This document shows, one piece after another, positions 1 to 64,000 of a stretch of DNA of 64,000 nt. This stretch comes from a virus. How positions within the stretch are numbered: position 1 is the stretch's first letter; every line of letters starts with the position of its first letter. Where the stretch lies: IMG/VR virus record IMGVR_UViG_3300027573_000964. One strand, given 5' to 3'. The notes under the pieces were generated by a model. That model saw nothing but the letters and a program-made list of their open reading frames with translations. It was not told where the DNA came from and made no database searches. The translations under genes were made by a program, and so were the position numbers.

Positions 1-182
1 ACACCACGCAAATCCGTTGGTTCTAGCTGAGCTAGACGTAAATCTACAACGGTACGGGTTAGCTCATCAGATATCTGATGAATGATAGAGCTCTTCCCAA
101 TGCCTGGAGGACCCCAAAGCATGACGGGAATATTGCTCTTAATCGCATTACGAACGATTTTTTGTGCATCTGAAAGTTTCAT
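1..182 (-). CDS. AAA+ ATPase (MoxR/AAA_5-like), N-terminal fragment; gene continues beyond window start
   Basis: Minus-strand ATG at ~182 (ATGA overlap with downstream gene); translation MKLSDAQKIVRNAIKSNIPVMLWGPPGIGKSS... contains Walker A GPPGIGKS. Confidence 0.55.
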   Translation of the reverse strand, partial: MKLSDAQKIVRNAIKSNIPVMLWGPPGIGKSSIIHQISDELTRTVVDLRLAQLEPTDLRG

Positions 183-364
183 TTTTTCTTACTTCTCCTT
201 TTAAAGTGAACAACACGATCACATCTTTCTTTTAATACTTCTTTTTTTACTGATAAAACGGTGACACGAGAGCAGTCATCACATTCTATTCCAACATTGG
301 TTTTGACAACGGAATAACTGCCACACTTATCACATTTCAAGCTCGGAACCTTTTCTATTAACAT
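179..364 (-). CDS. hypothetical zinc-ribbon protein (CxxC..CxxC)
   Basis: 61 aa ORF, CDKCG...CDDC motif. Confidence 0.45.
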   Translation of the reverse strand: MLIEKVPSLKCDKCGSYSVVKTNVGIECDDCSRVTVLSVKKEVLKERCDRVVHFKRRSKKK

Positions 365-367
365 AGA

Positions 368-622
368 TTAGAGTTCTACGTCATCATCTTTGGCAAGGCC
401 ACCTAATAGTAAGGTTAGGACTTCTTGCTTTCTATATTCTTCACTTTCGTTCAACATCTGTTCGACGTTGTAATTATTTTTGTGAAGTAACATAATATGC
501 TTATGTCCCTCAAGATGATTCTCACAAACAGGAACCTTTAGTTGTCCACCGAAGAAAGGTCTGATTTCAGTCTTCCCACCACAAGGACTGCCTAGGTGCC
601 ATACACATTTTACATCTGCCAT
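368..622 (-). CDS. small conserved protein, paralog family A (CxW-GxPCxG...VPxC-xH-xEH), copy 1 of 4
   Basis: 84 aa; shares motif with ORFs 16010..16258, 26537..26806, 31358..31633. Confidence 0.6.
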   Translation of the reverse strand: MADVKCVWHLGSPCGGKTEIRPFFGGQLKVPVCENHLEGHKHIMLLHKNNYNVEQMLNESEEYRKQEVLTLLLGGLAKDDDVEL

Positions 623-627
623 ATTTC

Positions 628-1032
628 TTAACTCCTTTTCTTGTTCTTATTATACACTTTAATGTATTGTGCGATTAAACGCTTTGGTAATTTAATAGTG
701 ACTAATTTTGCTCTCATAACATCACGATACCATTCAGTATCTAATCCCTCGAAGGGTAATTCATAGTATTCCCACATACTTGGAGTGTCTTCTCTGACAT
801 CCATAGCCTCTCCATCTATGCCGGTATACCAATCTTTTTCTTGATCATCTGGTCCAAAATAATCTAACATTCCGTCAAACTCTTTTGTCCAGTGTGTAAT
901 TAAGCGAGAGGCAAATTTTCTTGTTTCCCCGCCTAACTCTGTAGTGAGTGCTAAAAATTCTTTAGTGAATTTTATTTCCCCAGAATCATCCAACTCACAT
1001 ATACTAGTCCATTCTTCATTTTTATCTAACAT
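628..1032 (-). CDS. hypothetical protein
   Basis: 134 aa minus-strand ORF, packed. Confidence 0.5.
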   Translation of the reverse strand: MLDKNEEWTSICELDDSGEIKFTKEFLALTTELGGETRKFASRLITHWTKEFDGMLDYFGPDDQEKDWYTGIDGEAMDVREDTPSMWEYYELPFEGLDTEWYRDVMRAKLVTIKLPKRLIAQYIKVYNKNKKRS

Positions 1033-1034
1033 TA

Positions 1035-1385
1035 TTAAGCCGCTTTCGTTGTTACTCGTAGTCTTTCAGGAAGAAATTCACTATCTATGTTCCTGAAATA
1101 TTCGATTAGTTGAACTACATTTGCTATCGGAACTACACCTCGAAGTCCACTTTCGTGTAAGGCTAAATTTGTTCCTTCACGCACCGCAAGGTTAGTATCT
1201 GATACGACAAGCTGCGCTCTAGAAGTTGCTATTCGCTTTCCCAAGTCTCTACTAAAAGTATCCAACTCAGAATTACAACGAGCTATTCCAAAATAAATAT
1301 TTCCATCTTGTCTAAAAGTTACTAAAGTGTTCTTTGGCTTTCTATTTTCTACACGGCCAAATCGTGTTCTAAGTCCTTCACTCAT
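1035..1385 (-). CDS. hypothetical protein
   Basis: 116 aa minus-strand ORF. Confidence 0.5.
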   Translation of the reverse strand: MSEGLRTRFGRVENRKPKNTLVTFRQDGNIYFGIARCNSELDTFSRDLGKRIATSRAQLVVSDTNLAVREGTNLALHESGLRGVVPIANVVQLIEYFRNIDSEFLPERLRVTTKAA

Positions 1386-2709
1386 CTTCTTCTATCTCCA
1401 TTTCTCTTGCTTGTGTTATAGCATCGCTCATTAAACATTCATTAATACGTTTATCACCTGTTAAGGTTCTATCAGCATTAAATACTGGGAATCTCAAAGA
1501 CCCTGTTTTGGGTTGAATTGAATCGTACTCTACACGCCAAACTCTGGGGTAAAGTGTCTTGTCCGTGTAGAAGTCTTTTTGTTTATCCGAAAGACCACCA
1601 CCACAATTTCCTAAATAAACTTCCTTTCCACCTTCGTCTAATTGATACAAAGCTGCGCTTTTTATCTTGTTATGATTTTTGCCGTTACCGTATTCGCCAA
1701 TTCCATTTTCAGGATCCCAACGGACTATAAAATCATCTTCATACTTTGGCTTGCTTTTCCACAGCACATTAGGGCGATATGCTTTGCCATTAAAAGTATA
1801 AGCACCTTTCGCTTCCATTATACCATCAGCATCCCAAACTACAAGACCTTCTAACTTTCGTTTCTGAACTTCTTTTAAGGCTTGCTTGTGCGGTTTATTT
1901 ATAACTTCTACACATTTTATGAAAGGGCTATTAACTAACTCAACTAGATCTTTTAATTTTTCTAATCTTTGTTTATAGCTCCAACTAATTAACTTATTAG
2001 AATGGTCATAAAAAGCTAAATCGAAAGCATAATAAGATACTTTACCCAGTTCTTCCTGTCTTGCTACTGCCTCTTCTGGGTCACATCTACAAATAGAACT
2101 AACTCCATTAAAGTCATCTTTGCCGTCTTTCTCTAAAATTATTTCACCTAATATAACAGTTCCATTCGGCAGGAAACCAAAAGCCTCTTTTAAGTGAGGA
2201 TATTTGTTACTTACTAAGTCCATAGTTCGTGTATATATTTCGGTATCAAATTGTTTAGAGGCTCTGATAATATGCATCATACCATCTCTTTTAACAGTAT
2301 AGATTGCTTTATTATCTTTTTCTAACGAAGCTATTTTCTTATCTTCTATTGAATTTTTAGGTTTGTAAAAGCAGAGTTCTTTGGGTAAAGATTCATCAAA
2401 GCTTATACTCTTATCTTCTAAAACATTATCAGCGTCTTCAGAATAACCGTGTTCTTTTTGTTTGGTTATTCTGCGCTCCATCATAAGCTTAGCTTGTTCT
2501 AATGGGCTAGTTTCATTGGCCTTGCCTTGATTGACGCCTTCCTTAACTGGGTCGTGCGTTAATTGCTTTTTGCCATCTGATAGTCCGTGCTCAATCCACA
2601 CCTCTGGGTATCCGCTTTCACCCTTCGGCTCCACCCAAATCGACCACTGTTGTAATTTGCCTAATCTAGTCTTTTGATATAGTATCGTCTTGCTCATTAT
2701 CGATTCCAC
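1378..2709 (-). CDS. ATP-dependent DNA ligase
   Basis: 443 aa; nucleotidyltransferase motif I KRDG (AIYTVKRDGMMHIIRAS), motif IV-like EGLVVWD, motif V LWKSKPK. Confidence 0.8.
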   Translation of the reverse strand: MESIMSKTILYQKTRLGKLQQWSIWVEPKGESGYPEVWIEHGLSDGKKQLTHDPVKEGVNQGKANETSPLEQAKLMMERRITKQKEHGYSEDADNVLEDKSISFDESLPKELCFYKPKNSIEDKKIASLEKDNKAIYTVKRDGMMHIIRASKQFDTEIYTRTMDLVSNKYPHLKEAFGFLPNGTVILGEIILEKDGKDDFNGVSSICRCDPEEAVARQEELGKVSYYAFDLAFYDHSNKLISWSYKQRLEKLKDLVELVNSPFIKCVEVINKPHKQALKEVQKRKLEGLVVWDADGIMEAKGAYTFNGKAYRPNVLWKSKPKYEDDFIVRWDPENGIGEYGNGKNHNKIKSAALYQLDEGGKEVYLGNCGGGLSDKQKDFYTDKTLYPRVWRVEYDSIQPKTGSLRFPVFNADRTLTGDKRINECLMSDAITQAREMEIEEDE

Positions 2710-3094
2710 TTAATTTCTGTATTATCCAAACCTTTTTTGATTCTTCCATACGTCTGATTTTTTCTTTCACTTCATTAATTCTTTTATCAGCATATTGTAA
2801 TTCGGAGTTTGTTCGTTTAAAACTTTCATCGGACACATGCTCTTTGCAAAACATAGACGGTGCCGGGCAAACATTATGGCACTTTTCCATACCGCCCAAA
2901 ACACACCTAAATTCTACAAATTCATATATAAACTCTATATGTTGATCACCACTTGATGAATCTGATAAACTGTAAGTTGCCCCACAATTATCACATCGAA
3001 TAGTATCCGACCTTGCGAACAATCTAATTAGATTATTGCACTTTATACAATCAGTATCTTGCATTGATATTCTACCAGATACTTTTAAAGACAA
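2666..3094 (-). CDS. hypothetical Cys-rich protein (overlaps ligase start; true start probably internal)
   Basis: 142 aa; CIKCN, CDNCG, CxxxC clusters; TAG stop. Confidence 0.45.
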   Translation of the reverse strand: MSLKVSGRISMQDTDCIKCNNLIRLFARSDTIRCDNCGATYSLSDSSSGDQHIEFIYEFVEFRCVLGGMEKCHNVCPAPSMFCKEHVSDESFKRTNSELQYADKRINEVKEKIRRMEESKKVWIIQKLSGIDNEQDDTISKD

Positions 3095-3099
3095 TTCAG

Positions 3100-3489
3100 T
3101 TACCTCGCCTTGAACAGATTTCCCATCGCAGCAAGTTCATAAATACCTGGATTGGGAGGATTTTCCATTAAATAAGTCATTTCCTTATTTAATATTTCTA
3201 ACGTGGCTTTAAGCTTTAATAAACTCTTTTCTTCTGTTGTCTTAATACCAAACAACTTGAATATTTTTAGCTTTAGTCTTGAATAGTGTCTAAATTTCTC
3301 CGCCAATGTTTTTGCGTTGTTTAATACATCTGTAATTTGTAATGATAAATTATATCTTGCATCTTCCCATTTCTTTTTATCTTCTATATAAGCACCAAGT
3401 AATAAGGCCTGTGTTGATATCGCATTGTATTCTAAATATGTATCAGTAAGTCCTTCTACTTGTTTCCTCTGTAGATTTCCATTAGACAT
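3100..3489 (-). CDS. hypothetical protein
   Basis: 129 aa ORF. Confidence 0.5.
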   Translation of the reverse strand: MSNGNLQRKQVEGLTDTYLEYNAISTQALLLGAYIEDKKKWEDARYNLSLQITDVLNNAKTLAEKFRHYSRLKLKIFKLFGIKTTEEKSLLKLKATLEILNKEMTYLMENPPNPGIYELAAMGNLFKAR

Positions 3490-4016
3490 CTATAAACTCC
3501 TAGTGTGCGCCTACAATCCACAAGGGCTGAATGCGCACCAGCATTCGAAATTTTAAAATGATCACAAAGATTTCGTAGTCCTAATCCTTCAATCTCTGTA
3601 TCACGCACCGCTGCCCAAGCCATAGACATTAATTCTAATTTTCTATGTCGTTCAAAACTTGGTTCTATTTTGAACTCGCTCATTGCAGTCTCAAGGAACT
3701 TAATATCAAATTCAACATTCTGGCCAACTATCATACAGCCACTTATTATCTTATTGAACTTTAACAACGCTAATTTTATATTTCCCTTATAGGCTTTCGG
3801 ATTTTTTGCATATCCGTTTATTTCGAGTGCCTCTTGGCTCGCTGTTTCAATATGTCTTGGGGCTATTTTCTTAACCCACTCGTCTAATATCTTGTCTTTA
3901 CTTTGGTCGTAAATTATACATCCTATCTCTATGATTTCATGGTTATCCACCGAAAGACCAGTAGTTTCAGTATCCACAAAAGCAAGTTTGATGTCCTCAA
4001 ACTTCTTACTTTTCAT
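3456..4016 (-). CDS. DnaQ-like 3'-5' exonuclease (DEDDh; RNase T / Pol III epsilon-like)
   Basis: 186 aa; Exo I motif FVDTETTGL, Exo III motif HSALVDCRRT; TAG stop. Confidence 0.7.
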   Translation of the reverse strand: MKSKKFEDIKLAFVDTETTGLSVDNHEIIEIGCIIYDQSKDKILDEWVKKIAPRHIETASQEALEINGYAKNPKAYKGNIKLALLKFNKIISGCMIVGQNVEFDIKFLETAMSEFKIEPSFERHRKLELMSMAWAAVRDTEIEGLGLRNLCDHFKISNAGAHSALVDCRRTLGVYRCLMEIYRGNK

Positions 4017-4551
4017 TTTTATATATCCAATCTTCTAGGTGATCCCAACCATAAACTCTTTCAAAACCTGTAATCGAAGCATTATATTGCTGATGCCATA
4101 ATAAACCTTTTGTGTCGGGATGTAAATCAACTAGGTTCTTATGGTCGTCATCAACTAATACATCCCCTCTTATATATTTCTTAAACTCTGGGGGCGTAGT
4201 AATTAGTGGGGCTTTTTGCCACACCTTACTAAAATAGAAATTAAGCCATTCTCTTTTTTCGTTGCCGCTGGTAGCACAATTAGTATTGACGCTTACAAAC
4301 ATTACTTTGTGCCCATCGCTAACTAATTTGGAAATAGCATCTATAGCACCTTCAGCGGGCGGCAAACCTCGTAAGAAACCTACGCTATTCTTTATACGCT
4401 TAATGGTAGGCGGGTCGAGAACAAAGTCTTCAGTCTTACGACCTCTAATTTGTTCTACCTTAATATGCTCACCAGTTAAAAAGTTATATTGGTCAATGAG
4501 AGTGGGAACGAAATCCGTCACTACTCCATCCATATCTAATAAAATATCCAT
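4006..4551 (-). CDS. 5'(3')-deoxyribonucleotidase, HAD superfamily (NT5C-like)
   Basis: 181 aa; N-terminal LLDMDGVVTDF HAD motif I, C-terminal VLVDDD motif. Confidence 0.7.
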   Translation of the reverse strand: MDILLDMDGVVTDFVPTLIDQYNFLTGEHIKVEQIRGRKTEDFVLDPPTIKRIKNSVGFLRGLPPAEGAIDAISKLVSDGHKVMFVSVNTNCATSGNEKREWLNFYFSKVWQKAPLITTPPEFKKYIRGDVLVDDDHKNLVDLHPDTKGLLWHQQYNASITGFERVYGWDHLEDWIYKNEK

Positions 4552-4704
4552 AATATTTATTATCGCCTTTTATTGGTGTTTGTCAAGCTGAATAAGAAAT
4601 TTCTTTACTGGAGTGCCTGTAAATGCACGCTCTCGGAGCTTCTTTACTGGCATATCGTAATTTAATATAACCGAGTATAATTGTCTAATTCCTTGTCCCA
4701 TTTA

Positions 4705-5760
4705 TTAACTCAGAGCATAGTCATATATAATATCACTGCACAATTCATCTAAAGCAGGCCTGTCGGGTTCTCTTGGTAGTTTAGAAGTTTCATACGCTGT
4801 TACAATCTCTGTTTCCATCTTTTCAGCGTATTCCTCTATTTGCTCATATTTCCAGGCACCATTTCGGATTGCCAAAAGTTCTTCTCTATCTGGTCGATAT
4901 ACTTGAACTTTTCCAGTCTCTAAGATTTCTTTACCCATACGCATAAGTCTAACTAAATGCGCAGCATGTTTAGTATCATATCCGTGCTTTTCTTCTAATG
5001 CCGAACGAGCCGCATTACGAGTATTTTTCCAGCTTTGATAAGAGTTCCATTTCGTAAGAGCATTTTCATACTCTTTCTCTTTAAATACAGCCTGCATTAA
5101 ACCATCTGAAAAATTCATAGTAGTCTTAAGTAATTCCATTTGTTCTGGAGTAAAACTATGAGATTGAACTAAACCGATATAGTTTAATTTTGATAGCTCT
5201 TCTTTAGCTGCGTCTGTTAATAGAGTGTATTGAACAGAGTCTTCTAACATCTTTGCGATGAGCCAATCTATGCCACCCATACCATCCTTGGAAAGTATTT
5301 TTCTATCAGGTAATCCAAAGTCGGACCGTTCTGGCTTTCCCTTTGGTGGATTTAATAAATAGCCTCTATGGTTCTTTATACGCTTTAATTGAGCAAAGGC
5401 ATAACCGGTATAGGTATAGCGGGCCTTTTTAGAAAGAAAAGCATCACGCTTGTCTAATACACGCTCCCAATAAGGTGTTATTTTTTGATAGAACTTGCTG
5501 TCTGTAAAGAGCAAATCCAGCATATTAGGGTTACAATCACTAATGAGCTTGAAGGCCTTACGGATATCGTATATAACTGTATCCTTGGTTGGGTCTTCGT
5601 ATTGCTCAAAGTGCTTTAAAAAGCCCGTGTAATAGCCTACGTCGTCCGGTATTGCGATTCCGCGGATATCTATGTCGCTGGTAGGTGTATTTGTACCATA
5701 CGCCGTAGAGCCCGTTATAGTGGAAAATATGGTACAACGCTCAATATCAGTTTTTTGCAT
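4705..5760 (-). CDS. Pol-beta superfamily nucleotidyltransferase (function unknown; minimal-NTase / class-I CCA-like head)
   Basis: 351 aa; GSTAYGTNTPTSDIDIRG = GS-x9-13-DxD NTase signature. Confidence 0.5.
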   Translation of the reverse strand: MQKTDIERCTIFSTITGSTAYGTNTPTSDIDIRGIAIPDDVGYYTGFLKHFEQYEDPTKDTVIYDIRKAFKLISDCNPNMLDLLFTDSKFYQKITPYWERVLDKRDAFLSKKARYTYTGYAFAQLKRIKNHRGYLLNPPKGKPERSDFGLPDRKILSKDGMGGIDWLIAKMLEDSVQYTLLTDAAKEELSKLNYIGLVQSHSFTPEQMELLKTTMNFSDGLMQAVFKEKEYENALTKWNSYQSWKNTRNAARSALEEKHGYDTKHAAHLVRLMRMGKEILETGKVQVYRPDREELLAIRNGAWKYEQIEEYAEKMETEIVTAYETSKLPREPDRPALDELCSDIIYDYALS

Positions 5761-6616
5761 CTAATAAACTTTCTTCTGCCTCTATTGATATTGCGCTTGG
5801 CATTCTACCGCCGCACAATATACAGCAATCTTTATATATATACCTTGATAAGTTTGTTCTTTGGAAACCCACACTGGTTCGTGTTCTTGAGCTTTTTAAA
5901 GTAAGTTCGAACTGACCACAATTACCACAGTTTCCTTTAAGAGAAACCATACCAGGCTTTCCAAGATTTATAGACTCTTGATACTTCTTCCAAATAACTT
6001 CAGCTCGCTCACGATGTCTTAATACAGAACCAAATAACAAAGTCTTAAATTCTTCGCCGTCTCCTACTTTCTCAAATATATTATAGGCCAAGTGATTATT
6101 TGATAGTAATGATTCTAGTGCCTTGAGCCTGCCTACAGATGGCAACTCTTTCAGAGCTTCTATTCTAGGAGTATATCTTGCTTGATATATTCCATCTGGG
6201 CAACTTTTGTTGTGCGCTAGAAATCTCAAAGCATTTGCTTCTTGCTCTATAGTTATACCTTCATACATAAGAGAAAGTTTGCCCACGGCTATATCTTCAC
6301 TATTTACTACAAGTTCTCTAATTTCATTTTTACTATCATATGGTATTATTTCAGTTAACAGCTTACACAATCCGTAAGATTTTGAAGCATTATAGTTTGT
6401 TCTCGAAAAAGCGGCCTTTGCCAATTCCATTTTAGTTTGCAGTTGTGGCACAGCTTTAATAAGAGTTGTAACACCATCTATATACCAATAATATCTGGAT
6501 TCACTATTTTGTTGTAAAAAGAAAGCTATGGTTTCATCCTTGTCCGCTTGGCTTGCTGCATTAAAATTTCTTACCAGCCCATAATAGTGCCAAGAGTCTT
6601 TAAATGTATAACTCAT
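5747..6616 (-). CDS. hypothetical protein with C-terminal Cys4 zinc ribbon
   Basis: 289 aa; GNCGNCG...CCILCGG; stop/start adjacent to Thg1-like gene. Confidence 0.5.
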   Translation of the reverse strand: MSYTFKDSWHYYGLVRNFNAASQADKDETIAFFLQQNSESRYYWYIDGVTTLIKAVPQLQTKMELAKAAFSRTNYNASKSYGLCKLLTEIIPYDSKNEIRELVVNSEDIAVGKLSLMYEGITIEQEANALRFLAHNKSCPDGIYQARYTPRIEALKELPSVGRLKALESLLSNNHLAYNIFEKVGDGEEFKTLLFGSVLRHRERAEVIWKKYQESINLGKPGMVSLKGNCGNCGQFELTLKSSRTRTSVGFQRTNLSRYIYKDCCILCGGRMPSAISIEAEESLLDAKN

Positions 6617-7374
6617 TATTCTGCCTTGAAGTCTAAAATCTCTTTCAGGAAGTTTCGATCCTGTGAGAATATTGGAAGGTCTTTATCTATTTCCCAAGCA
6701 GACCTTTCAACTGTTGTGCCATCATTAAGAGGAACAACGTATTTCTTTTTATAACAACCAATCCCTCGTTTAAAACTTGCGGGATAATCATTCCAGTTTA
6801 TTCCAGTTTTTTGGAATAGTAATTCTTGTAGCTCTGCACCTCGAAGCCCGTGCATGAGCTTTTGTGTCGTCTTTCTGCCTTCTTTAGCACTCACTTCGTA
6901 ATAGGCTGCTGCTTGGATACTATTTTTAGTAGCATCCCTCTGGCGCCATACTAGACAGTTAATTGCTTCGTCTAATGTAGGCACAGCAAACACTCTCGTA
7001 TCGAAGTATGCCTGTCGCCCAGTCACTTGAGATGCAAAATAAGCAGTGAATAATGAAGAGGTTATGCTAACCATCTTCTGTATTCGATTGTTGAACCAAG
7101 GCTGACTTTCATCAGACTGATCGTTTCTTAACACGAAAGTTGATTCATCCGATTGTGTATAACCGAATAAGCAACCCTCTATACTTGAAGCTGTAAATCG
7201 TGTAGTTTCGGCCATAGCTTTCATTAGAGTTTCGTCAAATGGTTTCTTAAAGCCCATCGCTTTTGTATATTTAGAGAAACCTTTGCCATCCACACGAATA
7301 ACAATAGGTGTTCGAGCCTGCATTTTAAAATCGTAGCAGTCTTCGTACGCCTTCATTCTGTCGCCAAGATTCAT
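6616..7374 (-). CDS. Thg1-like protein (tRNA-His guanylyltransferase family 3'-5' nucleotidyltransferase)
   Basis: ORF 6616..7413; likely start at second Met (ATGA overlap with upstream stop). Motifs IVIRVDGKGFSKY and GYTQSDESTFVL align to Thg1 VVVRLDGRNF / AYGQSDEYSFVF; FDTRVFAVPTL...WRQRDA matches Thg1 C-domain. Confidence 0.8.
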   Translation of the reverse strand: MNLGDRMKAYEDCYDFKMQARTPIVIRVDGKGFSKYTKAMGFKKPFDETLMKAMAETTRFTASSIEGCLFGYTQSDESTFVLRNDQSDESQPWFNNRIQKMVSITSSLFTAYFASQVTGRQAYFDTRVFAVPTLDEAINCLVWRQRDATKNSIQAAAYYEVSAKEGRKTTQKLMHGLRGAELQELLFQKTGINWNDYPASFKRGIGCYKKKYVVPLNDGTTVERSAWEIDKDLPIFSQDRNFLKEILDFKAE

Positions 7375-7679
7375 TGTGGTACCAGTGTTAAGTGTTCTGC
7401 GGGAAGGATACATTCATTATAGTAGCCGTAGTATTTTCCCCACTGCAAAGGAAGATGTCTGTTTGGTATTCCAAAAGTCATTTCCATATATTTTCTTATT
7501 CTATCGTGTCTAGCAAAAATAGTTCGGTCGAATATTACTGTATATAAATCACTATCTGCAACTCTACCAGCAATACTACCAGTAACTTCCACCGTATCCC
7601 AGTGCGAACTGCCCATTTTAGCTACATACTTTACTTTATTTCCGTATCCAAAATTACCAGGAGTCAGTGTTTGGGTCAT
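7371..7679 (-). CDS. hypothetical protein
   Basis: 102 aa ORF. Confidence 0.45.
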   Translation of the reverse strand: MTQTLTPGNFGYGNKVKYVAKMGSSHWDTVEVTGSIAGRVADSDLYTVIFDRTIFARHDRIRKYMEMTFGIPNRHLPLQWGKYYGYYNECILPAEHLTLVPQ

Positions 7680-8394
7680 ATTGTAATCCCTGTGGTTTGG
7701 GTATATAAAATCCCTTATGATGATATTTTAATACTCGTTCTACGAATGGAAGAGCTATATTGCCCTTGGTTCCAAATATGCTTTTAACTTTAGATAAGAA
7801 ACCAGAAACATTCTTTTCTATGTTCAGATGTAAGGTTCTTGTAATTAAATCAGCTATGGCTTCTCTGTTAGAATAAAAGGTATCACAATCTATAGCAAAC
7901 TTACACACACTTATATCGAAATTGTCTATAATTTCTAACGGCGAACCAAACAAACTTACTGGCGTTCCGTCATGCAGTTTCTTATTCTCTGCGTCACCGG
8001 CACCCACCACCTGTAAAATGACACCCTCTTCTTTATTAAAGAATGTTTTTGCGTAAGTCGTGTCGTTAGTTTCAATAAAATCATATTGTTCTACAAATAA
8101 AGCGAAACTGCTTGCTGCATCTTTATTTCTAAAGAAGAAATCTATATCATTACTAGAATCATCTTGCAAAAGCCAGGCTAACACAGCGCCGCCAGACATA
8201 AATCCATTGTGACTTAACAACCAATGAAGCCTTGGGTCTTCTAAACCCATTTGACTTTTAAATTCATTGTAAGGAACTATAATATTTTTATGTACAGTTT
8301 CTTTTTTATATACGCCATATGGAATATTATTGTGCTTTTTTATTTCTAAGTCGGACACCTGGCAAAGAAATTTAACTTGCTCTTGCGTTAGCAT
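7654..8394 (-). CDS. hypothetical protein, possible nucleotidyltransferase fold
   Basis: 246 aa; MSGGAVLAWLL...NDIDFFF resembles G[GS]...DxD NTase motif. Confidence 0.4.
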   Translation of the reverse strand: MLTQEQVKFLCQVSDLEIKKHNNIPYGVYKKETVHKNIIVPYNEFKSQMGLEDPRLHWLLSHNGFMSGGAVLAWLLQDDSSNDIDFFFRNKDAASSFALFVEQYDFIETNDTTYAKTFFNKEEGVILQVVGAGDAENKKLHDGTPVSLFGSPLEIIDNFDISVCKFAIDCDTFYSNREAIADLITRTLHLNIEKNVSGFLSKVKSIFGTKGNIALPFVERVLKYHHKGFYIPKPQGLQYDPNTDSW

Positions 8395-8603
8395 TACATT
8401 CCTTTAAGGATTTCTTGTTCTAATTTAACTTTAAGATTTGCCATACCCTTTATAATATCATATAGCTTATTTCGTTCTACTTGCAACATATCGTAATTAC
8501 AACAAGTGGGCATACCAAATACTTCAACTTGTCTTTCGGTGGGCTCATCCATTAAGTCACCACAATAAATACATATTCTAACTGGGTCTATCATTTCGCT
8601 CAT
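8394..8603 (-). CDS. hypothetical zinc-ribbon protein
   Basis: 69 aa; CIYCGD...CCNYD. Confidence 0.45.
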   Translation of the reverse strand: MSEMIDPVRICIYCGDLMDEPTERQVEVFGMPTCCNYDMLQVERNKLYDIIKGMANLKVKLEQEILKGM

Positions 8604-8778
8604 GAGCTTCTCCGATTCATTTAATAGTAAAGATGGAATTTTGGGTAAATAGAACGGTCTGTATATATTGCTACATACATCATTTGATAACCATCACCAA
8701 GACGTTCGTAAGGTCGAGTCTCTGTTTTAATGATTTTATTCTTAAGCAACACATAGTACAATTCTAATATATCAGGAT

Positions 8779-9438
8779 TCATTTTGCTAACAAATTTCTA
8801 GTTACCTGTTTGTGTATCCAGTGACCATCGTCTTCCATATTCTTTACGAACTCTTCTCTAACCACTTTGCCCTTCATTCCATTGCGGTGATTCCAGACAA
8901 CTATACCTTCCGCCGGTTCAGAGCCACATGCTGATGGGTCAGGGATTAAATCGAACAATTCGGTTTTATCATAATGACCTTGGCATATGAATGGGGTAGT
9001 TGCTAGTCCTATCTTGTCGCAAAGCTCTTCCATATCCATACGATGCTTAAATTCGTCCGTCTTTCTATCAACCCACGCAAACGCTAGAAAGTAATCAGGC
9101 AGCTTATCATAGAATACAGTGTGTTTAGCATACATCAATTCGCCGTATAACACTGTGCCCTCTGGTATCTGCATCAGCTTATCTTGGTTAAGCTGACTCC
9201 AAGCCTTGAAGAAGTTGAACTGTTCGTGCTCACTCATATCTACTAGAGAACCACGCTTTTGTAGCTTGAAGGTATCTTTGTGACGCACTATGCCAACATT
9301 AGCACCATCAACCTTTTCAGTAATAGTGACCGTTCCGCCTAATAGTAATTTAGTTTCTGCATCCGATAAATAGTGCTTGCCTTTAACATCAATTTGGGGC
9401 ACTAAAATGCGGTATGTCTTTTCATATTTGCGGAACAT
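8779..9438 (-). CDS. Rnl2-family polynucleotide ligase nucleotidyltransferase domain protein (KxDG-N), stand-alone
   Basis: 219 aa; TITEKVDGANVGIV matches K-x-[DH]-G-x-N motif I of Rnl2/REL ligases; no C-terminal domain. Confidence 0.5.
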   Translation of the reverse strand: MFRKYEKTYRILVPQIDVKGKHYLSDAETKLLLGGTVTITEKVDGANVGIVRHKDTFKLQKRGSLVDMSEHEQFNFFKAWSQLNQDKLMQIPEGTVLYGELMYAKHTVFYDKLPDYFLAFAWVDRKTDEFKHRMDMEELCDKIGLATTPFICQGHYDKTELFDLIPDPSACGSEPAEGIVVWNHRNGMKGKVVREEFVKNMEDDGHWIHKQVTRNLLAK

Positions 9439-9447
9439 CTTATCCCT

Positions 9448-9639
9448 TTAAGCGTAGAAAGTAAGGTCTGGAACTATAAAATTATCTATGGTAGTATCGA
9501 AGGGGTAATGCCTTTTAATAGCAGCTCTACCACCAGAATCTGAAATAACAACTATCTCATCTGAATCGAAATTAATTACAAACGAGCCGGCATCATTTAG
9601 CATAAATATGCTATATAGAAATTTAGTAATTTTGCTCAT
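9448..9639 (-). CDS. hypothetical protein
   Basis: 63 aa ORF. Confidence 0.4.
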   Translation of the reverse strand: MSKITKFLYSIFMLNDAGSFVINFDSDEIVVISDSGGRAAIKRHYPFDTTIDNFIVPDLTFYA

Positions 9640-9860
9640 TTAAACTCATAATATATTTTTATTTTATTTATTAACCCGGCCAAGCCAGGCAATATAGGTT
9701 TGTCATTAACTAAATATATTTCCATATAATTATCAAATAATTTATGATTAACTATTCTGTTATTACTGTGAAGCATCGTACTATAGAAGGCTTTTAGGTT
9801 GGCAGAAACTTCTATTTCAGAATACTTAAGCTGCCTTTGTATGTCGCCAGCCATTTTCAT
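9636..9860 (-). CDS. hypothetical protein
   Basis: 74 aa ORF. Confidence 0.4.
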   Translation of the reverse strand: MKMAGDIQRQLKYSEIEVSANLKAFYSTMLHSNNRIVNHKLFDNYMEIYLVNDKPILPGLAGLINKIKIYYEFK

Positions 9861-10107
9861 TCAACGCTACAAGATTAGCCATTAATACAAGTTGCCAGCG
9901 TTTCTTCTGACCCTTGCGTGGCTTACCGAAAAAGTTATCTAACAGGATAACTTCATCGCCGGCCGCAGTAGTCTTGCGCTGGAATACCTGCCCATTCAAC
10001 TTAACAACAGTGCCGTCTTTCTTTAGGCGACCGAGGCCACCAACGAAACGCTTTGTAGTAATCGCATAATCCACGATGTCATACATATTCTTAACCATTT
10101 TATTCAA
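9826..10107 (-). CDS. hypothetical protein
   Basis: 93 aa ORF. Confidence 0.45.
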   Translation of the reverse strand: MNKMVKNMYDIVDYAITTKRFVGGLGRLKKDGTVVKLNGQVFQRKTTAAGDEVILLDNFFGKPRKGQKKRWQLVLMANLVALNENGWRHTKAA

Positions 10108-10498
10108 TTCCTTTTCTGGGATGTATTCCCTTTGCTATTAAACGGTCGATACAATCTGCTTCCAATTCCTTGAAGCGCATTTGAGCATCAAGGTCATCAG
10201 CCTTGTAGTAGATTGTTAGCTCACAATATTTTTCTTTAATCTGACTAAACTTAATTCTATCGCCCAGTTCTTTTCGTACAGTTGTCAATAGGTCTCTAAC
10301 ATCGTCTGCCCACTTGGCTGGTATATGATAAGCGCAGGCATTATCAAATTTTGGGTATGATTTAATTTGAAATTCATTCCAAAACTCTTCTGCTCCAAGG
10401 CCACCATCTAATGGTTTGCCTTCATCATCACAATAAACTTTCTTATTCCATTCATTAAGGGTCATTTGTAAGTAATACCTTTTTACTCTATCGTCCAT
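10100..10498 (-). CDS. hypothetical protein
   Basis: 132 aa ORF. Confidence 0.5.
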   Translation of the reverse strand: MDDRVKRYYLQMTLNEWNKKVYCDDEGKPLDGGLGAEEFWNEFQIKSYPKFDNACAYHIPAKWADDVRDLLTTVRKELGDRIKFSQIKEKYCELTIYYKADDLDAQMRFKELEADCIDRLIAKGIHPRKGIE

Positions 10499-10499
10499 A

Positions 10500-11213
10500 T
10501 TAATGTCCTAAAAATACTACATTTTTATTTACGCGTTTCTTAACTACGCATAATAAACATTTTTCACAAGCACCATCAATAGCCAACTTACCACTGGTAA
10601 CTGGACAAACGAATGAATTATCTGGAATTTCCTTATCGTGCTCATAAGGCCCATAAGCATGTTTAACACCACTCTTCTTAAAGCGTCTTACGAAATGCTT
10701 TGCTGCCTTTGCATTGTATTGGTCTGTAGAAGCCCAAAGCGCGAAATTCTTTTGTTTCGTTAGCTTTGAAAAATCAAACTCAAAACTTCTTGTGTAAGCC
10801 CAGAAGGTTATGTCCTTACGCTGCTTAACTACCTCTGCCCATACGTTTACATACCATTGTGAGTAGAAGTCTCCGCTTTCGTGTATTCTAAACACCTTGG
10901 CTTCATCAGAAATCATTTCTAATAGAGCTTTAACAGCGCCAGTAGTATCTTTTTTCTTCTCGAACTTTTTAATTAACAACCAGTTTTTTGCGAACGCAGC
11001 TTGTACATTACTGAATAAATGTCTGTACTTCATGGCATAGCAATCGGTACAAGCATCCGTAGCGCCAGGGCACGAAAACAGCGGCCCGGCGGGCAAAGAA
11101 AAAGCCCTACCGTCCTTCAAGCTAATCTTGGCAGGACTGGAGGGCTTAAATTCTTCTGGAGTTTTTACGTTGTCTAAAACATTTAACATTTTAGATGCGT
11201 ATTTGTTAGACAC
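10500..11213 (-). CDS. hypothetical protein with Cys cluster (SCPGATDACTDCYA)
   Basis: 237 aa; Cys cluster loosely resembles phage Gp37/Gp68 or DUF5131-type motif (low confidence). Confidence 0.45.
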   Translation of the reverse strand: MSNKYASKMLNVLDNVKTPEEFKPSSPAKISLKDGRAFSLPAGPLFSCPGATDACTDCYAMKYRHLFSNVQAAFAKNWLLIKKFEKKKDTTGAVKALLEMISDEAKVFRIHESGDFYSQWYVNVWAEVVKQRKDITFWAYTRSFEFDFSKLTKQKNFALWASTDQYNAKAAKHFVRRFKKSGVKHAYGPYEHDKEIPDNSFVCPVTSGKLAIDGACEKCLLCVVKKRVNKNVVFLGH

Positions 11214-11310
11214 TTTCTTCTTCGTTTCTGGAAGACTAACCCCGCAGATTAGCTTCCGGTGGTGAAAATTAGCGGGTCACCTTTGTTGTACCGAAGGCAC
11301 ACCTCCGAGT

Positions 11311-11832
11311 TTAAATTATTCCTGACAATCTATTTATCAGGAATTCTGCTTTCAGTTCATCTCTATTAGTAATCATTATATCGTGGATGTGTTTGCCGCT
11401 TTGATTTGCTAGCTTCTCTATAATAGTATAACATTCTGCACAATACCAGTGGCCCTTTTGCGCAACACTAACACATTTACATTTAACGCCTTTTCTACAG
11501 CCCTTTCTTAACAGGGCTTTCATTTCAGCGCGATTTAAACCAGTGTTATTGTATTTCCTAATATCATACTTGCCTTCGTGAATTCCTGTTTTCCAGTTCC
11601 TATGCACTTGCTTGTAGTGAGATTGTTCTAAGCTCCAATAACCGGGCTTTCCGCCCCAGATGTCATCGTGCCAGCTTAATAAATAATACCACTTCCATTC
11701 TTTTGACCATACTTCAAAAATAGTATGATGCCGGCAAAACTGACAGAACTTACCGCCCTGCCATCTACCGCACCAGGGAATATCAGAGCCTGTGCCAAAT
11801 ATTCCCTCTGGAAATGAAAACTCTTGTCTCAT
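11311..11832 (-). CDS. hypothetical Cys/Trp-rich protein
   Basis: 173 aa ORF. Confidence 0.5.
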   Translation of the reverse strand: MRQEFSFPEGIFGTGSDIPWCGRWQGGKFCQFCRHHTIFEVWSKEWKWYYLLSWHDDIWGGKPGYWSLEQSHYKQVHRNWKTGIHEGKYDIRKYNNTGLNRAEMKALLRKGCRKGVKCKCVSVAQKGHWYCAECYTIIEKLANQSGKHIHDIMITNRDELKAEFLINRLSGII

Positions 11833-12431
11833 TGGAAATAGTATTCTTCTTCACTATCCTCGCATTTTACTTTGATGTGTTTTGGCTGACCAGGTAATCT
11901 TTCAACATTCTTAATTTTTTTAGCGTTTCCACAAAATGGAAGTCTAATGGCATACAATCCGAATAATTGTTCCATAGGCAGAGCGCAAGCACTTTCTTTG
12001 GTTTTACAATTACTTGGATTGTGTTTAGACCAATATATTTCTAAAAGAGTTTTGGCATAGGCCATTTTATTTTTAAGCTTTATCTGCGCTATAAATATAT
12101 GAACTGGATTTTCTGGGCGATTTATTTCTTCGGCCCACTCTACTAGCCCCTCGCTGTTTAACAAGAAAGCCATCAAACTCTCACCGGCATCATCGTATTT
12201 TTTTAAAGTATCATAACAGACATGTAAGTTCCAGTGTATGCTTATCTTGGCAAGGTCATTTAATTCATTAGCAGCTAAAGCCTTATTGAAGGTTTCAATT
12301 GCCAGCTCAATTTGACCGGCACTCATATAACCTTCCGCAAGCATCATAGTCTGGATAGCCGTTGGGGACGCTAACATTTGCGAGCCAGAAAGGACTATAC
12401 TAAAAATAATATTTATCATATGAACGGCCAA
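11829..12431 (-). CDS. hypothetical secreted protein (signal peptide, TPR-like helical repeats)
   Basis: 200 aa; hydrophobic N-terminus MAVHMINIIFSIVLSGSQMLASP. Confidence 0.5.
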   Translation of the reverse strand: MAVHMINIIFSIVLSGSQMLASPTAIQTMMLAEGYMSAGQIELAIETFNKALAANELNDLAKISIHWNLHVCYDTLKKYDDAGESLMAFLLNSEGLVEWAEEINRPENPVHIFIAQIKLKNKMAYAKTLLEIYWSKHNPSNCKTKESACALPMEQLFGLYAIRLPFCGNAKKIKNVERLPGQPKHIKVKCEDSEEEYYFQ

Positions 12432-12646
12432 CTAAATAGTTGTTTCCTTTTTATAACACCGGTTCCCATACATTTCAAACAATGAACATCTGTACCATTA
12501 CACCTATCACAATGTACAGCACAATTTCCTAATTGGTCTATTATGGCATCTTGAGTTTCTTCTATAGATTGCAAGCGGTTGTCTATCTTTTCTAGCAATT
12601 CTTTTGTCTTGTTCCTAAACATTCTTCCAATCAAAGGAAAGGACAT
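12416..12646 (-). CDS. DnaJ-type CR zinc-finger small protein
   Basis: 76 aa; two CxxCxGxG repeats (CDRCNGTD, CLKCMGTG). Confidence 0.5.
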   Translation of the reverse strand: MSFPLIGRMFRNKTKELLEKIDNRLQSIEETQDAIIDQLGNCAVHCDRCNGTDVHCLKCMGTGVIKRKQLFSWPFI

Positions 12647-13070
12647 CTCTATATACCAACTTCAGGCCGAGTTTTTCAGCCGTGTTATGGAAAAAACTTG
12701 ATGATATTGAATCCCAATTAGACACAATACAGTTCTTTTCTTTTCTTACAGAATAAATATAGGCGGCATTTAATAGTGCTTCGCCATACCCATTCTTTCG
12801 TTTATGTTTTCTAACATAGAAGTGATTAAAATACCCTTCAAGATAGTTACCACTTATGTCATTATACCAGCTTTTAACTTTAACGGCCATAGTCCATCCC
12901 ATAAGTTTATTATCTTCTAGGATATAATGAATGAATGTATTTTCATTATTAGACATTCTCAATTCACGGAGAGTTTTCTGCATCTCTCCTGACCGTCTCA
13001 TGTTCAGGCTGTATAATTTTTTATATATTTTACTGGGGATATCAATTAGTCTTTGACCGACTACTTGCAT
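12615..13070 (-). CDS. GNAT family N-acetyltransferase (putative)
   Basis: 151 aa; RKNGYGEALL matches GNAT motif A R-x-x-G-x-G. Confidence 0.5.
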   Translation of the reverse strand: MQVVGQRLIDIPSKIYKKLYSLNMRRSGEMQKTLRELRMSNNENTFIHYILEDNKLMGWTMAVKVKSWYNDISGNYLEGYFNHFYVRKHKRKNGYGEALLNAAYIYSVRKEKNCIVSNWDSISSSFFHNTAEKLGLKLVYRDVLSFDWKNV

Positions 13071-13469
13071 TTACTTCCAGCCTTTCTTTGTGAAAGCCAT
13101 AACCTTCCCAGTCAGAGAAGGCCCTGCTGCATTTTCGAACTTGTTTGTACGAGTTAATTGATTAGAATACACTGGTTTGGTATCTGGCGATGTACTAATG
13201 GTTACGTGTGGCATTTCGCTATCATACCTATCGAACCCGCTTACTACGACAGCTTGACCCTTCTCATCGAAATAGTGGGCTAACACCAGCAAATTAACTG
13301 GCTTACCCAACATCGGTTCTAACTCGTCATTAATTTCTTTGGTAGGACCAAAGGCGATAGTCATATGCTCTGCATATACTTTGGCATGCTTTGGTGGAAA
13401 GGCAGCTAATAGCTTGCCCTTACTCGCATCATCCAGTTTTACCGCCCAATAAATAACATCGTTAATCAT
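13071..13469 (-). CDS. 2H phosphoesterase (LigT / cyclic phosphodiesterase-like)
   Basis: 132 aa; two H-x-T-x motifs (EHMTIAFG and PHVTISTS). Confidence 0.5.
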   Translation of the reverse strand: MINDVIYWAVKLDDASKGKLLAAFPPKHAKVYAEHMTIAFGPTKEINDELEPMLGKPVNLLVLAHYFDEKGQAVVVSGFDRYDSEMPHVTISTSPDTKPVYSNQLTRTNKFENAAGPSLTGKVMAFTKKGWK

Positions 13470-13486
13470 CTATTCATCCTCGTACA

Positions 13487-13855
13487 TCAAGCTGGTATAG
13501 TAGCAGCTAGGTCATCCCATTCTATGTTTTCTATAACATCTAACAAGGACTTTCTTGCGAATTCCATAGTACTGCCGTGCTCTATAATAACAAGTTCAGA
13601 TCCAACTCCATCTTCACCACTAACTGGCTCGGTACTTGTGAGCCATACAGCAGCATAATAGTTTGGATATCTATTCACATTGCTCAAAATAGATGAAGTA
13701 TTTATAACAAAGGTAGGTCTATTGCCGTATTGTTGTCGGACTTCTTTCTTTACCAAATCTAATAGTTCAGTATTAGTGTGCAAATCACCATTATCTTTTC
13801 TATCTCGGCTGGCTGTCTTGCCAACGAGCATTACAGAATGTCTTATGTTTCGCAT
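13487..13855 (-). CDS. hypothetical protein
   Basis: 122 aa ORF. Confidence 0.5.
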   Translation of the reverse strand: MRNIRHSVMLVGKTASRDRKDNGDLHTNTELLDLVKKEVRQQYGNRPTFVINTSSILSNVNRYPNYYAAVWLTSTEPVSGEDGVGSELVIIEHGSTMEFARKSLLDVIENIEWDDLAATIPA

Positions 13856-13859
13856 CTAA

Positions 13860-14084
13860 TTACTTTCCCTTAAGTCTATATATGATTCTACCTTTCGTAA
13901 CATCATATTTGGAAATTGCTACAGCAACTTTGTCGCCGACAATTATATTTATGAAGTGCTGTCTTATCTTTCCTGATATATGGCACATTATCTCTGCCCC
14001 ATTCACAAGTTTAACCTTAAACATTGCATTGGGTAGCGCTACTAATACTTCGCCTTCTGTTTCTATGTAGTCTTCGCTGCTCAT
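13860..14084 (-). CDS. infA: translation initiation factor IF-1 homologue (S1-like OB fold)
   Basis: 74 aa; [61 protein letters not shown] aligns along full length of bacterial IF-1. Confidence 0.8.
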
Positions 14085-14235
14085 TTATACCTTTGAGTTC
14101 TCCTAAAAATTTATTTGATGCTACAAATTAATACAATATACACGCAAATTAAAATAAATTATCAACAATAATCAAAATAACCTGGGGTCACAAGGACCAA
14201 TCATAATATAATCAATATAATAATACTGGGTAGCA

Positions 14236-14436
14236 TCAAATACTTAAATATTTTTTAATAAAATCTAGAGTTTCTTTTTCTTTTCGGCCAACTTTTCCAA
14301 ATACTTCTCTTCTATCAATTGGCGACATGAAGATTGCTGATATATTCATATTTTTTGCTAAATAAATATAATATATAACGAATAATTCGTCGGGTACTTC
14401 ATCTTCACATTTCTTCTTGGATGTCTTTCTTCCCAT
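14236..14436 (-). CDS. hypothetical protein
   Basis: 66 aa ORF. Confidence 0.4.
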   Translation of the reverse strand: MGRKTSKKKCEDEVPDELFVIYYIYLAKNMNISAIFMSPIDRREVFGKVGRKEKETLDFIKKYLSI

Positions 14437-14989
14437 GATGATCTATTACTTCATATTGTTTCTTTTCCATTATCTTAATTACTTGTTCAATTGATACTGG
14501 AAAGTAGTTATGAACATCTACACCTACATCTAGTCGAGCGGTCTTTTCATTTAGATGATTAACATTACCGTGGCAATGTCCGTGTAACATAAAACTGCCG
14601 TGATGCGCTCTGTTCCAAGTTAGAAGAGGATAATGACACAAAACTATATGGTACGCTTTGCCTTTCACGTTTATGTCTATCTCTTTAAACTCTTGAACGC
14701 TTTCAAAGTGCGCTAGCAATTCTGGATTCTTTCGTAGTGTCTTGTCATGATTGCCAAATATAAGATGCTTGTGTCCGTTCAGCCTTTTAAGCACCCTTTC
14801 AGTGCGGTCAGGTGCCATAAATGATATATCACCCTGCATCCATACTGTGTCGTCTGGTTGTACTACGGCATTGAAATTGGCTATGAGGGCCTCATTCATT
14901 TGTATTACATCCTCAAAAGGACGATTAGAATACTTAATAATATTCTTATGTCCATAGTGTGGGTCTGATGTAAAAAATGTATTAGGCAT
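14405..14989 (-). CDS. calcineurin-like metallophosphoesterase
   Basis: 194 aa; DPHYG, GDISF, GNHD, HGHCHG motifs. Confidence 0.8.
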   Translation of the reverse strand: MPNTFFTSDPHYGHKNIIKYSNRPFEDVIQMNEALIANFNAVVQPDDTVWMQGDISFMAPDRTERVLKRLNGHKHLIFGNHDKTLRKNPELLAHFESVQEFKEIDINVKGKAYHIVLCHYPLLTWNRAHHGSFMLHGHCHGNVNHLNEKTARLDVGVDVHNYFPVSIEQVIKIMEKKQYEVIDHHGKKDIQEEM

Positions 14990-14998
14990 TACTCCTCT

Positions 14999-15514
14999 TT
15001 AGGCGTGGCAAATTATATCCAACTTGTGGATTCCTACGCTCTCAAATGATTGAAAATAACCATGCCAAGCACAATATTGCTCTGGACCATATTCTCCAGT
15101 TTCATTCTTTATGTCTTTTGCAATTTGCTCGGCTTCTTTCTTGGTTAATACTATTTTGGCAGCATCCCATGCACCATGTGTAGAACCAAAGGTATCTCCA
15201 GTGGTATATCTTACAATGACAGCAAATGCTTCGTTATATTTTGTTGGGTTAAACTTCACTTCATGGTGCCTAGCATCTTTATTATCATAATAAAGATTAT
15301 TAACATAAGCATCTTTCGATACCAAAAAGTGATACAGATTAAGCGGTGTGAAATCTATGTATTCAGGTTCGTGGCTTGAAAACTCTTCATCGGACTCTGC
15401 CTCACCGCCCGTTCTAACTTCTTTGTAATGCAAATATATATCATAAGTTGGCTCTTTAATTTTGCCATTCTTTGCTACATTCTTTTTTGTTTTGCTTTTC
15501 TTTTTAGTTTTCAT
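14999..15514 (-). CDS. hypothetical protein
   Basis: ORF 14999..15622 trimmed to internal Met (MKTKKKSK) because N-terminal 36 codons are the tRNA-Glu gene. Confidence 0.5.
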   Translation of the reverse strand: MKTKKKSKTKKNVAKNGKIKEPTYDIYLHYKEVRTGGEAESDEEFSSHEPEYIDFTPLNLYHFLVSKDAYVNNLYYDNKDARHHEVKFNPTKYNEAFAVIVRYTTGDTFGSTHGAWDAAKIVLTKKEAEQIAKDIKNETGEYGPEQYCAWHGYFQSFESVGIHKLDIICHA

Positions 15515-15528
15515 TTTCTTTATTCGTT

Positions 15529-15603
15529 TGGTGACCCCAAGGAGACTCGAACTCCTGTAGTTGCCGTGAAAGGGCAGTGTCCTAACCGCTAGACGATGGG
15601 GCC
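15529..15603 (-). tRNA. tRNA-Glu(UUC)
   Basis: RC: GGCCCCATCGTCTAGCGGTTAGGAC-ACTGC-CCTTTCACG-GCAAC...GGTTCGAGTCC...CCA; cloverleaf, CCA encoded. Confidence 0.9.
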
Positions 15604-16037
15604 TAATATTTGAACCATCCAACTAAATCACTTTTAATCTTTTTATAGTCTATTTCTTTTCTGCTTATTTTGGAACGAGCGTAATAAAAATCTCTATAAA
15701 ATTTATTTTCTGGCACTCGTGAATCTTTTTCATTACCAGGCATATCGTATCTATTTATATTACCGCAGCATAATTCGTATAAGCTTTGCCAGTATTCTTC
15801 GTGTTCAATTTGTGCTTGGCTTATTTTATATACACCGAATACTCTGTGTGTATATTTTTTATTTTCTATAAAGTAATCTTCATCATCAATGTAGAAGAAC
15901 CAATACTTTTGCCCAAGCCATTCGCACATACCATCTAATTCACCGTCATACCAGCCATCATACCAAAGCATTTTAAAGTCGATATTATTAGTTAGATTAG
16001 GGACATTTGCTAATAACTGTTTTGTTTCTTCGTGCAT
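15603..16037 (-). CDS. hypothetical protein
   Basis: 144 aa ORF; TAG stop abuts tRNA-Glu. Confidence 0.5.
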   Translation of the reverse strand: MHEETKQLLANVPNLTNNIDFKMLWYDGWYDGELDGMCEWLGQKYWFFYIDDEDYFIENKKYTHRVFGVYKISQAQIEHEEYWQSLYELCCGNINRYDMPGNEKDSRVPENKFYRDFYYARSKISRKEIDYKKIKSDLVGWFKY

Positions 16038-16258
16038 TCTTGTTCGTATAACCTTTGTCGTTCTTCTGGGCTTTTGTTCATCAGGTCAGTTATTTCAAAT
16101 CCGGCTCTGTGAAGCGCTATAATTATGTTATGTTCATTTAAATGGTTTTCACAAATATTCACTTCTAATCCAGTGGCTAATAGGCCACGGGAAAAAAGCA
16201 AGTCTCTTGTTATTTTACCACCACAGGGCGTTCCTAACACCCAAGAACAATCATTCAT
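16010..16258 (-). CDS. small conserved protein, paralog family A, copy 2
   Basis: 82 aa; CSWVLGTPCGGK...NICENHLNEH. Confidence 0.6.
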   Translation of the reverse strand: MNDCSWVLGTPCGGKITRDLLFSRGLLATGLEVNICENHLNEHNIIIALHRAGFEITDLMNKSPEERQRLYEQECTKKQNSY

Positions 16259-16523
16259 TATTTTCCAATTCTTCTAAATATGCTGTTGGGCTTTGGCCGG
16301 GCTCTAAATATACAATATTCTTAAAGCCGTTCTCTTCTGTAATAATCGATTCTTTTTCGGAGATAGCGCCAGTGTATTTCTTCCAGCCCTTCTTATGAAC
16401 GAACTCGCCGGTAGAAGGATTAATTGAACCCCATTCAACTCTCTCACGAGGCTCTATTGGCTCTACGCAATACACCTTGCCAGTCTTAAGCGACTGTATA
16501 TAAAATCGTCCCGTTTCACTCAT
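16251..16523 (-). CDS. hypothetical protein
   Basis: 90 aa ORF. Confidence 0.45.
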   Translation of the reverse strand: MSETGRFYIQSLKTGKVYCVEPIEPRERVEWGSINPSTGEFVHKKGWKKYTGAISEKESIITEENGFKNIVYLEPGQSPTAYLEELENNE

Positions 16524-16779
16524 TCTTTGCTCCCAGCGTATATTCTCTTAAAATCTCAAGAGTCCAATCTGGTCTTTCTTCTATAAAGCTTATCACCTTA
16601 TTTACGCTATATACAAAGTCAGTGTAGTCTAAACCAGCCGGCATATGAGACCTTGTAGAATAGGCATATCCAGTTAGTGCCGCGAGAAATCTTTTTGTTA
16701 GAATAACAGCGGTTTCTCGCTCTTTCTTCTCTTCTTCGCTCACAGTATTATCTACTGGTTTTGGAGGAGGTGTGGGCAT
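16516..16779 (-). CDS. hypothetical protein
   Basis: 87 aa ORF. Confidence 0.45.
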   Translation of the reverse strand: MPTPPPKPVDNTVSEEEKKERETAVILTKRFLAALTGYAYSTRSHMPAGLDYTDFVYSVNKVISFIEERPDWTLEILREYTLGAKNE

Positions 16780-16948
16780 TATTTTGTAGCTAATTCTTTC
16801 AGCGTTTTCTCGTGTTCAACAGTCCAGTTGGCAGGACTAGTCTCTTCTAATATTTTTAGAATGTTAAACTTGTCCTGCACTACTGATAACTCTAATCGAA
16901 CTTTTTGATACGCTAAATCAAATAATTCTCTATTAGTCATTTATTTGA

Positions 16949-17158
16949 TTAGACGGCTCTTACTTCTTTAGCCTCTAAGCCCTTCTTACCTTGGGCTGTC
17001 TCAAACTCTACGCGCTGGCCTTCCGCCAAACTGCGATGTCCATCACCTTGAATGCCAGTGAAATGAACGAAAACATCGTTTCCGCCTTCATCTGGGGTAA
17101 TGAACCCATAACCCTTATCATTATTAAACCACTTTACTATTCCTGTAACCATATTCAT
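16949..17158 (-). CDS. cspA: cold-shock protein, CspA family
   Basis: 69 aa; [15 protein letters not shown]...DVFVHFTGI...[10 protein letters not shown]...GKKGLEA typical CSD. Confidence 0.85.
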
Positions 17159-17203
17159 TTATTTCCTTTTATTACTAAACAACTATCCGTTGTTCTTGTT
17201 ATT

Positions 17204-17488
17204 CTATTTGGGGTCTTTCGACTTTTTCCAATTTTCTTCTGGACCAAACATTTCATTTACTAATTTCCAATTTACATTACAGCGTCTAGGATTATCCTTG
17301 GATGCTCTATATGCCGCACACTTGGTCATAAACTCTGGCCAAGATGGAACTGTGTGATCTATTTTAACACCATCGCCGAGTGTTGCCCATAATTCCTCGT
17401 CGTTTTCCCAACACATATTGTTGCCAGTCTGTTCGCGGTGTTTGCGAATAGCATCTTCTAACTGTTGTATTCGTTCTTTGTCTGTCAT
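17204..17488 (-). CDS. hypothetical protein
   Basis: 94 aa ORF. Confidence 0.45.
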   Translation of the reverse strand: MTDKERIQQLEDAIRKHREQTGNNMCWENDEELWATLGDGVKIDHTVPSWPEFMTKCAAYRASKDNPRRCNVNWKLVNEMFGPEENWKKSKDPK

Positions 17489-17634
17489 TTAGAGCTTCTA
17501 TTTATTAAGGGCTGCCAATCTTTTAAATTTTGCATATTTTCTCTTACAATCTTTTCTGTTAGATTAGCTACATCTTTTTTACCAGTTAGGGCCTCTTTAT
17601 ATATCATTTTAATTACAATGTTCATATTTCGTAT

Positions 17635-17710
17635 TGGAGCCTCTGATAGGAGTCGAACCTACAACCTCGACTTTACAAAAGTCTTGCTCTGCCAGTTGAG
17701 CTACAGAGGC
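17635..17710 (-). tRNA. tRNA-Thr(UGU)
   Basis: RC GCCTCTGTAGCTCAACTGGCAGAGC-AAGAC-TTTTGTAA-AGTCG...GGTTCGACTCC...CCA. Confidence 0.85.
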
Positions 17711-17711
17711 A

Positions 17712-17894
17712 TTAATCTTCTGCCACTATGTATGTTCCTGCTGTAACAACTTCGTCATATTCTTTGCATTTGCAATGAGCGCAGGGACGCTTTCTAAAAT
17801 CAAAATGATTATTAGGTCTATGTCCGCACTTACAGGCAAGTAAATCTAATTCAAGTGCTTCTTTACGGGTAAATTCAATAGTTATTTTTTTCAT
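17712..17894 (-). CDS. hypothetical zinc-binding protein
   Basis: 60 aa; CKCGH...CAHCKC. Confidence 0.4.
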   Translation of the reverse strand: MKKITIEFTRKEALELDLLACKCGHRPNNHFDFRKRPCAHCKCKEYDEVVTAGTYIVAED

Positions 17895-18184
17895 GGTATA
17901 TTATTATTTTCAATTAACCCAAGCGATAACAATTTTTGTCTTCCAGTATTCACATCACCATTTTCATAATTGTAGGTGCTATCCGTTAAACAACTGAATC
18001 CGTTTTGGTCCAACAGACTATCTATACCAAGCTCGTTATCTAGTAAATAGCCCTCACTATCAAAATATGACTTAGGAGTTATAGAGAAGAAATCACCGTC
18101 GCTGTATGGGTCTTGTGGATTGCCTGCGTGCATCTTAAAATAGTAATCTTTGGGCGATTCTGAAAAGTCTAAATCTTCTTCCAT
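17891..18184 (-). CDS. hypothetical acidic protein
   Basis: 97 aa ORF. Confidence 0.45.
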   Translation of the reverse strand: MEEDLDFSESPKDYYFKMHAGNPQDPYSDGDFFSITPKSYFDSEGYLLDNELGIDSLLDQNGFSCLTDSTYNYENGDVNTGRQKLLSLGLIENNNIP

Positions 18185-18205
18185 ATTGCTTATTCCTTTC
18201 TAATT

Positions 18206-18282
18206 TGGCGGGTGCGATCGGAGTTGAACCGACACCTCATTCCTCGACAGGGAATTGCTCTACGCGATTAAGCTACGCACCC
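18206..18282 (-). tRNA. tRNA-Asp(GUC)
   Basis: RC GGGTGCGTAGCTTAATCGCGTAGAGC-AATTCC-CTGTCGA-GGAAT...GGTTCAACTCC...GCCA. Confidence 0.85.
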
Positions 18283-18284
18283 AC

Positions 18285-18371
18285 TGGCGGAAGCAGAGAG
18301 ACTCGAACTCCCAAGCGCTTTTAGACGCCGCCTGCTTTCAAGGCAGGTTCCTCATCCAGCCGGATTACTTC
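18285..18371 (-). tRNA. tRNA-Ser(UGA), type II (long variable arm)
   Basis: 87 nt; acceptor GGAAGTA/TGCTTCC, anticodon arm CCTGC-CTTGAAA-GCAGG, long variable arm, T-loop TTCGAGT, CCA encoded. Confidence 0.75.
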
Positions 18372-18569
18372 CAATTCTTTCTCTGTAAGCCACCCATGTT
18401 CGTATATATTGTAGAAGTGTCTTTGGGCGGAAATATAATCTTTTGACATACTATTGCTTATAACTACTTGTGCAAATACTCCGCCAGTATTCTTACTTAC
18501 TACTAACTCGCGTATCTTCCAATCAAGACCTAAATGCATTATGTATGTTTCATATACGGTTCTATTCAT
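18321..18569 (-). CDS. hypothetical protein (3' end runs ~50 nt into tRNA-Ser gene)
   Basis: 82 aa ORF. Confidence 0.4.
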   Translation of the reverse strand: MNRTVYETYIMHLGLDWKIRELVVSKNTGGVFAQVVISNSMSKDYISAQRHFYNIYEHGWLTEKELEVIRLDEEPALKAGGV

Positions 18570-18831
18570 CCATTATATCTACTTCGACAACATAGTAATC
18601 TGTGCCGGTATAATCCATACTGATATGCTTGTCGTAAGGAGATATGAGCTGCTCTCTCGCCTCAAATACGCTCTTGCCCTCATCATCCACTTTTTCTTTC
18701 AATAGATGAGCCCATATCATTGCGTCGTCCGCGTGCTTTCTTGCGACGTCTTCGTTTCTATAGCCGCATACTGGCCACTCAGTTCTATCCGAATATTCGC
18801 CAGTTGTTCCAAATACTATATATACTTTCAT
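18562..18831 (-). CDS. hypothetical protein
   Basis: ORF 18562..18888 trimmed to internal Met MKVYIVFG; first 19 codons lie in tRNA-Ala gene. Confidence 0.5.
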   Translation of the reverse strand: MKVYIVFGTTGEYSDRTEWPVCGYRNEDVARKHADDAMIWAHLLKEKVDDEGKSVFEAREQLISPYDKHISMDYTGTDYYVVEVDIMDE

Positions 18832-18844
18832 TCTTTCTTTCGTT

Positions 18845-18920
18845 TGGTGGAGCTGATCGGGATCGAACCGACTACCTCCTGAATGCAAATCAGGCGCTCT
18901 CCCAGATGAGCTACAGCCCC
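18845..18920 (-). tRNA. tRNA-Ala(UGC)
   Basis: RC GGGGCTGTAGCTCATCTGGGAGAGC-GCCTGA-TTTGCAT-TCAGG...GGTTCGATCCC...CCACCA; G3:U70 Ala identity pair present. Confidence 0.9.
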
Positions 18921-18922
18921 AA

Positions 18923-19114
18923 CTATCGATTTGTTTTTAAGTAGTAAGGAATATCTAAGCCATAGCGAAGGCTTATAACAAATGATACTCCATCTTTACC
19001 GAGCATACAATTTTTAATACGCTCTACTCTATTTGAATTTAATCCACTCTTCTCATTAAAGTCAAGTCTTGGACGAAACATAAATCCATATACTGCTATC
19101 AAGTCTTTATTCAT
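18923..19114 (-). CDS. hypothetical small protein
   Basis: ORF 18923..19255 trimmed to internal Met (MNKDLIAVYG); upstream part spans tRNA-Val/tRNA-Gly. Confidence 0.4.
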   Translation of the reverse strand: MNKDLIAVYGFMFRPRLDFNEKSGLNSNRVERIKNCMLGKDGVSFVISLRYGLDIPYYLKTNR

Positions 19115-19122
19115 TTTCGCTT

Positions 19123-19197
19123 TGGTGGGACTAATAGGATTCGAACCTATGACTTCCTGCGTGTAAAGCAAGCACTCTACCGCTGAGTTATAGTCCC
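19123..19197 (-). tRNA. tRNA-Val(UAC)
   Basis: RC GGGACTATAACTCAGCGGTAGAGTG-CTTGC-TTTACAC-GCAGG...GGTTCGAATCC...CCACCA. Confidence 0.85.
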
Positions 19198-19203
19198 AAG
19201 AAT

Positions 19204-19281
19204 TGGTGCGGGATAAGGGATTCGAACCCTTACGTTCGACTTGGAAGGCCGACATGCTAAACCGTTAAACATCAACCCCGC
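19204..19281 (-). tRNA. tRNA-Gly(UCC)
   Basis: RC GCGGGGTTGATGT...-TCGGC-CTTCCAA-GTCGA...AAGGGTTCGAATCCCTT...CACCA; long D-loop. Confidence 0.8.
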
Positions 19282-19432
19282 ATTTATGATTTTCTTCATA
19301 ATGCTTTATCCATTTTCCCATAAATGAACAACGGAGTAGGTTGCATTACCTACAATCTCACTACAACTACAATAAAGATGGAAGTATTTCTTGCCATTTA
19401 TGTGTAGTTCTTCTATTTTATATTTCATCGTT

Positions 19433-19508
19433 TGGTGCGCGAAGTAGGAGTCGAACCTACAACATCTCGCTAATCGGGCGAGCGCTCTCCCAGTTGAGCT
19501 ATCCGCGC
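19433..19508 (-). tRNA. tRNA-Ile(GAU)-like; anticodon loop CCGAUUA (C33, U37 unusual)
   Basis: RC GCGCGGATAGCTCAACTGGGAGAGCG-CTCGC-CCGATTA-GCGAG...GGTTCGACTCC...GCACCA. Confidence 0.7.
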
Positions 19509-19739
19509 ATATATTCTTGGCTTAAGCCACTCAAATATAGGCTGACGGATTGCTGGGTGAGGTCTTGCCACTCCATTAATCCATCTATGCACTGTGGAAT
19601 TAGCTACTCCAAATTCATTGCCGATTTCTCTGTCAGTTATACCTAAATGCAAGCTGTATCTAATTATATCTCTAAAAACAATATCGTCAAGTATATTATT
19701 CAGTTCCAATGCATATATTATTCTAGCGAATTTTCCCAT
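19470..19739 (-). CDS. helix-turn-helix DNA-binding protein (3' end overlaps tRNA-Ile by ~39 nt)
   Basis: 89 aa; ITDREIGNEFGVANSTVHRWING = HTH. Confidence 0.5.
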   Translation of the reverse strand: MGKFARIIYALELNNILDDIVFRDIIRYSLHLGITDREIGNEFGVANSTVHRWINGVARPHPAIRQPIFEWLKPRIYARIAQLGERSPD

Positions 19740-20365
19740 AGTTCTTCGTTAGGCTTTCTTTCAGCAACTCGTTTAATCACTGCCCTAATCTCATTCCAGT
19801 TTTCACCAGTCGCTCTAATTACTTGCTCCGGGTGTTGTTCGACGAAACTTGCGTTATACTCATACGCCGGCATAATAACCATACCACGAGGACGCCAATG
19901 TAACCAGCGCTCGCAATATAACGGCCAATCGTCGATGAGTATCTTGCCATACATTAAACCCTTGTCTTCAGTAATCGTAACCGGCACATTAGGCAGATGT
20001 TCTCTACACCATTCCACTTTTTCTGTCCAAGCACCAGTAGTTTTATATGGCCCTTTAGTTAGAACATGTAGGTCAAAATTAAATTCTTTAAGTATCTCTA
20101 CAATTTTAAAACCAAGTTCAATCTTGGGTAATGTTCTCCAAAACCCAGGAACTCTTTTGATCATATCAACGGCAGGCTTATACTTATCCATGAACCATTC
20201 GCCGGTAGATTCTGGGCCAAACAACTCTGCCAGTTTATTCCTAACGGCACCTTCGTAATCACAAAGGGTCTGGTCCATATCTATAAGCGCTATATTCACT
20301 TGCTGTCTCTTCCAATTTGATAACCAACGTAACCAGAAACTAAAGCAACTAATGCTATAAAGCAA
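19718..20365 (-). CDS. HAD-superfamily phosphatase / 5'-nucleotidase-like
   Basis: 215 aa; IALIDMDQTLCDYEG = DxDxT motif I. Confidence 0.55.
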   Translation of the reverse strand: MLYSISCFSFWLRWLSNWKRQQVNIALIDMDQTLCDYEGAVRNKLAELFGPESTGEWFMDKYKPAVDMIKRVPGFWRTLPKIELGFKIVEILKEFNFDLHVLTKGPYKTTGAWTEKVEWCREHLPNVPVTITEDKGLMYGKILIDDWPLYCERWLHWRPRGMVIMPAYEYNASFVEQHPEQVIRATGENWNEIRAVIKRVAERKPNEELWENSLE

Positions 20366-20378
20366 ACTGCTACTAAAA

Positions 20379-20597
20379 TCATTTTATCTTCCATAAGTGA
20401 TAGGGCAAATATCTATCTATATAATATTGAATATCGTGGTATCTGTATGATTCTTCATACATTAATGAGTAGCCCTCATCATTATCCCACTCAATCTCTT
20501 CGTGTATGCCGGCGGCTGCGATATAAACTCTTAACTCTGATACCGGCACCTTTTTAGATAAGGCAAATTCATATACTTGTTTAATGTGTATGTTCAT
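20379..20597 (-). CDS. hypothetical protein
   Basis: 72 aa ORF. Confidence 0.45.
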   Translation of the reverse strand: MNIHIKQVYEFALSKKVPVSELRVYIAAAGIHEEIEWDNDEGYSLMYEESYRYHDIQYYIDRYLPYHLWKIK

Positions 20598-20601
20598 CGT
20601 A

Positions 20602-20680
20602 TGGTGGGCCAGGCTGGATTCGAACCAGCGACACCCCGCTCTTCAAACGGGTGCTCTACCTAAATCTGAGCTACCGACCC
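20602..20680 (-). tRNA. tRNA-Phe(GAA)
   Basis: RC GGGTCGGTAGCTCAGATTTAGGTAGAGC-ACCCGT-TTGAAGA-GCGGG...GGTTCGAATCC...CCACCA. Confidence 0.85.
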
Positions 20681-20697
20681 TCATTTGTTTTTCGATT

Positions 20698-20773
20698 TGG
20701 TGGGTCCTGTGGGAGTCGAACCCACGACCGTCAGATTAAAAGTCTGCTACTCTACCAGCTGAGTTAAAGACCC
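20698..20773 (-). tRNA. tRNA-Lys(UUU)
   Basis: RC GGGTCTTTAACTCAGCTGGTAGAGTA-GCAGA-CTTTTAA-TCTGA...GGTTCGACTCC...CCACCA. Confidence 0.85.
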
Positions 20774-20933
20774 AAATTGTTTATGAATTCTTGAAGATTT
20801 GTTTTCTTTGATACATTTTCAGTTAAATTAATATATGGTGAAATTCCATCTACATCATATACTATGCTCATCAAACGAGGTTGAACATGAAAATCTAATC
20901 TATAACTATATATATCGTGTATCCAATTTGGCA

Positions 20934-21281
20934 TTATTTTTTAACTCTACGACGAACCTTTTTGGTTTCGTTTTTAACATCTTTTTGTTTTGCTGCCCAT
21001 AATAAAAAGTTCTGTAGCGTAATTAGATGTTTAGCATTATAAGGCATTTTGGTTAAAGTTATGTGACGCATTTCTTTCGTCCAGCCTAATTGTCTTGCCT
21101 TATCAGTATATTCTAAAGCCACTTTACTTACATCATCTACAAGTTCGAGTTTCAAAGCACTTAAATATACCTGCTTAATTATTTCAAAAGCATCTTTCTC
21201 GTAATATGTAGCAAATTTAATATTCATATCATCGGCTCTGATATATCTTAACATGTCTTTGTCCATATGTATAAATGCCAT
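20934..21281 (-). CDS. hypothetical protein
   Basis: 115 aa ORF. Confidence 0.5.
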   Translation of the reverse strand: MAFIHMDKDMLRYIRADDMNIKFATYYEKDAFEIIKQVYLSALKLELVDDVSKVALEYTDKARQLGWTKEMRHITLTKMPYNAKHLITLQNFLLWAAKQKDVKNETKKVRRRVKK

Positions 21282-21294
21282 TTGTCTATTCGTT

Positions 21295-21372
21295 TGGTAG
21301 CGGAGGTTGGATTTTAACCAACGACCTCCTGGGTATGAACCAGGCGAGCTAAACGGGCTGCTCCACCCCGCT
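21295..21372 (-). tRNA. tRNA-Met(CAU) (elongator-type or Ile-lysidine type; A1:U72)
   Basis: RC AGCGGGGTGGAGCAGCCCGTTTAGCTCG-CCTGG-TTCATAC-CCAGG...GTTGGTTAAAATCCAAC...CTACCA. Confidence 0.8.
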
Positions 21373-21474
21373 ATATGTATTCTATCAGTAATCCATCTTC
21401 ACAAATTGTTAATATATATTTAGATAATGTTTTATCTATAAGATATGTCTTGTACAGCTCTCTTATTGTGATAT

Positions 21475-21747
21475 TCATTTTTTGTATGCAATTGAAAAGC
21501 GTATGGTTGAAATATCAAAGCCTCTTCGCTCCAACTCTTCTACAAATGTCGTTTCCCCGCCTCCGGTATCATACTTTACATAAGAGAAATAATGATTTAG
21601 AAGGTGGCCATCTACGCGTTGTTTCGGATGATAAAACATTACGTCTTTTTCTTTTTCTGACCAATATACCCTAAGTTTATTTTTGGGCTTTAATCTTTCT
21701 TTCATTATTTTACCAATATTCGTCGTAGTGTCCAGCAACATCCACAT
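21475..21747 (-). CDS. hypothetical protein
   Basis: 90 aa ORF. Confidence 0.45.
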   Translation of the reverse strand: MWMLLDTTTNIGKIMKERLKPKNKLRVYWSEKEKDVMFYHPKQRVDGHLLNHYFSYVKYDTGGGETTFVEELERRGFDISTIRFSIAYKK

Positions 21748-22066
21748 TTAACTTTTCTAAAGATATTTTTATCTTTCCATATACGGTAAATGTGTTAGGC
21801 TTCTTGCATCCTTCAACTCCGCCTCTGCTATCAAATCCGGCAGTAAGTTCCAAAAAGTCGATATCTTTGCAATCGTCTCGTTCTAAAGCGGTCAAAGTCG
21901 GACGCCCACCATATCTAAACCCACACAAGTAAAGTGTTTCGCCTTTATCTATCTTAATTTCCAGTTGATTGGTGTCGTAATCTCCACCATATCCGCCTGC
22001 TTTAATGCTCTTAATGCCTTTGATTTTAGATAGGCGTTGTATCATTTTGTTAGTTTGCCAGTGCAT
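21710..22066 (-). CDS. hypothetical protein
   Basis: ORF 21710..22141 (GTG-initiated in track) trimmed to internal ATG; upstream codons are the tRNA-like gene. Confidence 0.45.
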   Translation of the reverse strand: MHWQTNKMIQRLSKIKGIKSIKAGGYGGDYDTNQLEIKIDKGETLYLCGFRYGGRPTLTALERDDCKDIDFLELTAGFDSRGGVEGCKKPNTFTVYGKIKISLEKLNVDVAGHYDEYW

Positions 22067-22078
22067 TATCTTCCTATT

Positions 22079-22165
22079 TGGCGCACGAGGAATGGGTTCG
22101 AACCATCGGCCTCTCAATAGACTTTTACCTCTATCGAGCACTCTACCGGCTGAGCTACATCGTGC
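22079..22165 (-). tRNA. atypical tRNA-like gene (87 nt): canonical acceptor/D/T arms but 9-bp anticodon stem with 8-nt loop GGUAAAAG
   Basis: RC GCACGATG-TA-GCTC-AGCCGGTA-GAGT-G-CTCGATAGA-GGTAAAAG-TCTATTGAG-AGGCC-GATGG-TTCGAAC-CCATT-CCTCGTGC-G-CCA; sequence confirmed against overlapping ORF translations. Confidence 0.5.
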
Positions 22166-22176
22166 ATATTTTCGAT

Positions 22177-22251
22177 TGGTCTGGGTGGAGAATTTTGAAA
22201 TCTCGACCTCCTGTTCCCAAAACAGGCGCGCTGCCTCTGCGCCACACCCAG
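22177..22251 (-). tRNA. tRNA-Pro(UGG)
   Basis: RC CTGGGTGTGGCGCAGAGGCAGCGCG-CCTGT-TTTGGGA-ACAGG...TTCAAAA...CACCCAGACCA. Confidence 0.8.
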
Positions 22252-22695
22252 TTATATTACAGACAGTATATCTTTATACCATCCCATTTGTTTTATCGTT
22301 TTTAACCTGTGGCACATTAGACATCTAATTTCGCATTTATCTATTTCTAATTGTATCTTTTCTATACCACATCCGCTTCTGCTTAAATCGCTAACATGCC
22401 TTTCTTTATTATTTGTGTGGTCAAAATCTAAAAATATTGGGTTGTTTTCACCACAATCTACACATGGATGGCTACTAAGATATTCCCATACATATGCTGA
22501 GTTTCGTTTGACCCGTCCCTTGTGGGCCGCGACTTTAAGCTTTTTGGTTTTAGCATCAAGTTTCTTATAATGTGCCTTATCGTACTTACTGGCACAACTT
22601 CTACACCAAGGACTGAGCAAACCTGTTTTGCTGTTTCTAACACTGAAACAATTTGTATCCTTATCTGAATTACATTTGTTGCAATGTTTTAACAT
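22252..22695 (-). CDS. HNH homing endonuclease
   Basis: 147 aa; CVDCGENNPIFLDFDHTNN...CLMCHR HNH motif; sits inside tRNA cluster. Confidence 0.7.
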   Translation of the reverse strand: MLKHCNKCNSDKDTNCFSVRNSKTGLLSPWCRSCASKYDKAHYKKLDAKTKKLKVAAHKGRVKRNSAYVWEYLSSHPCVDCGENNPIFLDFDHTNNKERHVSDLSRSGCGIEKIQLEIDKCEIRCLMCHRLKTIKQMGWYKDILSVI

Positions 22696-22696
22696 A

Positions 22697-23005
22697 TTAC
22701 CTTGGAGGATGCAATAGATATAGCGCCTTTTGAGTTTCTCTTATCGCTTCCTGATATTCTTCTATTTTTGCTAATGCTTGTTGCTCTTCTGCTATATACA
22801 TCGAACCATGGTTTGTCAAGATTAAATGACGTTTTCCAGTAACATCTTCCATGACATAACCTTCACTGTCGCATTCCCAAGCGTGCCAATAGACCTTAAA
22901 CTCAAATATCTTCCTTAACTCGGTTGTTATTTGAGGCCCATCGCCATCTTTCCAGGTACAATCATATCTGTCACCATCTCTATAGGATATGCTTACATTG
23001 TTCAT
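22697..23005 (-). CDS. hypothetical protein
   Basis: 102 aa ORF. Confidence 0.5.
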   Translation of the reverse strand: MNNVSISYRDGDRYDCTWKDGDGPQITTELRKIFEFKVYWHAWECDSEGYVMEDVTGKRHLILTNHGSMYIAEEQQALAKIEEYQEAIRETQKALYLLHPPR

Positions 23006-23265
23006 TGCTTCATCCGTTGCGTAAGGGTTGTGAATTTTCCCTCTTTAACACCATCAAAAAATCTTTTAGTAAGTGCTGTGCTTTTAGCTTTTGGCATATA
23101 CATGGTGCCATGCTCATTAAGTATTAATACTTCATCAGGATTAAATATCCAATCCGGATCAGCTATTGAAACACCATCATCATAGAACCAGAACATCCAC
23201 TTGTATAAATCTATCATAGCTGGATGCATTATACTTTCCAATTTTCCGGTCCGACGCTCCACCAA
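23002..23265 (-). CDS. hypothetical protein
   Basis: 87 aa ORF. Confidence 0.45.
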   Translation of the reverse strand: MVERRTGKLESIMHPAMIDLYKWMFWFYDDGVSIADPDWIFNPDEVLILNEHGTMYMPKAKSTALTKRFFDGVKEGKFTTLTQRMKQ

Positions 23266-23423
23266 ATATCATTACATATAGTGCAGGTGAATTTATAGTC
23301 TTGAATTTTACCCTGTAATGCCTCCCAAACCTGATATACTACGCTTTTCTTACTGCACTTCAAGCAATAGTTGCCTACTTTTTCAGCAGGTTTAAGTGTT
23401 CCATCGTCTTCAATAAGGGGCAT
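23229..23423 (-). CDS. hypothetical zinc-ribbon protein
   Basis: 64 aa; CLKCSKK...CTIC. Confidence 0.4.
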   Translation of the reverse strand: MPLIEDDGTLKPAEKVGNYCLKCSKKSVVYQVWEALQGKIQDYKFTCTICNDIWWSVGPENWKV

Positions 23424-23436
23424 TAGTTTCCTCGAT

Positions 23437-23529
23437 TGGCGGAAGGCAAGAGATTCGAACTCTCATCCCCTTTTACGGGGAACTGGTTTAGCAAACCAGC
23501 GCAGCAAACCAGGTATCTGCCTACCTTCC
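23437..23529 (-). tRNA. tRNA-Ser(GCU), type II
   Basis: 93 nt; acceptor GGAAGGT/GCCTTCC, anticodon arm CTGGT-TTGCTAA-ACCAG, variable arm CCCC-GTAAAA-GGGG, T-loop TTCGAAT, CCA. Confidence 0.8.
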
Positions 23530-23532
23530 AGT

Positions 23533-23609
23533 TGGCGGGAGCATAAGGATTCGAACCCTAACTATTCGTTTTGGAGACGAACGTGCTGACCGTTAAACAC
23601 TATACTCCC
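23533..23609 (-). tRNA. tRNA-Trp(CCA)
   Basis: RC GGGAGTATAGTGTTTAACGGTCAGCACG-TTCGT-CTCCAAA-ACGAA...GGGTTCGAATCC...GCCA. Confidence 0.85.
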
Positions 23610-23947
23610 AGGTTGTTTTCTAGAAACGCCACGTAAATGTCACCATGACATTTGGTATCCGGTCTCTCTCTGGACTTGCAGAAGCACACAAGGTTTTTGC
23701 CTCGTAATTGAAGCACGGCCTGGTGAAACTGAACGCTTTCCATAACTTGTCGTTTAAGCGTTTCGCTAAAGGCTTCGGCGGCTTCACCTTGGGTGTGTTC
23801 AACATTGCAGACCAAGCATCTTCCGACTTTGTGGGGGTTTCCAAAGTATCCTGAGAGCCCTTTGCCGGCCCTACCAATATAAACGTAATCAGGATTAGAA
23901 CGCCAATTTTTCGGTGCATCTTTTATATGAATCACTTTGGTCTTCAT
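23600..23947 (-). CDS. hypothetical protein (DUF4326-like: YIGR-x-G...GYFGNP...CFC)
   Basis: 115 aa; TAG stop lies inside tRNA-Trp 5' end. Confidence 0.45.
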   Translation of the reverse strand: MKTKVIHIKDAPKNWRSNPDYVYIGRAGKGLSGYFGNPHKVGRCLVCNVEHTQGEAAEAFSETLKRQVMESVQFHQAVLQLRGKNLVCFCKSRERPDTKCHGDIYVAFLENNLGV

Positions 23948-24177
23948 TAGACTTTTTTGCTTAACTCGCTAAAATGTTGCTTAACCGAACATCCCATATA
24001 CACATCATCGAATTTACCTATCATCCCATTACCATCAGCAGATTTCTTAAACCATTTCTTATGCATTACGGCAGGGTCGGGTTTAGTATTCGGTTGTAGT
24101 GGATGGCATATACGAAGAGGCTTTACTCTTTCACCAGTGAATACCATAAAATATAACCAATACAATACATTATCCAA
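23947..24177 (-). CDS. hypothetical protein
   Basis: 76 aa ORF. Confidence 0.4.
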   Translation of the reverse strand: MDNVLYWLYFMVFTGERVKPLRICHPLQPNTKPDPAVMHKKWFKKSADGNGMIGKFDDVYMGCSVKQHFSELSKKV

Positions 24178-24367
24178 TGGAAGCTCGTTCTACTATTCCG
24201 TTTTTTATGTGCAGATTAATTCTATCTAATCTATAATCCATAGTTAGTATATAGCTACTGCCTTCGTAACTACTTACTCTTGGAACAAAACCAAGAACCT
24301 TTATGGCATATCTTGCCAGCCTCATATCAAGGCCTACTATTTGTTGGGCCAATTCTTTTGCTATCAT
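24170..24367 (-). CDS. peptidase inhibitor I78-like small protein, copy 1
   Basis: 65 aa; TMDYRLDRINLHIKNGIVERASIG resembles I78 domain (...DYRxDRLN...G.V.R..xG). Confidence 0.45.
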   Translation of the reverse strand: MIAKELAQQIVGLDMRLARYAIKVLGFVPRVSSYEGSSYILTMDYRLDRINLHIKNGIVERASIG

Positions 24368-25290
24368 ATATAAAGAGCCTTATCAGTTCGTTGTATTAAT
24401 TCGCATATCTCTTTGCCGCGTCGATTTAACTTTTTCCACTTTGACTTAAAGCCGTCAGAATCAATACCGCCAAACATTGTAGCATTGCTATGAAGCTCGG
24501 CTAAACCAACAATCAACAAAGTAGCGGCCTCTTTACGAGCAGCAAACTCTGGCACTTGCTCTGGCTTAATAGTATGAATATCCATATCCATTCTAATGAG
24601 CTTGCCAATTTGTTCATTGCCATCTAACGTCATCCAGGTTTGGTATGAAGTTTCGGCGTGGTGAAGAAAATGTTGCTTACCATCTTCATCTACAGTCAAA
24701 CAAAATGGCTTACCGCAGTCGTGGAATATTGTATATTTTTCAATATAGTATTCATCTAATAGGTGCTTTAATATAAGGTCTTTATACTCAAAGAACCAAT
24801 TGGGTAATTGCCAATCGAATTTGGGCTTATCGCCTTTCAATATACCAAGCAAATCAAATGTGTAGTCTCTAACGGATACACCATGGTCAAAGATAGTCTG
24901 TCCTTTGGTCTGAAAACAGGACGACATCTTCTTAACCAATTCTCTTGTTCGCTTTTCTTTATCGCAGGCAGCAGAGTTCTTATTTGCGTCGATTCTATAC
25001 GGATGTAATGCTACTGGAAAATTACCCTTGCAGAACTGTGTTGCTGCCTCGCTGGGCAACAAAGCAAGGGAAGTTAGGGCATTACCTATATCCGGCTCTC
25101 TAAACTCAATGTGGGCGATTTTAGAGGCCCTTAAAGCCTTCGCCGTATTGAATAGGTCTTTCTCTGTTGGCACTGATAACAAAACTATAGTATTGGAGTC
25201 TTTGTGCCACTGTCTCGTTTCTTCTGGGTATTGCATTAATAAGTCTGCTACTGCATGTGCGGACTGAACCGCCTGATAACCTACAGACAA
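24364..25290 (-). CDS. PTH2-like peptidyl-tRNA hydrolase domain fused to C-terminal domain of unknown function
   Basis: 308 aa; N-terminus GYQAVQSAHAVADLL...TIVLLSVPTEKDL...ALTSLALLP aligns with PTH2 GKxAAQxSHA...KVVLKV...IAPGS..VLGIGP. Confidence 0.55.
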   Translation of the reverse strand: MSVGYQAVQSAHAVADLLMQYPEETRQWHKDSNTIVLLSVPTEKDLFNTAKALRASKIAHIEFREPDIGNALTSLALLPSEAATQFCKGNFPVALHPYRIDANKNSAACDKEKRTRELVKKMSSCFQTKGQTIFDHGVSVRDYTFDLLGILKGDKPKFDWQLPNWFFEYKDLILKHLLDEYYIEKYTIFHDCGKPFCLTVDEDGKQHFLHHAETSYQTWMTLDGNEQIGKLIRMDMDIHTIKPEQVPEFAARKEAATLLIVGLAELHSNATMFGGIDSDGFKSKWKKLNRRGKEICELIQRTDKALYI

Positions 25291-25453
25291 ATCGTCTCTG
25301 GTTATAATATAAAGTTTATTTAACTACGTCATTTTTATATCTCCTTATAAAGTCATAGACTTTGTGATAATTAATACTTTTCCTAACACAATTGGTATAA
25401 AATATCTCTTGATTGCTAAAAAACATAAAAAGATATGTACCAATCACAAACTT

Positions 25454-25481
25454 ATTATAATACATTTTATTCATTTGTCAA
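25454..25481 (-). promoter_or_regulatory. sigma70-like promoter candidate (TTGACA-16 nt-TATAAT) reading toward gene 24364..25290
   Basis: minus-strand TTGACAaatgaataaaatgtatTATAAT in 327-nt AT-rich intergenic gap. Confidence 0.35.
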
Positions 25482-25617
25482 GGATTTTCGCTGCTTATCT
25501 ATTAGTTTTTGCCAATCCTTAATCTCATTTATGTGTTGTATATTGTTATAATACACTAATTGCCCTGTTAGTCCCAAACTATCTGCTGGCGAATCGAAAA
25601 CAAACAGATATACCATT

Positions 25618-26427
25618 TTAGGTAATAGTGTCATCTAACGCCTCTTTTAGATTTTTATATAATTCTTCGGCACCAATACATGATAGGCCTGACATTTGTC
25701 CATCGTTCAATTCAACAACCATCCAATGTCCATCTTCAGCTTGGGCCACATCTACTACCCAGAAATTAATACCACAATCTACCCGCAAAGCAATCTCTTC
25801 GAGGAACTCTTCTGGTATATCGTCTTCTGGCTTTGGATTTATAGTATCGTAGTGTTGCGACCAATAAAAACCCTTTGCTAATAGTTTTTCTTTATAGAAA
25901 AAACAACGGAACTCTTTAGTTATTGGTGCGCCAGTAACATCGTCCAATCCATAATTCTTGAACTTGGCAAACTCTCGTATGTAAATGCCCTGATGTTGTA
26001 TGAGTGAGTCATCTAATAACTTCACATATACATCCATCACATTTGCTCTGGTGGCCGCGAACATATGCGACTTCCAAAGTTGCTTGCGTGAATTGGTAGC
26101 TCCTTTAAGAACAAAAGAACCTTGTAGGTCGTGCGGAATATCAGAAGGCGCAAACCAAGTCTTAGGCGTAAGCTCTTCTAAATCTAGATACCAGTTTGCC
26201 AAGTCGGACACATATTGATGTTGCTTATAACTATTAACTAGTTGGGCGCCCACTGAATTAATATCTTTTTCGAGTTCTTCGTAGTATGGCAGAGCCGAAT
26301 AACGAGCAATTACTAACTCATCCGGCTTAATTTCCATACGAGACTCAACTACGCGAAAGTATTTTTTAGCGATATTAAGTTCATTTTCTTCTGCTAATCC
26401 AGCACGGAAAAGTATTACTGGTTTCAT
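25618..26427 (-). CDS. ATP-grasp fold protein (putative ligase)
   Basis: 269 aa; C-terminal GINFWVVDVAQAEDGHWMVVELNDGQMSGL resembles ATP-grasp G.DF.GVD....G..YVLEVN. Confidence 0.4.
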   Translation of the reverse strand: MKPVILFRAGLAEENELNIAKKYFRVVESRMEIKPDELVIARYSALPYYEELEKDINSVGAQLVNSYKQHQYVSDLANWYLDLEELTPKTWFAPSDIPHDLQGSFVLKGATNSRKQLWKSHMFAATRANVMDVYVKLLDDSLIQHQGIYIREFAKFKNYGLDDVTGAPITKEFRCFFYKEKLLAKGFYWSQHYDTINPKPEDDIPEEFLEEIALRVDCGINFWVVDVAQAEDGHWMVVELNDGQMSGLSCIGAEELYKNLKEALDDTIT

Positions 26428-26536
26428 TTACAGACCCTCATCATGTCCCAGACCCAATATTGGTTATCTATTAGTTTATAAGGCATCTGCCATTTGGGCG
26501 TTAAGAACATATAGTAGGCAACCTTCACCTTATCCA

Positions 26537-26806
26537 TCATTCTTTTTTAGAATCTTTTTCACTGGCTGCTTTAAGAAATGTATTTAGGTCTTCGCCTTTT
26601 AACAAATCTGCCAGCATCTTATTTCTTTCTTCCGCTGTAGCATCATTAACTTCGACTTGCTTTATGCCTCTTTCCAACAAAGAAATAACCACTAGGTGTT
26701 CATTGTAGTGTCTATCGCATATTGGGACTTTTAGTTGAGCACTAAACATTAGCCGTTCGCTTGCACTTCCTGCGCAAGTGGTGCCCATATTCCATACACA
26801 ATTCAT
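26537..26806 (-). CDS. small conserved protein, paralog family A, copy 3
   Basis: 89 aa; CVWNMGTTCAGS...VPICDRHYNEH. Confidence 0.6.
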   Translation of the reverse strand: MNCVWNMGTTCAGSASERLMFSAQLKVPICDRHYNEHLVVISLLERGIKQVEVNDATAEERNKMLADLLKGEDLNTFLKAASEKDSKKE

Positions 26807-26812
26807 TCTTCG

Positions 26813-27175
26813 TCATCCCTTACTTTGGAGCGCCACTTCTTCCGCTCCTTTTTCTTTTGTTTCGACTCCATCGCTCCCGCTGAGTTTCGGAACTTTGCGC
26901 TGACGGCTAACCAATTTCTTGGCTGCCTTGGCTTTTTTCGGGGTTTCTTCTTCGACATCTTCGTTTCTCCTGAACAAGCTCATAGTGGCTCTTGCGAGTT
27001 CCACAACTAATTTGCTATGCTCTATTGATTCATCGGCCTTACCCTTAAGGTATGCGTTAGACTGTTCCTTAAATTTTAAGTATGTGGGTTCGTCTTCCCA
27101 CTTATTCTTTTTACAGGCTACGAAGGCATTAACAAGCGCCTCTGGATATTCTTTACTCATTAACCTTCCTGCCAT
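26813..27175 (-). CDS. hypothetical Lys-rich protein
   Basis: 120 aa ORF. Confidence 0.45.
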   Translation of the reverse strand: MAGRLMSKEYPEALVNAFVACKKNKWEDEPTYLKFKEQSNAYLKGKADESIEHSKLVVELARATMSLFRRNEDVEEETPKKAKAAKKLVSRQRKVPKLSGSDGVETKEKGAEEVALQSKG

Positions 27176-27351
27176 TCTATATACTTTTTGCCATACTCAG
27201 AAGTCAGCCATTTTTGACCAACCTCTGTTGCGAGAAATTGATTGAATTGAATTATAAAGTCTGCGCTAGCGAATATTTTATCGAACTTTTCAGAATATAG
27301 TCGCCAGTTCAAATCGACCATAAACTTAAGTTGTTCCATCCTCTTTTTCAT
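27160..27351 (-). CDS. hypothetical protein
   Basis: 63 aa ORF. Confidence 0.4.
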   Translation of the reverse strand: MKKRMEQLKFMVDLNWRLYSEKFDKIFASADFIIQFNQFLATEVGQKWLTSEYGKKYIEWQEG

Positions 27352-27592
27352 TTTTTTCCTTGGCGGCCTTTATCTTCTTAGATAGTGTGTCCCAACCTTC
27401 ATCTAAAATACATTCTTTTTTACCGCAAGCACATTCAATATTAAACAATAAGTCTATCGAGGTAGGAACAAATACATAAGAAAGAGAACCACCTATGGCA
27501 CCGTGATACTTGCCACGAACAGAGCACTCATGCTCGTTAATCCATTTCTTAAGTTGCTCTTCTTGGTAATCAGTTATTACAAAGTATCTCAT
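27326..27592 (-). CDS. hypothetical protein
   Basis: 88 aa ORF. Confidence 0.45.
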   Translation of the reverse strand: MRYFVITDYQEEQLKKWINEHECSVRGKYHGAIGGSLSYVFVPTSIDLLFNIECACGKKECILDEGWDTLSKKIKAAKEKNEKEDGTT

Positions 27593-27918
27593 TCTTCACC
27601 CGACCTGTTTCTTTGTAAATTTTGCATGTTCAGCTCAAACTCTATTAAAGGCATAAATATTACATGCTTTTCTACCCAGTCATTCAATTTAAGCTGAAAT
27701 TCTTTATAGTCTATCTTGAATCTATGAGCATGAGTAGTATCATATAGGTGGTTAGTCAGAGCACTTTTAGCAGCACCGAGACCATTCCACACATACTTAT
27801 TACTTCTGGTTTTAACTCGCTGACCATCTACTAAGATAATATAGGCAACTTTTTTGCTTTGAGGGATATTGAAGCTAAATGAGCTTTGAAGCAAGACGTC
27901 TAATTCATTAGGAGTCAT
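27589..27918 (-). CDS. hypothetical protein
   Basis: 109 aa ORF. Confidence 0.5.
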   Translation of the reverse strand: MTPNELDVLLQSSFSFNIPQSKKVAYIILVDGQRVKTRSNKYVWNGLGAAKSALTNHLYDTTHAHRFKIDYKEFQLKLNDWVEKHVIFMPLIEFELNMQNLQRNRSGEE

Positions 27919-28703
27919 ACGTTATCCACACCAAACACACTGCTTAAGTGTGAAAATCTGACATACTTTTCTTTTAGTTCGTCAGTTAATAATTTATTCT
28001 GCATTTCTGGATAATATTCATTGTGCAGTTTGGCACGTCTTTCATTTGCTAATTTGTCAGCCAAGTAAGAATAACTTGCAAATACTTTCTTGCGATCTAA
28101 ATGTGAGTTATATAATTCGTCTTCACGAATCATTGCATCGACTCTACTACGGATATTAGCCATTACAGAAGAGTATTCTTCTGCCTTTTGTTTTAGACTT
28201 TCTCTTTCGTCAAATAGAGCCTTTAATTTGGGACACTCATTTATGTCTAATTTAAGTCCAGCGTGGAAACCATTACCATGTCCAGACGCGCCACCATTAA
28301 TATCCATGCCCCTCATAATTGGGCCGCCGTCGCGAGCCTCATAACCAAAATTATGTCCGCTAGTTAAAGGGTCATAACTAACATCCTTACCATCCAATGA
28401 CGAGCCCTTTACACTAAATATTATAAGATTTTTTTCTATTCTTGGAGTACGTTCCATACTAATAGAAATTTTCTTCTTATGAAATCTTTTATAAAATCTC
28501 TCTATCATGGAAGGTATATCATCTATGCTGGATAAATTGAGTCTAAACCAATCAGCTTGTTTCTTTAGTTTATCTTGATATGCTTTAGATTTCTTTTTTC
28601 TTTGCTGCTTCTTATAACAAGCACTAATACATTTAGCAGCTTTCTTTTCATCAGCAAAAACTGCTTCACAATGTTCGCATTGGTAGGCATATACTCGAAT
28701 CAT
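27915..28703 (-). CDS. hypothetical protein with N-terminal zinc ribbon
   Basis: 262 aa; CEHCE...CISAC. Confidence 0.5.
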   Translation of the reverse strand: MIRVYAYQCEHCEAVFADEKKAAKCISACYKKQQRKKKSKAYQDKLKKQADWFRLNLSSIDDIPSMIERFYKRFHKKKISISMERTPRIEKNLIIFSVKGSSLDGKDVSYDPLTSGHNFGYEARDGGPIMRGMDINGGASGHGNGFHAGLKLDINECPKLKALFDERESLKQKAEEYSSVMANIRSRVDAMIREDELYNSHLDRKKVFASYSYLADKLANERRAKLHNEYYPEMQNKLLTDELKEKYVRFSHLSSVFGVDNV

Positions 28704-28845
28704 AATTGGATAACTACCTCTTTAGTATCTTCTTTTTCTGGTTGCGGCTCTAGTTCTTCTAATGGTATTTCTATTTGTGGGCGATTATCTTCTTGTTCTT
28801 TGCGCTCTCTTTTTCTAATCTCTTCGATAATAAAGGCATCAAGCA

Positions 28846-29220
28846 TCATCTATCCAGTAGTGGAGAAGTTATTATACAATTAGCCGAACTTTCATTACAA
28901 GCTATAGGAATGTTATATACGGCAGCTATTCTAATTAATGCTTTAACATCTACGTCGTGTGGATGGGGATATAACGGATCCCAGAAGAATATAACACAGT
29001 TAATTTCACCCTCGGCTATCTTTGCTCCGGCTTGTTGGTCACCACCTAACGGACCACTTTTAAGCAGTATTACTTGTAATTCTGGATTTCGGTGTTGTAT
29101 CAGTTTGCCTGTAGTGAGAGTAGCATATAGTTTATGCTTAAGTAATATACTTAGATTTGTCTCTACCCACTTCATCATGTCTGGTTTTTTGTTGTCGTGG
29201 GCAATTAGGACTATATTCAT
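28846..29220 (-). CDS. mgsA: methylglyoxal synthase
   Basis: 124 aa; IVLIAHDNKK...LYATLTTGKLI...LKSGPLGGDQQAGAKIAEGEINCVIFFWDPLYPHPHDVDVKALIRIAAVYNIPIA aligns with bacterial MgsA along full length. Confidence 0.85.
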   Translation of the reverse strand: MNIVLIAHDNKKPDMMKWVETNLSILLKHKLYATLTTGKLIQHRNPELQVILLKSGPLGGDQQAGAKIAEGEINCVIFFWDPLYPHPHDVDVKALIRIAAVYNIPIACNESSANCIITSPLLDR

Positions 29221-29586
29221 CTATCTCAACTTGCTCGTACTTTCTTGCCGCTTCTCTTCGGCCCACGCTTCTATGTCAAATGGAGTACCGTCTTTTTTAT
29301 GTAATGGCTCTATCTTAAATATTTGAGAACTGTTATGAGTTACCCAACAGGACTTGCCATTAACACTACCGAGTCTGGTTACATTAAATACAGCCATAAA
29401 TCTTTTAAGAAAATCTACATCGACCGAATAGCCTAATCCTTGCACGCCCCAAGTATCGTACTCAAACGAACCCAATAGAACAGAAAATCCATGGTCTTCT
29501 ATTCCAAAGTCAAAACCAGAACATTTTGCTAACGAACGCTCTCTATCACTCATAGTTTCTCCTAAATCGTAAGACCGATACCCCAT
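29221..29586 (-). CDS. hypothetical protein
   Basis: 121 aa ORF. Confidence 0.5.
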   Translation of the reverse strand: MGYRSYDLGETMSDRERSLAKCSGFDFGIEDHGFSVLLGSFEYDTWGVQGLGYSVDVDFLKRFMAVFNVTRLGSVNGKSCWVTHNSSQIFKIEPLHKKDGTPFDIEAWAEEKRQESTSKLR

Positions 29587-29589
29587 CTA

Positions 29590-29728
29590 TCCGCACCACA
29601 GGACTGCCCTGACCAGCAGGCCACGGAACCCTCGGATTCATTGTCAGCAGAATCCTACACCAAAAGCACAATTAGGTGGGCAAGCTACTCGGTGTAGCCT
29701 GATTTATTGGCTTTTCGGTATCGGCAAA
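29590..29728. other. GC-rich structured intergenic element (candidate small RNA / structured leader)
   Basis: ~140 nt, ~60% GC in a ~38% GC genome; several hairpins (ggattc-N10-gaatcc; ctacacc-N29-ggtgtag; gcctgattt...aaatcagc); no T-arm so not a tRNA. Confidence 0.3.
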
Positions 29729-30160
29729 TCAGCCCTCATCTACCTTTTCGTAGACTTCAAGAAGGGCTTCTCGTGTAACTAAACTTAATCCTATTGTCTT
29801 TAATAAATTACCAGAATCAAAACACTCTAACACCATTTTATCAAGATTGATTATATAACTATATTCATTGAATAGTCCATCTTTCATAAAATCAGAATCA
29901 TCTGGAAATTGAGTCAGCACTCCGTCATACACCGCATGAAGCATTGGAGAGCCTTCAAGATTTCTAATGTCTGCATCATCGTCAATCACGCTCAAATTAG
30001 CCACCTTTGTAGCTAATTGCTTCCAACCATCTTCGGCATTCACTCTCTCAATGAAAGTAACTGTATCGATACCTAGACCATCTGGATATGAATCAGAATG
30101 ATTATATACAATATTATCTCTGCCGTTATATCTAAACCCTATTGCGCCACGAGTACTCAT
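29729..30160 (-). CDS. hypothetical protein
   Basis: 143 aa ORF. Confidence 0.5.
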   Translation of the reverse strand: MSTRGAIGFRYNGRDNIVYNHSDSYPDGLGIDTVTFIERVNAEDGWKQLATKVANLSVIDDDADIRNLEGSPMLHAVYDGVLTQFPDDSDFMKDGLFNEYSYIINLDKMVLECFDSGNLLKTIGLSLVTREALLEVYEKVDEG

Positions 30161-30600
30161 ACGGTTTTATCCTCTAGCATAGCATCATATACATCATCAG
30201 GTTTTCCCAACTCAACTGACTCTACAGTGAAGAATCTCAAATTAGAATTGTCTAGTATTCTTTTTACATCAGCATCGCTTAATTCTGGAGTAGAGTCATT
30301 TCCATCGGTTGCCACTTTAAGAGACTGCAATATCCCTTCCAGCTTACCAGTTTTATCTATGTCCTCTACACTGTAAAAATAACTAGCAATACCACCATGT
30401 CCTGATATCGCGCTTCGCATAGATTTGATATTCATATGCTCACAGTAGGTATTAGCCATACCTTCATCAGAAAAAACTTTTAAAGGCGATCCACCAGCAG
30501 CATCTGGTCTATAATTTATCTCGTCATTGTACTCAAACCCGAGTTCCATAACTACGTAGTGGCAACTATTATTGGGTAATTGATTTTTCTTTTTCTTCAT
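30157..30600 (-). CDS. hypothetical protein
   Basis: 147 aa ORF. Confidence 0.5.
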   Translation of the reverse strand: MKKKKNQLPNNSCHYVVMELGFEYNDEINYRPDAAGGSPLKVFSDEGMANTYCEHMNIKSMRSAISGHGGIASYFYSVEDIDKTGKLEGILQSLKVATDGNDSTPELSDADVKRILDNSNLRFFTVESVELGKPDDVYDAMLEDKTV

Positions 30601-31006
30601 CTGCTTCCTCGTTCATATTGTTAATTAGTTTTCTGAACATATTTTTGTTAAGTGAAAACCATAACGCTTGTTTCATGTGCTTAAAATAATCGGTAACGCT
30701 TGGTATCCAGCCCATATCTTCATATATGTGTTGCTCGGCTATGTCCCTGACACCAACTTTTTTACCATCACTATTAGTAATGTATGATGCTTTGACTATT
30801 TTTCCATCTGGTAAGGTTTCATAGTCCCCAAAGACACGCTCAACTAAAAAGCATCCAAATGCGCTGTGTAGTAAGGCACGATGTCGCATATCCGCTATAT
30901 GTGCTTTAGAGCTATCCATAAAATCATGTATTGGCATATAGTCGTATATATTGCCGCCCCACTTCTTTACACTATTCTTTGCGTGTATGTGAGAGTCCAT
31001 TTTCAT
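30569..31006 (-). CDS. hypothetical protein
   Basis: 145 aa ORF. Confidence 0.5.
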   Translation of the reverse strand: MKMDSHIHAKNSVKKWGGNIYDYMPIHDFMDSSKAHIADMRHRALLHSAFGCFLVERVFGDYETLPDGKIVKASYITNSDGKKVGVRDIAEQHIYEDMGWIPSVTDYFKHMKQALWFSLNKNMFRKLINNMNEEADEEKEKSITQ

Positions 31007-31358
31007 ATACCTGCTTTATCAAAATACCTGTGTGCTTTTCAACTACAAATATATTGTACCAAGTGTCTTTATCGAAATTATCCGGCATTCCATGAACCCA
31101 GTAGCGCCCATACGAACGAACTGTATGGTCTATACTAACCAAGCCGCCCCAGACTGTATTGCCATCTGGGTCTATTATTGTAAGCCAATCTCCAGTTTCA
31201 AGAATATTAAGACCACCATAGTCCCATGCCTTATCTACTCCATGGGACTTTTGCCATTCACTTGGCTCGATCATATATTCAAAATCTTGTAGCGCCCAAT
31301 ATACGCCTTCGGTTCCAGTTTCCCAAAAGGCATGAAGTACGCCCTTTATTTGTTTCAT
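30972..31358 (-). CDS. hypothetical protein
   Basis: 128 aa ORF. Confidence 0.5.
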   Translation of the reverse strand: MKQIKGVLHAFWETGTEGVYWALQDFEYMIEPSEWQKSHGVDKAWDYGGLNILETGDWLTIIDPDGNTVWGGLVSIDHTVRSYGRYWVHGMPDNFDKDTWYNIFVVEKHTGILIKQVYENGLSHTRKE

Positions 31359-31633
31359 TAGACTGTTGGACCAGCAGAATCTATCTCAGCCGTTTCTTTA
31401 ATTGCCGCGTCTATATCAGTAGTTAGAGTAGATAGAAGATTAAGTCTTTCGTCAGACGAAAAAGCTAAAAGATCCTCTATCTCTTTATTGAACTTACGGT
31501 TCAAAGTAAGTAAAACGAGATGTTCCCTGTAATGAGAGGCACACACCGGAACTGATATTTGATTACCAAACATACCTCTGCCGCTCACCTCTCCATCACA
31601 TGGAGAGCCTATATTCCAAACACATACGCTCAT
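31358..31633 (-). CDS. small conserved protein, paralog family A, copy 4
   Basis: 91 aa; CVWNIGSPCDGE...VPVCASHYREH. Confidence 0.6.
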   Translation of the reverse strand: MSVCVWNIGSPCDGEVSGRGMFGNQISVPVCASHYREHLVLLTLNRKFNKEIEDLLAFSSDERLNLLSTLTTDIDAAIKETAEIDSAGPTV

Positions 31634-32199
31634 TTTTTATTCCTATATTTATTCCATACTTCCAAGTCCAGTACGGCTATATCTTTATTTTGTTTGTCGG
31701 CTTCTTGGATAAACCACTGTTCTATTTTTTTATATTGTTTTCGTGTAGGCGTGTGACTTGGAACTTTATAACCCAAGTCGGACAAATAACTAAGTGCGTG
31801 TCTATCTAATCCAGCCAATCTTTGTTTAGGTCGCGAATGGATTAGAAAACATCTAGCAGTTTTTGGACCGATACCTTTTATATTCTCAAGGTCATCCACA
31901 GTACAGGTTCGTAAATTAATTCCGCTTGATGCGATGTCTTTAAAGTATTTAGACTTAACATTATAGCAACCCATCCCACATTCTCCCATCCAATAGGCCA
32001 AATCTGATTGGGACATTCTATCGACTAAAATGAATGGTCTATAGTCACCACCCATTTTTCTTAAAGTTGCTAATAGGTTATCTAAACATTTTGCGGCGGT
32101 AACACCATTCTTACCAGCAGCACTTATCCAGAATAATATATGTTCTTCAAGTTGCTCATCGGTCAAATTATAATTAGTTATTTTTGTGGGGTCAATCAT
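31630..32199 (-). CDS. HhH-GPD superfamily DNA glycosylase-like protein
   Basis: 189 aa; helix-hairpin-helix LENIKGIGPKTARCFLIHS followed by GLDRHAL (catalytic Asp position). Confidence 0.5.
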   Translation of the reverse strand: MIDPTKITNYNLTDEQLEEHILFWISAAGKNGVTAAKCLDNLLATLRKMGGDYRPFILVDRMSQSDLAYWMGECGMGCYNVKSKYFKDIASSGINLRTCTVDDLENIKGIGPKTARCFLIHSRPKQRLAGLDRHALSYLSDLGYKVPSHTPTRKQYKKIEQWFIQEADKQNKDIAVLDLEVWNKYRNKK

Positions 32200-32405
32200 T
32201 TTCTATCTAAGAAACTAAAGTCTTCATTGGGAAACATGCCTTCCATAACCTTGCGCAACTCATCAAAACCTTTTTTACTTTCTTCGAGGCCACACATATC
32301 TTCGCAAAACATTCCATATTCATTAGTCTTGCTGACTGGCTTTCCGCATTGGTCACAGTTTAACCATAAATGACCCGGTTTTGGTTCAGTAACTTTGATT
32401 CCCAT
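32196..32405 (-). CDS. hypothetical zinc-ribbon protein
   Basis: 69 aa; CDQCGK...CEDMC. Confidence 0.4.
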   Translation of the reverse strand: MGIKVTEPKPGHLWLNCDQCGKPVSKTNEYGMFCEDMCGLEESKKGFDELRKVMEGMFPNEDFSFLDRK

Positions 32406-32768
32406 TTAATAACTCAACATCCTTTTGTATATTTCTTTTACATCGTCTTTTAATTTACTACACATAGCTTGCCAATAAGTGGAAATGCCCTGGACATTAG
32501 TTCCATTCAGCCAAGGATAAACTGTATCCCAATAATCAGTAATATTGTCCATGTTGTCATTAGCCTGTATGCCAACAAATTTGTGCTCTTCTTTTCTACG
32601 ACCATCTTTAGTCTCATATAGATAAAAATATAGCTTACCTTTGCGGTCAGAATTCTTTACAGTTATGTTATCTATTACTAAAGTATGAACTAACAACCAC
32701 TTCTTTCTGCCAAACATCTCACTGATATTCCTCTGGTGGCGCGTCGCCGTTGAAGTTCCATTCACCAA
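32406..32768 (-). CDS. hypothetical protein, paralog family B (YLYE...GRR...YPW..G.N..I.YW), copy 1
   Basis: 120 aa; similar to 33669..34022. Confidence 0.5.
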   Translation of the reverse strand: MVNGTSTATRHQRNISEMFGRKKWLLVHTLVIDNITVKNSDRKGKLYFYLYETKDGRRKEEHKFVGIQANDNMDNITDYWDTVYPWLNGTNVQGISTYWQAMCSKLKDDVKEIYKRMLSY

Positions 32769-32985
32769 AATAATTAAGGAACTCTTCTGTTTCTTCTAAC
32801 ATAGGAGACTTAACTTTTTTGACCAACTCTTCCATCGTCTTTTGATCAATCTCTAACGAACAGGTTTTGCTGGGGCCATCTTTTAAAGTGATGCAATAGT
32901 TCCCTGTCTTTGTCTTTACTACAGGACCAAATATCTTTAGTCCTTCTTCAGTAACACAAACAGTATCGCTCATTAGAGTTATCAT
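32719..32985 (-). CDS. hypothetical protein
   Basis: 88 aa ORF. Confidence 0.45.
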   Translation of the reverse strand: MITLMSDTVCVTEEGLKIFGPVVKTKTGNYCITLKDGPSKTCSLEIDQKTMEELVKKVKSPMLEETEEFLNYFGEWNFNGDAPPEEYQ

Positions 32986-33114
32986 ATTATTTCCTTTTAG
33001 AACTTTCGTGTATTAAGGTTTCGATTGTATTACGTCTAATACCATTATTTTCAGTAGTATAAATATATGGTATAGTTTCTCTGTAGCCATCGAAATAATG
33101 TTTATATACTGCCT

Positions 33115-33573
33115 TCATAATTGATAGCATATCAGTGCCCTTGGGTCTAATAATTCGTCTGGCTTATTTTCGTTAAGACGCCACCAGACTGTTTTAGTGG
33201 TTCCGTGTTTATATAGCTCAAGATGAAGCATTGAAGTCGGGCGGCCCTTATCTTGCTTCAGAACTCGTTTAACTTTTCCAATCAACTCGCCAGCTTTAAT
33301 TACTTGCCCATACTTAACAAGAGGCTCGACTTCACCATACGCAACAACACCGGAATAGCTTTCAATTAGTATTGATTTGGTATCATTCCACCAAGGAGAC
33401 CCTGCTTTTTCGCCGGTAAAGTCTTCTATTGAAATAACTATGCCGTCTTCAATGGCGAATACTTCCGAACTTTCATCGCAATACAAATCTATTCCAGTAT
33501 GAATATCATACTTACGAACAGCACCAAACTGTCCATGTTCATCTGGCCATTGAAACTGCTTGAGCGGAAGCAT
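33115..33573 (-). CDS. peptidase M23 (LytM-domain) metallopeptidase
   Basis: 152 aa; HTGIDLY (HxxxD) and SMLHLELYKHG (HxH) motifs. Confidence 0.65.
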   Translation of the reverse strand: MLPLKQFQWPDEHGQFGAVRKYDIHTGIDLYCDESSEVFAIEDGIVISIEDFTGEKAGSPWWNDTKSILIESYSGVVAYGEVEPLVKYGQVIKAGELIGKVKRVLKQDKGRPTSMLHLELYKHGTTKTVWWRLNENKPDELLDPRALICYQL

Positions 33574-33587
33574 TTAATTCTTTCGTA

Positions 33588-33663
33588 TGGGGTGACCAAT
33601 GGAATTCGAATCCATGTTACCCGAGTCACAGTCGGGAGTCCTAACCGCTAGACGATGGCCACC
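33588..33663 (-). tRNA. tRNA-His(GUG) with genomically encoded G-1 and C73
   Basis: RC G-GTGGCCA-TC-GTCTAGCGGTTAGGAC-T-CCCGA-CTGTGAC-TCGGG...ATGGATTCGAATTCCAT-TGGTCAC-C-CCA; extra 5' G pairs with discriminator C. Confidence 0.85.
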
Positions 33664-33668
33664 ATAAT

Positions 33669-34022
33669 TTATTTTTTGAAACTTACATTTGGATTATTGG
33701 GAGTAAGTATAAGTTTATAAAGCCTATCTACATGTTTAGTATTCTCACCATTTATCTTATCCCAATAAGAAGGAATATCATTAAAGTTTTCACCTCTTGA
33801 CCATGGATAAACATATTTTAAGTAATACTTCATTTCTGATCCTTTGCAGTAATCCTTGCAATAACCAGTTTCTTTTATTTCGAATCGTCGGCGCCCTAAA
33901 TTACTTTCATATAGATAATAATAAATAACTTCATCTTTTTTTATATCAGTCCATTGCACTACGGCTTCTTTTGTCGCAACCAAGCGCCAATCTTCTCTTG
34001 GCTTTTTCTTAAACCAATTCAT
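33669..34022 (-). CDS. hypothetical protein, paralog family B, copy 2
   Basis: 117 aa. Confidence 0.5.
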   Translation of the reverse strand: MNWFKKKPREDWRLVATKEAVVQWTDIKKDEVIYYYLYESNLGRRRFEIKETGYCKDYCKGSEMKYYLKYVYPWSRGENFNDIPSYWDKINGENTKHVDRLYKLILTPNNPNVSFKK

Positions 34023-34615
34023 TCTGTTACAATCCCAAATGCTCTTAATTCGTCTTGCGATACGCCATCTATTGCTAAATTAAATAATTCAGTGGCCTCT
34101 TCTAAAGTAAGATTTCTTTTGGCCATATCGAAGTCATCATTACCACAGCACCATATATAATAAGTTCCGTCTTGTTGCATCTTATTATCAAGGTATTTGT
34201 AGGTCTTAAATACTCCAATTACAAAATGAGGAGCGCCATCTTTAACCCAATCGCCATACCAGCTTTCTTTTGGCGCGCACTCAACTAACTTACAAAGCAC
34301 TGCTCTGTTGGCAAATCCATTATAATATTCTTGTAAGGATGAATCGCCTCGATTGTCAGTAAGCTCACGTTTGCTTTTTTCTACAACATAGTGTAGCTTT
34401 TCTACAGCCTTTTGTATCCACTCTTTGCGCTGCTCTGTAGTGTGAATATCTTTCTCCCAAGCATTATAGTATGCATAAAGGGCATTACAAGATACCTCCA
34501 GAGTATAATATCCCTCTTTAAATCTGGGCTTGAACTCAAAAGTACATATACTTTTTATGTTATTGGGATGTTGCTCTTCCCATATTTTTATATTGGATTT
34601 TGAATCTTTTCTCAT
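34019..34615 (-). CDS. hypothetical protein
   Basis: ORF 34019..34651 trimmed to second Met (MRKDSKSN); first 12 codons overlap tRNA-Ser. Confidence 0.5.
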   Translation of the reverse strand: MRKDSKSNIKIWEEQHPNNIKSICTFEFKPRFKEGYYTLEVSCNALYAYYNAWEKDIHTTEQRKEWIQKAVEKLHYVVEKSKRELTDNRGDSSLQEYYNGFANRAVLCKLVECAPKESWYGDWVKDGAPHFVIGVFKTYKYLDNKMQQDGTYYIWCCGNDDFDMAKRNLTLEEATELFNLAIDGVSQDELRAFGIVTE

Positions 34616-34621
34616 GACGAT

Positions 34622-34713
34622 TGGCGGAAGGCAAGGGAATCGAACCCTCAATGCCCTTTTGAGGCATACTCGCTTTCCAGGCGAGCGCCACCTACCTATA
34701 TGACAAACCTTCC
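34622..34713 (-). tRNA. tRNA-Ser(GGA), type II
   Basis: 92 nt; acceptor GGAAGGT/GCCTTCC; anticodon arm CTCGC-CTGGAAA-GCGAG; variable arm ATGCC-TCAAAAG-GGCAT; T-loop TTCGATT; CCA. Confidence 0.8.
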
Positions 34714-34922
34714 TATCCTACGTAAGTTCTAACAACTAAACCATTCTCTACTATTAAGTTTATTCTATCGAGTTTAAATTCGGCTGTCATAGCAAAACTT
34801 TTACCATCTTCTTGAACTACTCTAACGGTATAGCCTTGTGCTACTAAATCGCCTTCTGCTTGTTGAACTGTTTTCCCAACGACGCTGCTCATTTGTATAA
34901 CCCTATTTTGAAATATTGCCAC
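34713..34922 (-). CDS. peptidase inhibitor I78-like small protein, copy 2
   Basis: 69 aa; EFKLDRINLIVENGLVVRTYVG. Confidence 0.45.
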   Translation of the reverse strand: MAIFQNRVIQMSSVVGKTVQQAEGDLVAQGYTVRVVQEDGKSFAMTAEFKLDRINLIVENGLVVRTYVG

Positions 34923-34982
34923 TTACTATACAGCATTACATCTATAATTTCTAGGTCCTCTGAAAATACTTCCGGCTTATAG

Positions 34983-35180
34983 TCATGTTGTAGTATCATT
35001 TGATATAGATATTTTATTTCTTTTGTGTTCATCTATCATACTTTGTACTTTAAATCTACAAGCACCACAACCGGCAGTGACGCCACTCTCAGGAATTAGT
35101 TTCTCTATGGTATTAAAACCACCGTCGATTAATTCTTCGATGTCGTCTTCGGTCTTTTCCATACACAAGCAAACATACAT
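34983..35180 (-). CDS. BFD-like [2Fe-2S]-binding domain protein (putative)
   Basis: 65 aa; CLC ... AGCGAC Cys pattern. Confidence 0.45.
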   Translation of the reverse strand: MYVCLCMEKTEDDIEELIDGGFNTIEKLIPESGVTAGCGACRFKVQSMIDEHKRNKISISNDTTT

Positions 35181-35358
35181 TATCTAAACAACCTTATCAT
35201 TCTGGGCTTGCCATAATACTTAATATTTGGGTCATAAGTAGAGAAATATACTTCTATTAGTTCTTGCTTATCAATTGATTTCTCACAATATTTATTTATA
35301 AATATCTTCTTACCTTCTGATAAGATTAGTCTATAAAAATCTACAACACCGCCATTCA

Positions 35359-35544
35359 TTATGGAATAACTATATTATGGGAGAATTCGCAATACTTACC
35401 ACCTGCATACGTATCTCTGAACCACACTTCATATATATGATATGGGTGATATATATGTGGAGGAATGCGCGTAACCTTTAGTTCTTTAAATTGTTTCCCC
35501 TTAAAGAATGAAAGATATATGCTATTCAATACATGATTAGCCAT
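35359..35544 (-). CDS. hypothetical protein
   Basis: 61 aa ORF. Confidence 0.4.
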   Translation of the reverse strand: MANHVLNSIYLSFFKGKQFKELKVTRIPPHIYHPYHIYEVWFRDTYAGGKYCEFSHNIVIP

Positions 35545-35974
35545 TAGTTACTACCTCATTAGCCCACTTCAGTATTTTCTGGATACGCTCACGCGCCAGT
35601 TCCATAGCTTCTTCGTAATTAACCCAACGATATTCGTAGTGTTCAGCCTTACCTATTTCTGGATTGAATGGGAGCTCAATTTCTTTTCGAGTAGTTTCGG
35701 CTATGTAATAAGTTGCTACCTTACCCTTGCCATAAGGTTCGGTCTCTCTACTTACCTTGCCCCATTTGAAGTTTAATTCGGCGGGTTTAATAGTCGTTTC
35801 TTCTTCAACTTCACGCAGAGCGGCTTGCATCTTTGTCTCGCCATCTTCTGCTTTTCCCTTTGGAAAATCCCAATAGTCATCATCGGCGCGCAATAAAAGA
35901 AACTTATATTCGCCTTTCTCTAATCTGACTGGAATAACGCCGGCCGATATTATATGCTTGCTCACCTTACTCAT
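35537..35974 (-). CDS. Nudix hydrolase
   Basis: ORF 35537..36112 trimmed to internal Met MSKVSK to remove overlap; Nudix box GKAEDGETKMQAALREVEEETTI. Confidence 0.8.
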   Translation of the reverse strand: MSKVSKHIISAGVIPVRLEKGEYKFLLLRADDDYWDFPKGKAEDGETKMQAALREVEEETTIKPAELNFKWGKVSRETEPYGKGKVATYYIAETTRKEIELPFNPEIGKAEHYEYRWVNYEEAMELARERIQKILKWANEVVTNG

Positions 35975-36239
35975 AATCTCTCCAGCAGTATTCATCACCT
36001 TCGGCAACAACTTCGTTAGTAGTTTTACGTGTGCCGTCTTCAAGCTCCACTCGACATAGTGTTGAAATATGGTGAGTTGGTGCGTGGCGGGTAATTTCCC
36101 TAGTACAAACAAGAACTTGTTTAACTTTCTTACAAATGACCGGCCTCGTGTATTGATAAATTAGCATTCCAATAAGGGTCGATAAGCTAACAAAGATAAT
36201 AGCTAAAAGAACCTTAATTTCATTTGGCGTTTCTTTCAT
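35967..36239 (-). CDS. hypothetical membrane protein
   Basis: 90 aa; TM helix VLLAIIFVSLSTLIGMLIY. Confidence 0.45.
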   Translation of the reverse strand: MKETPNEIKVLLAIIFVSLSTLIGMLIYQYTRPVICKKVKQVLVCTREITRHAPTHHISTLCRVELEDGTRKTTNEVVAEGDEYCWRDYE

Positions 36240-36427
36240 TTAATTATCCATGCACCGTGAGCGCTAATAACCAACTTATCGTATCTAGATGGCAAATCAC
36301 CTCTTAAATCAAAATACACAGCGCCGCTTGGAGTATGTGTTATCTTCATCTTCTTGCCACTTAAATGATGAAGATATATTATTCTAAGAACTCTATAGTC
36401 TTTCAGATTTGGAAACGGCAAGCCCAT
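36236..36427 (-). CDS. hypothetical protein
   Basis: 63 aa ORF. Confidence 0.4.
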   Translation of the reverse strand: MGLPFPNLKDYRVLRIIYLHHLSGKKMKITHTPSGAVYFDLRGDLPSRYDKLVISAHGAWIIK

Positions 36428-36707
36428 GATTGGATCCTATTTTTACATATAATTCTTCTGGTGAATAACCAGGATACGAAGTTCCTGTGGTATGAAATTG
36501 TTCTGCTTTAATATGACATTCTGGACAAAGCGATATGCCATTTTCTTTAACATATCCACCATTAGGCATCAGCGTTCTATCTGTTATATGATGTGCGTCT
36601 AACTTATCAAGTTCTTCATTCCAACCACACATTTTACATTTGTGCCCATCGCGTTTGAATACTTCACTACGGAAGTTTGCCCTGACTAATTTCTTCTTTT
36701 CGGACAC
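36393..36707 (-). CDS. HNH endonuclease
   Basis: 104 aa; CKMCGW...DAHHI...NGISLCPECH. Confidence 0.75.
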   Translation of the reverse strand: MSEKKKLVRANFRSEVFKRDGHKCKMCGWNEELDKLDAHHITDRTLMPNGGYVKENGISLCPECHIKAEQFHTTGTSYPGYSPEELYVKIGSNHGLAVSKSERL

Positions 36708-37188
36708 TCAATACCTCTATTGCTCTTTTAGCATGACGCCGCGCAATGCCTTCTGAAAAGTTAGTCTGAACTAAGAACGGCATTAAATGATCCATATCAT
36801 CACAGTCATCAATGATAACAAAACTCTCTATTTCGATGTCAGGATTTTCATTCATCCACTCTTGAATTTCACCACCACGCCCATAAGTTCCTGGTTGTTG
36901 ATGATTGGGCGTTATGCCTATAATCTCTCCAACCACACCACGAAAATGTAGATAGTCAGCAAGATAAGAATAATTTTCAAATAAAGTTCGCCACATACTT
37001 GATATAACTATTTTGGCGCCAGTCTTTAATATAACTTCGTTGAGGTTAGCGACGCACTCGACATCGAACTCTGGATATAGCTCATTGGGATTTATGGAGC
37101 CTGGCAATCTGACGCCCTTATGGTATATCTCTGTTTGGGTAATGACGTTGTTCAACACGCCATCAATATCTAGAAATAAGATTTTCAT
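36667..37188 (-). CDS. HAD-superfamily hydrolase (paralog 1)
   Basis: 173 aa; MKILFLDIDGVLNN motif I; VIIDDCDD motif. Confidence 0.6.
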   Translation of the reverse strand: MKILFLDIDGVLNNVITQTEIYHKGVRLPGSINPNELYPEFDVECVANLNEVILKTGAKIVISSMWRTLFENYSYLADYLHFRGVVGEIIGITPNHQQPGTYGRGGEIQEWMNENPDIEIESFVIIDDCDDMDHLMPFLVQTNFSEGIARRHAKRAIEVLSVRKEEISQGKLP

Positions 37189-37589
37189 TTTAACAACTGA
37201 CCGGCCAAAAAGCCTATACCAGTAAAGACATCAACTTGAGAGGCTTTGAAGGGAAACTCTATACTTATACCCTGTATATTATTAACAAATATCCTCATGA
37301 ACAAGTCTTTTTCCTCAAATTCCCAAATCCAATTTTTGTGACTTCCGGTCCAACAATAAGTTTGCTTGCCTAATTTTTCTTTAAAAAATTTTACCAAGTC
37401 TTTCACGCCACGTTTATGTATGTCGTCAGAAAGTTTCATATAGTGGTAGGCATATCTCTTTCGATATGTGTGATCTTTTAGTAAATTAATTGCTGGAGTG
37501 GTGGGTCTATGATTTAGTGAATCTTCAACTTTCATTTTAACATCTCTATAGCAACATTTACATGATGGTCTTCTAATCCATTTTGCCAA
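37185..37589 (-). CDS. hypothetical protein
   Basis: 134 aa ORF. Confidence 0.5.
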   Translation of the reverse strand: MAKWIRRPSCKCCYRDVKMKVEDSLNHRPTTPAINLLKDHTYRKRYAYHYMKLSDDIHKRGVKDLVKFFKEKLGKQTYCWTGSHKNWIWEFEEKDLFMRIFVNNIQGISIEFPFKASQVDVFTGIGFLAGQLLK

Positions 37590-38023
37590 CTCGTCTTAAT
37601 TAAAAGCGGCGAAAGATGAAGCATATCACTGTCATCATCCAGGATAACAAAGCTCTCTACCTCGCCGACAGGCTGCTCTGACAACCATTCTTGTATCTCT
37701 AATCCACGACCATATGTCATTTCACCACGGATATAAGACTTAGCAAATCTTGGCGTCTTGCCAATAATTTCACCAGTCACACCTTCGGAATGTAAATACT
37801 TAGCGAGTAATTCTACATCATCAAATAATATACGCCAGCTACTAGATATGACCATCTTGGCACCAGTAGCATTAGTAATCTTATTTAAACGAGCAACACA
37901 ATCTGGGTCTAACTTACTTACACCATATAGATTAGCGGTAAATCCTTCGGGCTGAACTCGGGGATTAGAAACACTTTTAATGGTATTAATAACGCCATCA
38001 ATATCTAAAAAGATTATCTTCAT
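37532..38023 (-). CDS. HAD-superfamily hydrolase (paralog 2)
   Basis: 163 aa; MKIIFLDIDGVINT; VILDDDSD; close paralog of 36667..37188. Confidence 0.6.
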   Translation of the reverse strand: MKIIFLDIDGVINTIKSVSNPRVQPEGFTANLYGVSKLDPDCVARLNKITNATGAKMVISSSWRILFDDVELLAKYLHSEGVTGEIIGKTPRFAKSYIRGEMTYGRGLEIQEWLSEQPVGEVESFVILDDDSDMLHLSPLLIKTSWQNGLEDHHVNVAIEMLK

Positions 38024-38105
38024 TCCATAAAACTCAAAGCAAGAAACAACATCGCCGGCCAGAAAGGTTCGGTTAAAAGAGTAAGTTCATTTAATTTAAT
38101 TAGCA

Positions 38106-38387
38106 TTAATAGCTCTCCAAGAAGTGCTTAATCTCGCAGTCTTCACAAATTCCACATTCACTCTTACCAACCTTAACACCTCTTGCTACTTGAGTCACGA
38201 AAGGTGAGCTACATTCCTGACAAGAGGCTGTAAAATTATCGTATATTTTAAGAAAAATTTCTCTTCCAAAGTAATACGAGGCTCGACGAATTTCTATTTT
38301 AAACCCAGCCGATGTAAGTTCGCACTTGTCTATGCGCCCATCACTTATAAGGATGCCTCTGTATATATTTTTAACATCCTTATCCAT
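38106..38387 (-). CDS. hypothetical zinc-binding protein
   Basis: 93 aa; CQECSS...CGICEDCE. Confidence 0.45.
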   Translation of the reverse strand: MDKDVKNIYRGILISDGRIDKCELTSAGFKIEIRRASYYFGREIFLKIYDNFTASCQECSSPFVTQVARGVKVGKSECGICEDCEIKHFLESY

Positions 38388-38398
38388 GATACATTCAC

Positions 38399-39235
38399 TT
38401 AACTACTCCAATGTAAAGCATATTTGTGTGGTTCTGTTTGCGAGAGAACCCAGTCTATCATTTCAGTAGTTATTTCTAGGGCTTTACGATACCAGGCATA
38501 TCCCTCTTCGTTTTCATATACTAAATAAAAGCAATCTTCAAACTTGCCGCTGCCATATTTATCGACAGTGCCTCTCATTATTGCAGACACTTTCATAGGC
38601 TCTGTTAGATAAAATGAGCCAATTCCATTGGTATATGATCCGCCAAACGGATGATTGCCACCACCATTCTTTTTCTTTTCATCGTTAAATATCTTTAACG
38701 CTTCTACTACGCTATTGGGCTGCCAATCTTTTCTACCGTGATTTACTGGTTCAGATGATACGAAAAAATTACCTTGTATAGCAATAAAATCATTAAATTC
38801 TTTTAAAACTTCTGTCGCGCGATATCTACAATTAATCCAGTCAGGAGTAAATGCGTAGTCTTTACCTGGGTCGAATATATAGTTAAGGTCTTTGCCTATA
38901 GTCTTTCTTAATAGACTGTTAATTCCACCATCATTATATGAACTTCTCAAATAACCAATTTTAAACATATGGTCGGGATATTTGGCAGAGTTAATTTCTA
39001 CACCTTCGCATTCACCTGCGACTTGTTTGAGGATTTCTTCTTGTTCGTTTCTAAAAATATTAACTTTTTCATGTAGTTCGTTTTGTAAATCTTTAGATAG
39101 GTCTTCGTATTTTTCTACGTTGTGAAGTTTGTATTCTTGCTCCCACATAGCCTCAACTTTTTCATCTATCTCATGTTGGGTTTTTGTATATAGTTCTTGA
39201 TTATCATACTTATATAGATGAACATCTAATCCCAT
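38399..39235 (-). CDS. hypothetical protein
   Basis: 278 aa ORF. Confidence 0.55.
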   Translation of the reverse strand: MGLDVHLYKYDNQELYTKTQHEIDEKVEAMWEQEYKLHNVEKYEDLSKDLQNELHEKVNIFRNEQEEILKQVAGECEGVEINSAKYPDHMFKIGYLRSSYNDGGINSLLRKTIGKDLNYIFDPGKDYAFTPDWINCRYRATEVLKEFNDFIAIQGNFFVSSEPVNHGRKDWQPNSVVEALKIFNDEKKKNGGGNHPFGGSYTNGIGSFYLTEPMKVSAIMRGTVDKYGSGKFEDCFYLVYENEEGYAWYRKALEITTEMIDWVLSQTEPHKYALHWSS

Positions 39236-39244
39236 TCTAAACTC

Positions 39245-39874
39245 CTAATTGTCAAACCAAAATACAAGTCGCGGCTCTGCACCGAAAGTTCGTAATCCAC
39301 GCATAGCACCAATGACAGCTTCAAGGTTTCTATGCGGCTCTATTCTTAAATGCTTAATGCTAGCTTCATACATGGACTTCCACTTAGGATCGTCTAATAC
39401 TTTCTTTTCTAATTCAAATATCTCTGAGTAGGCATATTTGGATGAAGCTTTAATATAAGCCTTTTGAACTTGTTCAAGCTCTTCTAGCGTTAGCCAGGAT
39501 GGTGTATGGGCATCTGGATCAGTAACACAGGTTTTTGCTTCATCTGCCCATTCACTTGACCCGCTCTTTACCCAACTCTCGGCACTTTCTCTAGTACAAC
39601 TGCGATTATCGCCATCAGAATCATCTTCTTCCTCGCCGTCTGCCTTGACGTTCAAACAGTAATCCCATCTGACATTCCAAGACACTTCATTTAAGTTTGG
39701 CATACCACGGGGTTGGAAAAGAGCATTAGTGGGCTCACCGCGAACTCCGGCCATAAGATTGAATAGTAGGTAGTCTCTGCCTATTCTAACATTACCAAAG
39801 CATTCTACATATGGCTTTTCTCTCTGCTCGGATGTATGTACTACTTCGATATACGAATGAATATCACAGCCCAT
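39245..39874 (-). CDS. hypothetical protein
   Basis: 209 aa ORF. Confidence 0.55.
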   Translation of the reverse strand: MGCDIHSYIEVVHTSEQREKPYVECFGNVRIGRDYLLFNLMAGVRGEPTNALFQPRGMPNLNEVSWNVRWDYCLNVKADGEEEDDSDGDNRSCTRESAESWVKSGSSEWADEAKTCVTDPDAHTPSWLTLEELEQVQKAYIKASSKYAYSEIFELEKKVLDDPKWKSMYEASIKHLRIEPHRNLEAVIGAMRGLRTFGAEPRLVFWFDN

Positions 39875-40391
39875 TAATTATTCTCCTCTTTGAACCCGGA
39901 AGCATTTTATCAGAGTCAATATACTCTGGAATACGATAATAGACCCAATCAAAAAATTTTAATTCTCCGGATTTGTGCCCATGATTATATCTCGTATCTG
40001 ATAGTATAAGTTTTTTCCAATATTTATCTAAGATATTTCTATGTGCTTTGCAGTCGTCAGGATTGTTGCACTCTTTGACTGCTTCTTGAATCAGAATATC
40101 ATTTTTATAAGCTATAGTTTTGGCAAAATATTTACGAAGGCTTTTGGGAATAGCTAGCCACTGTTCATACTCTCTAGCACATTCTCTACGACCATAAACA
40201 GAATACGAAAATTTTATTACCAATCCGTTTTTTCTATAGCATTTTTTGAATGAACCGGAGTGGAAATTCCATTTATTCTTTTCTAAGAACGATTCCAATT
40301 CGTTTGTATCGTAATTATTTTTTTCAGCAAATACCAACACTTTGTGTAAGGTGCTTTTTTGCTTCGTAGTTAAATTCTTAAGGTTAATCAT
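39864..40391 (-). CDS. hypothetical protein
   Basis: 175 aa ORF. Confidence 0.5.
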   Translation of the reverse strand: MINLKNLTTKQKSTLHKVLVFAEKNNYDTNELESFLEKNKWNFHSGSFKKCYRKNGLVIKFSYSVYGRRECAREYEQWLAIPKSLRKYFAKTIAYKNDILIQEAVKECNNPDDCKAHRNILDKYWKKLILSDTRYNHGHKSGELKFFDWVYYRIPEYIDSDKMLPGSKRRIINGL

Positions 40392-40547
40392 ATCGCTACA
40401 ATATTACCGCAATCTTTACAAACCAATGCTTCAGACAACCATTTATGATTGCCGGCAGTATTTACTACAGTCTCTTGCCTCACATTATAATGAGGACAAA
40501 ATACCCATAAGGCCGAAGCGATAAAATCTTTTATTCTTTTGAGCATA

Positions 40548-40943
40548 TTATTCTATTGCACTTCTTACATACTCTTTGGTGGCAGGATGAAGAACAAGCT
40601 TTCCTATTTGTTCTGCGTTCAGTATTTGACACAACATAAGTATATGAACGGCACTAAACACACCAAATAATTTTGCTATGTTTTCTTCAGCGCCATTTAC
40701 GCCATTGTTTAATATGAACTTTCCGACTTCATTAGCGCACACAAATCGTTCAGCGTCATCCTTTAGAGCCGGAATATTACCGCTAATAAGAATGTCTGTA
40801 GCATCATACCGTGGCTTGAACCTCGGGTCATCTACTAGGTATTTGTTGTTGGCGAGGATTGTTTCATTTTCCTCTGGGCTAACTTCTCGTTCATCTCTTT
40901 GATCTCCGCTCGTATCAGCGGGCTCACTGTTTTCTGGTAGCAT
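40548..40943 (-). CDS. hypothetical protein
   Basis: 131 aa ORF. Confidence 0.45.
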   Translation of the reverse strand: MLPENSEPADTSGDQRDEREVSPEENETILANNKYLVDDPRFKPRYDATDILISGNIPALKDDAERFVCANEVGKFILNNGVNGAEENIAKLFGVFSAVHILMLCQILNAEQIGKLVLHPATKEYVRSAIE

Positions 40944-41254
40944 TTATAAGCCTCATCAAATGTGTTAAATCTGGTTTGTTGTAAGAACTCATCTGTCCTC
41001 GAGGACGGCAGCGGCTCCCAATCCCAGCACTTTGTCTCTTTATTCCAAACTTCTCCGCGATAAAATATCACCCATTTTTTGGTATCGTCTTTTTGACGAC
41101 GGGCCTCTATATCAATATCATATTTGAAACTGTATTTCGTAGCATAAAGATTAGCAAGGATAGCTATTTTAAATAATCTATTGTTATTAATGGCAGACCA
41201 AATCGCTAACCCAATAAACAATAATATAAATACAATAGGAAATAATTCAATCAT
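40835..41254 (-). CDS. hypothetical membrane-anchored protein
   Basis: 139 aa; N-terminal TM helix. Confidence 0.45.
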   Translation of the reverse strand: MIELFPIVFILLFIGLAIWSAINNNRLFKIAILANLYATKYSFKYDIDIEARRQKDDTKKWVIFYRGEVWNKETKCWDWEPLPSSRTDEFLQQTRFNTFDEAYKCYQKTVSPLIRAEIKEMNEKLAQRKMKQSSPTTNT

Positions 41255-42375
41255 ATCTTCTGTTCCTCTGGTGATGGTCGCGAAATATATGGAACACTTC
41301 TCATAAAATTTAAGTCTTTCGCTAACACTAAAGAGCCGTGCCCTCTTAAATTAATGTAGAAGTTTTCTATGCCTTGGTCGGGAACCAAATGAACTATATG
41401 ATGAAACTCTTCTATTGCTCCACACGGAATAACATCTTCGGTTATTATAGCATCTTTAATATAAGTATGTGAATGTAAAATATATTTAATATTTGTGTAA
41501 TGGTGGAATAGCCTAATTTGAATTGGTGAATCGACAGATGGCTTTACATCACCATAATATTTAACTTGGTCAGTGTCGTATTCTTGTTGAACTCCAACAA
41601 ACCCTTCGCGACCTATAAACCGCTTGTCTATATTTCTTTGTGAAACAAATATAATGTCTTCGTGTCTGAAGCCAGGAAATCCTCTTTCACATCTAAAAGA
41701 AGCATTACCTAATAATCTATCACTATTTACAGCATGTATAAGTGTATGAAACTTTTCAGCCTGTTCTTTTACTATGCCAAAAAATTCTGCTTCGTCCGGA
41801 ACCGCAAGAGCTGGACCAACTCTAATACTCCTCATGCGCCCAAAAGAGCGTAAAGTTTCAAGCCTCTTTTCTATTGCTATACGAACTTCCCACGGGCGGC
41901 TCTCGTCAGTTAAGAATACATTGCCAAGTGGATCATGAAGCGTAGCAGTAAAGACGCCACCCTTCTTGCGAAACTCTACAAGAAGATTGCTTTTGGCATT
42001 GAGTGCGCGAGCTACCAAATCCTTATGGGTATATTTATATTCTGTGTTATTTTTAGAAGTAACCAAAAGGCACTTAGGATTAATCTTCTTTATTTCTTCG
42101 ACGAGCTTTGGCTTGTCGTTGGGTATATTGGGAAACCAATACACTGCTTCGACGCTTTCTACCAGTTCTCTAAATCTTTTTTCTAGTTCCTTCCAACTAC
42201 CGCCATTTACATAGTAGCTTGTATTTTCGCCACCAGAAAACATTTGAGACATATAGTTAGATGGCTTCCCATTGTTATCGTCAAATGTCCCACAAATTAC
42301 AAGCGTTCTCATTAATCTATCATACCTCTTCGCTTCAATCGTTGTTCTCTGCGTGTCTTGGCTTGGTCGCGCCAA
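41251..42375 (-). CDS. hypothetical protein; C-terminal region weakly class-II-aldolase-like (HSH motif)
   Basis: 374 aa; ...RLFHHYTNIKYILHSHTYI... Confidence 0.45.
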   Translation of the reverse strand: MARPSQDTQRTTIEAKRYDRLMRTLVICGTFDDNNGKPSNYMSQMFSGGENTSYYVNGGSWKELEKRFRELVESVEAVYWFPNIPNDKPKLVEEIKKINPKCLLVTSKNNTEYKYTHKDLVARALNAKSNLLVEFRKKGGVFTATLHDPLGNVFLTDESRPWEVRIAIEKRLETLRSFGRMRSIRVGPALAVPDEAEFFGIVKEQAEKFHTLIHAVNSDRLLGNASFRCERGFPGFRHEDIIFVSQRNIDKRFIGREGFVGVQQEYDTDQVKYYGDVKPSVDSPIQIRLFHHYTNIKYILHSHTYIKDAIITEDVIPCGAIEEFHHIVHLVPDQGIENFYINLRGHGSLVLAKDLNFMRSVPYISRPSPEEQKI

Positions 42376-42824
42376 CTAAGTTGCTGATGCGTCATATACA
42401 TAGGATTAAGGCTGGGGACTTCTACTGGCTTACCTTCGGTATCTACGGCAACGAAAGTAAAATAACCACTTAAACAATGTTCGATTTGTCCAGTGTGAGC
42501 GTTTTCACTTTCAACACGCACACCGACTTCCATGCTGGTTCGGCCGGTGAGATTTAGATTGGCCTTTAAAACCACTATGTCGCCTAACCTTATAGGCTTT
42601 GCGAATACTAACTCATCAACTGAAACCGTAACAGCCGGGCCTTTACAATGACGAGCAGCACAAATACCAGCTATGATATCCATCCACGCCATAATTTGCC
42701 CACCGAAAGCACTACCATAAGCATTGGTGTCTGGTGGCAAAATTACATGAGTTGTTTCAACTTGTGGTGGTTGGCCTAGTTCTAGCTTCATCTTACCCCT
42801 TCTTTTTCGTCTATTCTTCCACAC
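42312..42824 (-). CDS. acyl-CoA thioesterase (hotdog fold, YciA/4HBT-like)
   Basis: 170 aa; HVILPPDTNAYGSAFGGQIMAWMD. Confidence 0.7.
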   Translation of the reverse strand: MWKNRRKRRGKMKLELGQPPQVETTHVILPPDTNAYGSAFGGQIMAWMDIIAGICAARHCKGPAVTVSVDELVFAKPIRLGDIVVLKANLNLTGRTSMEVGVRVESENAHTGQIEHCLSGYFTFVAVDTEGKPVEVPSLNPMYMTHQQLSWRDQAKTRREQRLKRRGMID

Positions 42825-43027
42825 TTAACTGGGATAACTTGGCTTTTACTATAATCGAAATTGAGTGCAGTAATCTTTCCTGGCTTTTGAGTCTCTTGCT
42901 CTTCCATCCAAAGCCAATAGTCTTGCTCACCTTGTTCGCAGAGCCAAGATTTAAATTCTTTAGCCGCTTCTTCGGTCTCAAACTTAAAAGTAAGTTTGGT
43001 TTTATCTTCTTGTTTCTTCTCTGCCAT
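42788..43027 (-). CDS. hypothetical acidic protein
   Basis: 79 aa. Confidence 0.4.
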   Translation of the reverse strand: MAEKKQEDKTKLTFKFETEEAAKEFKSWLCEQGEQDYWLWMEEQETQKPGKITALNFDYSKSQVIPVKCGRIDEKEGVR

Positions 43028-43151
43028 AGATATATTCCTTTGTGATTTGGCTCCCGCAGCTGGATTTGCACCAACATCTCTCTGGTTAGCTCACGACCGG
43101 TCGAAGCTATCCTTGTGCGATAATAAAAGTTATACGATACGGGAATAAATT

Positions 43152-43230
43152 TGGTGGGCAGGGATGGATTTGAACCACCGACCCTCGGGCCAAAAACGCC
43201 CGATGCTCTAACAGGCTGAGCTACCTGCCC
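43152..43230 (-). tRNA. tRNA with anticodon loop GUUUUUG (UUU, Lys-like) and 6-bp anticodon stem; atypical
   Basis: RC GGGCAGGTAGCTCAGCCTGTTAGAGC-A-TCGGGC-GTTTTTG-GCCCGA-GGGTC-GGTGGTTCAAATCCATC-CCTGCCC-A-CCA. Confidence 0.6.
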
Positions 43231-43235
43231 TCGAA

Positions 43236-43442
43236 TTATAATATTGCGAATGCCACTGATAGTCTATATAAGAATAACTGCCAAGCGTATAACCCAGACT
43301 CACGATCATACACACGATTTATTGAAAATAGATGGTCTCTACGCTTTCTATTTTCGTAAGTGACCCAAGGTGTTCCACGTTCAGAGATATCGAAACCTAT
43401 AAATAGTCGGCCTATTTTAAATGTCTTAACCGTGGCTTTCAT
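43236..43442 (-). CDS. hypothetical protein
   Basis: 68 aa ORF. Confidence 0.4.
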   Translation of the reverse strand: MKATVKTFKIGRLFIGFDISERGTPWVTYENRKRRDHLFSINRVYDRESGLYAWQLFLYRLSVAFAIL

Positions 43443-43621
43443 TTTTTAGTCTCATAGTATGTTACTTCGAGCCCAACAATTTCTTCGCCGTCTTCAGATT
43501 CTACATGAGATATATAGGCGTCGTCTGGAATGTTGGGGTATGTTTTACGCAACATATCAATAACATCCTCTTTGCTTATCTCTATTATTGTCTCTATTTT
43601 TTGTGTTGTTTTAGTTTTCAT
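43439..43621 (-). CDS. hypothetical protein
   Basis: 60 aa ORF. Confidence 0.4.
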   Translation of the reverse strand: MKTKTTQKIETIIEISKEDVIDMLRKTYPNIPDDAYISHVESEDGEEIVGLEVTYYETKK

Positions 43622-43784
43622 TTAAACCACTGTGCGCTAAGCATCTCTTACAGGTGATGCTGTGATTGTCAGTTGTACTATTTTCTATTCTAACCTTTTG
43701 ACCACAAATAGTTACTGCGTAATAAAGCCTGCCGATGCCACTTGGTTCTGGTTGGTCTATGTCCATAATTTTTTTGTGTATCAT
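43611..43784 (-). CDS. hypothetical zinc-binding protein
   Basis: ORF 43611..43832 trimmed to internal Met MIHKKIMD because first 16 codons lie in suppressor-tRNA gene. Confidence 0.4.
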   Translation of the reverse strand: MIHKKIMDIDQPEPSGIGRLYYAVTICGQKVRIENSTTDNHSITCKRCLAHSGLNEN

Positions 43785-43797
43785 GTTACTCTCGATT

Positions 43798-43872
43798 TGG
43801 CGCCCCGAGGAGGAATCGAACCCCCGACGCACCGATTTAGAGTCAGCCGCTCTGCCGCTGAGCTACCGGGGC
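43798..43872 (-). tRNA. tRNA with anticodon CUA (amber/UAG-reading suppressor-type tRNA; Lys-like anticodon arm)
   Basis: RC GCCCCGG-TA-GCTC-AGCGGCA-GAGC-G-GCTGA-CTCTAAA-TCGGT-GCGTC-GGGGG-TTCGATT-CCTCC-TCGGGGC-G-CCA; U33, anticodon C34-U35-A36, A37. Confidence 0.75.
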
Positions 43873-44090
43873 AAGTGTTCTGGTGAATAACATCTCTTGT
43901 CTGCGTGTAGAACTATTTGTCCATCAGACAATCTATATATAAACTCTTGAAGAGGTATTCTGGATTCAACATATGTGTTGCCCATAGATATTCCCCATCC
44001 CTGTCTATTATAATCAACAGCTGATAATTTATTAAATGGCCATTTCTCTATAAAAAATTCCATATACAATTTGAGAACAATGTCATTCAT
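43863..44090 (-). CDS. hypothetical protein
   Basis: 75 aa ORF. Confidence 0.4.
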   Translation of the reverse strand: MNDIVLKLYMEFFIEKWPFNKLSAVDYNRQGWGISMGNTYVESRIPLQEFIYRLSDGQIVLHADKRCYSPEHLPR

Positions 44091-44365
44091 CTTATAGCGA
44101 ACCAGTATTCATTCATTTCTTTTAGAAACTTTTTACTTATAGTATAGTCGCTATCACTACCAATAACAGAATCAATACCGCACTTAGGGCATAGTGCGGT
44201 ATCTCCTGCGTCTATCCATTCTTTAATCTCACTGAACTTAAAATGGTTGCAGCAATAAAAACACCCTATAACTGCACTATTTTTTAGCTCTTCTTTATGA
44301 TTGGAAGAATGTTCATGAGCCTGTATTATCTTCTCTTGGTTCGCCAAGTTCAACCTCTGGTTCAT
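44087..44365 (-). CDS. hypothetical zinc-binding protein
   Basis: 92 aa; CFYCCNH...CPKCG. Confidence 0.4.
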   Translation of the reverse strand: MNQRLNLANQEKIIQAHEHSSNHKEELKNSAVIGCFYCCNHFKFSEIKEWIDAGDTALCPKCGIDSVIGSDSDYTISKKFLKEMNEYWFAIR

Positions 44366-45440
44366 TTAAACCAATCATTTCTTCCAATGATTTAATTTGC
44401 ATATCAGCTACATAACGCTTAAAGTCAGGCGTCTTGCCGTATTTCATTTGAAACATAGCATCGGAAAATGATTGCGTAGTGGCCATCTTTGCGAAGTCCT
44501 TGCGCTCTTCTATGTGCTTAATGCCATCATAGAAGCCTTCCATTCTACCCAACAACCGCTCATACTTATAACGAATGTTATTATATTCATCGGTAAATTC
44601 AGGATAGTAAGAAAGGAATTCGCTTCCTTCGTTGGTACGAACTAGCTCTAACAACTTGCGCCTGCTCATCCCAACACTGTCTCGTAAGTGAGATACAGCA
44701 ACGTATTGAGGAGACTTTACTTTAACGCGGTTGTAGTTGGAATCACAAACAACATAGCCTTCGCATTCCATGGGTTCAAGCGTTTTAGCAGCTTCAACTA
44801 TTTCATCCCAAGAAGTTAGAGGGAATATTTTTACACATTCCCAGCCGTAGTGGTGAGCTTCTATTACAGGATTTAATTCTTTGAAGTCGGACAAACGACG
44901 AGCACCATGCAATACTATACGATCTTCTAAGTGACGAACCACTACACGATTCTTGGCAGTCATCATCTCGAACATATAGCAAACATTAGTATCGGTAGGA
45001 AGTTTGTATCCTAACTTTTTCCAAACTTGCCAGAACAACTGAGAGAAAGTTATATCATAACCATTCACTTCACCAGCCGCATCGGGCAATCCAGAAGAAG
45101 AAACTTGCCAAGCGCCGTCATAAAAATACAACGTCATTAGCGAGCCATCTAATTTTTCATATACGCGCGCAGAAGACCAATCTATATCGTCAGCGTGTCC
45201 TTCGCCATAGTTAAAAAACTTGGAATAAGGAAATGAAACAACCTTCCAGCCTTGCGCCTCATCGAGTATTAAACCACGGCATTGCTGAACAACTTTAACA
45301 CCCATAGGAGAGTTAATTTGGTCATACTTCAATAACACAAGGTTATTATACTTACCGTGACGCTTCGCAGCTATCTCAAACTTGTCGCATAACTTATCAA
45401 GTCCGTGCGCCTTTATATAATCTACTACCTCTAAGTTCAT
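44313..45440 (-). CDS. rnlA: RNA ligase 1 (T4 RnlA/gp63-like)
   Basis: 375 aa; QCRGLIL...KFFNYGE...VYEKLDGSLMTLYFYDGAW aligns to T4 Rnl1 ECRGIMF...KFFNLNE...ILTKEDGSLVSTYLDGDE; EGYVVCDSNYNRVKVKS vs EGYVAVMKDGSHFKIKS. Confidence 0.85.
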   Translation of the reverse strand: MNLEVVDYIKAHGLDKLCDKFEIAAKRHGKYNNLVLLKYDQINSPMGVKVVQQCRGLILDEAQGWKVVSFPYSKFFNYGEGHADDIDWSSARVYEKLDGSLMTLYFYDGAWQVSSSGLPDAAGEVNGYDITFSQLFWQVWKKLGYKLPTDTNVCYMFEMMTAKNRVVVRHLEDRIVLHGARRLSDFKELNPVIEAHHYGWECVKIFPLTSWDEIVEAAKTLEPMECEGYVVCDSNYNRVKVKSPQYVAVSHLRDSVGMSRRKLLELVRTNEGSEFLSYYPEFTDEYNNIRYKYERLLGRMEGFYDGIKHIEERKDFAKMATTQSFSDAMFQMKYGKTPDFKRYVADMQIKSLEEMIGLNEPEVELGEPREDNTGS

Positions 45441-45645
45441 CCCACATTCCCTTACGAATATAAATATTAAGAAAAGATTTCATTTCTTCTTCATCAGGAT
45501 CTAAAATGTCCGTATATTTATTTAGTATTCTTTTCATATCAATTAAAGGCCGCTCTAATCCTATTTCATTAGTTAGCGCAGTAAGATATAAATCTTTATG
45601 TAATTGATTCATCTTGAAGTCGAGCGGCTTCTTCTCTAATAGCAT
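45397..45645 (-). CDS. hypothetical protein
   Basis: 82 aa ORF. Confidence 0.4.
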   Translation of the reverse strand: MLLEKKPLDFKMNQLHKDLYLTALTNEIGLERPLIDMKRILNKYTDILDPDEEEMKSFLNIYIRKGMWDELRGSRLYKGART

Positions 45646-46012
45646 GTGTCATTGTAGCTTGCATGGCTTCTAACATAACCTTGCTATCTAACTGGTCTCT
45701 TAAAACTACCTTACCCTGTTCATCACTAAAGGTTAAATATACCTTGCCCTGAAGTTCAATGCCCATACTATGTGCATTTGATTCTATTTCCGCCCGTTCA
45801 GCTTCGGTTAGCAGTTCGTTCTTAAGCCACCTAGTAAATTTTGGTGCAGCAAAACATGCAGCGCCAAGAAGAAGTCCTAGTCCTTCGGATAACTTCCCAC
45901 CAACAACGCAATATATGCATCCACCAATTAGCATCCAAACAGTTTCTTTTGGGTCATAGTCTTTCCATACCCAATTCCAAACTGCTAATGCTTTACTAAG
46001 TAACTTCTTCAT
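45596..46012 (-). CDS. hypothetical membrane protein
   Basis: 138 aa; TM segments. Confidence 0.45.
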   Translation of the reverse strand: MKKLLSKALAVWNWVWKDYDPKETVWMLIGGCIYCVVGGKLSEGLGLLLGAACFAAPKFTRWLKNELLTEAERAEIESNAHSMGIELQGKVYLTFSDEQGKVVLRDQLDSKVMLEAMQATMTHAIREEAARLQDESIT

Positions 46013-46020
46013 AAATACTC

Positions 46021-47148
46021 CTAATGAAACTCGCTGTTCTTTTTATCTAGCTTGAAGGTCTCGCTTACATATTTTAATATAACGCGACCACATCCTGGAT
46101 ATTTTCTTTCACGCTTGGGCTTTATTACTATGCCCTCACGAATGAACTTCTTTCCGTTATATTCATCAACAGCTTCGGATAATTTAGTAACAGCAATACT
46201 CCAGGGGCCTCTATAAGCAACTGATACCGTAGGCAGGTTGTGTGCCATACAGGTATAAACTACTTTGTCCCAATCCAAGTATTCTCCATCAACCATAATA
46301 TCGAATACACGAAGTTCTAATTCACCTTGAGGTATTCCATAATCATACCCAGTTTGAATACCAGGCCCAATGATTTCCCCAAAAATAGTTACTTCAGATA
46401 CACCATCAGATAACTCTTTTGTGATGTTGCGTAAATCATACTTATCAGCAACTCGCCAATAAGTATCGTTTATGTCTGTTCCTCTTTTAGACTTTTGTCT
46501 AATAGTGTTGTGAGAGCCAACAAGGGATTCCATATTAGGAACGCTAAAGCCAAAGAAAGATTTAACTTTCTCCCACCGTGTATAAGACTTTTTAGGGCGT
46601 TTGACATAGCCACACCGGAAGTTCGTTCCGTGATATTTAACGGTGGCTATGACTTCCTCGCCTTCTACGAAGTTACGAGGATACTTTTTAAAGCTTTCGA
46701 TGTCAGTATATTTCTTAAAGTTCTCGTTAGTATAGTGATGATTGATGCCCTTTGACTTAAAAGCACTCTGACCTCTTGGAGGTGGAGGCTCATATTTAGT
46801 TACGCCTAAATACTCTGTAACATCTTGGTCTTCTTTGATAAGTTCGGGCGGCAACCACGCACTGGGGGTTAAACAAAGTCCGTCAGAAAATACGCCACGA
46901 ATTTTAGTGCATCTAATACGACCCTCTTTAACTTCTATTTTTTGAGTAGTAGTTAAATAGATTCTAATATTCTCTGGAACTACACTGTTTTCTGGAATGA
47001 ATAAAGCAAGGTCGCCGCTTTTAAATTGGTCTTTGCCAACAATAGCAGCAAATCCACCTTCGCCGCCTATAGTAGCTATCTCTAACTTATCAGCGTTAGG
47101 ATGTGGAACAATCTCCACTTTTGATACTTTTACACTTACGGTACTCAT
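46021..47148 (-). CDS. Rnl2-family RNA ligase fused to N-terminal Myf/EMAP-type tRNA-binding domain
   Basis: 375 aa; N-terminus VKVSKVEIVPHPNADKL...IVGK...GDLALF...IRGVFSDGLCLT = tRNA_bind (Trbp111/CsaA-like) signature; then TVKYHGTNFRCGYV = Rnl2 motif I (KxHGxN) and EVTIFGEIIGPGIQ = motif III. Confidence 0.75.
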   Translation of the reverse strand: MSTVSVKVSKVEIVPHPNADKLEIATIGGEGGFAAIVGKDQFKSGDLALFIPENSVVPENIRIYLTTTQKIEVKEGRIRCTKIRGVFSDGLCLTPSAWLPPELIKEDQDVTEYLGVTKYEPPPPRGQSAFKSKGINHHYTNENFKKYTDIESFKKYPRNFVEGEEVIATVKYHGTNFRCGYVKRPKKSYTRWEKVKSFFGFSVPNMESLVGSHNTIRQKSKRGTDINDTYWRVADKYDLRNITKELSDGVSEVTIFGEIIGPGIQTGYDYGIPQGELELRVFDIMVDGEYLDWDKVVYTCMAHNLPTVSVAYRGPWSIAVTKLSEAVDEYNGKKFIREGIVIKPKRERKYPGCGRVILKYVSETFKLDKKNSEFH

Positions 47149-47320
47149 CTGCTAAATACTTCTCCAAAAATATCGTGAGTTCTTCTAAATAATCCACATC
47201 CATATCGTCGCCGAGCCACATGGCATCGCGTGCGTGACAGCTAAAAAATCGCATACCACACTTGCAACATTCATTGGGCCACGTTTTACGAGCTTCAGCA
47301 TATTCGGCAGGCTCAACCAC
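47096..47320 (-). CDS. hypothetical protein
   Basis: 74 aa ORF. Confidence 0.4.
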   Translation of the reverse strand: MVEPAEYAEARKTWPNECCKCGMRFFSCHARDAMWLGDDMDVDYLEELTIFLEKYLADEYRKCKSIKSGDCSTS

Positions 47321-47396
47321 ACGAAATAAATCTATTATATCTACGGGCTTTCGTTCTTGAAAGTATAATAATAGATATAGATTTCTTATATTAATA

Positions 47397-48272
47397 TCAA
47401 TATTCTTCGTCTCCCAACATTATATTATAAACATAGGACATGCTGCCTTCGTTCATATCACTATCCATTACTTTACCGGCGAGTATCTCCGAAACTATAT
47501 TATTTAACTTCATTTGAGACTTTAGATATGATGATTGAGAGCCACTACCGCACGGAGGAAATATACTTCTTCTTAAACAATTCATTCCTCTTACGAATGC
47601 CATTTGTCGCATGTGTAAAGTGGCTAAAGTTTCTACTAACTTATTGTTTTTCTTTTTAGCCTTACTTCTATTTTCTTCTACAAACGAACTTATGATATGG
47701 TCGTATTGACGAACTTCAAATCCACCAAGTCTAACTGGTATCTCATACTTGAATAAATCAGCCATTAATTTAGTCTCTCGGTCTAATTTATCCCCATATT
47801 TTTCTACGAGTTTTTGTATATCTGGGGTTTCATCTAATACAGCCGTCTTTATCTTTAGGGTAGATGCTGCTCTATCGTAGTCTTCTTCTCTAGCAAATTG
47901 TTCAACTACCAAATCAAATGCCTTCTTATGGGCCATAACATAACCCACAGGAGACTCTTCAAGTTTAGGATTGCCTACTTTTAATTCTCCTTCATGTGCG
48001 GCCGAAAGAAAATCCCCAAAGTCTTTTATTTTAGTAGCATGAAGGATAATTTTTACTGGAATGCTATGCTCATCATAATCTTCTATGGCGCCATAGTCGT
48101 TATACGCACCATCAATTGGGAAGGTAAGAGGATACGCCGCATCAGTAGCATACACAAGTCCGGTATAATTCCTGTCATTAAATTTATTAAAAGCCAACGG
48201 AATTAAAACAGTGGGCTCGCCAGCCACCAACGGAAGGTTGGTTATTACACAAGTTCCATTAAAACAACCCAT
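47397..48272 (-). CDS. hypothetical protein
   Basis: 291 aa ORF. Confidence 0.55.
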   Translation of the reverse strand: MGCFNGTCVITNLPLVAGEPTVLIPLAFNKFNDRNYTGLVYATDAAYPLTFPIDGAYNDYGAIEDYDEHSIPVKIILHATKIKDFGDFLSAAHEGELKVGNPKLEESPVGYVMAHKKAFDLVVEQFAREEDYDRAASTLKIKTAVLDETPDIQKLVEKYGDKLDRETKLMADLFKYEIPVRLGGFEVRQYDHIISSFVEENRSKAKKKNNKLVETLATLHMRQMAFVRGMNCLRRSIFPPCGSGSQSSYLKSQMKLNNIVSEILAGKVMDSDMNEGSMSYVYNIMLGDEEY

Positions 48273-48290
48273 TATCTATCCCTCTTCGTT

Positions 48291-48369
48291 TGGAGGCTGA
48301 GGTAGGATTCGAACCCACATAATCGGGCTTTGCAGGCCCGCGCTTGAAAACCAGTTCAGCCACTCAGCC
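48291..48369 (-). tRNA. tRNA-Cys(GCA)
   Basis: RC GGCTGAGTGGCTGAACTGGTTTTCAAGCG-CGGGC-CTGCAAA-GCCCG...GTGGGTTCGAATCCTAC-CTCAGCC-T-CCA; U73 discriminator. Confidence 0.8.
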
Positions 48370-48370
48370 G

Positions 48371-48949
48371 TTAATCGCCACCACCACCACCACCACCGGA
48401 ATCACCGCCTCCACCACTGTCATATCCGCCGCCGCCAGAATCATAGCTACCACCGTAGCTGCTTCCGCCATCGTATGAACTGCCGCCATAGCTACCACCA
48501 CTATCGTGTGAGCTGCTACTTCCAGTATCACAGCTGCTGCTATCACTGAGGCTTGGAGTACAGCTTTCTGGGGCTGGAGTTGTCTCAGTTGGTTGAGCTG
48601 GTTGATTCATAGAGTCCATTATGACAGCCGCAGCAAGGAAGGATGCGGAGTCATCAGAAGTGGTATCACTTGTTCTACTTGGCTGTGCATTAGTTTTAGC
48701 GGCCACAACAGAACTCGGACTTCTCGTGGATACTGGAGTTTGTCTCGTAGTGGAAGCGGAAGATTTGGTTATATTCCGTCCGGCTAAATCACCGCCGACC
48801 TTATTGCCAATTTGACGATAAGTGGTATCTTCATCGTCGTAGTCATCGTCCATATAATTAACTCTACGACTGGTTTTACCTCCGCTCAATACCATAACTG
48901 CAAATAAGCCTACAACAATTATACCACAAAATAGAAGCACTACCATCAT
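48371..48949 (-). CDS. single-pass membrane protein with Ser/Thr-rich linker and Gly/Ser/Tyr/Asp-rich repetitive C-terminal tail
   Basis: 192 aa; N-terminal TM helix, then low-complexity repeats GGSYGGSSYDGGSSYGGSYDSGGGGYD. Confidence 0.55.
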   Translation of the reverse strand: MMVVLLFCGIIVVGLFAVMVLSGGKTSRRVNYMDDDYDDEDTTYRQIGNKVGGDLAGRNITKSSASTTRQTPVSTRSPSSVVAAKTNAQPSRTSDTTSDDSASFLAAAVIMDSMNQPAQPTETTPAPESCTPSLSDSSSCDTGSSSSHDSGGSYGGSSYDGGSSYGGSYDSGGGGYDSGGGGDSGGGGGGGD

Positions 48950-48963
48950 TTTATAATTCCTTT

Positions 48964-49116
48964 TTATTCTTGTAATAAGAGTTTGAGTGTTGATTTAATT
49001 TGATTATTAGACAACACGTGATGTTCATCATCACCATAAGTATCTTGATGATACTCTTGAACAGCCTTCTTAATCTAATCAAGAAGCTTCTTATCTGTTA
49101 AGTTATTCTTCTTCAT
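48964..49116 (-). CDS. small ORF with in-frame TAG at codon 14 (13 aa to TAG; 50 aa if TAG is decoded)
   Basis: ATG AAG AAG AAT AAC TTA ACA GAT AAG AAG CTT CTT GAT TAG ATT AAG ... CAA GAA TAA; 36 stop-free codons follow the TAG in frame and fill the otherwise empty intergenic gap. Confidence 0.3.
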
Positions 49117-50044
49117 TTAATTCTTTCGGGGCCAATTTTCTAAACTCGGTCATCATGCTATTATATACTGGCTGATATTTATCTTTATAATACTGCCAGT
49201 TATTCTCAGGATTTTCTACTATTTCTCTCCAATAGTTATTTGCGGCAGAATAATCACTTATCCTACCGTCTCTGGCTATTTGGATTCCAAAGTTAATTAT
49301 CCTTAAAGAATGAAATAAGCTCTTCTTACCTATATAGGGATTGAAATCTTTTTCAACTGTTAATTTCTTTTTCGCTTTAACAAAACTATTGGAAGCCTTT
49401 TCGGATATAGAGCGACGAAGAATATCTTTCCTGAATATATAATCATTGAAATTAATACTACTATATAATATATTCTTTGTTGGAAGAAATGCACATTCTA
49501 AAGCATCTATCTCGTGCAAAGCTATTCGACTTAAAAACTCTACCAGATTATAAATATTTATATTAACTGGTAGGTTTATTTCACTTTGTTCAACTTTAAT
49601 TTCCTTATTAGGAATTGGTTCATCAACCACTAATATATAATCAAAGTCGGACTGTTCAGTGGCACATCCATACACTTGAGAGCCATATTGGTATAAGCCA
49701 AATATTTTTCTATCATCTATGCCTTCGCTATTAAGTATTTTGATAAGCGTAGATAAGGTAGGCTCTGAACTATACATATCTATAAATGGCGCTGTCCTAT
49801 TTATAAGCTTTGTTTGCCAGTAATTAGTCACATCGAATGTTTTGCTATATAGGGAATAGAAATGGGCATTCCATATATGTGATATACTACCGGGTTGATT
49901 CGCTAACAAGTATTCCCAATAGAAATTTCTAAAGTTAATTTTAGGATGAGCGTCTTGTAGAAGTCTGATTAAGTATGAGACCTTAACAGAATCTTGTAAT
50001 TCTTTATCTAAATCCATTTGGAACCAACACTTGAAGCGGCTCAC
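49103..50044 (-). CDS. Pol-beta superfamily nucleotidyltransferase (function unknown)
   Basis: 313 aa; YGSQVYGCATEQSDFDYILVVD NTase motif. Confidence 0.5.
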   Translation of the reverse strand: MSRFKCWFQMDLDKELQDSVKVSYLIRLLQDAHPKINFRNFYWEYLLANQPGSISHIWNAHFYSLYSKTFDVTNYWQTKLINRTAPFIDMYSSEPTLSTLIKILNSEGIDDRKIFGLYQYGSQVYGCATEQSDFDYILVVDEPIPNKEIKVEQSEINLPVNINIYNLVEFLSRIALHEIDALECAFLPTKNILYSSINFNDYIFRKDILRRSISEKASNSFVKAKKKLTVEKDFNPYIGKKSLFHSLRIINFGIQIARDGRISDYSAANNYWREIVENPENNWQYYKDKYQPVYNSMMTEFRKLAPKELNEEE

Positions 50045-50888
50045 CCAAATATATTTTAACTTCCGAGCCTCTATTAAATGGTCGTTCTTCCCATGAGTCT
50101 ATGCTTATGTGCCCATCATTGTCGTTTAGTGAATAGACCTTTATCTCTTCGCCTTCTTCTAACCAACCGCTATGTGGTGAACTTCTAGCACCTTGGCTAT
50201 ATGCTTCTGTAGTAAGGAATGAGGCAACCTTATCCTTAGGTTCCCAAGTAGAAGTTACTCCATCGCTGAGAGCTGATTTATACCAGCCAGTAGAACCCGC
50301 GCCAGTTGCCACTATTAGACCAGAACATTTTTGTTCTATTTCTTGTCCCTTATATACCAGCACATGACGAGACATATATTTACGCAAACGCTCACCAAGA
50401 AAATACTCACTGGTAGCTGGAGTAAGTTTTGCTCCATCCAAAGTTGCTTCTAATCTAGCCCAGCTCTCTATATTAAAATCGTTGAAGTCTAATGCTTCAA
50501 CCAAATCATATACATCTTGCTCGGTCTTGATAGCGCATCTTGTTAAACATCCAGAGCTTCTATCTGGGTCCGAATTAATACCAAGTATGGGCGTAGAATG
50601 AACGAAGTGACTTGCGTAGGTGAAGGAATTATCTCCACCTAATATAATAATCAAGTCGTATAAATTAACCGCAACTTTAGGAACATCCTCTAACATGACT
50701 ATGTTGCACTGAAAAGCGGATGTGAATAGTTTCCTAACCGCCAACTGCTTTTCGTGACTCTTTAATATAGCCTCAACATTAGCCCGCTCTTTAGAATACT
50801 TGGCTAATATTTGGTCTTGGCTTTGACCAGAGCATTTCATCTCCCATTCGAGCTTGGAATACTTGGCTACTATTAAAGCGTTCATCAT
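50004..50888 (-). CDS. NAD kinase-like protein (PpnK / DAGK_cat fold)
   Basis: 294 aa; ILGGDNSF (GGDG-like) and IVATGAGSTGWYKSA (cf. NadK ATPTGSTAYSLSAGGP). Confidence 0.45.
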   Translation of the reverse strand: MMNALIVAKYSKLEWEMKCSGQSQDQILAKYSKERANVEAILKSHEKQLAVRKLFTSAFQCNIVMLEDVPKVAVNLYDLIIILGGDNSFTYASHFVHSTPILGINSDPDRSSGCLTRCAIKTEQDVYDLVEALDFNDFNIESWARLEATLDGAKLTPATSEYFLGERLRKYMSRHVLVYKGQEIEQKCSGLIVATGAGSTGWYKSALSDGVTSTWEPKDKVASFLTTEAYSQGARSSPHSGWLEEGEEIKVYSLNDNDGHISIDSWEERPFNRGSEVKIYLGEPLQVLVPNGFR

Positions 50889-50889
50889 A

Positions 50890-51246
50890 TTATAAGTCGT
50901 CTGCCGTTACCGTATCGTTTATCTTTTTCTTGTCGAACTTCTTCTTGAGACGCAAGTATTCTCGAAGCTCATGCTCTTCTAAGTTCTTGCTCTTTGCCTC
51001 TTCCTTCGAAACACGTTCGGTTATCTCTGTCTGGTTTTCCTTGCGGACACCATACAAGAATAGGGAAGTAACCCCTAAAGCAGTTTCAATCCCGAACTCC
51101 AGGCGGTCGAATGCTTTGTGAGCATTCTTAAACCTAAGCTCCTCTAGCTTTTCTAAGAACACCTTGGACTCAACCTGAGTTCCTAGCCTCACTATCTCTT
51201 CGATTTTCTCAGAGACATCTTGAGGGTCTTTATTAACCTCTGCCAT
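50890..51246 (-). CDS. hypothetical protein
   Basis: 118 aa. Confidence 0.5.
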   Translation of the reverse strand: MAEVNKDPQDVSEKIEEIVRLGTQVESKVFLEKLEELRFKNAHKAFDRLEFGIETALGVTSLFLYGVRKENQTEITERVSKEEAKSKNLEEHELREYLRLKKKFDKKKINDTVTADDL

Positions 51247-51248
51247 GA

Positions 51249-52091
51249 CTATTTCGTCCTCCGTTTAAAACTCTTAACATAGTTCTCTGCGTCTTTTTCA
51301 GCTGCTTTTGAGTGTTCTAATTGAAACTCAATCAACCTCTTGCGTATTTTATTGCTTTCATAATCATTACAATCTGTTAGTTCTTTAATTCTATCATCAG
51401 ATACTAATGGCTGCAATGCCTGAATGGCCTTTGGGTTCATATCTAGTATCAATTGTATCATACTCATATGATATGTAAAATCGAAACTGTCAAATATGTT
51501 CCTATCCTTGCCAGAGGCATCGGCCATACTAACCAATATAGCATACTTCCAGTCGTCACCAAGATGTCTAATGAACTTACCTATGGTCTTGCGCGAAGAC
51601 GGACACTTCTCGTTAGTAGGAACATAGCTAGGATTAACCATCCTAGCACCGTCAATGAGCAGCTTCACTCTGTTAATTTCTCTTTCAGTTACATCAGAGA
51701 AACTCTTTAGAATATACTCAGCTGCCTTCAAACTATACTCTTCGTGACCAATATAAGTGGTTCTAGTCCTACCACCAACAGTTTTCTTGCCATGAACTTT
51801 GGTATTTAGCTTACCCAAATCATGGAATAAGATAGCACAATTCATAGCGAAACGGTCTTGGCTGCTAGTGTCTGGAAAGTATTTAGAATAGATTTTTTGT
51901 AGATTGCCAAGTGCCTCAAGTGAATGCTCAAACACATTCAGCTTGTGCCAAGGCGTATTCTGATCCATCTCCCAAGCCAAATAGCCTTCTGGAAACTTGA
52001 ATATATTATACAGTTGATTCTGTTCTTTGAGTGCCAATACGCTACTAACTGGGTCCTGGCTGGTCATAAGAGTTCTAATAGTCTCGGTCAT
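51249..52091 (-). CDS. HD-domain phosphohydrolase
   Basis: 280 aa; WHKLNVFEHSLE ... AILFHDLGK (HD motif, CCA-enzyme-HD-like). Confidence 0.6.
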   Translation of the reverse strand: MTETIRTLMTSQDPVSSVLALKEQNQLYNIFKFPEGYLAWEMDQNTPWHKLNVFEHSLEALGNLQKIYSKYFPDTSSQDRFAMNCAILFHDLGKLNTKVHGKKTVGGRTRTTYIGHEEYSLKAAEYILKSFSDVTEREINRVKLLIDGARMVNPSYVPTNEKCPSSRKTIGKFIRHLGDDWKYAILVSMADASGKDRNIFDSFDFTYHMSMIQLILDMNPKAIQALQPLVSDDRIKELTDCNDYESNKIRKRLIEFQLEHSKAAEKDAENYVKSFKRRTK

Positions 52092-52410
52092 GATATATCT
52101 CTACTGTCTGTTCTGGGCAAGTGAAGCTCCAGTACTTATTGTAAGCCTCTTCATACATCTTTTTCCATCTGTCTAGCACATCTGGCCCGTCGCATTTTTC
52201 GCACACTAGAGCATTACTCATACCCCATTTTTTGCCGAATATGTCTGTAAATGTACTGTTATCTGAAAAGACAAAACGCCAGTAGTCATTCAACTCAAAC
52301 TTATGGCCACACATATAACATCTAAAATGTGAATTATCTCTTTGTCCAGACCATTTCATTTTCAAGTCTTGTTCAGTAACTCGTCTTGGTTTTTGGTCGG
52401 TAAAGCTCAT
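52075..52410 (-). CDS. hypothetical zinc-binding protein
   Basis: 111 aa; CYMCGH...CEKCDG. Confidence 0.45.
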   Translation of the reverse strand: MSFTDQKPRRVTEQDLKMKWSGQRDNSHFRCYMCGHKFELNDYWRFVFSDNSTFTDIFGKKWGMSNALVCEKCDGPDVLDRWKKMYEEAYNKYWSFTCPEQTVEIYHDRDY

Positions 52411-52601
52411 TTACGTCTTTCTAAATAGGCCAATCTAGTAAGCAAAAGAAATAACAAAGTAAATCCCATAACTAATCGTGTGACTATGTTAATGTTACCG
52501 CCGATAAATAAAACAGCCATAGCACTTATAAAGTATAAGAACCTTTTTGGTTCTGGCAGTCTATCGAACCAGCGATAGAGTTTATATACTATTTCTAACA
52601 T
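52407..52601 (-). CDS. hypothetical membrane protein
   Basis: 64 aa; hydrophobic. Confidence 0.4.
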   Translation of the reverse strand: MLEIVYKLYRWFDRLPEPKRFLYFISAMAVLFIGGNINIVTRLVMGFTLLFLLLTRLAYLERRK

Positions 52602-52956
52602 GGTCTAGAAAATCTAATACCTGTTGTTGTGTTCTTCTTGCGGCGTCGTTAAAAGTCCAAAGGCATTGGAAATCATTTTTACTTGGTAGGCAACCTTCTG
52701 CATATTTACTAGCAGCATAATATACCGACTTGTCCCGCTTACCGAAAAGATTTCTAGCTGAGCGTTCAAGAGCACCGTCTAAACAAAAGTGAGTTGCCTT
52801 CTTACTTTCAATATCAACAAATCCACCATTTGCTGATTTGGCAAAACTCTTTTGGCACCAGCCCTTAACTAAAAGTTTATAGGCCCCATCATAAACTTTC
52901 TTCCAATTTTTCTGATATAATTCTGGGCTTATCTTTGTTTTCTTCTTCGTAGTCAT
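52582..52956 (-). CDS. hypothetical protein
   Basis: 124 aa. Confidence 0.5.
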   Translation of the reverse strand: MTTKKKTKISPELYQKNWKKVYDGAYKLLVKGWCQKSFAKSANGGFVDIESKKATHFCLDGALERSARNLFGKRDKSVYYAASKYAEGCLPSKNDFQCLWTFNDAARRTQQQVLDFLDHVRNSI

Positions 52957-53192
52957 AACTTCATCTTTCTATATTAAACTCGTCTTTCATAAACAAGTCA
53001 AATGGAATAACAAATTGCTTTGGTCTTTTATCGCCTTCGTGTATATGCCAAGTATTACTATCGGCACTTACAAAGTCTTTCCTAATTGTACTGCACCCAC
53101 AATACACCGCACGGCCCATCATAACCCAGACCTTTTTACTTGGTGGTCGTATTATATAATGTTCGTATAGTGCCTTGACTATATCTTTATAA

Positions 53193-53570
53193 TCAGATTT
53201 CGTATAAATGGTCTAATCCCAACGCATCTAAAATCTCACAACAATCTCTAATGCTAAAGTAATCCATTATGTCGGCGTAGAACAACATCTCTTTTATCTG
53301 CTCATCCGTTATGGTATGTGAAGACAATATCATGTAGAAGTGTTCGCCATTATAAGTTATACGAAGTTCTTTCTCAAGTCGAGTGATACCAAATTTCTGA
53401 CGGGTGGGTTCCCTTTCGGAGGTCTTTTGTCCACTCGGCGGTATAGGCAAATGAAATATTTGACCAGAAGGAGCTTTGCCATCCTTCATCGTTGCAGATA
53501 ACTCGGAAGTCGTATCCTTCTCCGTCTGCTGCGAAGAGTCCTGCTGAACCGCGGCCGGTGTTGATGGCAT
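53193..53570 (-). CDS. hypothetical protein (true start uncertain; may start at internal Met or be joined to upstream ORF by frameshift)
   Basis: 125 aa. Confidence 0.35.
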   Translation of the reverse strand: MPSTPAAVQQDSSQQTEKDTTSELSATMKDGKAPSGQIFHLPIPPSGQKTSEREPTRQKFGITRLEKELRITYNGEHFYMILSSHTITDEQIKEMLFYADIMDYFSIRDCCEILDALGLDHLYEI

Positions 53571-53736
53571 TGTCGATAGCCTCTTTTAACTTTAGTAGCG
53601 CATCCTTGTTTGCTACTATGAAGGCCTCACCATGATTATCGTATTGCGGATAAACATGCATGAGAGGCATATTGTCCTGCTCATCTTTATTTAAGTGAGC
53701 AGAAGCATTAACGAAACCGTTATCATTATCACTCAT
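53374..53736 (-). CDS. hypothetical protein (overlaps next ORF in another frame by ~200 nt)
   Basis: 120 aa. Confidence 0.4.
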   Translation of the reverse strand: MSDNDNGFVNASAHLNKDEQDNMPLMHVYPQYDNHGEAFIVANKDALLKLKEAIDNAINTGRGSAGLFAADGEGYDFRVICNDEGWQSSFWSNISFAYTAEWTKDLRKGTHPSEIWYHST

Positions 53737-54419
53737 TACATATCCATAAAAGAACGACGAGGTAAAATAGGCCCTGTCGGTAGGATGCCCTTGGGATTAG
53801 TCGTATATCCCTCGAACCATGGCGCCGTAGATGGCATTGATAGTCTAACAAACTGTCTGCTTACCGGCTTATATTGGGGTATAGATTCATGAACACATAG
53901 ACCACCCATCCAATAAGCAACATTGGCTTTGAGTTCTATTGGCTCTTTAAGCTGAGGTCGCAAATGTTCGCAGTCACCTTCATCACCGGGAAAGCCAACG
54001 AAGTCTTGGTTCCATGCTCTACAGCCAACGTGACTGGCTATTGAAATCATTCCACTTTCAACAGAACCCCAACCACCGCCGCCACCCCATGATCCTGGAT
54101 TAGTAGTGCCGCCCCAAGAACCACCTCCACCCCACGAGCCGGCTGATAGTTTAGGTCCGATGCCATCTACATGTAAGCCAGCTCGTCTATGCGTGCGACC
54201 ATCGGCAACAATCTTTTCGTCTATAGTTAAATAAGCTACGCCAGTCTTACACGGCGCAACTTTGCACAGAGCGTCATAGGCTTCACGCCAATGTGACAGG
54301 TCATCCGGTAGAGAGTCCAAGTCAGACAACAATACGGGCAACATCATAACTCTTGTGTCGGTGAAGGCGGGTAGTTGAATAGAGCCCTCTTCTCTAATAG
54401 GACTATTGAACATTTGCAT
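53736..54419 (-). CDS. hypothetical protein with SWGGGG repeats
   Basis: 227 aa; SAGSWGGGGSWGGTTNPGSWGGGGGWGS. Confidence 0.5.
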   Translation of the reverse strand: MQMFNSPIREEGSIQLPAFTDTRVMMLPVLLSDLDSLPDDLSHWREAYDALCKVAPCKTGVAYLTIDEKIVADGRTHRRAGLHVDGIGPKLSAGSWGGGGSWGGTTNPGSWGGGGGWGSVESGMISIASHVGCRAWNQDFVGFPGDEGDCEHLRPQLKEPIELKANVAYWMGGLCVHESIPQYKPVSRQFVRLSMPSTAPWFEGYTTNPKGILPTGPILPRRSFMDM

Positions 54420-55050
54420 TTAGCTTCACCAACAACGAATCGCCCTTCTCGATAATCTTTACGCCTTTTTCTTTCATTTCTGCTACGGCCTTAGCACCAT
54501 CTTCTGGTTGAAGGTTAACAGCTCTACAACCGTCTAGCACTAAATTAGTCTTGAAACCCAAGCTAACAGCATCTAATGCGGTAAATTTCACGCAGTAGTC
54601 AGTAGCTAGGCCGAGTACGAACAACTCAGTAGCACCAACATCTCGTAAATAACCAGCGAGCCCAGTTGGATGCTTACGTCCGTTGTCAAAGAAACCACTG
54701 TAGCTATCTACTTCTGGATCCATTCCTTTACGGAATATAGCAGCAAGCCTACCGCCCAACAAGTTTTTGTGGAACTCTGCGCCTTTGCTGCCCCATGTAC
54801 AATGCTCTGGCCACCACACTTGAGGTAATCCATTGAGTGTGCCTAATGTACCAACCTTAACATCTTTGTTATTAGAAGCAAAGCTCTTGTGCGTCGGAGG
54901 ATGATAGTCTTGAGTTGCTACTATCAAATCAAACTTACCCTCAACTATGAGACGGTTAGCTACGGGAACAACGGCATCACCATCTTTGACAGCCAATGCC
55001 CCGCCATTACAGAAATCGTTTTGTATATCTACGAGTACTAATGTCTTCAT
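54403..55050 (-). CDS. pncA: nicotinamidase / pyrazinamidase (isochorismatase family)
   Basis: 215 aa; LVLVDIQNDF (Asp), K, LGLATDYCV (Cys) catalytic triad context. Confidence 0.8.
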   Translation of the reverse strand: MKTLVLVDIQNDFCNGGALAVKDGDAVVPVANRLIVEGKFDLIVATQDYHPPTHKSFASNNKDVKVGTLGTLNGLPQVWWPEHCTWGSKGAEFHKNLLGGRLAAIFRKGMDPEVDSYSGFFDNGRKHPTGLAGYLRDVGATELFVLGLATDYCVKFTALDAVSLGFKTNLVLDGCRAVNLQPEDGAKAVAEMKEKGVKIIEKGDSLLVKLNANVQ

Positions 55051-55062
55051 CTTGCTTCTCCA

Positions 55063-55272
55063 TTATTCGTGTTCCAATCCCCATTTAGAATTGTTCCACA
55101 ATCTTTCATAAATATAATATGTTACGAACGCTATAGTTGTTCCCGCTATTGATATACGCAGAGATAAAGTCATATCTCCGGTAAAGGCGTATGATATTAT
55201 TGTTCCTCTTGCAAAGGCAATAACTCTCCATATTGTTGCTTTTAATAGTGTTCTCTTAATAGTCTCTTTCAT
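55063..55272 (-). CDS. small membrane protein
   Basis: 69 aa; two hydrophobic segments. Confidence 0.4.
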   Translation of the reverse strand: MKETIKRTLLKATIWRVIAFARGTIISYAFTGDMTLSLRISIAGTTIAFVTYYIYERLWNNSKWGLEHE

Positions 55273-57256
55273 TATTTACTATGGAGGGCCTATCCCACTC
55301 TCCACTCACCAGGCTTTTCAATTCTATTAATTCTTGTTCAAATCCACTTGATATAATAGGAAATCTGCACCAAGTTTTTGGATCCAAGTTCTCATCGTCT
55401 AAGTGGAAAGATGGCGCGTATCGCTCGCGCTTCCACTGGTTTCTGCACCACAACTTAAAGAATTTTTCTATCCAAGCACCAAGCTGAACCTTATCGTACA
55501 AGCCCTGCATAAGCAAAAATATTTCTGTAGGAGAGCGCTTATCTCTTATTGCGTGTTTCTCTAATTGATCTAATACACCGTAGGGCATTAAATCATCTTC
55601 ATCTCTTTGATTCTTTTCTGTAGGTCTAAGTTCAGCGGTAGGCTCTTGATTATTTACATACGATAAGGCTGGGATAGTAGTTTCTATCTGTCTCAACCAC
55701 ATACGCAAATAATTTTTATCAATACCAGCTATGGGACTTAATCCACCGCAAGTATCTCCGTCCATAGTAGCATAACCTACGGCAGCCTCTGAACGATTGC
55801 TTGTAGCCAATAGGATAGCATTCTTAATGTTGGCAAGCATCCATATTGAAGGGCCGCGAACTCTTGCTTGAATATTCTGTAGCGTTACGTCGTCTTGTTC
55901 CCAAGTAAGTTTGCGGCCGATAGATTTTTCAATCATACCAGTATATAAACTTACAGCTGCTGATATATCCAAATTATGGAACTCTGCACCAAGAGATTCT
56001 GCCACTCTTAAAGCGGCGGTATAAGTAGTGTCCGAACTGTTCTTTGAGCCTTGATATGCGCAAGTTAAGAGTTTGTTAGATATTTCTTTTAAAGCGCTCA
56101 GGTCTTGGATAGAAGATATATAAGCCAGCTTCTTTTTAAAAGCATTCAGACCTATATTATTAATAGCATCCTTGACCATTAAATACACCAGGCTAGATAC
56201 AGCTGATGAATCTGCGCCGCCACTTAAACTTACTACATAGCCATTTGATTTGGCTTTACGCATAAAGTCAAACAGCCCAAGTGATACTGCTTTCTGAAAC
56301 TCTTCGTGCTTCTTGTAAGTTCTATCTGTTCCAGATAAAAATTCTGGAACATGAAACTTCGGATTGAATGAACCACCATTTATGCATAACTCATCGTCTT
56401 CCACATTAGGAACAAAGCTGGCGGTTCTGGAACGGCTTGTGTTATTAGAATGAACATCTACAACAGCGCTGGTGACAAGAAAGTCTTCATAAGAAAATCT
56501 CTCTCCTGAACTTACTATATTGCCATTGGTGGCTATGATAGTATCACCATCATATATAACACGACCAGATTCATTGCCTAATAGATTGGCGTACACATAT
56601 ACGCAATTAAAAGCTCTGGAGCCTTCAACTACGAACCCTTTGCGTATCTCATGCTTGCCAAATGCAAAATGGCTAGCACTAGGATTTAGAATTATATCTA
56701 CACCCCGTGAAGCAAGTTGTCTGCCAGGCCTATCATATACCCAGGCATCTTCACAAATCTCAAATCCAACCTTGATAGGATTAGCATTCCCTAAAGAAAA
56801 ATATATATCACCTATGGGATACTGCCTACAATTAAAATTCAGAGTAGATTTTATTCCTTTGGGCCACGCCTTAAACCAACGAGGTTCATAGTGAATACCG
56901 TCGCCAGCAAGATATTTCTTAGCAACGAAGCCGAGTATCTGCCCGCTGTTAATCATACATGCTACATTAAAAATAGCACCGTTCAACTCAACTGGAAGAC
57001 CAACTGACACCGCCATACCTGTACTGGTGGTATGCTGTGCGATATTTAACAGACACTCACCTGCGCGACGAAGGACATCTTTAGAATGAAACATATCCTC
57101 GCAGCCGTATCCAGTAATGCAAAGCTCTGGCAAACATAACAGTTCTACACCAGTTTCTTTTGCGGACTTTATAGCTTGGATAATATTATTAGTATTGTGC
57201 TCCCAAGCCATAGGCGTTTGATTTAACGCCACAGCTGCTACTTTAATGCCCTTCAT
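55256..57256 (-). CDS. nadE: glutamine-dependent NAD+ synthetase (N-terminal nitrilase/CN-hydrolase domain + NAD synthase domain)
   Basis: 666 aa; LCLPELCITGYGCED, FEICEDAW (nitrilase E-K-C); VVSLSGGADSSAV PP-loop. Confidence 0.85.
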   Translation of the reverse strand: MKGIKVAAVALNQTPMAWEHNTNNIIQAIKSAKETGVELLCLPELCITGYGCEDMFHSKDVLRRAGECLLNIAQHTTSTGMAVSVGLPVELNGAIFNVACMINSGQILGFVAKKYLAGDGIHYEPRWFKAWPKGIKSTLNFNCRQYPIGDIYFSLGNANPIKVGFEICEDAWVYDRPGRQLASRGVDIILNPSASHFAFGKHEIRKGFVVEGSRAFNCVYVYANLLGNESGRVIYDGDTIIATNGNIVSSGERFSYEDFLVTSAVVDVHSNNTSRSRTASFVPNVEDDELCINGGSFNPKFHVPEFLSGTDRTYKKHEEFQKAVSLGLFDFMRKAKSNGYVVSLSGGADSSAVSSLVYLMVKDAINNIGLNAFKKKLAYISSIQDLSALKEISNKLLTCAYQGSKNSSDTTYTAALRVAESLGAEFHNLDISAAVSLYTGMIEKSIGRKLTWEQDDVTLQNIQARVRGPSIWMLANIKNAILLATSNRSEAAVGYATMDGDTCGGLSPIAGIDKNYLRMWLRQIETTIPALSYVNNQEPTAELRPTEKNQRDEDDLMPYGVLDQLEKHAIRDKRSPTEIFLLMQGLYDKVQLGAWIEKFFKLWCRNQWKRERYAPSFHLDDENLDPKTWCRFPIISSGFEQELIELKSLVSGEWDRPSIVNNERDY

Positions 57257-57267
57257 TCACTTTCCTA

Positions 57268-58176
57268 TTAAGCAGTTTCTTTGGCTACCGCTTGAGCTAA
57301 TAGACGTTTAACATCAGTGACACCGCCCGGAGTGTGGTCCAAGAATACCGTATTGGTCTTGGACGCAGCAGCGATGTCCTTTAGGGTATCAAAGTATTGA
57401 GTCATTAATACCAGGCTCATAACGTCAGCGGCTGTACTACCTGGAATGCTCTTCTGAAATTCATCAACAGAGGTGCGCAAGCCATCTACAATTGCCTTGC
57501 GTTGGTCAGCGATACCTTGTCCTTGGAGCTTCTTTGAGATAGCTTCGGCTTCAGCTTGCTTAACCTTGAGAGTCTTTTCGGCCTCACCCTTCTCTTCAGC
57601 AGCTTGTCTATCACGCTGTGCAGCGTTGATAGCGTTCATTGAATCCTTGACGTGCTTGTCTGGGTCGATGTCGGTCACTAGAGCCTTAACGATAGAATAG
57701 CCGAAGTCATCCATAACCTCGGACAGCTCCTTTTTAACAGCGTTAGCAACATCGTCCTTACGCTCGAATACTTGGTCAAGAGTTAGCTTTGGAATCTCTG
57801 CACGTACTAGGTCGAATACATATGAAGTAATCTGTTGCTTTGGATTATTCAACTTATAGTAAGCATCAACAACCTTCTCTGGAAGTACGTTGTATTGAAC
57901 AGATACTTTAGTATTAACGAAGACGTTATCCTTGGTCTTGGTTTCAACTTCTACATCTAACTGCAAGATACGCAGCGGCATTATGCTGACTACTGAATCT
58001 ATAAGAGGAAATTTTAAATTAAGTCCAGCGCTAGCTAACTTCTTATACTTACCAAAGCGTTCTACTACGGCTACAGTTTGCTGGCTGACAGTGAAGAAAG
58101 TTCCAAACATAAATATTAGCCCGACGATGGCCGCGACTATTCCGCCGGCGACCATTAGAATTGTATTGAGTTCCAT
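57268..58176 (-). CDS. SPFH/band-7 (prohibitin/HflC-like) membrane protein
   Basis: 302 aa; N-terminal TM, SPFH core, coiled-coil C-terminus. Confidence 0.75.
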   Translation of the reverse strand: MELNTILMVAGGIVAAIVGLIFMFGTFFTVSQQTVAVVERFGKYKKLASAGLNLKFPLIDSVVSIMPLRILQLDVEVETKTKDNVFVNTKVSVQYNVLPEKVVDAYYKLNNPKQQITSYVFDLVRAEIPKLTLDQVFERKDDVANAVKKELSEVMDDFGYSIVKALVTDIDPDKHVKDSMNAINAAQRDRQAAEEKGEAEKTLKVKQAEAEAISKKLQGQGIADQRKAIVDGLRTSVDEFQKSIPGSTAADVMSLVLMTQYFDTLKDIAAASKTNTVFLDHTPGGVTDVKRLLAQAVAKETA

Positions 58177-58185
58177 TTTATTTCC

Positions 58186-59625
58186 TTATTTACGCGCTAG
58201 TATTAGCTCGTTTCTTAATTTGTTTAATTCCTTATCTAAATAAACATTTGGACGCCTGAAGATGTTTTGGTCTATGTTTATAGATTTTGCTCTGCTAAAG
58301 TTAATATCTGGGGAAGTATATATTAAATTGCCTCTTACATATATTGGCGCAAGTAATTTGTATTCTGTATATGGTAGCGCTGAAAATCTTTGTTCAAAAT
58401 TGTCATCATCTTGGTCAGCGTCCAATGCTACAAGTTCTCCAGAAAATCCAAGCTCTGTATCATATATAACATCTCTAACTGAAGAGTCAGTTTGATTAGT
58501 TCGTCTCAATACTTGTTGAGCACCAGGAATTGAAGTCTTGATTAAACTGTCAGATAGTTTTATCTTTGGCACACTTTTGCCGGTGGAGTCTTCTAATACA
58601 GCCAACTTATAAACCCCGCCCAGAGCAGGTTGGTCATAAGATGTAATGAGCTTTGTTCCGACTCCCCATGCGTTTATCTTGGCACCATCAGCTTTTAATT
58701 TAGCTATCTGGTCTTCATCCAAATCATTGCTAGCCACAATAATAGTATTCTTAAAGTCGGCGGCATCTAACATTTGCCTGGCTATTTTGCTTAACTCACA
58801 TAAGTTTCCAGAGTCCAAGCGAATGCCATGTAGGTTATGTCCCAACTTACGAAGAGTTTTGCCAGCTTCTATAGCGGACATTACACCACCCACAGTGCCG
58901 TAAGTATCAACTAGCAAAGTTGCATTGTTAGGCATTGCTTCTACATACTTAGTCATAGCTTCTAGTTCTGAATCAAAGCTCATAATCCAAGAATGTGCAT
59001 GAGTTCCCTTGACTGGTATATTGAATAATTTACCAGCTAAGACATTCGAGGTTCCAGAACAACCACCCACATAAGCAGCGCGCGAAGCAGTTAGCGCTCC
59101 ATCGAATCCCTGCGCTCTACGCAAACCAAAATCAAATACCACGTCACCTTTAGCTGTCTTATAAGTTCTGTAAGCCTTTGTGGCGATAAGCGTATTAAAA
59201 TTAATGAGATTGAGTAGCGGGCTTTCTAATAGCTGACATTGGTCTAACGACCCAGTTATACTTAACAGTGGTTCGTGAGCATAGACAGCAGTACCTTCTT
59301 CAATAGCATTTACATCACAAGTGAATTTAAGCCCACCCAAATAATCTATAAACTCTTTGCTAAATAGAGGGCAACCATCATTACCAGTCAGGGTAGAAAG
59401 AAATTCACAATCGCTAGTATCAAACCACTTGCCCTTTAAAGTTTCTATAAACTCAATAGCAGGTTGTAGCCCACATGCTACAGCGAAACCATTATTAAAT
59501 GGAGCCTTGCGAAAGAACAAGTTGAAGGTCGCACGACGACTACTCATACCGTGTTTCCAATAACCATAGGCCATCGTAAGTTGGTATAAGTCTGTCATTA
59601 ACCCCAAAGAGGTGTTATATATCAT
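58186..59625 (-). CDS. pncB: nicotinate phosphoribosyltransferase (NAPRT-type)
   Basis: 479 aa; MTDLYQLTMAYGYWKHG..., GLRRAQGFDGALTASRAAYVGG...SNVLAGKLFNIPVKGTHAHSWIMSF closely parallels NAPRT LLTDLYQATMALGYW / GLRRAQGPDGGLTAS / SNVLAG...GT(L/H)AHS. Confidence 0.85.
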   Translation of the reverse strand: MIYNTSLGLMTDLYQLTMAYGYWKHGMSSRRATFNLFFRKAPFNNGFAVACGLQPAIEFIETLKGKWFDTSDCEFLSTLTGNDGCPLFSKEFIDYLGGLKFTCDVNAIEEGTAVYAHEPLLSITGSLDQCQLLESPLLNLINFNTLIATKAYRTYKTAKGDVVFDFGLRRAQGFDGALTASRAAYVGGCSGTSNVLAGKLFNIPVKGTHAHSWIMSFDSELEAMTKYVEAMPNNATLLVDTYGTVGGVMSAIEAGKTLRKLGHNLHGIRLDSGNLCELSKIARQMLDAADFKNTIIVASNDLDEDQIAKLKADGAKINAWGVGTKLITSYDQPALGGVYKLAVLEDSTGKSVPKIKLSDSLIKTSIPGAQQVLRRTNQTDSSVRDVIYDTELGFSGELVALDADQDDDNFEQRFSALPYTEYKLLAPIYVRGNLIYTSPDINFSRAKSINIDQNIFRRPNVYLDKELNKLRNELILARK

Positions 59626-59629
59626 TTTA

Positions 59630-60094
59630 TTAAATTACTTTGTGCCCGCAGTTAGTGCATTTATCGGCCCATAGGTCAGGCATTTTTAGTGCCATTCTCA
59701 TTTGACCTAAGGTTGGTTCTAGATTAACGGCCTTTGGATTTCCAATAGCGTTGGCCTTCCACCATTGAGCGTTAATCTTATTGGAAGAAACTTTTTCTTG
59801 AACTCTATTAAAATCTTTGACACATACGCTGCTTTGTCCAAATTGAGAGGCGGTTATATCTACTAGATAATTCTCGCACTTCACAAACCAATGGCCATAG
59901 CCAGATACAATCTTAGCATCGAGACCAGCCTCTCGTAGATTGTGAGAGAGTATAATGGATGAATGTGCGCACCAACCACCAAGATGGGGCGCTGGCTTAC
60001 CCATTAATGTCACAAGCTCTTTACTGCCTTCAACAAACTTGCGTGTTTGTCTAGCTATCTTAACAATTTGTTTGCGTATCTGTTGCTTGTGCAT
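59630..60094 (-). CDS. hypothetical protein with C-terminal zinc ribbon
   Basis: 154 aa; CTNCGHK. Confidence 0.5.
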   Translation of the reverse strand: MHKQQIRKQIVKIARQTRKFVEGSKELVTLMGKPAPHLGGWCAHSSIILSHNLREAGLDAKIVSGYGHWFVKCENYLVDITASQFGQSSVCVKDFNRVQEKVSSNKINAQWWKANAIGNPKAVNLEPTLGQMRMALKMPDLWADKCTNCGHKVI

Positions 60095-60527
60095 TTCTTA
60101 ATTCCTCTCTTAATTTCATTAGAAGTTTTCCTAAACGATTCTTTCCTGTACCGTCAGAGCCACAGCCCCAATAGTAATCAATTGGACTATCCTCTACCAG
60201 CACAGCATCGCCAGTAGAGAGAAGTATTTGCTTAGCATCTTCATTCTGTGTAAATTTAGCTAGCAATACCTTGGTCATCACATTCTCTTTCATGTGATCC
60301 CAATTTTGTTTCATGGGTAACTTGCGGTCGCGCCCCATCATAGCAGCACGCATAGGCCCATTACATTTTCTTACCTGCTCTTTTAATTCGGGGTCGTCAA
60401 ACTTTTGTGCTTGATAGTAGTGTTCTGAGGTAGGCCATGTCTTACCATCTAGCTCAACAGGATGTTTGGAAAAGTTAGATAAACATCCGTATTCAGTTTT
60501 TGTACTATAGAACTTTATGGTTTCCAT
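60060..60527 (-). CDS. NADAR (YbiA/DUF1768) domain protein
   Basis: 155 aa; FYSTKTEYGCLSNFSKHPVELDGKTWPTSEHYYQAQKF. Confidence 0.75.
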   Translation of the reverse strand: METIKFYSTKTEYGCLSNFSKHPVELDGKTWPTSEHYYQAQKFDDPELKEQVRKCNGPMRAAMMGRDRKLPMKQNWDHMKENVMTKVLLAKFTQNEDAKQILLSTGDAVLVEDSPIDYYWGCGSDGTGKNRLGKLLMKLREELRNAQATDTQTNC

Positions 60528-61072
60528 CTTTTACCAAATGCACTGATAGTTATATCTTTTTCTTTAACAAATTTGATTAGACTTTTTCTGTCATTAAACA
60601 CTAAAGCCATTTCGTTCTTATTTCGGGTTTCATTTATGATAATGAAATTTGTAGTTTCCAGCCTTCCGAAATGCTTAAATATTTTTGCTAAAGTTTCATC
60701 AGTAAGAATTAACGATGGGCGATACTCGGATGATAATTGTCTATTTAGATTGGGCTCATCATTTATATACACAGATACCATTCTATATAATACATCAATA
60801 CTTTTAACATCGAATGAAAAGAAATCTAAAATAGATGATTGTAATTTTAGTTCTATTTTAGGAATTGTTTCTTCTAACAAGTCAATTAGTTCTTGCTCAG
60901 GCCTGATATCGATTGGTTCAGGTGATGGGTTATTAAATACTCCGGCCATTACCATCATATTAAAACCGCCAATAAAACCAACATTAGGACGTAGTTTCTT
61001 TAAGTAAGCACTAGCTACCCTAAAATGATCCCAGGTATTGATAATACTTTTAGGAAGTATAGTTTTCTGCAT
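60515..61072 (-). CDS. hypothetical protein
   Basis: 185 aa. Confidence 0.5.
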   Translation of the reverse strand: MQKTILPKSIINTWDHFRVASAYLKKLRPNVGFIGGFNMMVMAGVFNNPSPEPIDIRPEQELIDLLEETIPKIELKLQSSILDFFSFDVKSIDVLYRMVSVYINDEPNLNRQLSSEYRPSLILTDETLAKIFKHFGRLETTNFIIINETRNKNEMALVFNDRKSLIKFVKEKDITISAFGKRWKP

Positions 61073-61292
61073 CTACCCACTCAGCTATAGTGTGGTCGCC
61101 GTGTCCATGGATAGCCATACAGTCTGATACTGAGTTGTGTATTTCAATAGAACGATGGGTTCCAACAGTCCATTCGATAACAACCTTACCAGATGGCAGC
61201 ACGATTCCGAAAGCGACATATCCAGTTCCACTAACACCGGAGTCGTCTACGTTCCTCTTTAGTACGAATCTCGAACCTATTTCTTTACCCAT
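61050..61292 (-). CDS. hypothetical protein
   Basis: 80 aa. Confidence 0.4.
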   Translation of the reverse strand: MGKEIGSRFVLKRNVDDSGVSGTGYVAFGIVLPSGKVVIEWTVGTHRSIEIHNSVSDCMAIHGHGDHTIAEWVDAENYTS

Positions 61293-61548
61293 TCTCCACC
61301 TGTAAGAATTTGTCGCAACAATCCCTGAGCTGTTGAACTTTCTCTTTTTCTAAAACAGTTTCTCCAAACTCACCATAAACTGAGCGATGTCCAAATATAT
61401 ACTTGATGCCAGTTATTATTCTGCGCCAAAAACTACGAGTGGTTAGATGTACTTCGACATACATTCTGTCCTTATCATCATCAAAATAACTGAACCTTAG
61501 AAGGTGCTCTGGGCTTTCACATTCACAATCCAGATACATCTTTTTCAT
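61285..61548 (-). CDS. hypothetical protein
   Basis: 87 aa. Confidence 0.45.
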   Translation of the reverse strand: MKKMYLDCECESPEHLLRFSYFDDDKDRMYVEVHLTTRSFWRRIITGIKYIFGHRSVYGEFGETVLEKEKVQQLRDCCDKFLQVENG

Positions 61549-61789
61549 TTTTTAGTTCCATCCTGCTGCATACATCATGCCAATCAACCTTATCGCCCAA
61601 GATTTCGGACAGACATTTAGCAACATCATCGAAGGTCATTCCATCTGAAGGTCTCATAGAGCGCCAACCCAACATCATTAAAGTCATAAAGTCGGTAGCT
61701 GACAGCTCATTATTTTTAAGGCGATTTATTTCTCTTTGTAATACCGGAAGGTATTTACTTAGCATCTTATCATTTGGTCGTGCGAACAA
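61523..61789 (-). CDS. hypothetical protein
   Basis: 88 aa. Confidence 0.45.
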   Translation of the reverse strand: MFARPNDKMLSKYLPVLQREINRLKNNELSATDFMTLMMLGWRSMRPSDGMTFDDVAKCLSEILGDKVDWHDVCSRMELKNEKDVSGL

Positions 61790-62106
61790 CCGCCGGGGTT
61801 AAATCCGCCACCAGAATGAATATCGTTTAATTCGGCCTGGTCGCCGGGATAGGTAGGATCTATCTCATGCTTAAATGCTGCGTTTAATTTAGCTCTAACT
61901 TTTTCAGTAGCCTCTAATGTTAGACCTTCATAACAGGAATCTAAAAAGCCCTCAAGCCAACTGGGAAATTCATTTAGCTTCTTATCCACTTTTCTGGTTA
62001 AGTCTAAATGATTCCGTATAGAAACTACTTGGTTAGTGTCTAAGCTATTAGATTTAGATAGCTCAAAAAACCCTTGAAGCCAGTAACAAAACTCTCGATT
62101 AGTCAT
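61759..62106 (-). CDS. hypothetical protein
   Basis: 115 aa. Confidence 0.5.
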   Translation of the reverse strand: MTNREFCYWLQGFFELSKSNSLDTNQVVSIRNHLDLTRKVDKKLNEFPSWLEGFLDSCYEGLTLEATEKVRAKLNAAFKHEIDPTYPGDQAELNDIHSGGGFNPGGCSHDQMIRC

Positions 62107-62656
62107 ACGTTTTCTCTTCTTTTATGTTGCCTTGTTCATCCCACCAAGTCCAATGACCTGAACGCTTGCCTTGTGAAATGGTTCCCACCATAGATTTTTT
62201 ACCATTGGAATGATAATAAACTAGCTCACCTTCGATATGTCCGTTGACCCACATTGTCTTAGCATACATCGTTCCATTTTCATAGAACATCATCCATTGG
62301 CCAACTTGCGCACCTTCACGATATGGGCCTTCCATAAATCTGACACCATTCGCGTGGAAGAATATCCAATAGCCATCTTCCTTATCGTTCTTAAAGCCGC
62401 CCTGCATTTGTCTAGCGCCAGAACGGCGGTTCCAAAACCAGTGGCCTTGCTTGACGTTTCTCTTATATTCTCCGCGAGATCGTATGTTGCCCGTGTCTAT
62501 AAAGTATTCAGTCCAGAGGCCATCAAGAACACATTCACCATCAAACTTTTTGGTATAATAAACGTACTTTATTCCATCTTGAACTTCTACATTAGATGAC
62601 AGATATTCATTACAATCAGTGGAAGAAATAAGGCTTGTTAATATCAGCGCTATCAT
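62099..62656 (-). CDS. MORN-repeat (YwqK-like) secreted protein
   Basis: 185 aa; signal peptide; repeated G-x-W-x-x-[FY]-x-x-NG motifs. Confidence 0.55.
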   Translation of the reverse strand: MIALILTSLISSTDCNEYLSSNVEVQDGIKYVYYTKKFDGECVLDGLWTEYFIDTGNIRSRGEYKRNVKQGHWFWNRRSGARQMQGGFKNDKEDGYWIFFHANGVRFMEGPYREGAQVGQWMMFYENGTMYAKTMWVNGHIEGELVYYHSNGKKSMVGTISQGKRSGHWTWWDEQGNIKEEKTYD

Positions 62657-62898
62657 TCGTTCTTCCTGTTATTTCGCCGCTCTAAAATCCAAGCAGCATC
62701 GTGCCTGCCATCCCACCCATTTTCCCAATCGGTTAAGAAATATCCCCATGCCGCTAATACTAGCCATGCAACACCGAACACACAAGTTCCAAAGGCATGT
62801 TCGTACCCAATATAATATTCATAAATACCAAGAGCCAAAGATATTAGACCTATAAAGGCTTCTGTGATAGCAAAAAAGTTTCGCATTAGTCCCACCAT
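62653..62898 (-). CDS. small membrane protein
   Basis: 81 aa; two TM helices. Confidence 0.45.
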   Translation of the reverse strand: MVGLMRNFFAITEAFIGLISLALGIYEYYIGYEHAFGTCVFGVAWLVLAAWGYFLTDWENGWDGRHDAAWILERRNNRKNE

Positions 62899-63410
62899 CC
62901 CTGAAGATACTTTCGAATATGCTTAAACAATCTATCTAAATCTTTTTCTCTGGCTTGATGTTGAGCATTATATACAGCCATCTGTTCAGTACGTTCTTGC
63001 TCTTCTAGCTCTGGAGTAGTAGCATTGGCCCGTATAACATGATATCTATAGTATCTCTCGCCATCTTTTTTGGGGTCGAAGTACTGAATAACATTACCCC
63101 ATTTTAAGTCATGGGCCGCTTGTAGCTCACCGCAATAATCATCATCCATTATTCTTTGGATAAGAAGCTCTGCGTGCCCTATTTGTTTTCCAATTTTTGG
63201 GGCAGACTCTACAAGGTCATGCTCTACGATATGCTCTCTAGTGCGCTTAAGCTTGTATTGTAAGAGAATCAATATATATGAGTAGTCAAAGTCTCTATCT
63301 TTCCAAAGCAATCTACCATACTGGAATAGCTTGGTGGCAAAGCCATACAGATTCTTAAAGAAACTAATCGTATTAAACCATAGGTCTTTAAGATTATATA
63401 TGAACTTCAT
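62886..63410 (-). CDS. hypothetical protein
   Basis: 174 aa. Confidence 0.5.
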   Translation of the reverse strand: MKFIYNLKDLWFNTISFFKNLYGFATKLFQYGRLLWKDRDFDYSYILILLQYKLKRTREHIVEHDLVESAPKIGKQIGHAELLIQRIMDDDYCGELQAAHDLKWGNVIQYFDPKKDGERYYRYHVIRANATTPELEEQERTEQMAVYNAQHQAREKDLDRLFKHIRKYLQGWWD

Positions 63411-63412
63411 TT

Positions 63413-64000
63413 TTACTTACCAACTTCTTTTGCTATCCGTTTATAGGTAGCTAAAATTTCTTCCGTATCGCAACAAAGACCACCAGGCACTTGTAGAGTG
63501 TCGTGCATTACGTTGTAATCCACAACTCGCCTAGCTAAACGCAGTAGAAACTTAACATCTTCTGCTTTCATTTCTACTGTAGGTTTAGTCTTTTCGTCCC
63601 AGTCTTTACCAAGCTCCCTATATTCAAGCTTACGCTTCTCTTTAGTAGCTCTAGCTATACCGTACTCCATACCCTTGCTAATGCCAAGGTCTGTATAAAC
63701 TACAGACCTATGCATGTACTTCCCTATAGCAAGGCCGGCTTCAATACCAAGCATACGCTCATCCGGCTTGTTATCATCAAGAACACCAATCTGTGTGTAT
63801 AATAAGTGACTAGCATATGGGGCCTCGCCGCGCAATAAGCAATCGCGCATACAGGCTCTAGCATATCTTATATTCTTATTTACATCACCAGCAAATGGAC
63901 TCTCTAATATTACTGGCTTGAGTTTTGGAGTACTCTTTGCGCTTGCCATTTTACTTCCAGTTAATCCTTGGACAATAGTTTTGTTTGGCGGCCTTAGCAT
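63413..64000 (-). CDS. nucleoside 2-deoxyribosyltransferase-like / DUF4406-like protein (start at window edge, may be truncated)
   Basis: 195 aa; ILESPFAGD ... DLGISKGMEYGIARA resembles NDT YxAGPxF / DxGTxFEIGYA. Confidence 0.35.
   Translation of the reverse strand: MLRPPNKTIVQGLTGSKMASAKSTPKLKPVILESPFAGDVNKNIRYARACMRDCLLRGEAPYASHLLYTQIGVLDDNKPDERMLGIEAGLAIGKYMHRSVVYTDLGISKGMEYGIARATKEKRKLEYRELGKDWDEKTKPTVEMKAEDVKFLLRLARRVVDYNVMHDTLQVPGGLCCDTEEILATYKRIAKEVGK

Follow-up and report, generated by a model that had tools for sequence, protein, structure and literature searches.

A tRNA gene whose anticodon is the complement of UAG raises the question of its role in a phage that also ends genes with TAG. 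Phage suppressor tRNAs are usually read as a flag of stop-codon recoding. The gene, here called tRNA-CUA, lies on the minus strand at positions 43798-43872 of the 64,000-nt stretch of viral DNA that was analyzed (the window). It is probably a functional and selectively maintained amber-suppressor-type tRNA, which belongs to a set of at least 22 tRNAs in a phage with a genome of about 468 kb and standard-code usage in the part of the genome that was sampled.

ARAGORN was run on the window and predicts a 75-nt tRNA at this place with the anticodon cta (tRNA position 33; 43838-43840 on the minus strand, TAG on the plus strand), which confirms the anticodon proposed in an earlier note on this DNA. 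The Rfam tRNA model RF00005 matches the gene with 55.2 bits (gathering score 29; E=3.7e-9 for the whole window), and the alignment covers model positions 1-71 of 71 as a full-length cloverleaf. The sequence is GCCCCGG UA GCUC AGCGGCA GAGC G GCUGA CUCUAAA UCGGU GCGUC GGGGG UUCGAUU CCUCC UCGGGGC G CCA. The stems are 7, 4, 5 and 5 bp long, with two G-U pairs in the anticodon stem and one each in the acceptor and T stems. The anticodon loop has 7 nt (C-U-C-U-A-A-A) with U33 and a purine at position 37, and a shift of the anticodon stem by one position, tried by hand, gave no pairing. Both the sequence and the CM alignment show that U8, A14, G18G19, U33, A37, U54-U55-C56 and A58 are retained, and the 3' end consists of a discriminator G73 and an encoded CCA. 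The earlier note had described a canonical 75-nt cloverleaf with a CUA anticodon, a discriminator G and an encoded CCA, and this description stands with two corrections: the strand is minus, and the acceptor stem, called a perfect 7 bp, is made of six Watson-Crick pairs and a G7-U66 wobble. The single-sequence MFE fold of the gene is not a cloverleaf (z = -0.25), which is normal for tRNAs; this result was overridden because the CM and the covariation among relatives both give the cloverleaf. A weak plus-strand match to Plastid-ycf2, whose 34 bits fall short of the gathering score of 65.7, was rejected as the antisense of the tRNA.

ARAGORN labels the gene 'Pyl' because of the anticodon alone. 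A tRNA-Pyl has a 6-bp anticodon stem, a 3-nt variable loop, a small D loop without G18G19 and no T-Psi-C, and is accompanied by pylS and pylBCD. The 5-bp anticodon stem, 5-nt variable loop, G18G19 and UUCGA of tRNA-CUA led to the rejection of this identity. None of the Pyl genes is among the Pfam matches of the roughly 83 kb around the gene.

The window is part of a 468,446-bp contig (ena:ERZ27267619:k141_116371), as found by exact-protein look-ups; a position in that record equals the window position plus 279,926. The same phage is present in JGI sample 3300009678 as two contigs (Ga0105252_10000010 and Ga0105252_10000020; 287,923 and 170,947 bp) and in Logan run SRR5468912, which makes three independent datasets in all. 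The JGI copy of tRNA-CUA is identical. Since the coordinates of the JGI contigs wrap around the ENA record, the sequence suggests a complete genome that is circular or circularly permuted. A JGI contig breaks at about 43,943, and the Logan contigs stop at about 44,108 and resume at about 43,606, so tRNA-CUA is unassembled there. These breaks, all less than 300 nt from the gene, may be a plain assembly effect or may stem from variation in the phage population at this place.

A megablast search of INPHARED with a 4-kb stretch around tRNA-CUA gave no match, and a search of IMG/VR gave none to the protein sequence of the RNA ligase Rnl1 or to a near-exact tRNA-CUA. NadE, the DNA ligase, a DUF2201 protein and Rnl1 reach at best 24-35% protein identity in INPHARED (tblastn). 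Judged by these comparisons, the phage is only distantly related to every INPHARED record. Homologues 51-53% identical to the Rnl1-type ligase are annotated in filamentous cyanobacteria (Kamptonema, Microcoleus). One related phage contig is filed under a 'Promethearchaeota' MAG and another under 'Patescibacteria', and binning errors are the probable cause.

The roughly 83 kb around tRNA-CUA is an auxiliary region of tRNA, RNA repair and NAD salvage genes, in agreement with the early/metabolic region seen in the earlier note. It encodes three RNA ligases, including a T4 Rnl1-type and an Rnl2-like enzyme, together with RlaP, Thg1, two peptidyl-tRNA hydrolases, and IF1-like and S21-like proteins. 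The 18 tRNA genes that ARAGORN predicts in the window are all minus-strand, and two matches found only by Rfam bring the count to about 20 tRNA-like genes. Both of these were missed by ARAGORN. One (22083-22164, minus strand, 40.7 bits) combines a 9-bp helix in the anticodon arm with an 8-nt loop, GGUAAAAG; the other (18288-18372, minus strand, 29.9 bits) has a long arm and the anticodon UGA (Ser). All tRNAs of this phage encode CCA. A 280-aa ORF at 51249-52091 (minus strand) matches only aa 238-515 of a 507-aa PolyA_pol/CCA-adding-type protein in a related contig (L035:1949-3472), and the nucleotidyltransferase head of that protein has no counterpart in this phage. The split of this gene relative to L035 was considered as a TAG interruption and rejected; the two ORFs do not share a frame, and nothing matches the N-terminal half.

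The phage also has a complete Preiss-Handler NAD salvage set at 54403-59625 (minus strand) plus L003:6585-7163. On the minus strand of the window it consists of a PncA-like isochorismatase (54403-55050), NadE (55256-57256) and NAPRTase (58186-59625), and a NadD-like CTP_transf_like gene lies just beyond the window edge. Pfam matches to NADAR, Acb5 and Gad2 are found near these genes. Second copies of the isochorismatase and CTP_transf_like genes occur at about 395 kb of the record, in a piece (L118, record 389,609-409,977) with 47% GC compared with 38-39% in the window. Coding density seems lower in this piece, which is rich in very small genes and adds two tRNAs, Tyr(GUA) and Lys(CUU). Jumbo phages have previously been reported to synthesize NAD (PMC11662467).

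A family of five small proteins (82-122 aa) with the invariant pattern C..W..G..C...C..H...H, which has the look of a zinc finger, is encoded at 368-622, 16010-16258, 26537-26806 and 31358-31633 on the minus strand of the window and at L118:10001-10369. Its database relatives number only 11, and each comes from this phage or a near strain. No dispersed repeats of at least 14 nt were found, and the HNH query found no paralogues.

The immediate neighbours of tRNA-CUA are also on the minus strand. Directly upstream is a 75-aa ORF (43863-44090), present in the ORF lists and called as a gene in the ENA record, which overlaps the tRNA by 10 nt such that its TAG stop is U8-A9-G10 of the tRNA. A sigma-70-like hexamer pair (minus strand, 44035-44007) lies inside this ORF and is a consensus match only. 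The T4 Rnl1-type RNA ligase (44313-45440, Pfam PF09511) ends 440 nt upstream of the tRNA and serves as its syntenic anchor; the gene order is Rnl2-like, Rnl1, two small ORFs and tRNA-CUA. Among the scattered tRNAs, a tRNA-Lys(UUU) found by ARAGORN and Rfam at 43152-43230 (minus strand) has an atypical anticodon arm, which can be drawn with a 6-bp stem and the loop G-U-UUU-U-G or with a 9-nt loop, and has U at position 37. The other tRNA-Lys(UUU), at 20698-20773, has the normal loop CUUUUAA. The atypical gene could be a variant that escapes anticodon nucleases.

The gene is conserved in relatives. The contig L035 (Logan SRR16915462), with a Rnl1 that is 70% identical and extensive gene order in common with the window, repeats the order given above and carries a tRNA-CUA (L035:11772-11847) at the syntenic place, after Rnl1 and two small ORFs. 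The two tRNAs share the acceptor GCCCYGG, G73, CCA and the loop CUCUAAA. Their stems differ at pairs 5-68 (C-G to U-A) and 50-64 (G-C to U-A), where both sides have changed, and three further pairs are G-C in one tRNA and G-U in the other. With a pattern scan, the same type of tRNA (acceptor GCCCYGG, G73 and CUCUAAA) was found at L243:7994-8066, in a 532,729-bp IMG/VR contig of 54% GC. There the anticodon-stem pair 28-42 changes from C-G to U-A on both sides, and the G-U wobbles 27-43 and 29-41 become G-C and U-A. G73 CUA tRNAs were found at two more Rnl1-linked loci, and a broader pattern scan gave 21 IMG/VR contigs, many of them 290-607 kb long, that have CUA tRNAs of the same D arm and loop. 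RNAalifold recovered the cloverleaf from nine G73-class phage CUA tRNAs with double changes in 16 of the 21 pairs; six of the nine came from the D-arm and loop pattern, and those parts are conserved by construction. Since the stems of the orthologues differ through compensatory changes, the comparison argues that the gene is kept by selection. Retention is patchy: the contigs L037, L241 and L242, with a Rnl1 64-82% identical, have no CUA tRNA within 3-10 kb either side of Rnl1, and a CUA tRNA lies within a few kb of Rnl1 at 4 of the roughly 86 Rnl1 loci examined.

Four other huge phages (350-608 kb) have tRNA-CUA genes in tandem pairs, always one with A73 and one with G73 (L019:4091-4256, L027:320-478, L030:12747-12903 and L243:7920-8067). 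One of the two tRNAs in the L019 pair has a long variable arm. The pairing suggests two differently charged amber suppressors per genome.

The origin of tRNA-CUA is less clear than its conservation. The earlier note had compared the loop and stem to tRNA-Lys(CUU) with U36 changed to A. The phage has a tRNA-Lys(CUU), outside of the window at L118:12855-12930, and this gene and both tRNA-Lys(UUU) genes have A73 and acceptor stems unrelated to that of tRNA-CUA. The Lys tRNAs are identical to it at 49-50 of 75 positions, compared with 56 of 75 for the phage tRNA-Thr. In addition, none of 102 cellular tRNAs found in one genome per prokaryotic species, by a pattern of the acceptor 5' strand and D stem, was a tRNA-Lys. 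A tRNA-Lys(CUU) origin thus finds no support. Most of the cellular matches (85 of 102) were Arg(CCU/UCU) genes, although beyond the part fixed by the pattern the Arg excess was modest, with the best Arg(UCU) at 40 of 48 positions and other isotypes at 36-38. The closest over the whole length, at 65 of 75, were Arg(UCU) genes with G73, and a few Thr(CGU/UGU) genes were identical over the first 25-27 nt, D loop included. A blastn search of 50,697 phage records in INPHARED gave 255 matching records, and the best 60 contained sense tRNAs only, of 73-82% identity and of the isotypes Thr, Lys, Arg, Asn, Phe and Val. The comparison with nearest neighbours inside the phage's own tRNA set was uninformative for isotype. 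Taken as a whole, the alignments place the scaffold of tRNA-CUA in the Arg(AGR)/Thr/Lys group of tRNA bodies.

The main determinants of ArgRS are A20 and C35. All matched cellular Arg tRNAs have the D loop GGAYA with A20, whereas tRNA-CUA has GGCA with C20 and has U35 in the anticodon. The identity of an Arg(YCU) acceptor was therefore rejected since tRNA-CUA has neither A20 nor C35, and the scaffold may still be common to both. In E. coli, charging of CUA tRNAs by GlnRS or LysRS is driven by U35, and a G73 is favourable to Gln or Trp identity. Because of U35 and G73, the best guess for the inserted amino acid would be Gln, with Lys and Trp as alternatives. The acceptor pairs G1-C72, C2-G71 and C3-G70 differ from those of E. 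coli tRNA-Gln and speak against Gln. Gln is the amino acid at TAG in code-15 phages (bioRxiv 10.1101/2021.08.26.457843).

These features allow a bolder reading, in which a lineage of huge phages keeps a dedicated G73 tRNA(CUA), built on an Arg(YCU)/Thr-like scaffold without the ArgRS determinants, and UAG has a double meaning that depends on time or on the gene. It points to other huge phages in which the G73 tRNA(CUA) is often in tandem with an A73-class tRNA(CUA). If true, UAG would be a stop in auxiliary genes, and late genes outside the sample or host genes would use it as sense or for regulated read-through. In another form of this reading the suppressor would be a weapon or a counter-defence and no decoding aid. 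A double meaning of UAG is rather unlikely.

The genetic code was read from 103 kb, or 22% of the genome. This sample consists of 82.8 contiguous kb (the window and two 10-kb flanks) plus the 20.4 kb of L118 (record 389.6-410.0 kb), which was reached through P0131, a paralogue of the Cys/His protein family that has four copies in the window. Minus-strand ORFs cover 84.6% of the window in code 11 compared with 82.0% when TAG is read as sense. The corresponding values are 90.5% and 87.7% for the 82.8 kb and 86.9% and 86.2% for L118, so the comparison of the two codes that the earlier note had called for shows no gain with TAG as sense in the 103 kb. The same note had counted at least nine ORFs that end in TAG. 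This was an understatement, since TAG ends 22 of the 109 non-overlapping minus-strand ORFs of at least 70 aa in the window, including all five that were named. Over the 82.8 kb, the 158 stops are 83 TAA, 51 TGA and 24 TAG. TAG terminates 15-20% of the genes in the sample and is not depleted. The median extension by read-through in the window is 6.5 aa for TAG, which is no different from the 6 aa for TAA and 5 aa for TGA.

Comparison with relatives gives the same result. None of the relatives' protein alignments crosses a TAG, and the Rnl2 homologue in L035 stops at the residue where the phage has TAG. Among 176 tblastn HSPs from relatives, those that contain stops are all antisense artefacts with mixed stop types. 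Only two TAG junctions would fuse neighbouring ORFs, at 39245 (TAGGAGTTTAGAATG) and 29221 (TAGATG). Both were rejected as in-frame TAG codons since they are boundaries with a ribosome-binding site and an ATG, and the gene after the junction at 29221 encodes a complete MGS-type protein. No in-frame TAG was found in conserved genes within the 103 kb. The sampled 22% of the genome uses the standard code, and TAG is an ordinary stop there. The TAG recoding suggested in the earlier note finds no support in these 103 kb, where code 11 covers best, TAG is undepleted and in-frame TAG is absent.

Recoding could be limited to late genes. The sampled 103 kb holds no recognisable structural genes, and capsid, terminase, tail and most lysis genes lie outside of it. 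Late structural and lysis genes in the rest of the genome could read TAG as an amino acid, with the suppressor made from the present region, which suits the standard code, and switching the code late in infection. TAG-recoded phages with a tRNA(CUA) are known among Lak, crAss-like and other gut clades (bioRxiv 10.1101/2021.08.26.457843; PMC9523058). Suppressor tRNAs are strongly enriched in such phages and were detected in about 40% of them, and the recoding concentrates in structural and lysis genes (bioRxiv 10.1101/2021.08.26.457843), on which a jumbo-phage survey agrees. An auxiliary region such as the one sampled is also the last place in which to expect recoding. Like the recoded Lak and crAss-like phages, this phage has a canonical tRNA(CUA), a very large genome and, around the tRNA, a region that can be read in the standard code. 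Coding density in those phages rises under code 15, TAG is depleted, and in-frame TAG occurs in structural and lysis genes; this phage differs in that none of these traits is seen in the 103 kb. The undepleted TAG counts against recoding because TAG is scarce both in the recoded phages that have been published and in phages closely related to them (bioRxiv 10.1101/2021.08.26.457843). An M23 peptidase at 33115-33573, which is possibly lysis-related, is intact under code 11. Neither release-factor genes (RF1, RF2) nor aaRS genes are among the precomputed Pfam matches of the 103 kb. In one jumbo-phage survey about 99.5% of the phages used the standard code, and TAG also ends nearby genes in many other phage contigs with CUA tRNAs of this kind. 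Since the sample is 22% of the genome and is without recognisable structural genes, these results only weaken late-gene recoding, which is unlikely.

Another alternative is a function outside of decoding. The tRNA could be a decoy or substitute substrate against host anticodon nucleases or other tRNA-targeting defences, placed beside RNA-repair enzymes. The nearby Rnl1-type ligase would fit such a role, as would the Rnl2-like ligase, RlaP, Thg1 and the two peptidyl-tRNA hydrolases of the region, and the abnormal anticodon arm of the neighbouring tRNA-Lys(UUU) is of a kind proposed to evade nucleases. The association of CUA tRNAs with Rnl1 at the few loci described above also points this way; however, it is a weak link, missing in closer relatives. 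No known nuclease target has the loop CUCUAAA. In addition, the CUA anticodon and this loop are strictly conserved in orthologues and the stems drift, which is what decoding predicts. A decoy role is thus very unlikely. It is also very unlikely that tRNA-CUA has no current function and is drifting neutrally or decaying after the anticodon of a sense tRNA (Arg(YCU), Thr or Lys group) mutated: the 5' half equals cellular tRNA-Arg(CCU/UCU) and some tRNA-Thr, ARAGORN finds no tRNA-Arg in the window and the gene is patchy among relatives, but every tRNA invariant is intact, orthologues at 39% and 54% GC keep CUA and G73 with compensatory stem changes, and any Arg parent would be at least two anticodon substitutions and the loss of A20 away.

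A functional suppressor in a standard-code genome has precedents. The classical amber suppressors of E. coli, supE from tRNA-Gln and su7 from tRNA-Trp, are single-base anticodon mutants of host tRNAs. They resemble tRNA-CUA in the anticodon, in the competition with release factor 1 that is proposed here and in being tolerated despite TAG stops. They differ in that no sense tRNA was found one mutation away from the phage gene; at least two anticodon changes separate it from the nearest cellular bodies, which are Arg(CCU/UCU) and Thr(CGU/UGU). Among phages, Ralstonia phage RsoM2USA uses the standard code and has a tRNA-Sup(CUA), and its authors note that UAG is abundant in the genome (PMC8504454). 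Bacillus phage G combines the standard code with a tRNA-Sup(UUA) (PMC12484599), and sup-tRNAs have been reported in gut jumbo phages (PMC11662467). Like this phage, they have a large tRNA set with one suppressor and a stop codon in normal use, and their suppressors have no demonstrated sequence relationship to tRNA-CUA. A standard-code relative of recoded phages also has a suppressor tRNA (bioRxiv 10.1101/2021.08.26.457843). This phage fits the standard-code jumbo group, where suppressor tRNAs are already known. What it adds is the conservation of a suppressor and genuine TAG termination in one genome.

If tRNA-CUA is a functional suppressor, it would be co-transcribed with the surrounding minus-strand genes. 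CCA addition would be unnecessary because CCA is encoded. Charging would fall to a host aminoacyl-tRNA synthetase that either accepts U35 or uses it for recognition, and the tRNA would then compete with release factor 1 at UAG and cause partial read-through during infection. This read-through would be tolerable, since in genes that end in TAG the next stop would follow after a median of about 6 additional residues. A published evolutionary model may account for the benefit; there the suppressor predates any code change and acts as a buffer against nonsense mutations to UAG. Buffering would be the most economical explanation, as it does not require an existing set of recoded genes.

A tRNA(CUA) gene by itself appears to be insufficient evidence for code 15, because here a conserved suppressor coexists with frequent TAG stops wherever the genome was read. 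Annotation of this genome should use code 11, unless a comparison over the whole contig differs. The phage provides a documented example for the question of what role suppressor tRNAs may have in standard-code jumbo phages.

Follow-up and report, generated by a model that had tools for sequence, protein, structure and literature searches.

Gene content of the window and layout of the ligase gene

The window (the whole stretch of 64,000 nucleotides that was analysed) is part of a 468,446-bp metagenomic contig (ENA ERZ27267619 k141_116371) of a huge phage; nearly all of its genes lie on one strand and its G+C content is 38.6%. The ligase gene is an intact ORF with an ATG start. The preliminary description had placed it at exactly 46021–47148, but it is read from the minus strand, the plus-strand reading being riddled with stops; the motifs pointed out there, HPNADKL (residues 16–22), KYHGTNF (171–177) and FGEIIGPGIQ (256–265), are all found in the translation. 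Concerning the start of the gene, all 38 aligned homologues open with MS(T/K)... at the same position. This alignment fixes the start despite an overlapping Cys-rich ORF of 74 amino acids (CCKCGMRFFSCH..., 47096–47320, minus strand), which is a gene call in the ENA contig and covers 53 nt at the beginning of the ligase gene. The features of the gene and of the window are listed in Table 1; the motif coordinates were confirmed by translation.

Islands that combine RNA repair, tRNAs and NAD salvage have been described for jumbo phages (PMC7824862), and the window is one of this kind. An Rnl1-like RNA ligase is encoded on the same strand as the Rnl5 gene, two small genes downstream of it. This protein is a divergent member, lying far under the cut-off of TIGR02308 (45 bits, cut-off 242) and without a PDB sequence match. 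No PDB sequence match at E 0.01 or better was found for the Rnl1-like ligase or for the stand-alone 219-aa ligase, which belongs to a second RNA-repair cluster spanning 4705–9438 (minus strand). Recent paralogy among the three RNA ligases was considered and rejected, as the Rnl5 protein and the 219-aa ligase have no significant pairwise similarity.

The 18 tRNA genes are interspersed with many small ORFs and do not form one tight array; two are tRNA-Lys(UUU) and two are tRNA-Ser. The tRNA with the CTA anticodon overlaps the 3' end of ORF 43863–44090. Recoding of TAG is without support in the window, since TAG terminates 15 of the 78 long minus-strand ORFs. Three same-frame ORF pairs are split by a single TAG (39245, 29221 and 43863).

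Looking at the other genes, the region 24364–26427 (minus strand) encodes a 308-aa protein with a weak N-terminal match to PTH2 (peptidyl-tRNA hydrolase, E 2e-5) and a 269-aa R2K-type ATP-grasp protein (PF14243/PF18299). The HD protein shares 42% identity with the C-terminal portion of a PolyA_pol/CCA-adding-type protein of 514 aa on a related 481-kb phage contig, and the Pol-beta-type NTase is 47% identical to a gene near the Rnl5 gene of that phage (L006 2667–3491 and 14139–14708 for the two comparisons). These sequence similarities suggest a split or rearranged CCA-adding/healing enzyme set which may travel with the ligase. Between the Pol-beta NTase gene and tRNA-Cys lies a 192-aa protein (48371–48949, minus strand) with a hydrophobic segment at the N-terminus and a long low-complexity tail that is rich in Ser, Gly and Asp and ends in poly-Gly, for which no family match was found. 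The region 54403–61292 (minus strand) is an NAD+ salvage and counter-defence block. A Walker-A motif scan of the coding strand found no polynucleotide 5'-kinase in the window (one irrelevant match), and in a scan of 43000–50200 the counts of sigma-70 promoters and intrinsic terminators equalled the shuffled expectation.

Table 1. Coordinates of the ligase gene, its domains and motifs, and other features of the window
Feature	Position	Strand	Remarks
Rnl5-family RNA ligase gene, complete	46021–47148	-	375 aa; stop codon 46021–46023
N-terminal OB domain	46771–47148	-	Residues 1–126
HPNADKL (OB domain)	47083–47103	-	Residues 16–22
LGVTKYEPP linker	46783–46809	-	Family-wide; contains K118
C-terminal adenylyltransferase (NTase) domain	46024–46722	-	Residues 143–375; nothing appended beyond motif V
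Motif I KYHGTNF	46618–46638	-	Residues 171–177; K171 predicted AMP-accepting lysine, matches NgrRnl K170
Insertion between motifs I and Ia (RPKKSYTRWEKVKSFFGFSVPNME)	46528–46599	-	Residues 184–207, ~24 residues
Motif Ia VGSHN	46507–46521	-	S212 = DraRnl S185; H213 at place of DraRnl K186
Motif III FGEIIG	46366–46383	-	E258; aligns with DraRnl E230, NgrRnl E227
Motif IV REGIVIK	46120–46140	-	E338; aligns with DraRnl 305-EGVVV, NgrRnl E312
Motif V ILKYV	46066–46080	-	K359; aligns with DraRnl K326, NgrRnl K326
C-terminal tail ...LDKxNSExH	46024–46050	-	
ATP-dependent DNA ligase	~1378–2709		
RlaP NTase	4705–5760	-	PF10127, E 7e-20
Thg1 (3'-5' polymerase)	6616–7413	-	PF04446, E 9e-32
Protein with precomputed Gad2 match	7654–8394	-	PF26128; in the RlaP/Thg1/ligase cluster
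Stand-alone RNA ligase	8779–9438	-	219 aa; PF09414, E 5e-27; NTase domain only, no accessory domain
18 tRNA genes	15529–48369	-	All on this strand; ARAGORN
HAD 'Swiss-army-knife' (HAD-SAK) RNA-repair phosphatase	36667–37188	-	PF18143, E 1.9e-27
HAD-SAK RNA-repair phosphatase	37532–38023	-	PF18143, E 1.5e-30
tRNA-Lys	43152–43230	-	ARAGORN; downstream of the ligase pair
tRNA with CTA anticodon	43798–43872	-	Amber-suppressor type; ARAGORN: tRNA-Pyl; downstream of the ligase pair
Rnl1-like RNA ligase	44313–45440	-	Pfam RNA_lig_T4_1, E 1.3e-17; PHROG 562, E 4e-41; motif EKLDGS
tRNA-Cys	48291–48369	-	ARAGORN; upstream of the Rnl5 gene
Pol-beta-type NTase	49103–50044	-	No Pfam RlaP match
HD protein	51249–52091	-	
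NAD salvage genes (nicotinamidase, NAD synthase, NAPRTase, NADAR)	54403–60527	-	
Nicotinamidase/isochorismatase	54403–55050	-	
NAD synthase	55256–57256	-	
Band_7	57268–58176	-	
NAPRTase	58186–59625	-	
NADAR	60060–60527	-	
Acb5-family match	about 61050–61292	-	

Assignment to the Rnl5 family and conservation of the catalytic residues

Based on its sequence, the gene encodes an ordinary Rnl5-family ATP-dependent RNA ligase of a huge phage. The founding member of this family is DraRnl of Deinococcus radiodurans (DR_B0094/DRB0094) and the structural exemplar is NgrRnl of Naegleria gruberi. Five independent lines lead to this assignment: Pfam, NCBIfam, PHROG, the PDB searches and the alignment with DraRnl. 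In Pfam, PF21189 ('PHA02142 OB-fold domain') covers residues 10–93 (E 3e-10) and is followed by PF09414 (RNA_ligase) at residues 164–361 (E 8e-24), so that the two halves are annotated as an OB fold and an RNA ligase. The NCBIfam equivalog TIGR02306 (RNA_lig_DRB0094) is passed by a modest margin (159.5 bits, cut-off 151.15, E 9.5e-47), and the match is full-length (residues 10–366 on profile positions 8–339 of 341). The PHROG 968 'RNA ligase' match extends over residues 6–371 (E 4.7e-45). In the PDB, the single-sequence search matched the N domain of NgrRnl (E 9e-9) and a profile of 38 homologues matched NgrRnl across both domains (E 9e-31). DraRnl, recovered from the D. radiodurans MP1 megaplasmid, aligns with residues 1–374 (28% identity, E 3e-33). 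The predicted structure is of high confidence, and both of its domains can be superposed on the crystal structure of NgrRnl.

The domain order is that of Rnl5, i.e. the signature N-terminal OB module (~126 aa) followed by the NTase domain. As the protein ends at residue 375, 16 residues past K359 of motif V, it has no C-terminal domain, which is the other defining trait of the family (PMC4408790). The preliminary description had called the protein an Rnl2-family RNA ligase: it is indeed an RNA ligase, as PF09414 and TIGR02306 show, but the family was wrong, since the score with TIGR02307 is 39 bits (cut-off 197) and the C-terminal alpha-helical domain of Rnl2 (T4 Rnl2/REL1) is absent. Nor does the fusion of an OB fold with a ligase turn out to be uncharacterised, as had been thought. 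It is the defining trait of Rnl5 and was recognised about two decades ago (Raymond & Shuman 2007 refers to earlier work), and both crystal structures and a curated HMM exist.

The residues of DraRnl which were shown to be essential (PMC1807946) map as follows: T163, K165, H167 and G168 to T169, K171, H173 and G174; S185 to S212; E230 to E258; F281 to W316; E305 to E338; K326 to K359; and, in the N domain, R79 to R77. The exception to the essential set is K186, which is replaced by H213; most homologues have H or R here. NgrRnl K121, which lies in LGITKWEPP and contacts the ATP gamma-phosphate, corresponds to K118. Across the 38 homologues (down to 37% identity), there is no variation at R77, K118, K171, H173, G174, E258, E338, G339 and K359, and almost none at T169 and S212. 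In the sequence alignment, V4, N54 and S152 of the phage protein stand in place of NgrRnl R4, D53 and R149, which are thus not conserved; R4 and D53 are functionally redundant in NgrRnl (PMC7261155).

Two features are specific to the clade. The insertion at residues 184–207 is absent from DraRnl (an alignment gap) and kept in all 38 aligned homologues; it is basic, with the pattern TxWxKxKxFFG and a modelled helix at 191–198. The C-terminal tail is conserved, with a nearly invariant terminal His375, and the model confidence is low there.

The family is a large one. At E 1e-5 or better, 1140 database homologues were found, nearly all with PF21189 and PF09414, and many of them, including one that is 89% identical, are already labelled 'RNA ligase (TIGR02306 family)'. 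Matches are also found in 350 GenBank phage records (CcrColossus, Pseudomonas JG004-like, Aeromonas and mycobacteriophages), mostly annotated 'RNA ligase', and relatives are present on at least 523 IMG/VR contigs. The close relatives (45–89% identity) are all metagenomic, several of them on contigs of 200–480 kb. Phage homologues had been pointed out in 2007 and 2015 (PMC1807946, PMC4408790). No near-identical DNA to 44000–50100 was found among GenBank phages. At 83 other phage loci with a homologue, HAD-SAK is found within 10 kb in about 16, RlaP in 6 and an Rnl1-like ligase in 3. Near a 50%-identical homologue, encoded on another phage contig of 481 kb, there are genes for a CCA-adding enzyme, a PTP-SAK phosphatase and an AAA_33 kinase.

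The OB domain and the probable role of the ligase

The N-terminal domain had been described as a tRNA-binding domain of the type found in Trbp111, CsaA, the MetRS C-terminus and PheT. At the level of the superfamily this holds. The 38-homologue profile matches the MetRS C-terminal domain (2.5e-5 and 6e-5), PheRS beta (1.5e-4), a tRNA-binding protein (3.7e-4), YgjH (5.7e-4) and the EMAPII-like domain of TyrRS (5e-3) in the PDB, and the pheT_bact model matches over the B2 region (E 0.005); both the fold and remote sequence homology thus connect the domain with members of the tRNA_bind family. The Pfam tRNA_bind model PF01588 stays below its gathering threshold when the N-terminal 127 residues are scanned alone (15.6 bits, threshold 27, E 0.018), which rules out strict membership and leaves superfamily-level homology alone. 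The OB domain descends from the tRNA_bind (Trbp111/CsaA/PheRS-B2) OB lineage, a relationship that was already known.

Deletion of the OB domain of DraRnl or NgrRnl cripples adenylylation and overall sealing and spares step 3 (PMC1807946, PMC4408790). In the Michaelis complex of NgrRnl, the ATP gamma-phosphate is contacted by residues of the OB domain, which also orient pyrophosphate as the leaving group (PMC7261155). Because of these data, the documented role of the Rnl5 OB fold is catalytic assistance and not tRNA capture, and it may be seen as analogous to that of the C-terminal OB domain of DNA ligases.

By homology to the characterised members, the phage protein very probably acts by the three-step ligase pathway and, in what we regard as the best-supported physiological reading, would belong to a toolkit of the phage for RNA repair and counter-defence, as the arm that seals duplex nicks. 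K171 would attack ATP to give ligase-AMP, the AMP would be moved onto the 5'-phosphate at the nick, and the 3'-OH of the RNA strand would then attack and close the duplex nick. The OB domain would have been recruited as the catalytic accessory module which other ligases have at the C-terminus. The neighbouring Rnl1-like ligase would cover loop breaks, and the HAD-SAK phosphatases, RlaP, Thg1 and the HD protein would process the ends. DraRnl and NgrRnl act on 3'-OH/5'-PO4 nicks in duplexes with an RNA 3'-OH strand, are ATP-dependent and prefer Mn2+ (PMC4408790, PMC5397189). We infer both the in vivo substrate and the chemistry of the phage enzyme, the latter from these homologues, to which identity is low (28% for DraRnl and 21% for NgrRnl). 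The physiological substrate of every Rnl5 enzyme has been described as uncharted (PMC5397189).

The preliminary description had taken the architecture to point to a ligase dedicated to tRNA. In this reading the OB domain would retain true tRNA binding and target the enzyme to broken tRNAs, for example those with acceptor- or anticodon-stem nicks. The ancestry of the N domain, seen both in structure and in profiles, agrees with this, as do the location of the gene inside the 18-tRNA array with tRNA genes on both sides, the Rnl1-like ligase and RNA end-healing enzymes nearby, and a homologue (P0049) which does score with Pfam tRNA_bind in precomputed annotation. However, the phage domain itself fails the tRNA_bind threshold; what has been demonstrated for the OB domain is a role in step 1, in which it contacts the ATP gamma-phosphate, and step 3 can do without it; and DraRnl and NgrRnl, with the same module, seal generic tRNA-free nicked duplexes (PMC1807946, PMC4408790, PMC7261155). 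tRNA specificity is therefore not implied by the architecture. Linkage to tRNA genes is also not a general trait of the family: in raw counts, a tRNA gene lies within 10 kb at 15 of 60 viral homologue loci and is absent from this range at the other 45. Furthermore, Rnl5 needs a duplex nick, and breaks in the anticodon loop fall to Rnl1-type ligases (PMC4408790). We thus consider a dedicated tRNA-repair ligase unlikely. Equally tentative is the idea that the ancestral tRNA_bind surface of the Rnl5 OB domain may still serve for docking on tRNA in tRNA-rich huge phages, the enzyme being the stem-nick partner of the adjacent Rnl1-like loop ligase; if true, a physiological RNA substrate would be defined for the first time in the Rnl5 family. 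The basic insertion at residues 184–207 might then aid substrate recognition.

A role in phage DNA metabolism, in which the ligase seals nicks with 3'-side ribonucleotides (RNA-primed or ribonucleotide-containing DNA), is improbable. For DraRnl, RNA is needed at the 3'-OH end only, and the 5'-PO4 and template strands can be DNA, when rnl is deleted, the genome is reassembled with a delay in Deinococcus after irradiation (PMC5397189), and SSB and YbaB-type DNA-binding proteins neighbour one homologue locus; the neighbours in the window, however, are RNA-repair and tRNA genes and not replication genes, and a separate ATP-dependent DNA ligase gene is present. We keep this alternative because the irradiation phenotype is the sole in vivo one for Rnl5 (PMC5397189). 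That the protein is a degenerate or non-catalytic homologue is very improbable: H213 in place of DraRnl K186 and N54 in place of NgrRnl D53 could be read in this way, but among the homologues there is no variation in the lysine nucleophile or in the acidic and basic residues of motifs I, III, IV and V, the ORF is unbroken, its start and end are conserved, and the model is of high confidence.

Sealing of duplex nicks in RNA repair is thus the reading that we prefer. As a discovery the locus is of little importance, the fusion, structures, HMM and labelled metagenomic relatives being already known. It offers a reasonable setting in which to ask what Rnl5 repairs, with the Rnl1-like ligase two genes away, the tRNA array and end-healing enzymes near. 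The window carries three unrelated ATP-dependent RNA ligases, in keeping with the view that ligases of this kind are specialised and not redundant (PMC7824862).

Comparison with known ligases and tRNA-binding proteins

DraRnl and the phage protein share the N-terminal OB domain, the C-terminal NTase domain with no module after it, the KxHG form of motif I and, within the OB domain, the motif HPNA(D/E)(K/R)LE. The phage protein exceeds DraRnl by 33 residues, chiefly through the insertion between motifs I and Ia, and has H213 and W316 where DraRnl has the essential K186 and F281. The genes also differ in their surroundings: that of DraRnl is found on a bacterial megaplasmid beside Dps and GGDEF genes, whereas the phage gene lies in an RNA-repair/tRNA island. 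NgrRnl (PDB 5cot) is more distant (21% identity); its motif I is KxDG (D172), in contrast to the KxHG of the phage protein and DraRnl, and its OB domain has lost the HPNADKL-type motif. Compared with T4 Rnl2 and the kinetoplastid REL1, the accessory module is an N-terminal OB fold instead of a C-terminal alpha-helical domain. Concerning the tRNA_bind OB folds (Trbp111/YgjH, CsaA, MetRS C-terminal, PheRS beta B2 and EMAPII/p43/Arc1p), the domain is here fused to a ligase, and the characterised Rnl5 OB fold positions ATP and pyrophosphate rather than having any documented tRNA binding (PMC7261155). The Rnl5 homologues of named phages (Aeromonas phage 44RR2.8t, Caulobacter phage CcrColossus, Pseudomonas JG004/PAK_P1-like phages and mycobacteriophages) have the same architecture, are annotated 'RNA ligase' and are at most 33% identical to the phage protein studied here.

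Follow-up and report, generated by a model that had tools for sequence, protein, structure and literature searches.

The locus described here lies within a 64-kb stretch of DNA (the window), which forms part of a contig of 468,446 bp. The genes of the island, named in an earlier note on this sequence, were found at the positions given there; they are co-directional, closely packed and all located on the minus strand, as are the other genes whose coordinates are given below. The island consists of two tight runs of genes. In the first, which extends from a NADAR-domain gene to the gene p120, neighbouring genes overlap or are separated by no more than 12 nt. It is followed by a gap of 251 nt and by the second run, which ends at a NAD kinase gene. 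The gap contains the best match in the region to a sigma-70-like promoter (53349..53377, minus strand; 11/12 consensus), though promoter matches in the region overall are not above shuffled expectation. The analysis established which genes the island contains, the families to which they belong, their catalytic motifs and folds, and the conservation of their linkage.

In the profile searches proposed by the earlier note, its assignments of PncA, NAPRT, NadE and NADAR passed curated HMM cut-offs. The predicted PncA nicotinamidase (54403..55050) would deamidate nicotinamide to nicotinic acid (step 1). It matches the Pfam family Isochorismatase (1.8e-19) and the NCBIfam nicotinamidase model NF008623 (273.8 bits, cut-off 174), and contains the triad D8, K108 and C153 as well as the metal ligands D48/H50/H83. 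In step 2, nicotinic acid would be coupled with PRPP, to give NaMN, by a type II NAPRT (PncB) of 479 aa (58186..59625), which carries the domains NAPRTase_N (1.1e-31) and NAPRTase (6.3e-11) and exceeds the cut-offs of NF006695 (494.8 versus 469) and TIGR01513 (474.7 versus 297.4). The product of 55256..57256, combining CN_hydrolase (2.7e-24) and NAD_synthase (2.8e-32) domains, is a glutamine-dependent NAD+ synthetase, NadE, which would amidate NaAD to NAD+ (step 4). It passes TIGR00552 (96.6 bits, cut-off 63.65) and does not reach the full-length NadE equivalogs (274.9 versus a cut-off of 479); its motifs include E44 (PELC), C168 (EICED) and an SGGADS P-loop.

The enzyme of step 3, NadD, had been considered missing. 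This holds for the window, in which no HIGH-type nucleotidyltransferase was revealed by phmmer or by motif, but not for the genome: a NadD of 192 aa, which would adenylate NaMN to NaAD, is encoded on the minus strand of the same contig approximately 2.2 kb past the end of the window (extrapolated position 66248-66826, corresponding to 2800-3378 of L001 and 6585-7163 of L013). This protein, whose precomputed label is CTP_transf_like, passes the TIGR00482 equivalog (132.5 bits, cut-off 112.45) and carries the motifs GGAFDPPHSGH and ISSTEVR. Its gene is separated from the rest of the island by approximately 6.6 kb of unrelated small genes, which counts against the interpretation favoured below. 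With NadD, the deamidating nicotinamide salvage set (PncA-PncB-NadD-NadE) is complete, and a conversion of nicotinamide to NAD+ can be predicted.

The second run of genes ends with 50004..50888, whose product had been given the weak call NAD-kinase-like. Its score is below the Pfam threshold (22.8 versus 25.5), but the call proved to reflect a genuine NAD kinase fold. A profile built from 32 sequences of the kinase family matched human NADK2 (7r4j) with E=3.9e-25, an AF2 model (pLDDT 94) displays the two-domain NAD kinase fold, and the best 50 Foldseek matches of this model are NAD kinases only, headed by NADK2 (7r4l; TM 0.80). Human mitochondrial NADK2 (7r4j, 7r4l, 7n29) is the best match by both profile and structure. 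The motifs GGDN (84-87) and TGAGSTGW (195-202) are present, the latter in the G-S/T-x-x-W form shared with NADK2, and the catalytic Asp86 of GGDN is invariant across the family. The phage protein differs from NADK2 in several respects: identity is only 17-20%, the protein is shorter (approximately 294 aa, without the NADK2 insertions), GGDN replaces GGDG, and the NE motif, aligned to ALNEVFIGE of NADK2, reads SE. Because of these last two substitutions, NAD+ can be proposed as the substrate only tentatively. Judged by these models, the protein is a NADK2-like NAD kinase, which is predicted to phosphorylate part of the NAD+ to NADP+ (step 5).

The neighbourhood of the kinase is conserved, which shows that the gene belongs to the island. 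NAD salvage genes are linked to it in L071, L072, L076, L078, L081, L082 and L084; within the NADK2-like subfamily (at least 34% identity), at most loci with usable flanks such genes lie no more than a few kb away (L076, L078, L081, L082, L084). Immediately upstream of the kinase gene, at a distance of 1 nt, lies a gene for a protein of 118 aa (p118; 50890..51246), which has no match in Pfam or PHROG. Homologues of p118 occupy the same position in L072, L076, L077 and L085, making it a conserved partner of the kinase. Since PncA, NAPRT, NadD, NadE and the kinase are all encoded, the phage would possess the entire route from nicotinamide through nicotinic acid, NaMN, NaAD and NAD+ to NADP+.

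The first run starts with a YbiA-like NADAR gene (60060..60527; Pfam NADAR 1e-43, TIGR02464 160.5 bits against a cut-off of 73.7), which encodes a predicted ADP-ribose/N-glycoside hydrolase associated with the pathway; in L066 a NADAR gene is also found 2 kb from the PncA cluster. By far the best match of the protein is E. coli YbiA (2b3w; E=1e-49), and its score with Phage_30_3 (26.9) is under the cut-off of 36. The NADAR fold and a catalytic Glu/Lys pair are common to the island protein, YbiA and AdfN (T4 gp30.3), with E35/K42 spaced like the catalytic pair E36/K43 of T4 AdfN (PMC11825919). While the domain and its catalytic pair were therefore confirmed, the proposal of the earlier note that this protein might reverse DarT-type ADP-ribosylation is weak, because it falls in the YbiA-like clade rather than in one with demonstrated in vivo activity against DarT1 (AdfN-T4-like, archaeal-type and non-YbiA bacterial-type). 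YbiA of E. coli K-12 acts on ADP-ribosyl-guanine in vitro and does not belong to the NADARs able to rescue cells from DarT1 (PMC11125620). In a survey of NADARs, just a single phage NADAR was distantly related to the YbiA-like clade (PMC11825919). The Nudix hydrolase mentioned in the same context is real (Pfam NUDIX 4.8e-18, best NCBIfam matches all sub-threshold) and lies far from the island; its called gene spans 35537..35995 rather than 35537-35974.

Clusters of PncA, NAPRT and NadE genes, in most cases accompanied by a gene for a HIGH-type adenylyltransferase, were identified in large phage or viral contigs (L002, L023, L066, L067, L068, L071). The occurrence of the same enzyme set in many independent contigs indicates that the clustering is not due to chance. 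In the related contig L072 (292 kb), the order NAPRT-NadE-...-PncA-...-p118-NADK is retained with a NAPRT from another subfamily (25% identity); this speaks for selection at the level of function. The enzyme families correspond to those in the pyridine nucleotide cycle of bacteria (PncA-PncB-NadD-NadE). Bins (MAGs) from DPANN archaea and Bdellovibrionota contain clusters of the same type (PncA/NAPRT/NMNAT/NadE/NADK2-like), and the island thus resembles an operon type found in cells. It shares with these bins the linkage to a NADK2-like kinase and an ADP-ribose hydrolase; unlike the cellular clusters, it is placed in a phage genome, among phage-specific small genes, an SPFH gene and a DUF2061 gene.

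Reconstitution of NAD+ by phages is an established means of counter-defence, and three pathways, NARP1, NARP2 and NARP3, have each been shown experimentally to counteract NAD+-depleting defences (bioRxiv 10.1101/2024.02.11.579819; PMC13464706). The earlier note was right that the enzyme set of the island differs from NARP1 (Adps/Namat) and NARP2 (NadV/NMNAT); it also differs from NARP3 (PnuC/NadR, PMC13464706). In NARP2, as in Vibrio phage KVP40 (NadV NAMPT plus NMNAT-Nudix), phage enzymes convert nicotinamide to NAD+, as predicted for the island, and a counter-defence function of this pathway has been shown experimentally. NARP2 is a two-step amidated route via NMN, while that of the island would be a four-step deamidated one via NaMN and NaAD, requiring NadE and glutamine. 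NARP1 and NARP3 are also phage-encoded modules for NAD+ reconstitution, but consist of unrelated protein families and start from other substrates (ADPR and nicotinamide in NARP1, imported nicotinamide riboside in NARP3). A NAMPT query detected no homologue or NAMPT-like match in the window, which also lacks a NadM homologue, and the precomputed Pfam labels assigned to the flanks do not include NAMPT_N. The labels of the annotated 84 kb likewise include neither Pribosyltran/PRPS (NARP1) nor, over approximately 84 kb, PnuC or NadR (NARP3); the NadD protein scored just 17.2 bits with the NadR model.

The suggestion that the module is an undescribed variant appears to hold for the kinase but not for the Preiss-Handler part, since pncB-nadD-nadE clusters have been reported bioinformatically in "NAD-jumbo phages" of the gut (e.g. 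Kuafu_71; Microbiome 2024, PMC11662467). These are defined as phages of more than 200 kb with at least one full NAD+ synthesis pathway (PMC11662467); the contig, with its 468,446 bp and a Preiss-Handler set that is complete as judged from sequence, falls within this definition, and resembles them in the clustering of the genes. The presence of PncA in the cluster shifts the predicted entry point to nicotinamide, in contrast to nicotinic acid in the NAD-jumbo phages, although that survey does refer to phage pncA as well (PMC11662467). The island further differs from their clusters in its linked NADK2-like kinase; NAD kinase, NADP and NADAR go unmentioned in the survey (PMC11662467). No NADK2-like kinase is present in GenBank phages, IMG/VR or PHROGs, nor was a published report of one found, so this extension of phage NAD+ synthesis appears to be new.

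We consider it probable (about 0.6) that the island is a phage-borne cellular nicotinamide salvage operon combined with a NAD kinase, which would maintain or replenish NAD(P) in infected cells. The module would be expressed in infection, and the five predicted steps would then sustain or restore this pool; we infer the enzymatic activities, the expression and the consequences for NAD(P) levels and defence systems from the features described above. NADase defences of the TIR, SIR2 and SEFIR types release nicotinamide. As this is the predicted entry substrate, the island would act as the deamidating counterpart of NARP2. A point against the preferred interpretation is that NADases could be released from product inhibition when nicotinamide is removed.

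Not all genes between 50004 and 60527 need to take part in such a salvage pathway. That the whole segment is one multi-component system, with membrane proteins handling NAD or niacin, would fit the fact that an SPFH/Band-7 membrane protein (57268..58176; Band_7 8.7e-34, phrog_200) and a small DUF2061 membrane protein (55063..55272; Pfam 1.8e-13) are encoded between genes of the pathway, either overlapping their neighbours or 9-12 nt away from them. We regard this as very unlikely, because neither gene occurs in the clusters of L072, L002, L066, L067, L068 and L071: SPFH is missing between NAPRT and NadE in L072 and L002, and no DUF2061 homologue was found in other phage clusters. The SPFH protein appears to be lineage-specific, and the flanks of its homologues in L004 and L005 (50% identity) contained no detected NAD genes. 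The "SWGGGG" protein (53736..54419), with a divergent Fe(II)/2OG-dioxygenase-like fold and a disordered Gly/Trp insert, has a homologue after PncA inside the NAD cluster of the unrelated phage L023 (56% GC). This protein is nevertheless widespread in phages, L023 is the only other phage with the PncA linkage, and 46 of 48 IMG/VR loci with SWGGGG homologues had no detected NAD genes in the approximately 10 kb of flank examined. The HD-domain protein (51249..52091; a weak pass of Pfam HD, 24.6 bits versus 22) aligns over 278 aa at 42% identity with the C-terminal half (residues 240-514) of a PolyA_pol protein of 514 aa from L071. This homology to a PolyA_pol/CCA-type tRNA nucleotidyltransferase makes it tRNA-related, and it does not belong to the NAD pathway. 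Of the members assumed in the earlier note, the SPFH, DUF2061 and HD proteins are thus not conserved. Still less credible is that the contig is cellular or chimeric and the island a plain cellular salvage operon, even though, outside phage-like contigs, the kinase has its nearest homologues in bins of DPANN and Bdellovibrionota that contain the same cluster, and neither a capsid or terminase gene nor any other phage structural gene appeared in the approximately 84 kb examined. This result for structural genes also counts against the favoured interpretation. The viral identity of the contig, which carries both the island and NadD, is instead suggested by its other gene content: the credible genes of the 64 kb all share one strand, the ORFs are mostly small and without family matches, and an array of 18 tRNAs is accompanied by T4-type RNA ligases, Thg1, GP88, HNH and S21 genes. 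The RNA ligases are closest to those of uncultured huge phages (484-635 kb), and near-identical sequences were assembled independently in three other datasets.

The more serious alternative accepts the same chemistry and assigns it to auxiliary metabolism, i.e. provision of NAD(P) for a long and costly replication in a host whose NAD synthesis is weak or absent or under nutrient limitation, not to immunity evasion. The cluster type, including the NADK2-like kinase, has a housekeeping-like character in the DPANN and Bdellovibrionota bins, the kinase suggests supply of the NADP+ cofactor and not only repair of cleaved NAD+, and in the survey of jumbo phages clusters of this kind are read as supplementing the pathways of the host (PMC11662467). 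Moreover, a four-step route is costly as an emergency response: in comparison with NadV and NMNAT it needs more ATP and twice as many steps, which also counts against the favoured interpretation. On the other hand, NADase defences specifically yield nicotinamide, the precedents NARP1, NARP2 and NARP3 all counter NAD+ depletion, and the neighbourhood is rich in counter-defence and repair-type genes (RNA ligases, tRNAs, Pth, NADAR and precomputed matches to Acb5 and Gad2). A purely auxiliary role seems to us rather doubtful, and an anti-defence role of the salvage operon is plausible. A further point against the favoured interpretation is that no NAD-consuming phage enzyme was seen, and the DNA ligase of the window is of the ATP type. 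The stronger proposal, that a five-enzyme nicotinamide-to-NADP+ module conserved in an uncultivated clade of huge phages constitutes a fourth, deamidating NAD(P)+ reconstitution pathway, defeating NADase immunity and restoring NADP(H) as well as NAD+ with what are apparently the first phage NAD kinases, can be put forward only tentatively and is equally doubtful.

Depletion of NAD+ is among the commonest anti-phage strategies of bacteria. The gain from the present analysis is moderate, since the Preiss-Handler part had already been noted in surveys of jumbo-phage genomes. Our results nevertheless indicate that, besides the three experimentally shown NAD+-rebuilding pathways, the classical four-step deamidating route is also carried in full by huge phages, and that a type of salvage operon known from DPANN and Bdellovibrionota bins turns up in viruses. 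If active, the module would provide a compact five-gene cassette, directly testable in E. coli with Thoeris, DSR or SIR2-HerA. It would also widen the range of counter-defence chemistries and mean that phages manage the NADP pool as well.

We confirmed that the minus-strand genes at 50004-60527 form an NAD salvage island, as the earlier note had observed, and that observation was improved by locating NadD and validating the kinase. The main enzyme and domain assignments were supported by Pfam and NCBIfam, and each island enzyme retains its catalytic motifs, with C153 of PncA and C168 of NadE among the catalytic residues. PncA (54403-55050) matches Pfam Isochorismatase (1.8e-19) and passes the nicotinamidase equivalog model (273.8 bits vs a cut-off of 174), NAPRT (58186-59625) carries the NAPRTase_N and NAPRTase domains and passes NF006695 (494.8 vs 469), and the glutamine-dependent NadE (55256-57256) combines CN_hydrolase with NAD_synthase. 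The SPFH protein (57268-58176; Band_7, 8.7e-34) and NADAR (60060-60527; Pfam, 1e-43) were likewise recognized. A DUF6197 domain match (52582-52956) and a small ORF encoding a DUF2061 membrane protein (55063-55272) lie on the same strand. The Nudix hydrolase outside the island has a genuine domain, although its called gene occupies 35537-35995 and does not end at 35974.

All credible genes between 48 kb and 64 kb are on the minus strand, within a window of uniform composition (GC approximately 38%) and negative GC skew throughout. From NADAR through a 120-aa ORF the genes overlap or are separated by at most 12 nt. This run is followed by a 251-nt gap containing the best promoter-like match of the region, downstream of which lies a second tight gene run with the kinase and a nucleotidyltransferase at its end. 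The promoter and terminator scan revealed no enrichment over shuffled sequence, and the operon boundaries are therefore defined by gene spacing only. Between NADAR (35-nt overlap) and NAPRT (4-nt gap) sits a 154-aa protein (59630-60094) with a weak Pfam YunG match (5e-4) and a Cys...His...Asp pattern which, by eye, resembles a transglutaminase-like fold.

Neither a HIGH-type nucleotidyltransferase nor NAMPT was found within the window. The claim that NadD is missing thus holds inside the window, but not for the genome: a 192-aa CTP_transf_like protein, encoded on the same contig approximately 2.2 kb past the window end (extrapolated position 66248-66826, minus strand), passes the NadD equivalog TIGR00482 (132.5 vs 112.45) and contains the motifs GGAFDPPHSGH and ISSTEVR, with H18 and H21 as catalytic residues. 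With this gene, the four-step route from nicotinamide through nicotinic acid, NaMN and NaAD to NAD+ is complete by gene content. Approximately 4 kb upstream of NadD there is a second Nudix protein (extrapolated 70693-71220; 2191-2718 of contig L013), whose best likeness, below the cut-off, is to NudE, an ADP-compounds hydrolase (9.4e-18); it could process ADP-ribose.

The NAD-kinase-like protein (50004-50888) scored below the Pfam NAD kinase threshold (22.8 vs 25.5); its assignment was upheld by a family profile, an AF2 model and a Foldseek fold search. More than 140 homologues were collected, and a profile of 32 sequences of the family matched human mitochondrial NADK2 (3.9e-25), with weaker matches to bacterial NAD kinases. 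The model has a pLDDT of 94, its best 50 Foldseek matches are all NAD kinases (TM 0.80 to NADK2), and the protein carries the motifs GGDN, SE (instead of NE) and TGAGSTGW. There were zero tblastn matches in 50,697 GenBank phage records, no relative in IMG/VR and no PHROG, so that the kinase could be placed only via metagenome and MAG contigs. A literature search found no report of a phage NAD kinase.

Those contigs connect the kinase with NAD salvage. A 292-kb relative (L072) preserves the order NAPRT-NadE-x-x-PncA ... p118-NADK-NTase ... Rnl1, where p118 (118 aa; 50890-51246 in the window) is the conserved partner encoded immediately upstream of the kinase. On a 481-kb contig (L071), NadE, PncA, an ADP-ribosylglycohydrolase (ARH), a CCA-type enzyme and the kinase all lie inside 11 kb, and at five metagenome loci with the same kinase subfamily (L076, L078, L081, L082 and L084), NAPRT, NadE, PncA or NadD is at most a few kb away. 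No linkage to NAD salvage genes was seen in the phage-like L074 and the cellular L073. Moreover, the kinase occurs in PncA/NAPRT/adenylyltransferase/NadE clusters of bins assigned to Woesearchaeota, Aenigmatarchaeota, Nanoarchaeia and Bdellovibrionota (L156, L162, L163, L167 and L170), where the adenylyltransferase is of the NMN/NaMN type and some clusters include an ARH. These look like a recurrent cellular nicotinamide-to-NADP operon. The conserved linkage across contigs indicates that the kinase belongs to the island, and the clusters in cellular bins suggest that the phage island mirrors a cellular operon type.

The NAPRT of the 292-kb relative (3704-4864, 386 aa) has the same position directly upstream of NadE, but represents another subfamily (25% identity to the window NAPRT). 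That a non-orthologous enzyme has taken its place argues for selection on the activity itself. The CTP_transf_like protein of that relative looks more like CoaD than NadD, which makes completeness of the pathway there uncertain.

Not all genes embedded in the island appear to take part in the pathway. The SPFH protein was rejected as a conserved member because it is missing from all related clusters, as is the DUF2061 protein; SPFH homologues with 50% identity in L004 and L005 have no NAD genes detected nearby. Both are insertions specific to this lineage. The HD protein (51249-52091) was dropped as a candidate NAD/ADPR hydrolase, being 42% identical to residues 240-514 of the intact 514-aa PolyA_pol/CCA-type enzyme of L071 (4076-5620). 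It equals only the C-terminal half of that enzyme; the N-terminal half (polymerase head) was not found in the window. This homology groups it with the tRNA repair genes and not with NAD metabolism.

The SWGGGG protein (53736-54419) has a Fe(II)/2OG-dioxygenase-like fold with a conserved disordered Gly/Trp-rich insert. Its family (phrog_8970; more than 521 homologues, of which the 120 listed lack any precomputed Pfam family) shows invariant H-x-D and R-x-S residues and a second His in at least 90% of sequences. Its location beside PncA recurs in only one of 48 IMG/VR loci (L023), NAD-type genes lie some kb distant in L015, L016 and L032, and 46 of the 48 have no NAD genes detected in their flanks. 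A role as an NAD-linked enzyme was mostly rejected on this survey, and the protein is probably independent of the pathway.

NADAR has matches to E. coli YbiA (1e-49) and to TIGR02464, a riboflavin-intermediate N-glycosidase model. YbiA-type NADARs cleave ADP-ribosyl-guanine in vitro, but K-12 YbiA was not among the NADARs rescuing cells from the DNA ADP-ribosylating toxin DarT1 (PMC11125620). Among the phage NADARs of the AdfN survey, just one was distantly related to the YbiA-like clade (PMC11825919). NAD salvage genes repeatedly have NADAR or ARH enzymes as neighbours, in phages as well as in cells (see also PMC9503650), which makes a role of the window NADAR in ADP-ribose chemistry likely; the case for an anti-DarT role is weak.

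A 468,446-bp ENA metagenome contig (ERZ27267619 k141_116371) encodes the NAPRT protein, and assemblies from a JGI sample (171 kb) and a Logan run (46 kb) contain near-identical stretches. Megablast of the island against GenBank phages gave no nucleotide match; the closest database entries come from uncultured huge phages with genomes of 484-635 kb (approximately 30% protein identity). The gene content is of the huge-phage type (three RNA ligases, Thg1, RlaP, GP88, HNH, peptidyl-tRNA hydrolases and ribosomal protein S21), accompanied by many small ORFs without family matches and 18 tRNA genes (15529-48369, minus strand), 13 of them within approximately 8 kb. No phage structural genes were seen in the approximately 84 kb viewed, and viral identity is therefore deduced from gene content.

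The RNA/tRNA repair set is dense: a T4 Rnl1-type ligase and another two proteins with an RNA_ligase domain are joined by Thg1, RlaP and PTH2 (jointly 44313-45440, 46021-47148, 8779-9438, 6616-7413, 4705-5760 and 24364-25290), with a canonical Pth just beyond the window. One tRNA (43798-43872; labelled Pyl by ARAGORN) has a CTA anticodon of the amber-suppressor type, a kind that in some large phages is linked to the recoding of stop codons. An R2K-clade ATP-grasp protein and a DNA ligase, ATP-dependent and not NAD-dependent, were also identified (25618-26427 and 1378-2709). The proteins at 61050-61292 and 7654-8394 have precomputed Pfam hits to Acb5 (anti-CBASS) and to Gad2 (anti-Gabija); neither was reproduced in a second Pfam search, and both serve as hints only. 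The former protein, of 80 aa, matches phrog_7499 (1.7e-22).

Comparable clusters occur in other phages. Among IMG/VR records, L002 and L003 contain adenylyltransferase ... NAPRT-NadE, a 332-kb sequence (L066) contains NAPRT-NadE-adenylyltransferase-PncA followed 2 kb on by NADAR, a 149-kb sequence of 56% GC (L023) combines NadM-Nudix, NAPRT, PncA, the SWGGGG homologue and NadE, and L067 and L068 carry further comparable clusters. In Bacillus phage G, the NAPRT and NAD synthetase genes are separated by 3 kb. The phage NAD+ pathways shown experimentally are NARP1 (Adps/Namat), NARP2 (NadV/NMNAT) and NARP3 (PnuC/NadR; PMC13464706), and previous surveys of NAD systems in viruses list only NadV, NadM and NadR. 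In 2024, a survey of jumbo phages from the gut described 174 "NAD-jumbo phages" (PMC11662467); this solely bioinformatic study recognized pncB-nadD-nadE clusters as a full Preiss-Handler route. It also mentioned pncA in phages, but neither NAD kinase nor NADAR. Our literature search found no experimental report of a deamidating phage route (phage nicotinamidase, phage NadE).

To conclude, gene content identifies the island as a phage NAD(P) salvage island. The interpretation given in the earlier note is supported in part. The suggestion that it may be an undescribed variant needs qualification, since the type had already been noted in genome surveys; what sets it apart from the surveyed NAD-jumbo clusters is the nicotinamidase entry step together with the conserved NADK2-like kinase. 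Such an island may serve either immune evasion or the general supply of cofactors.
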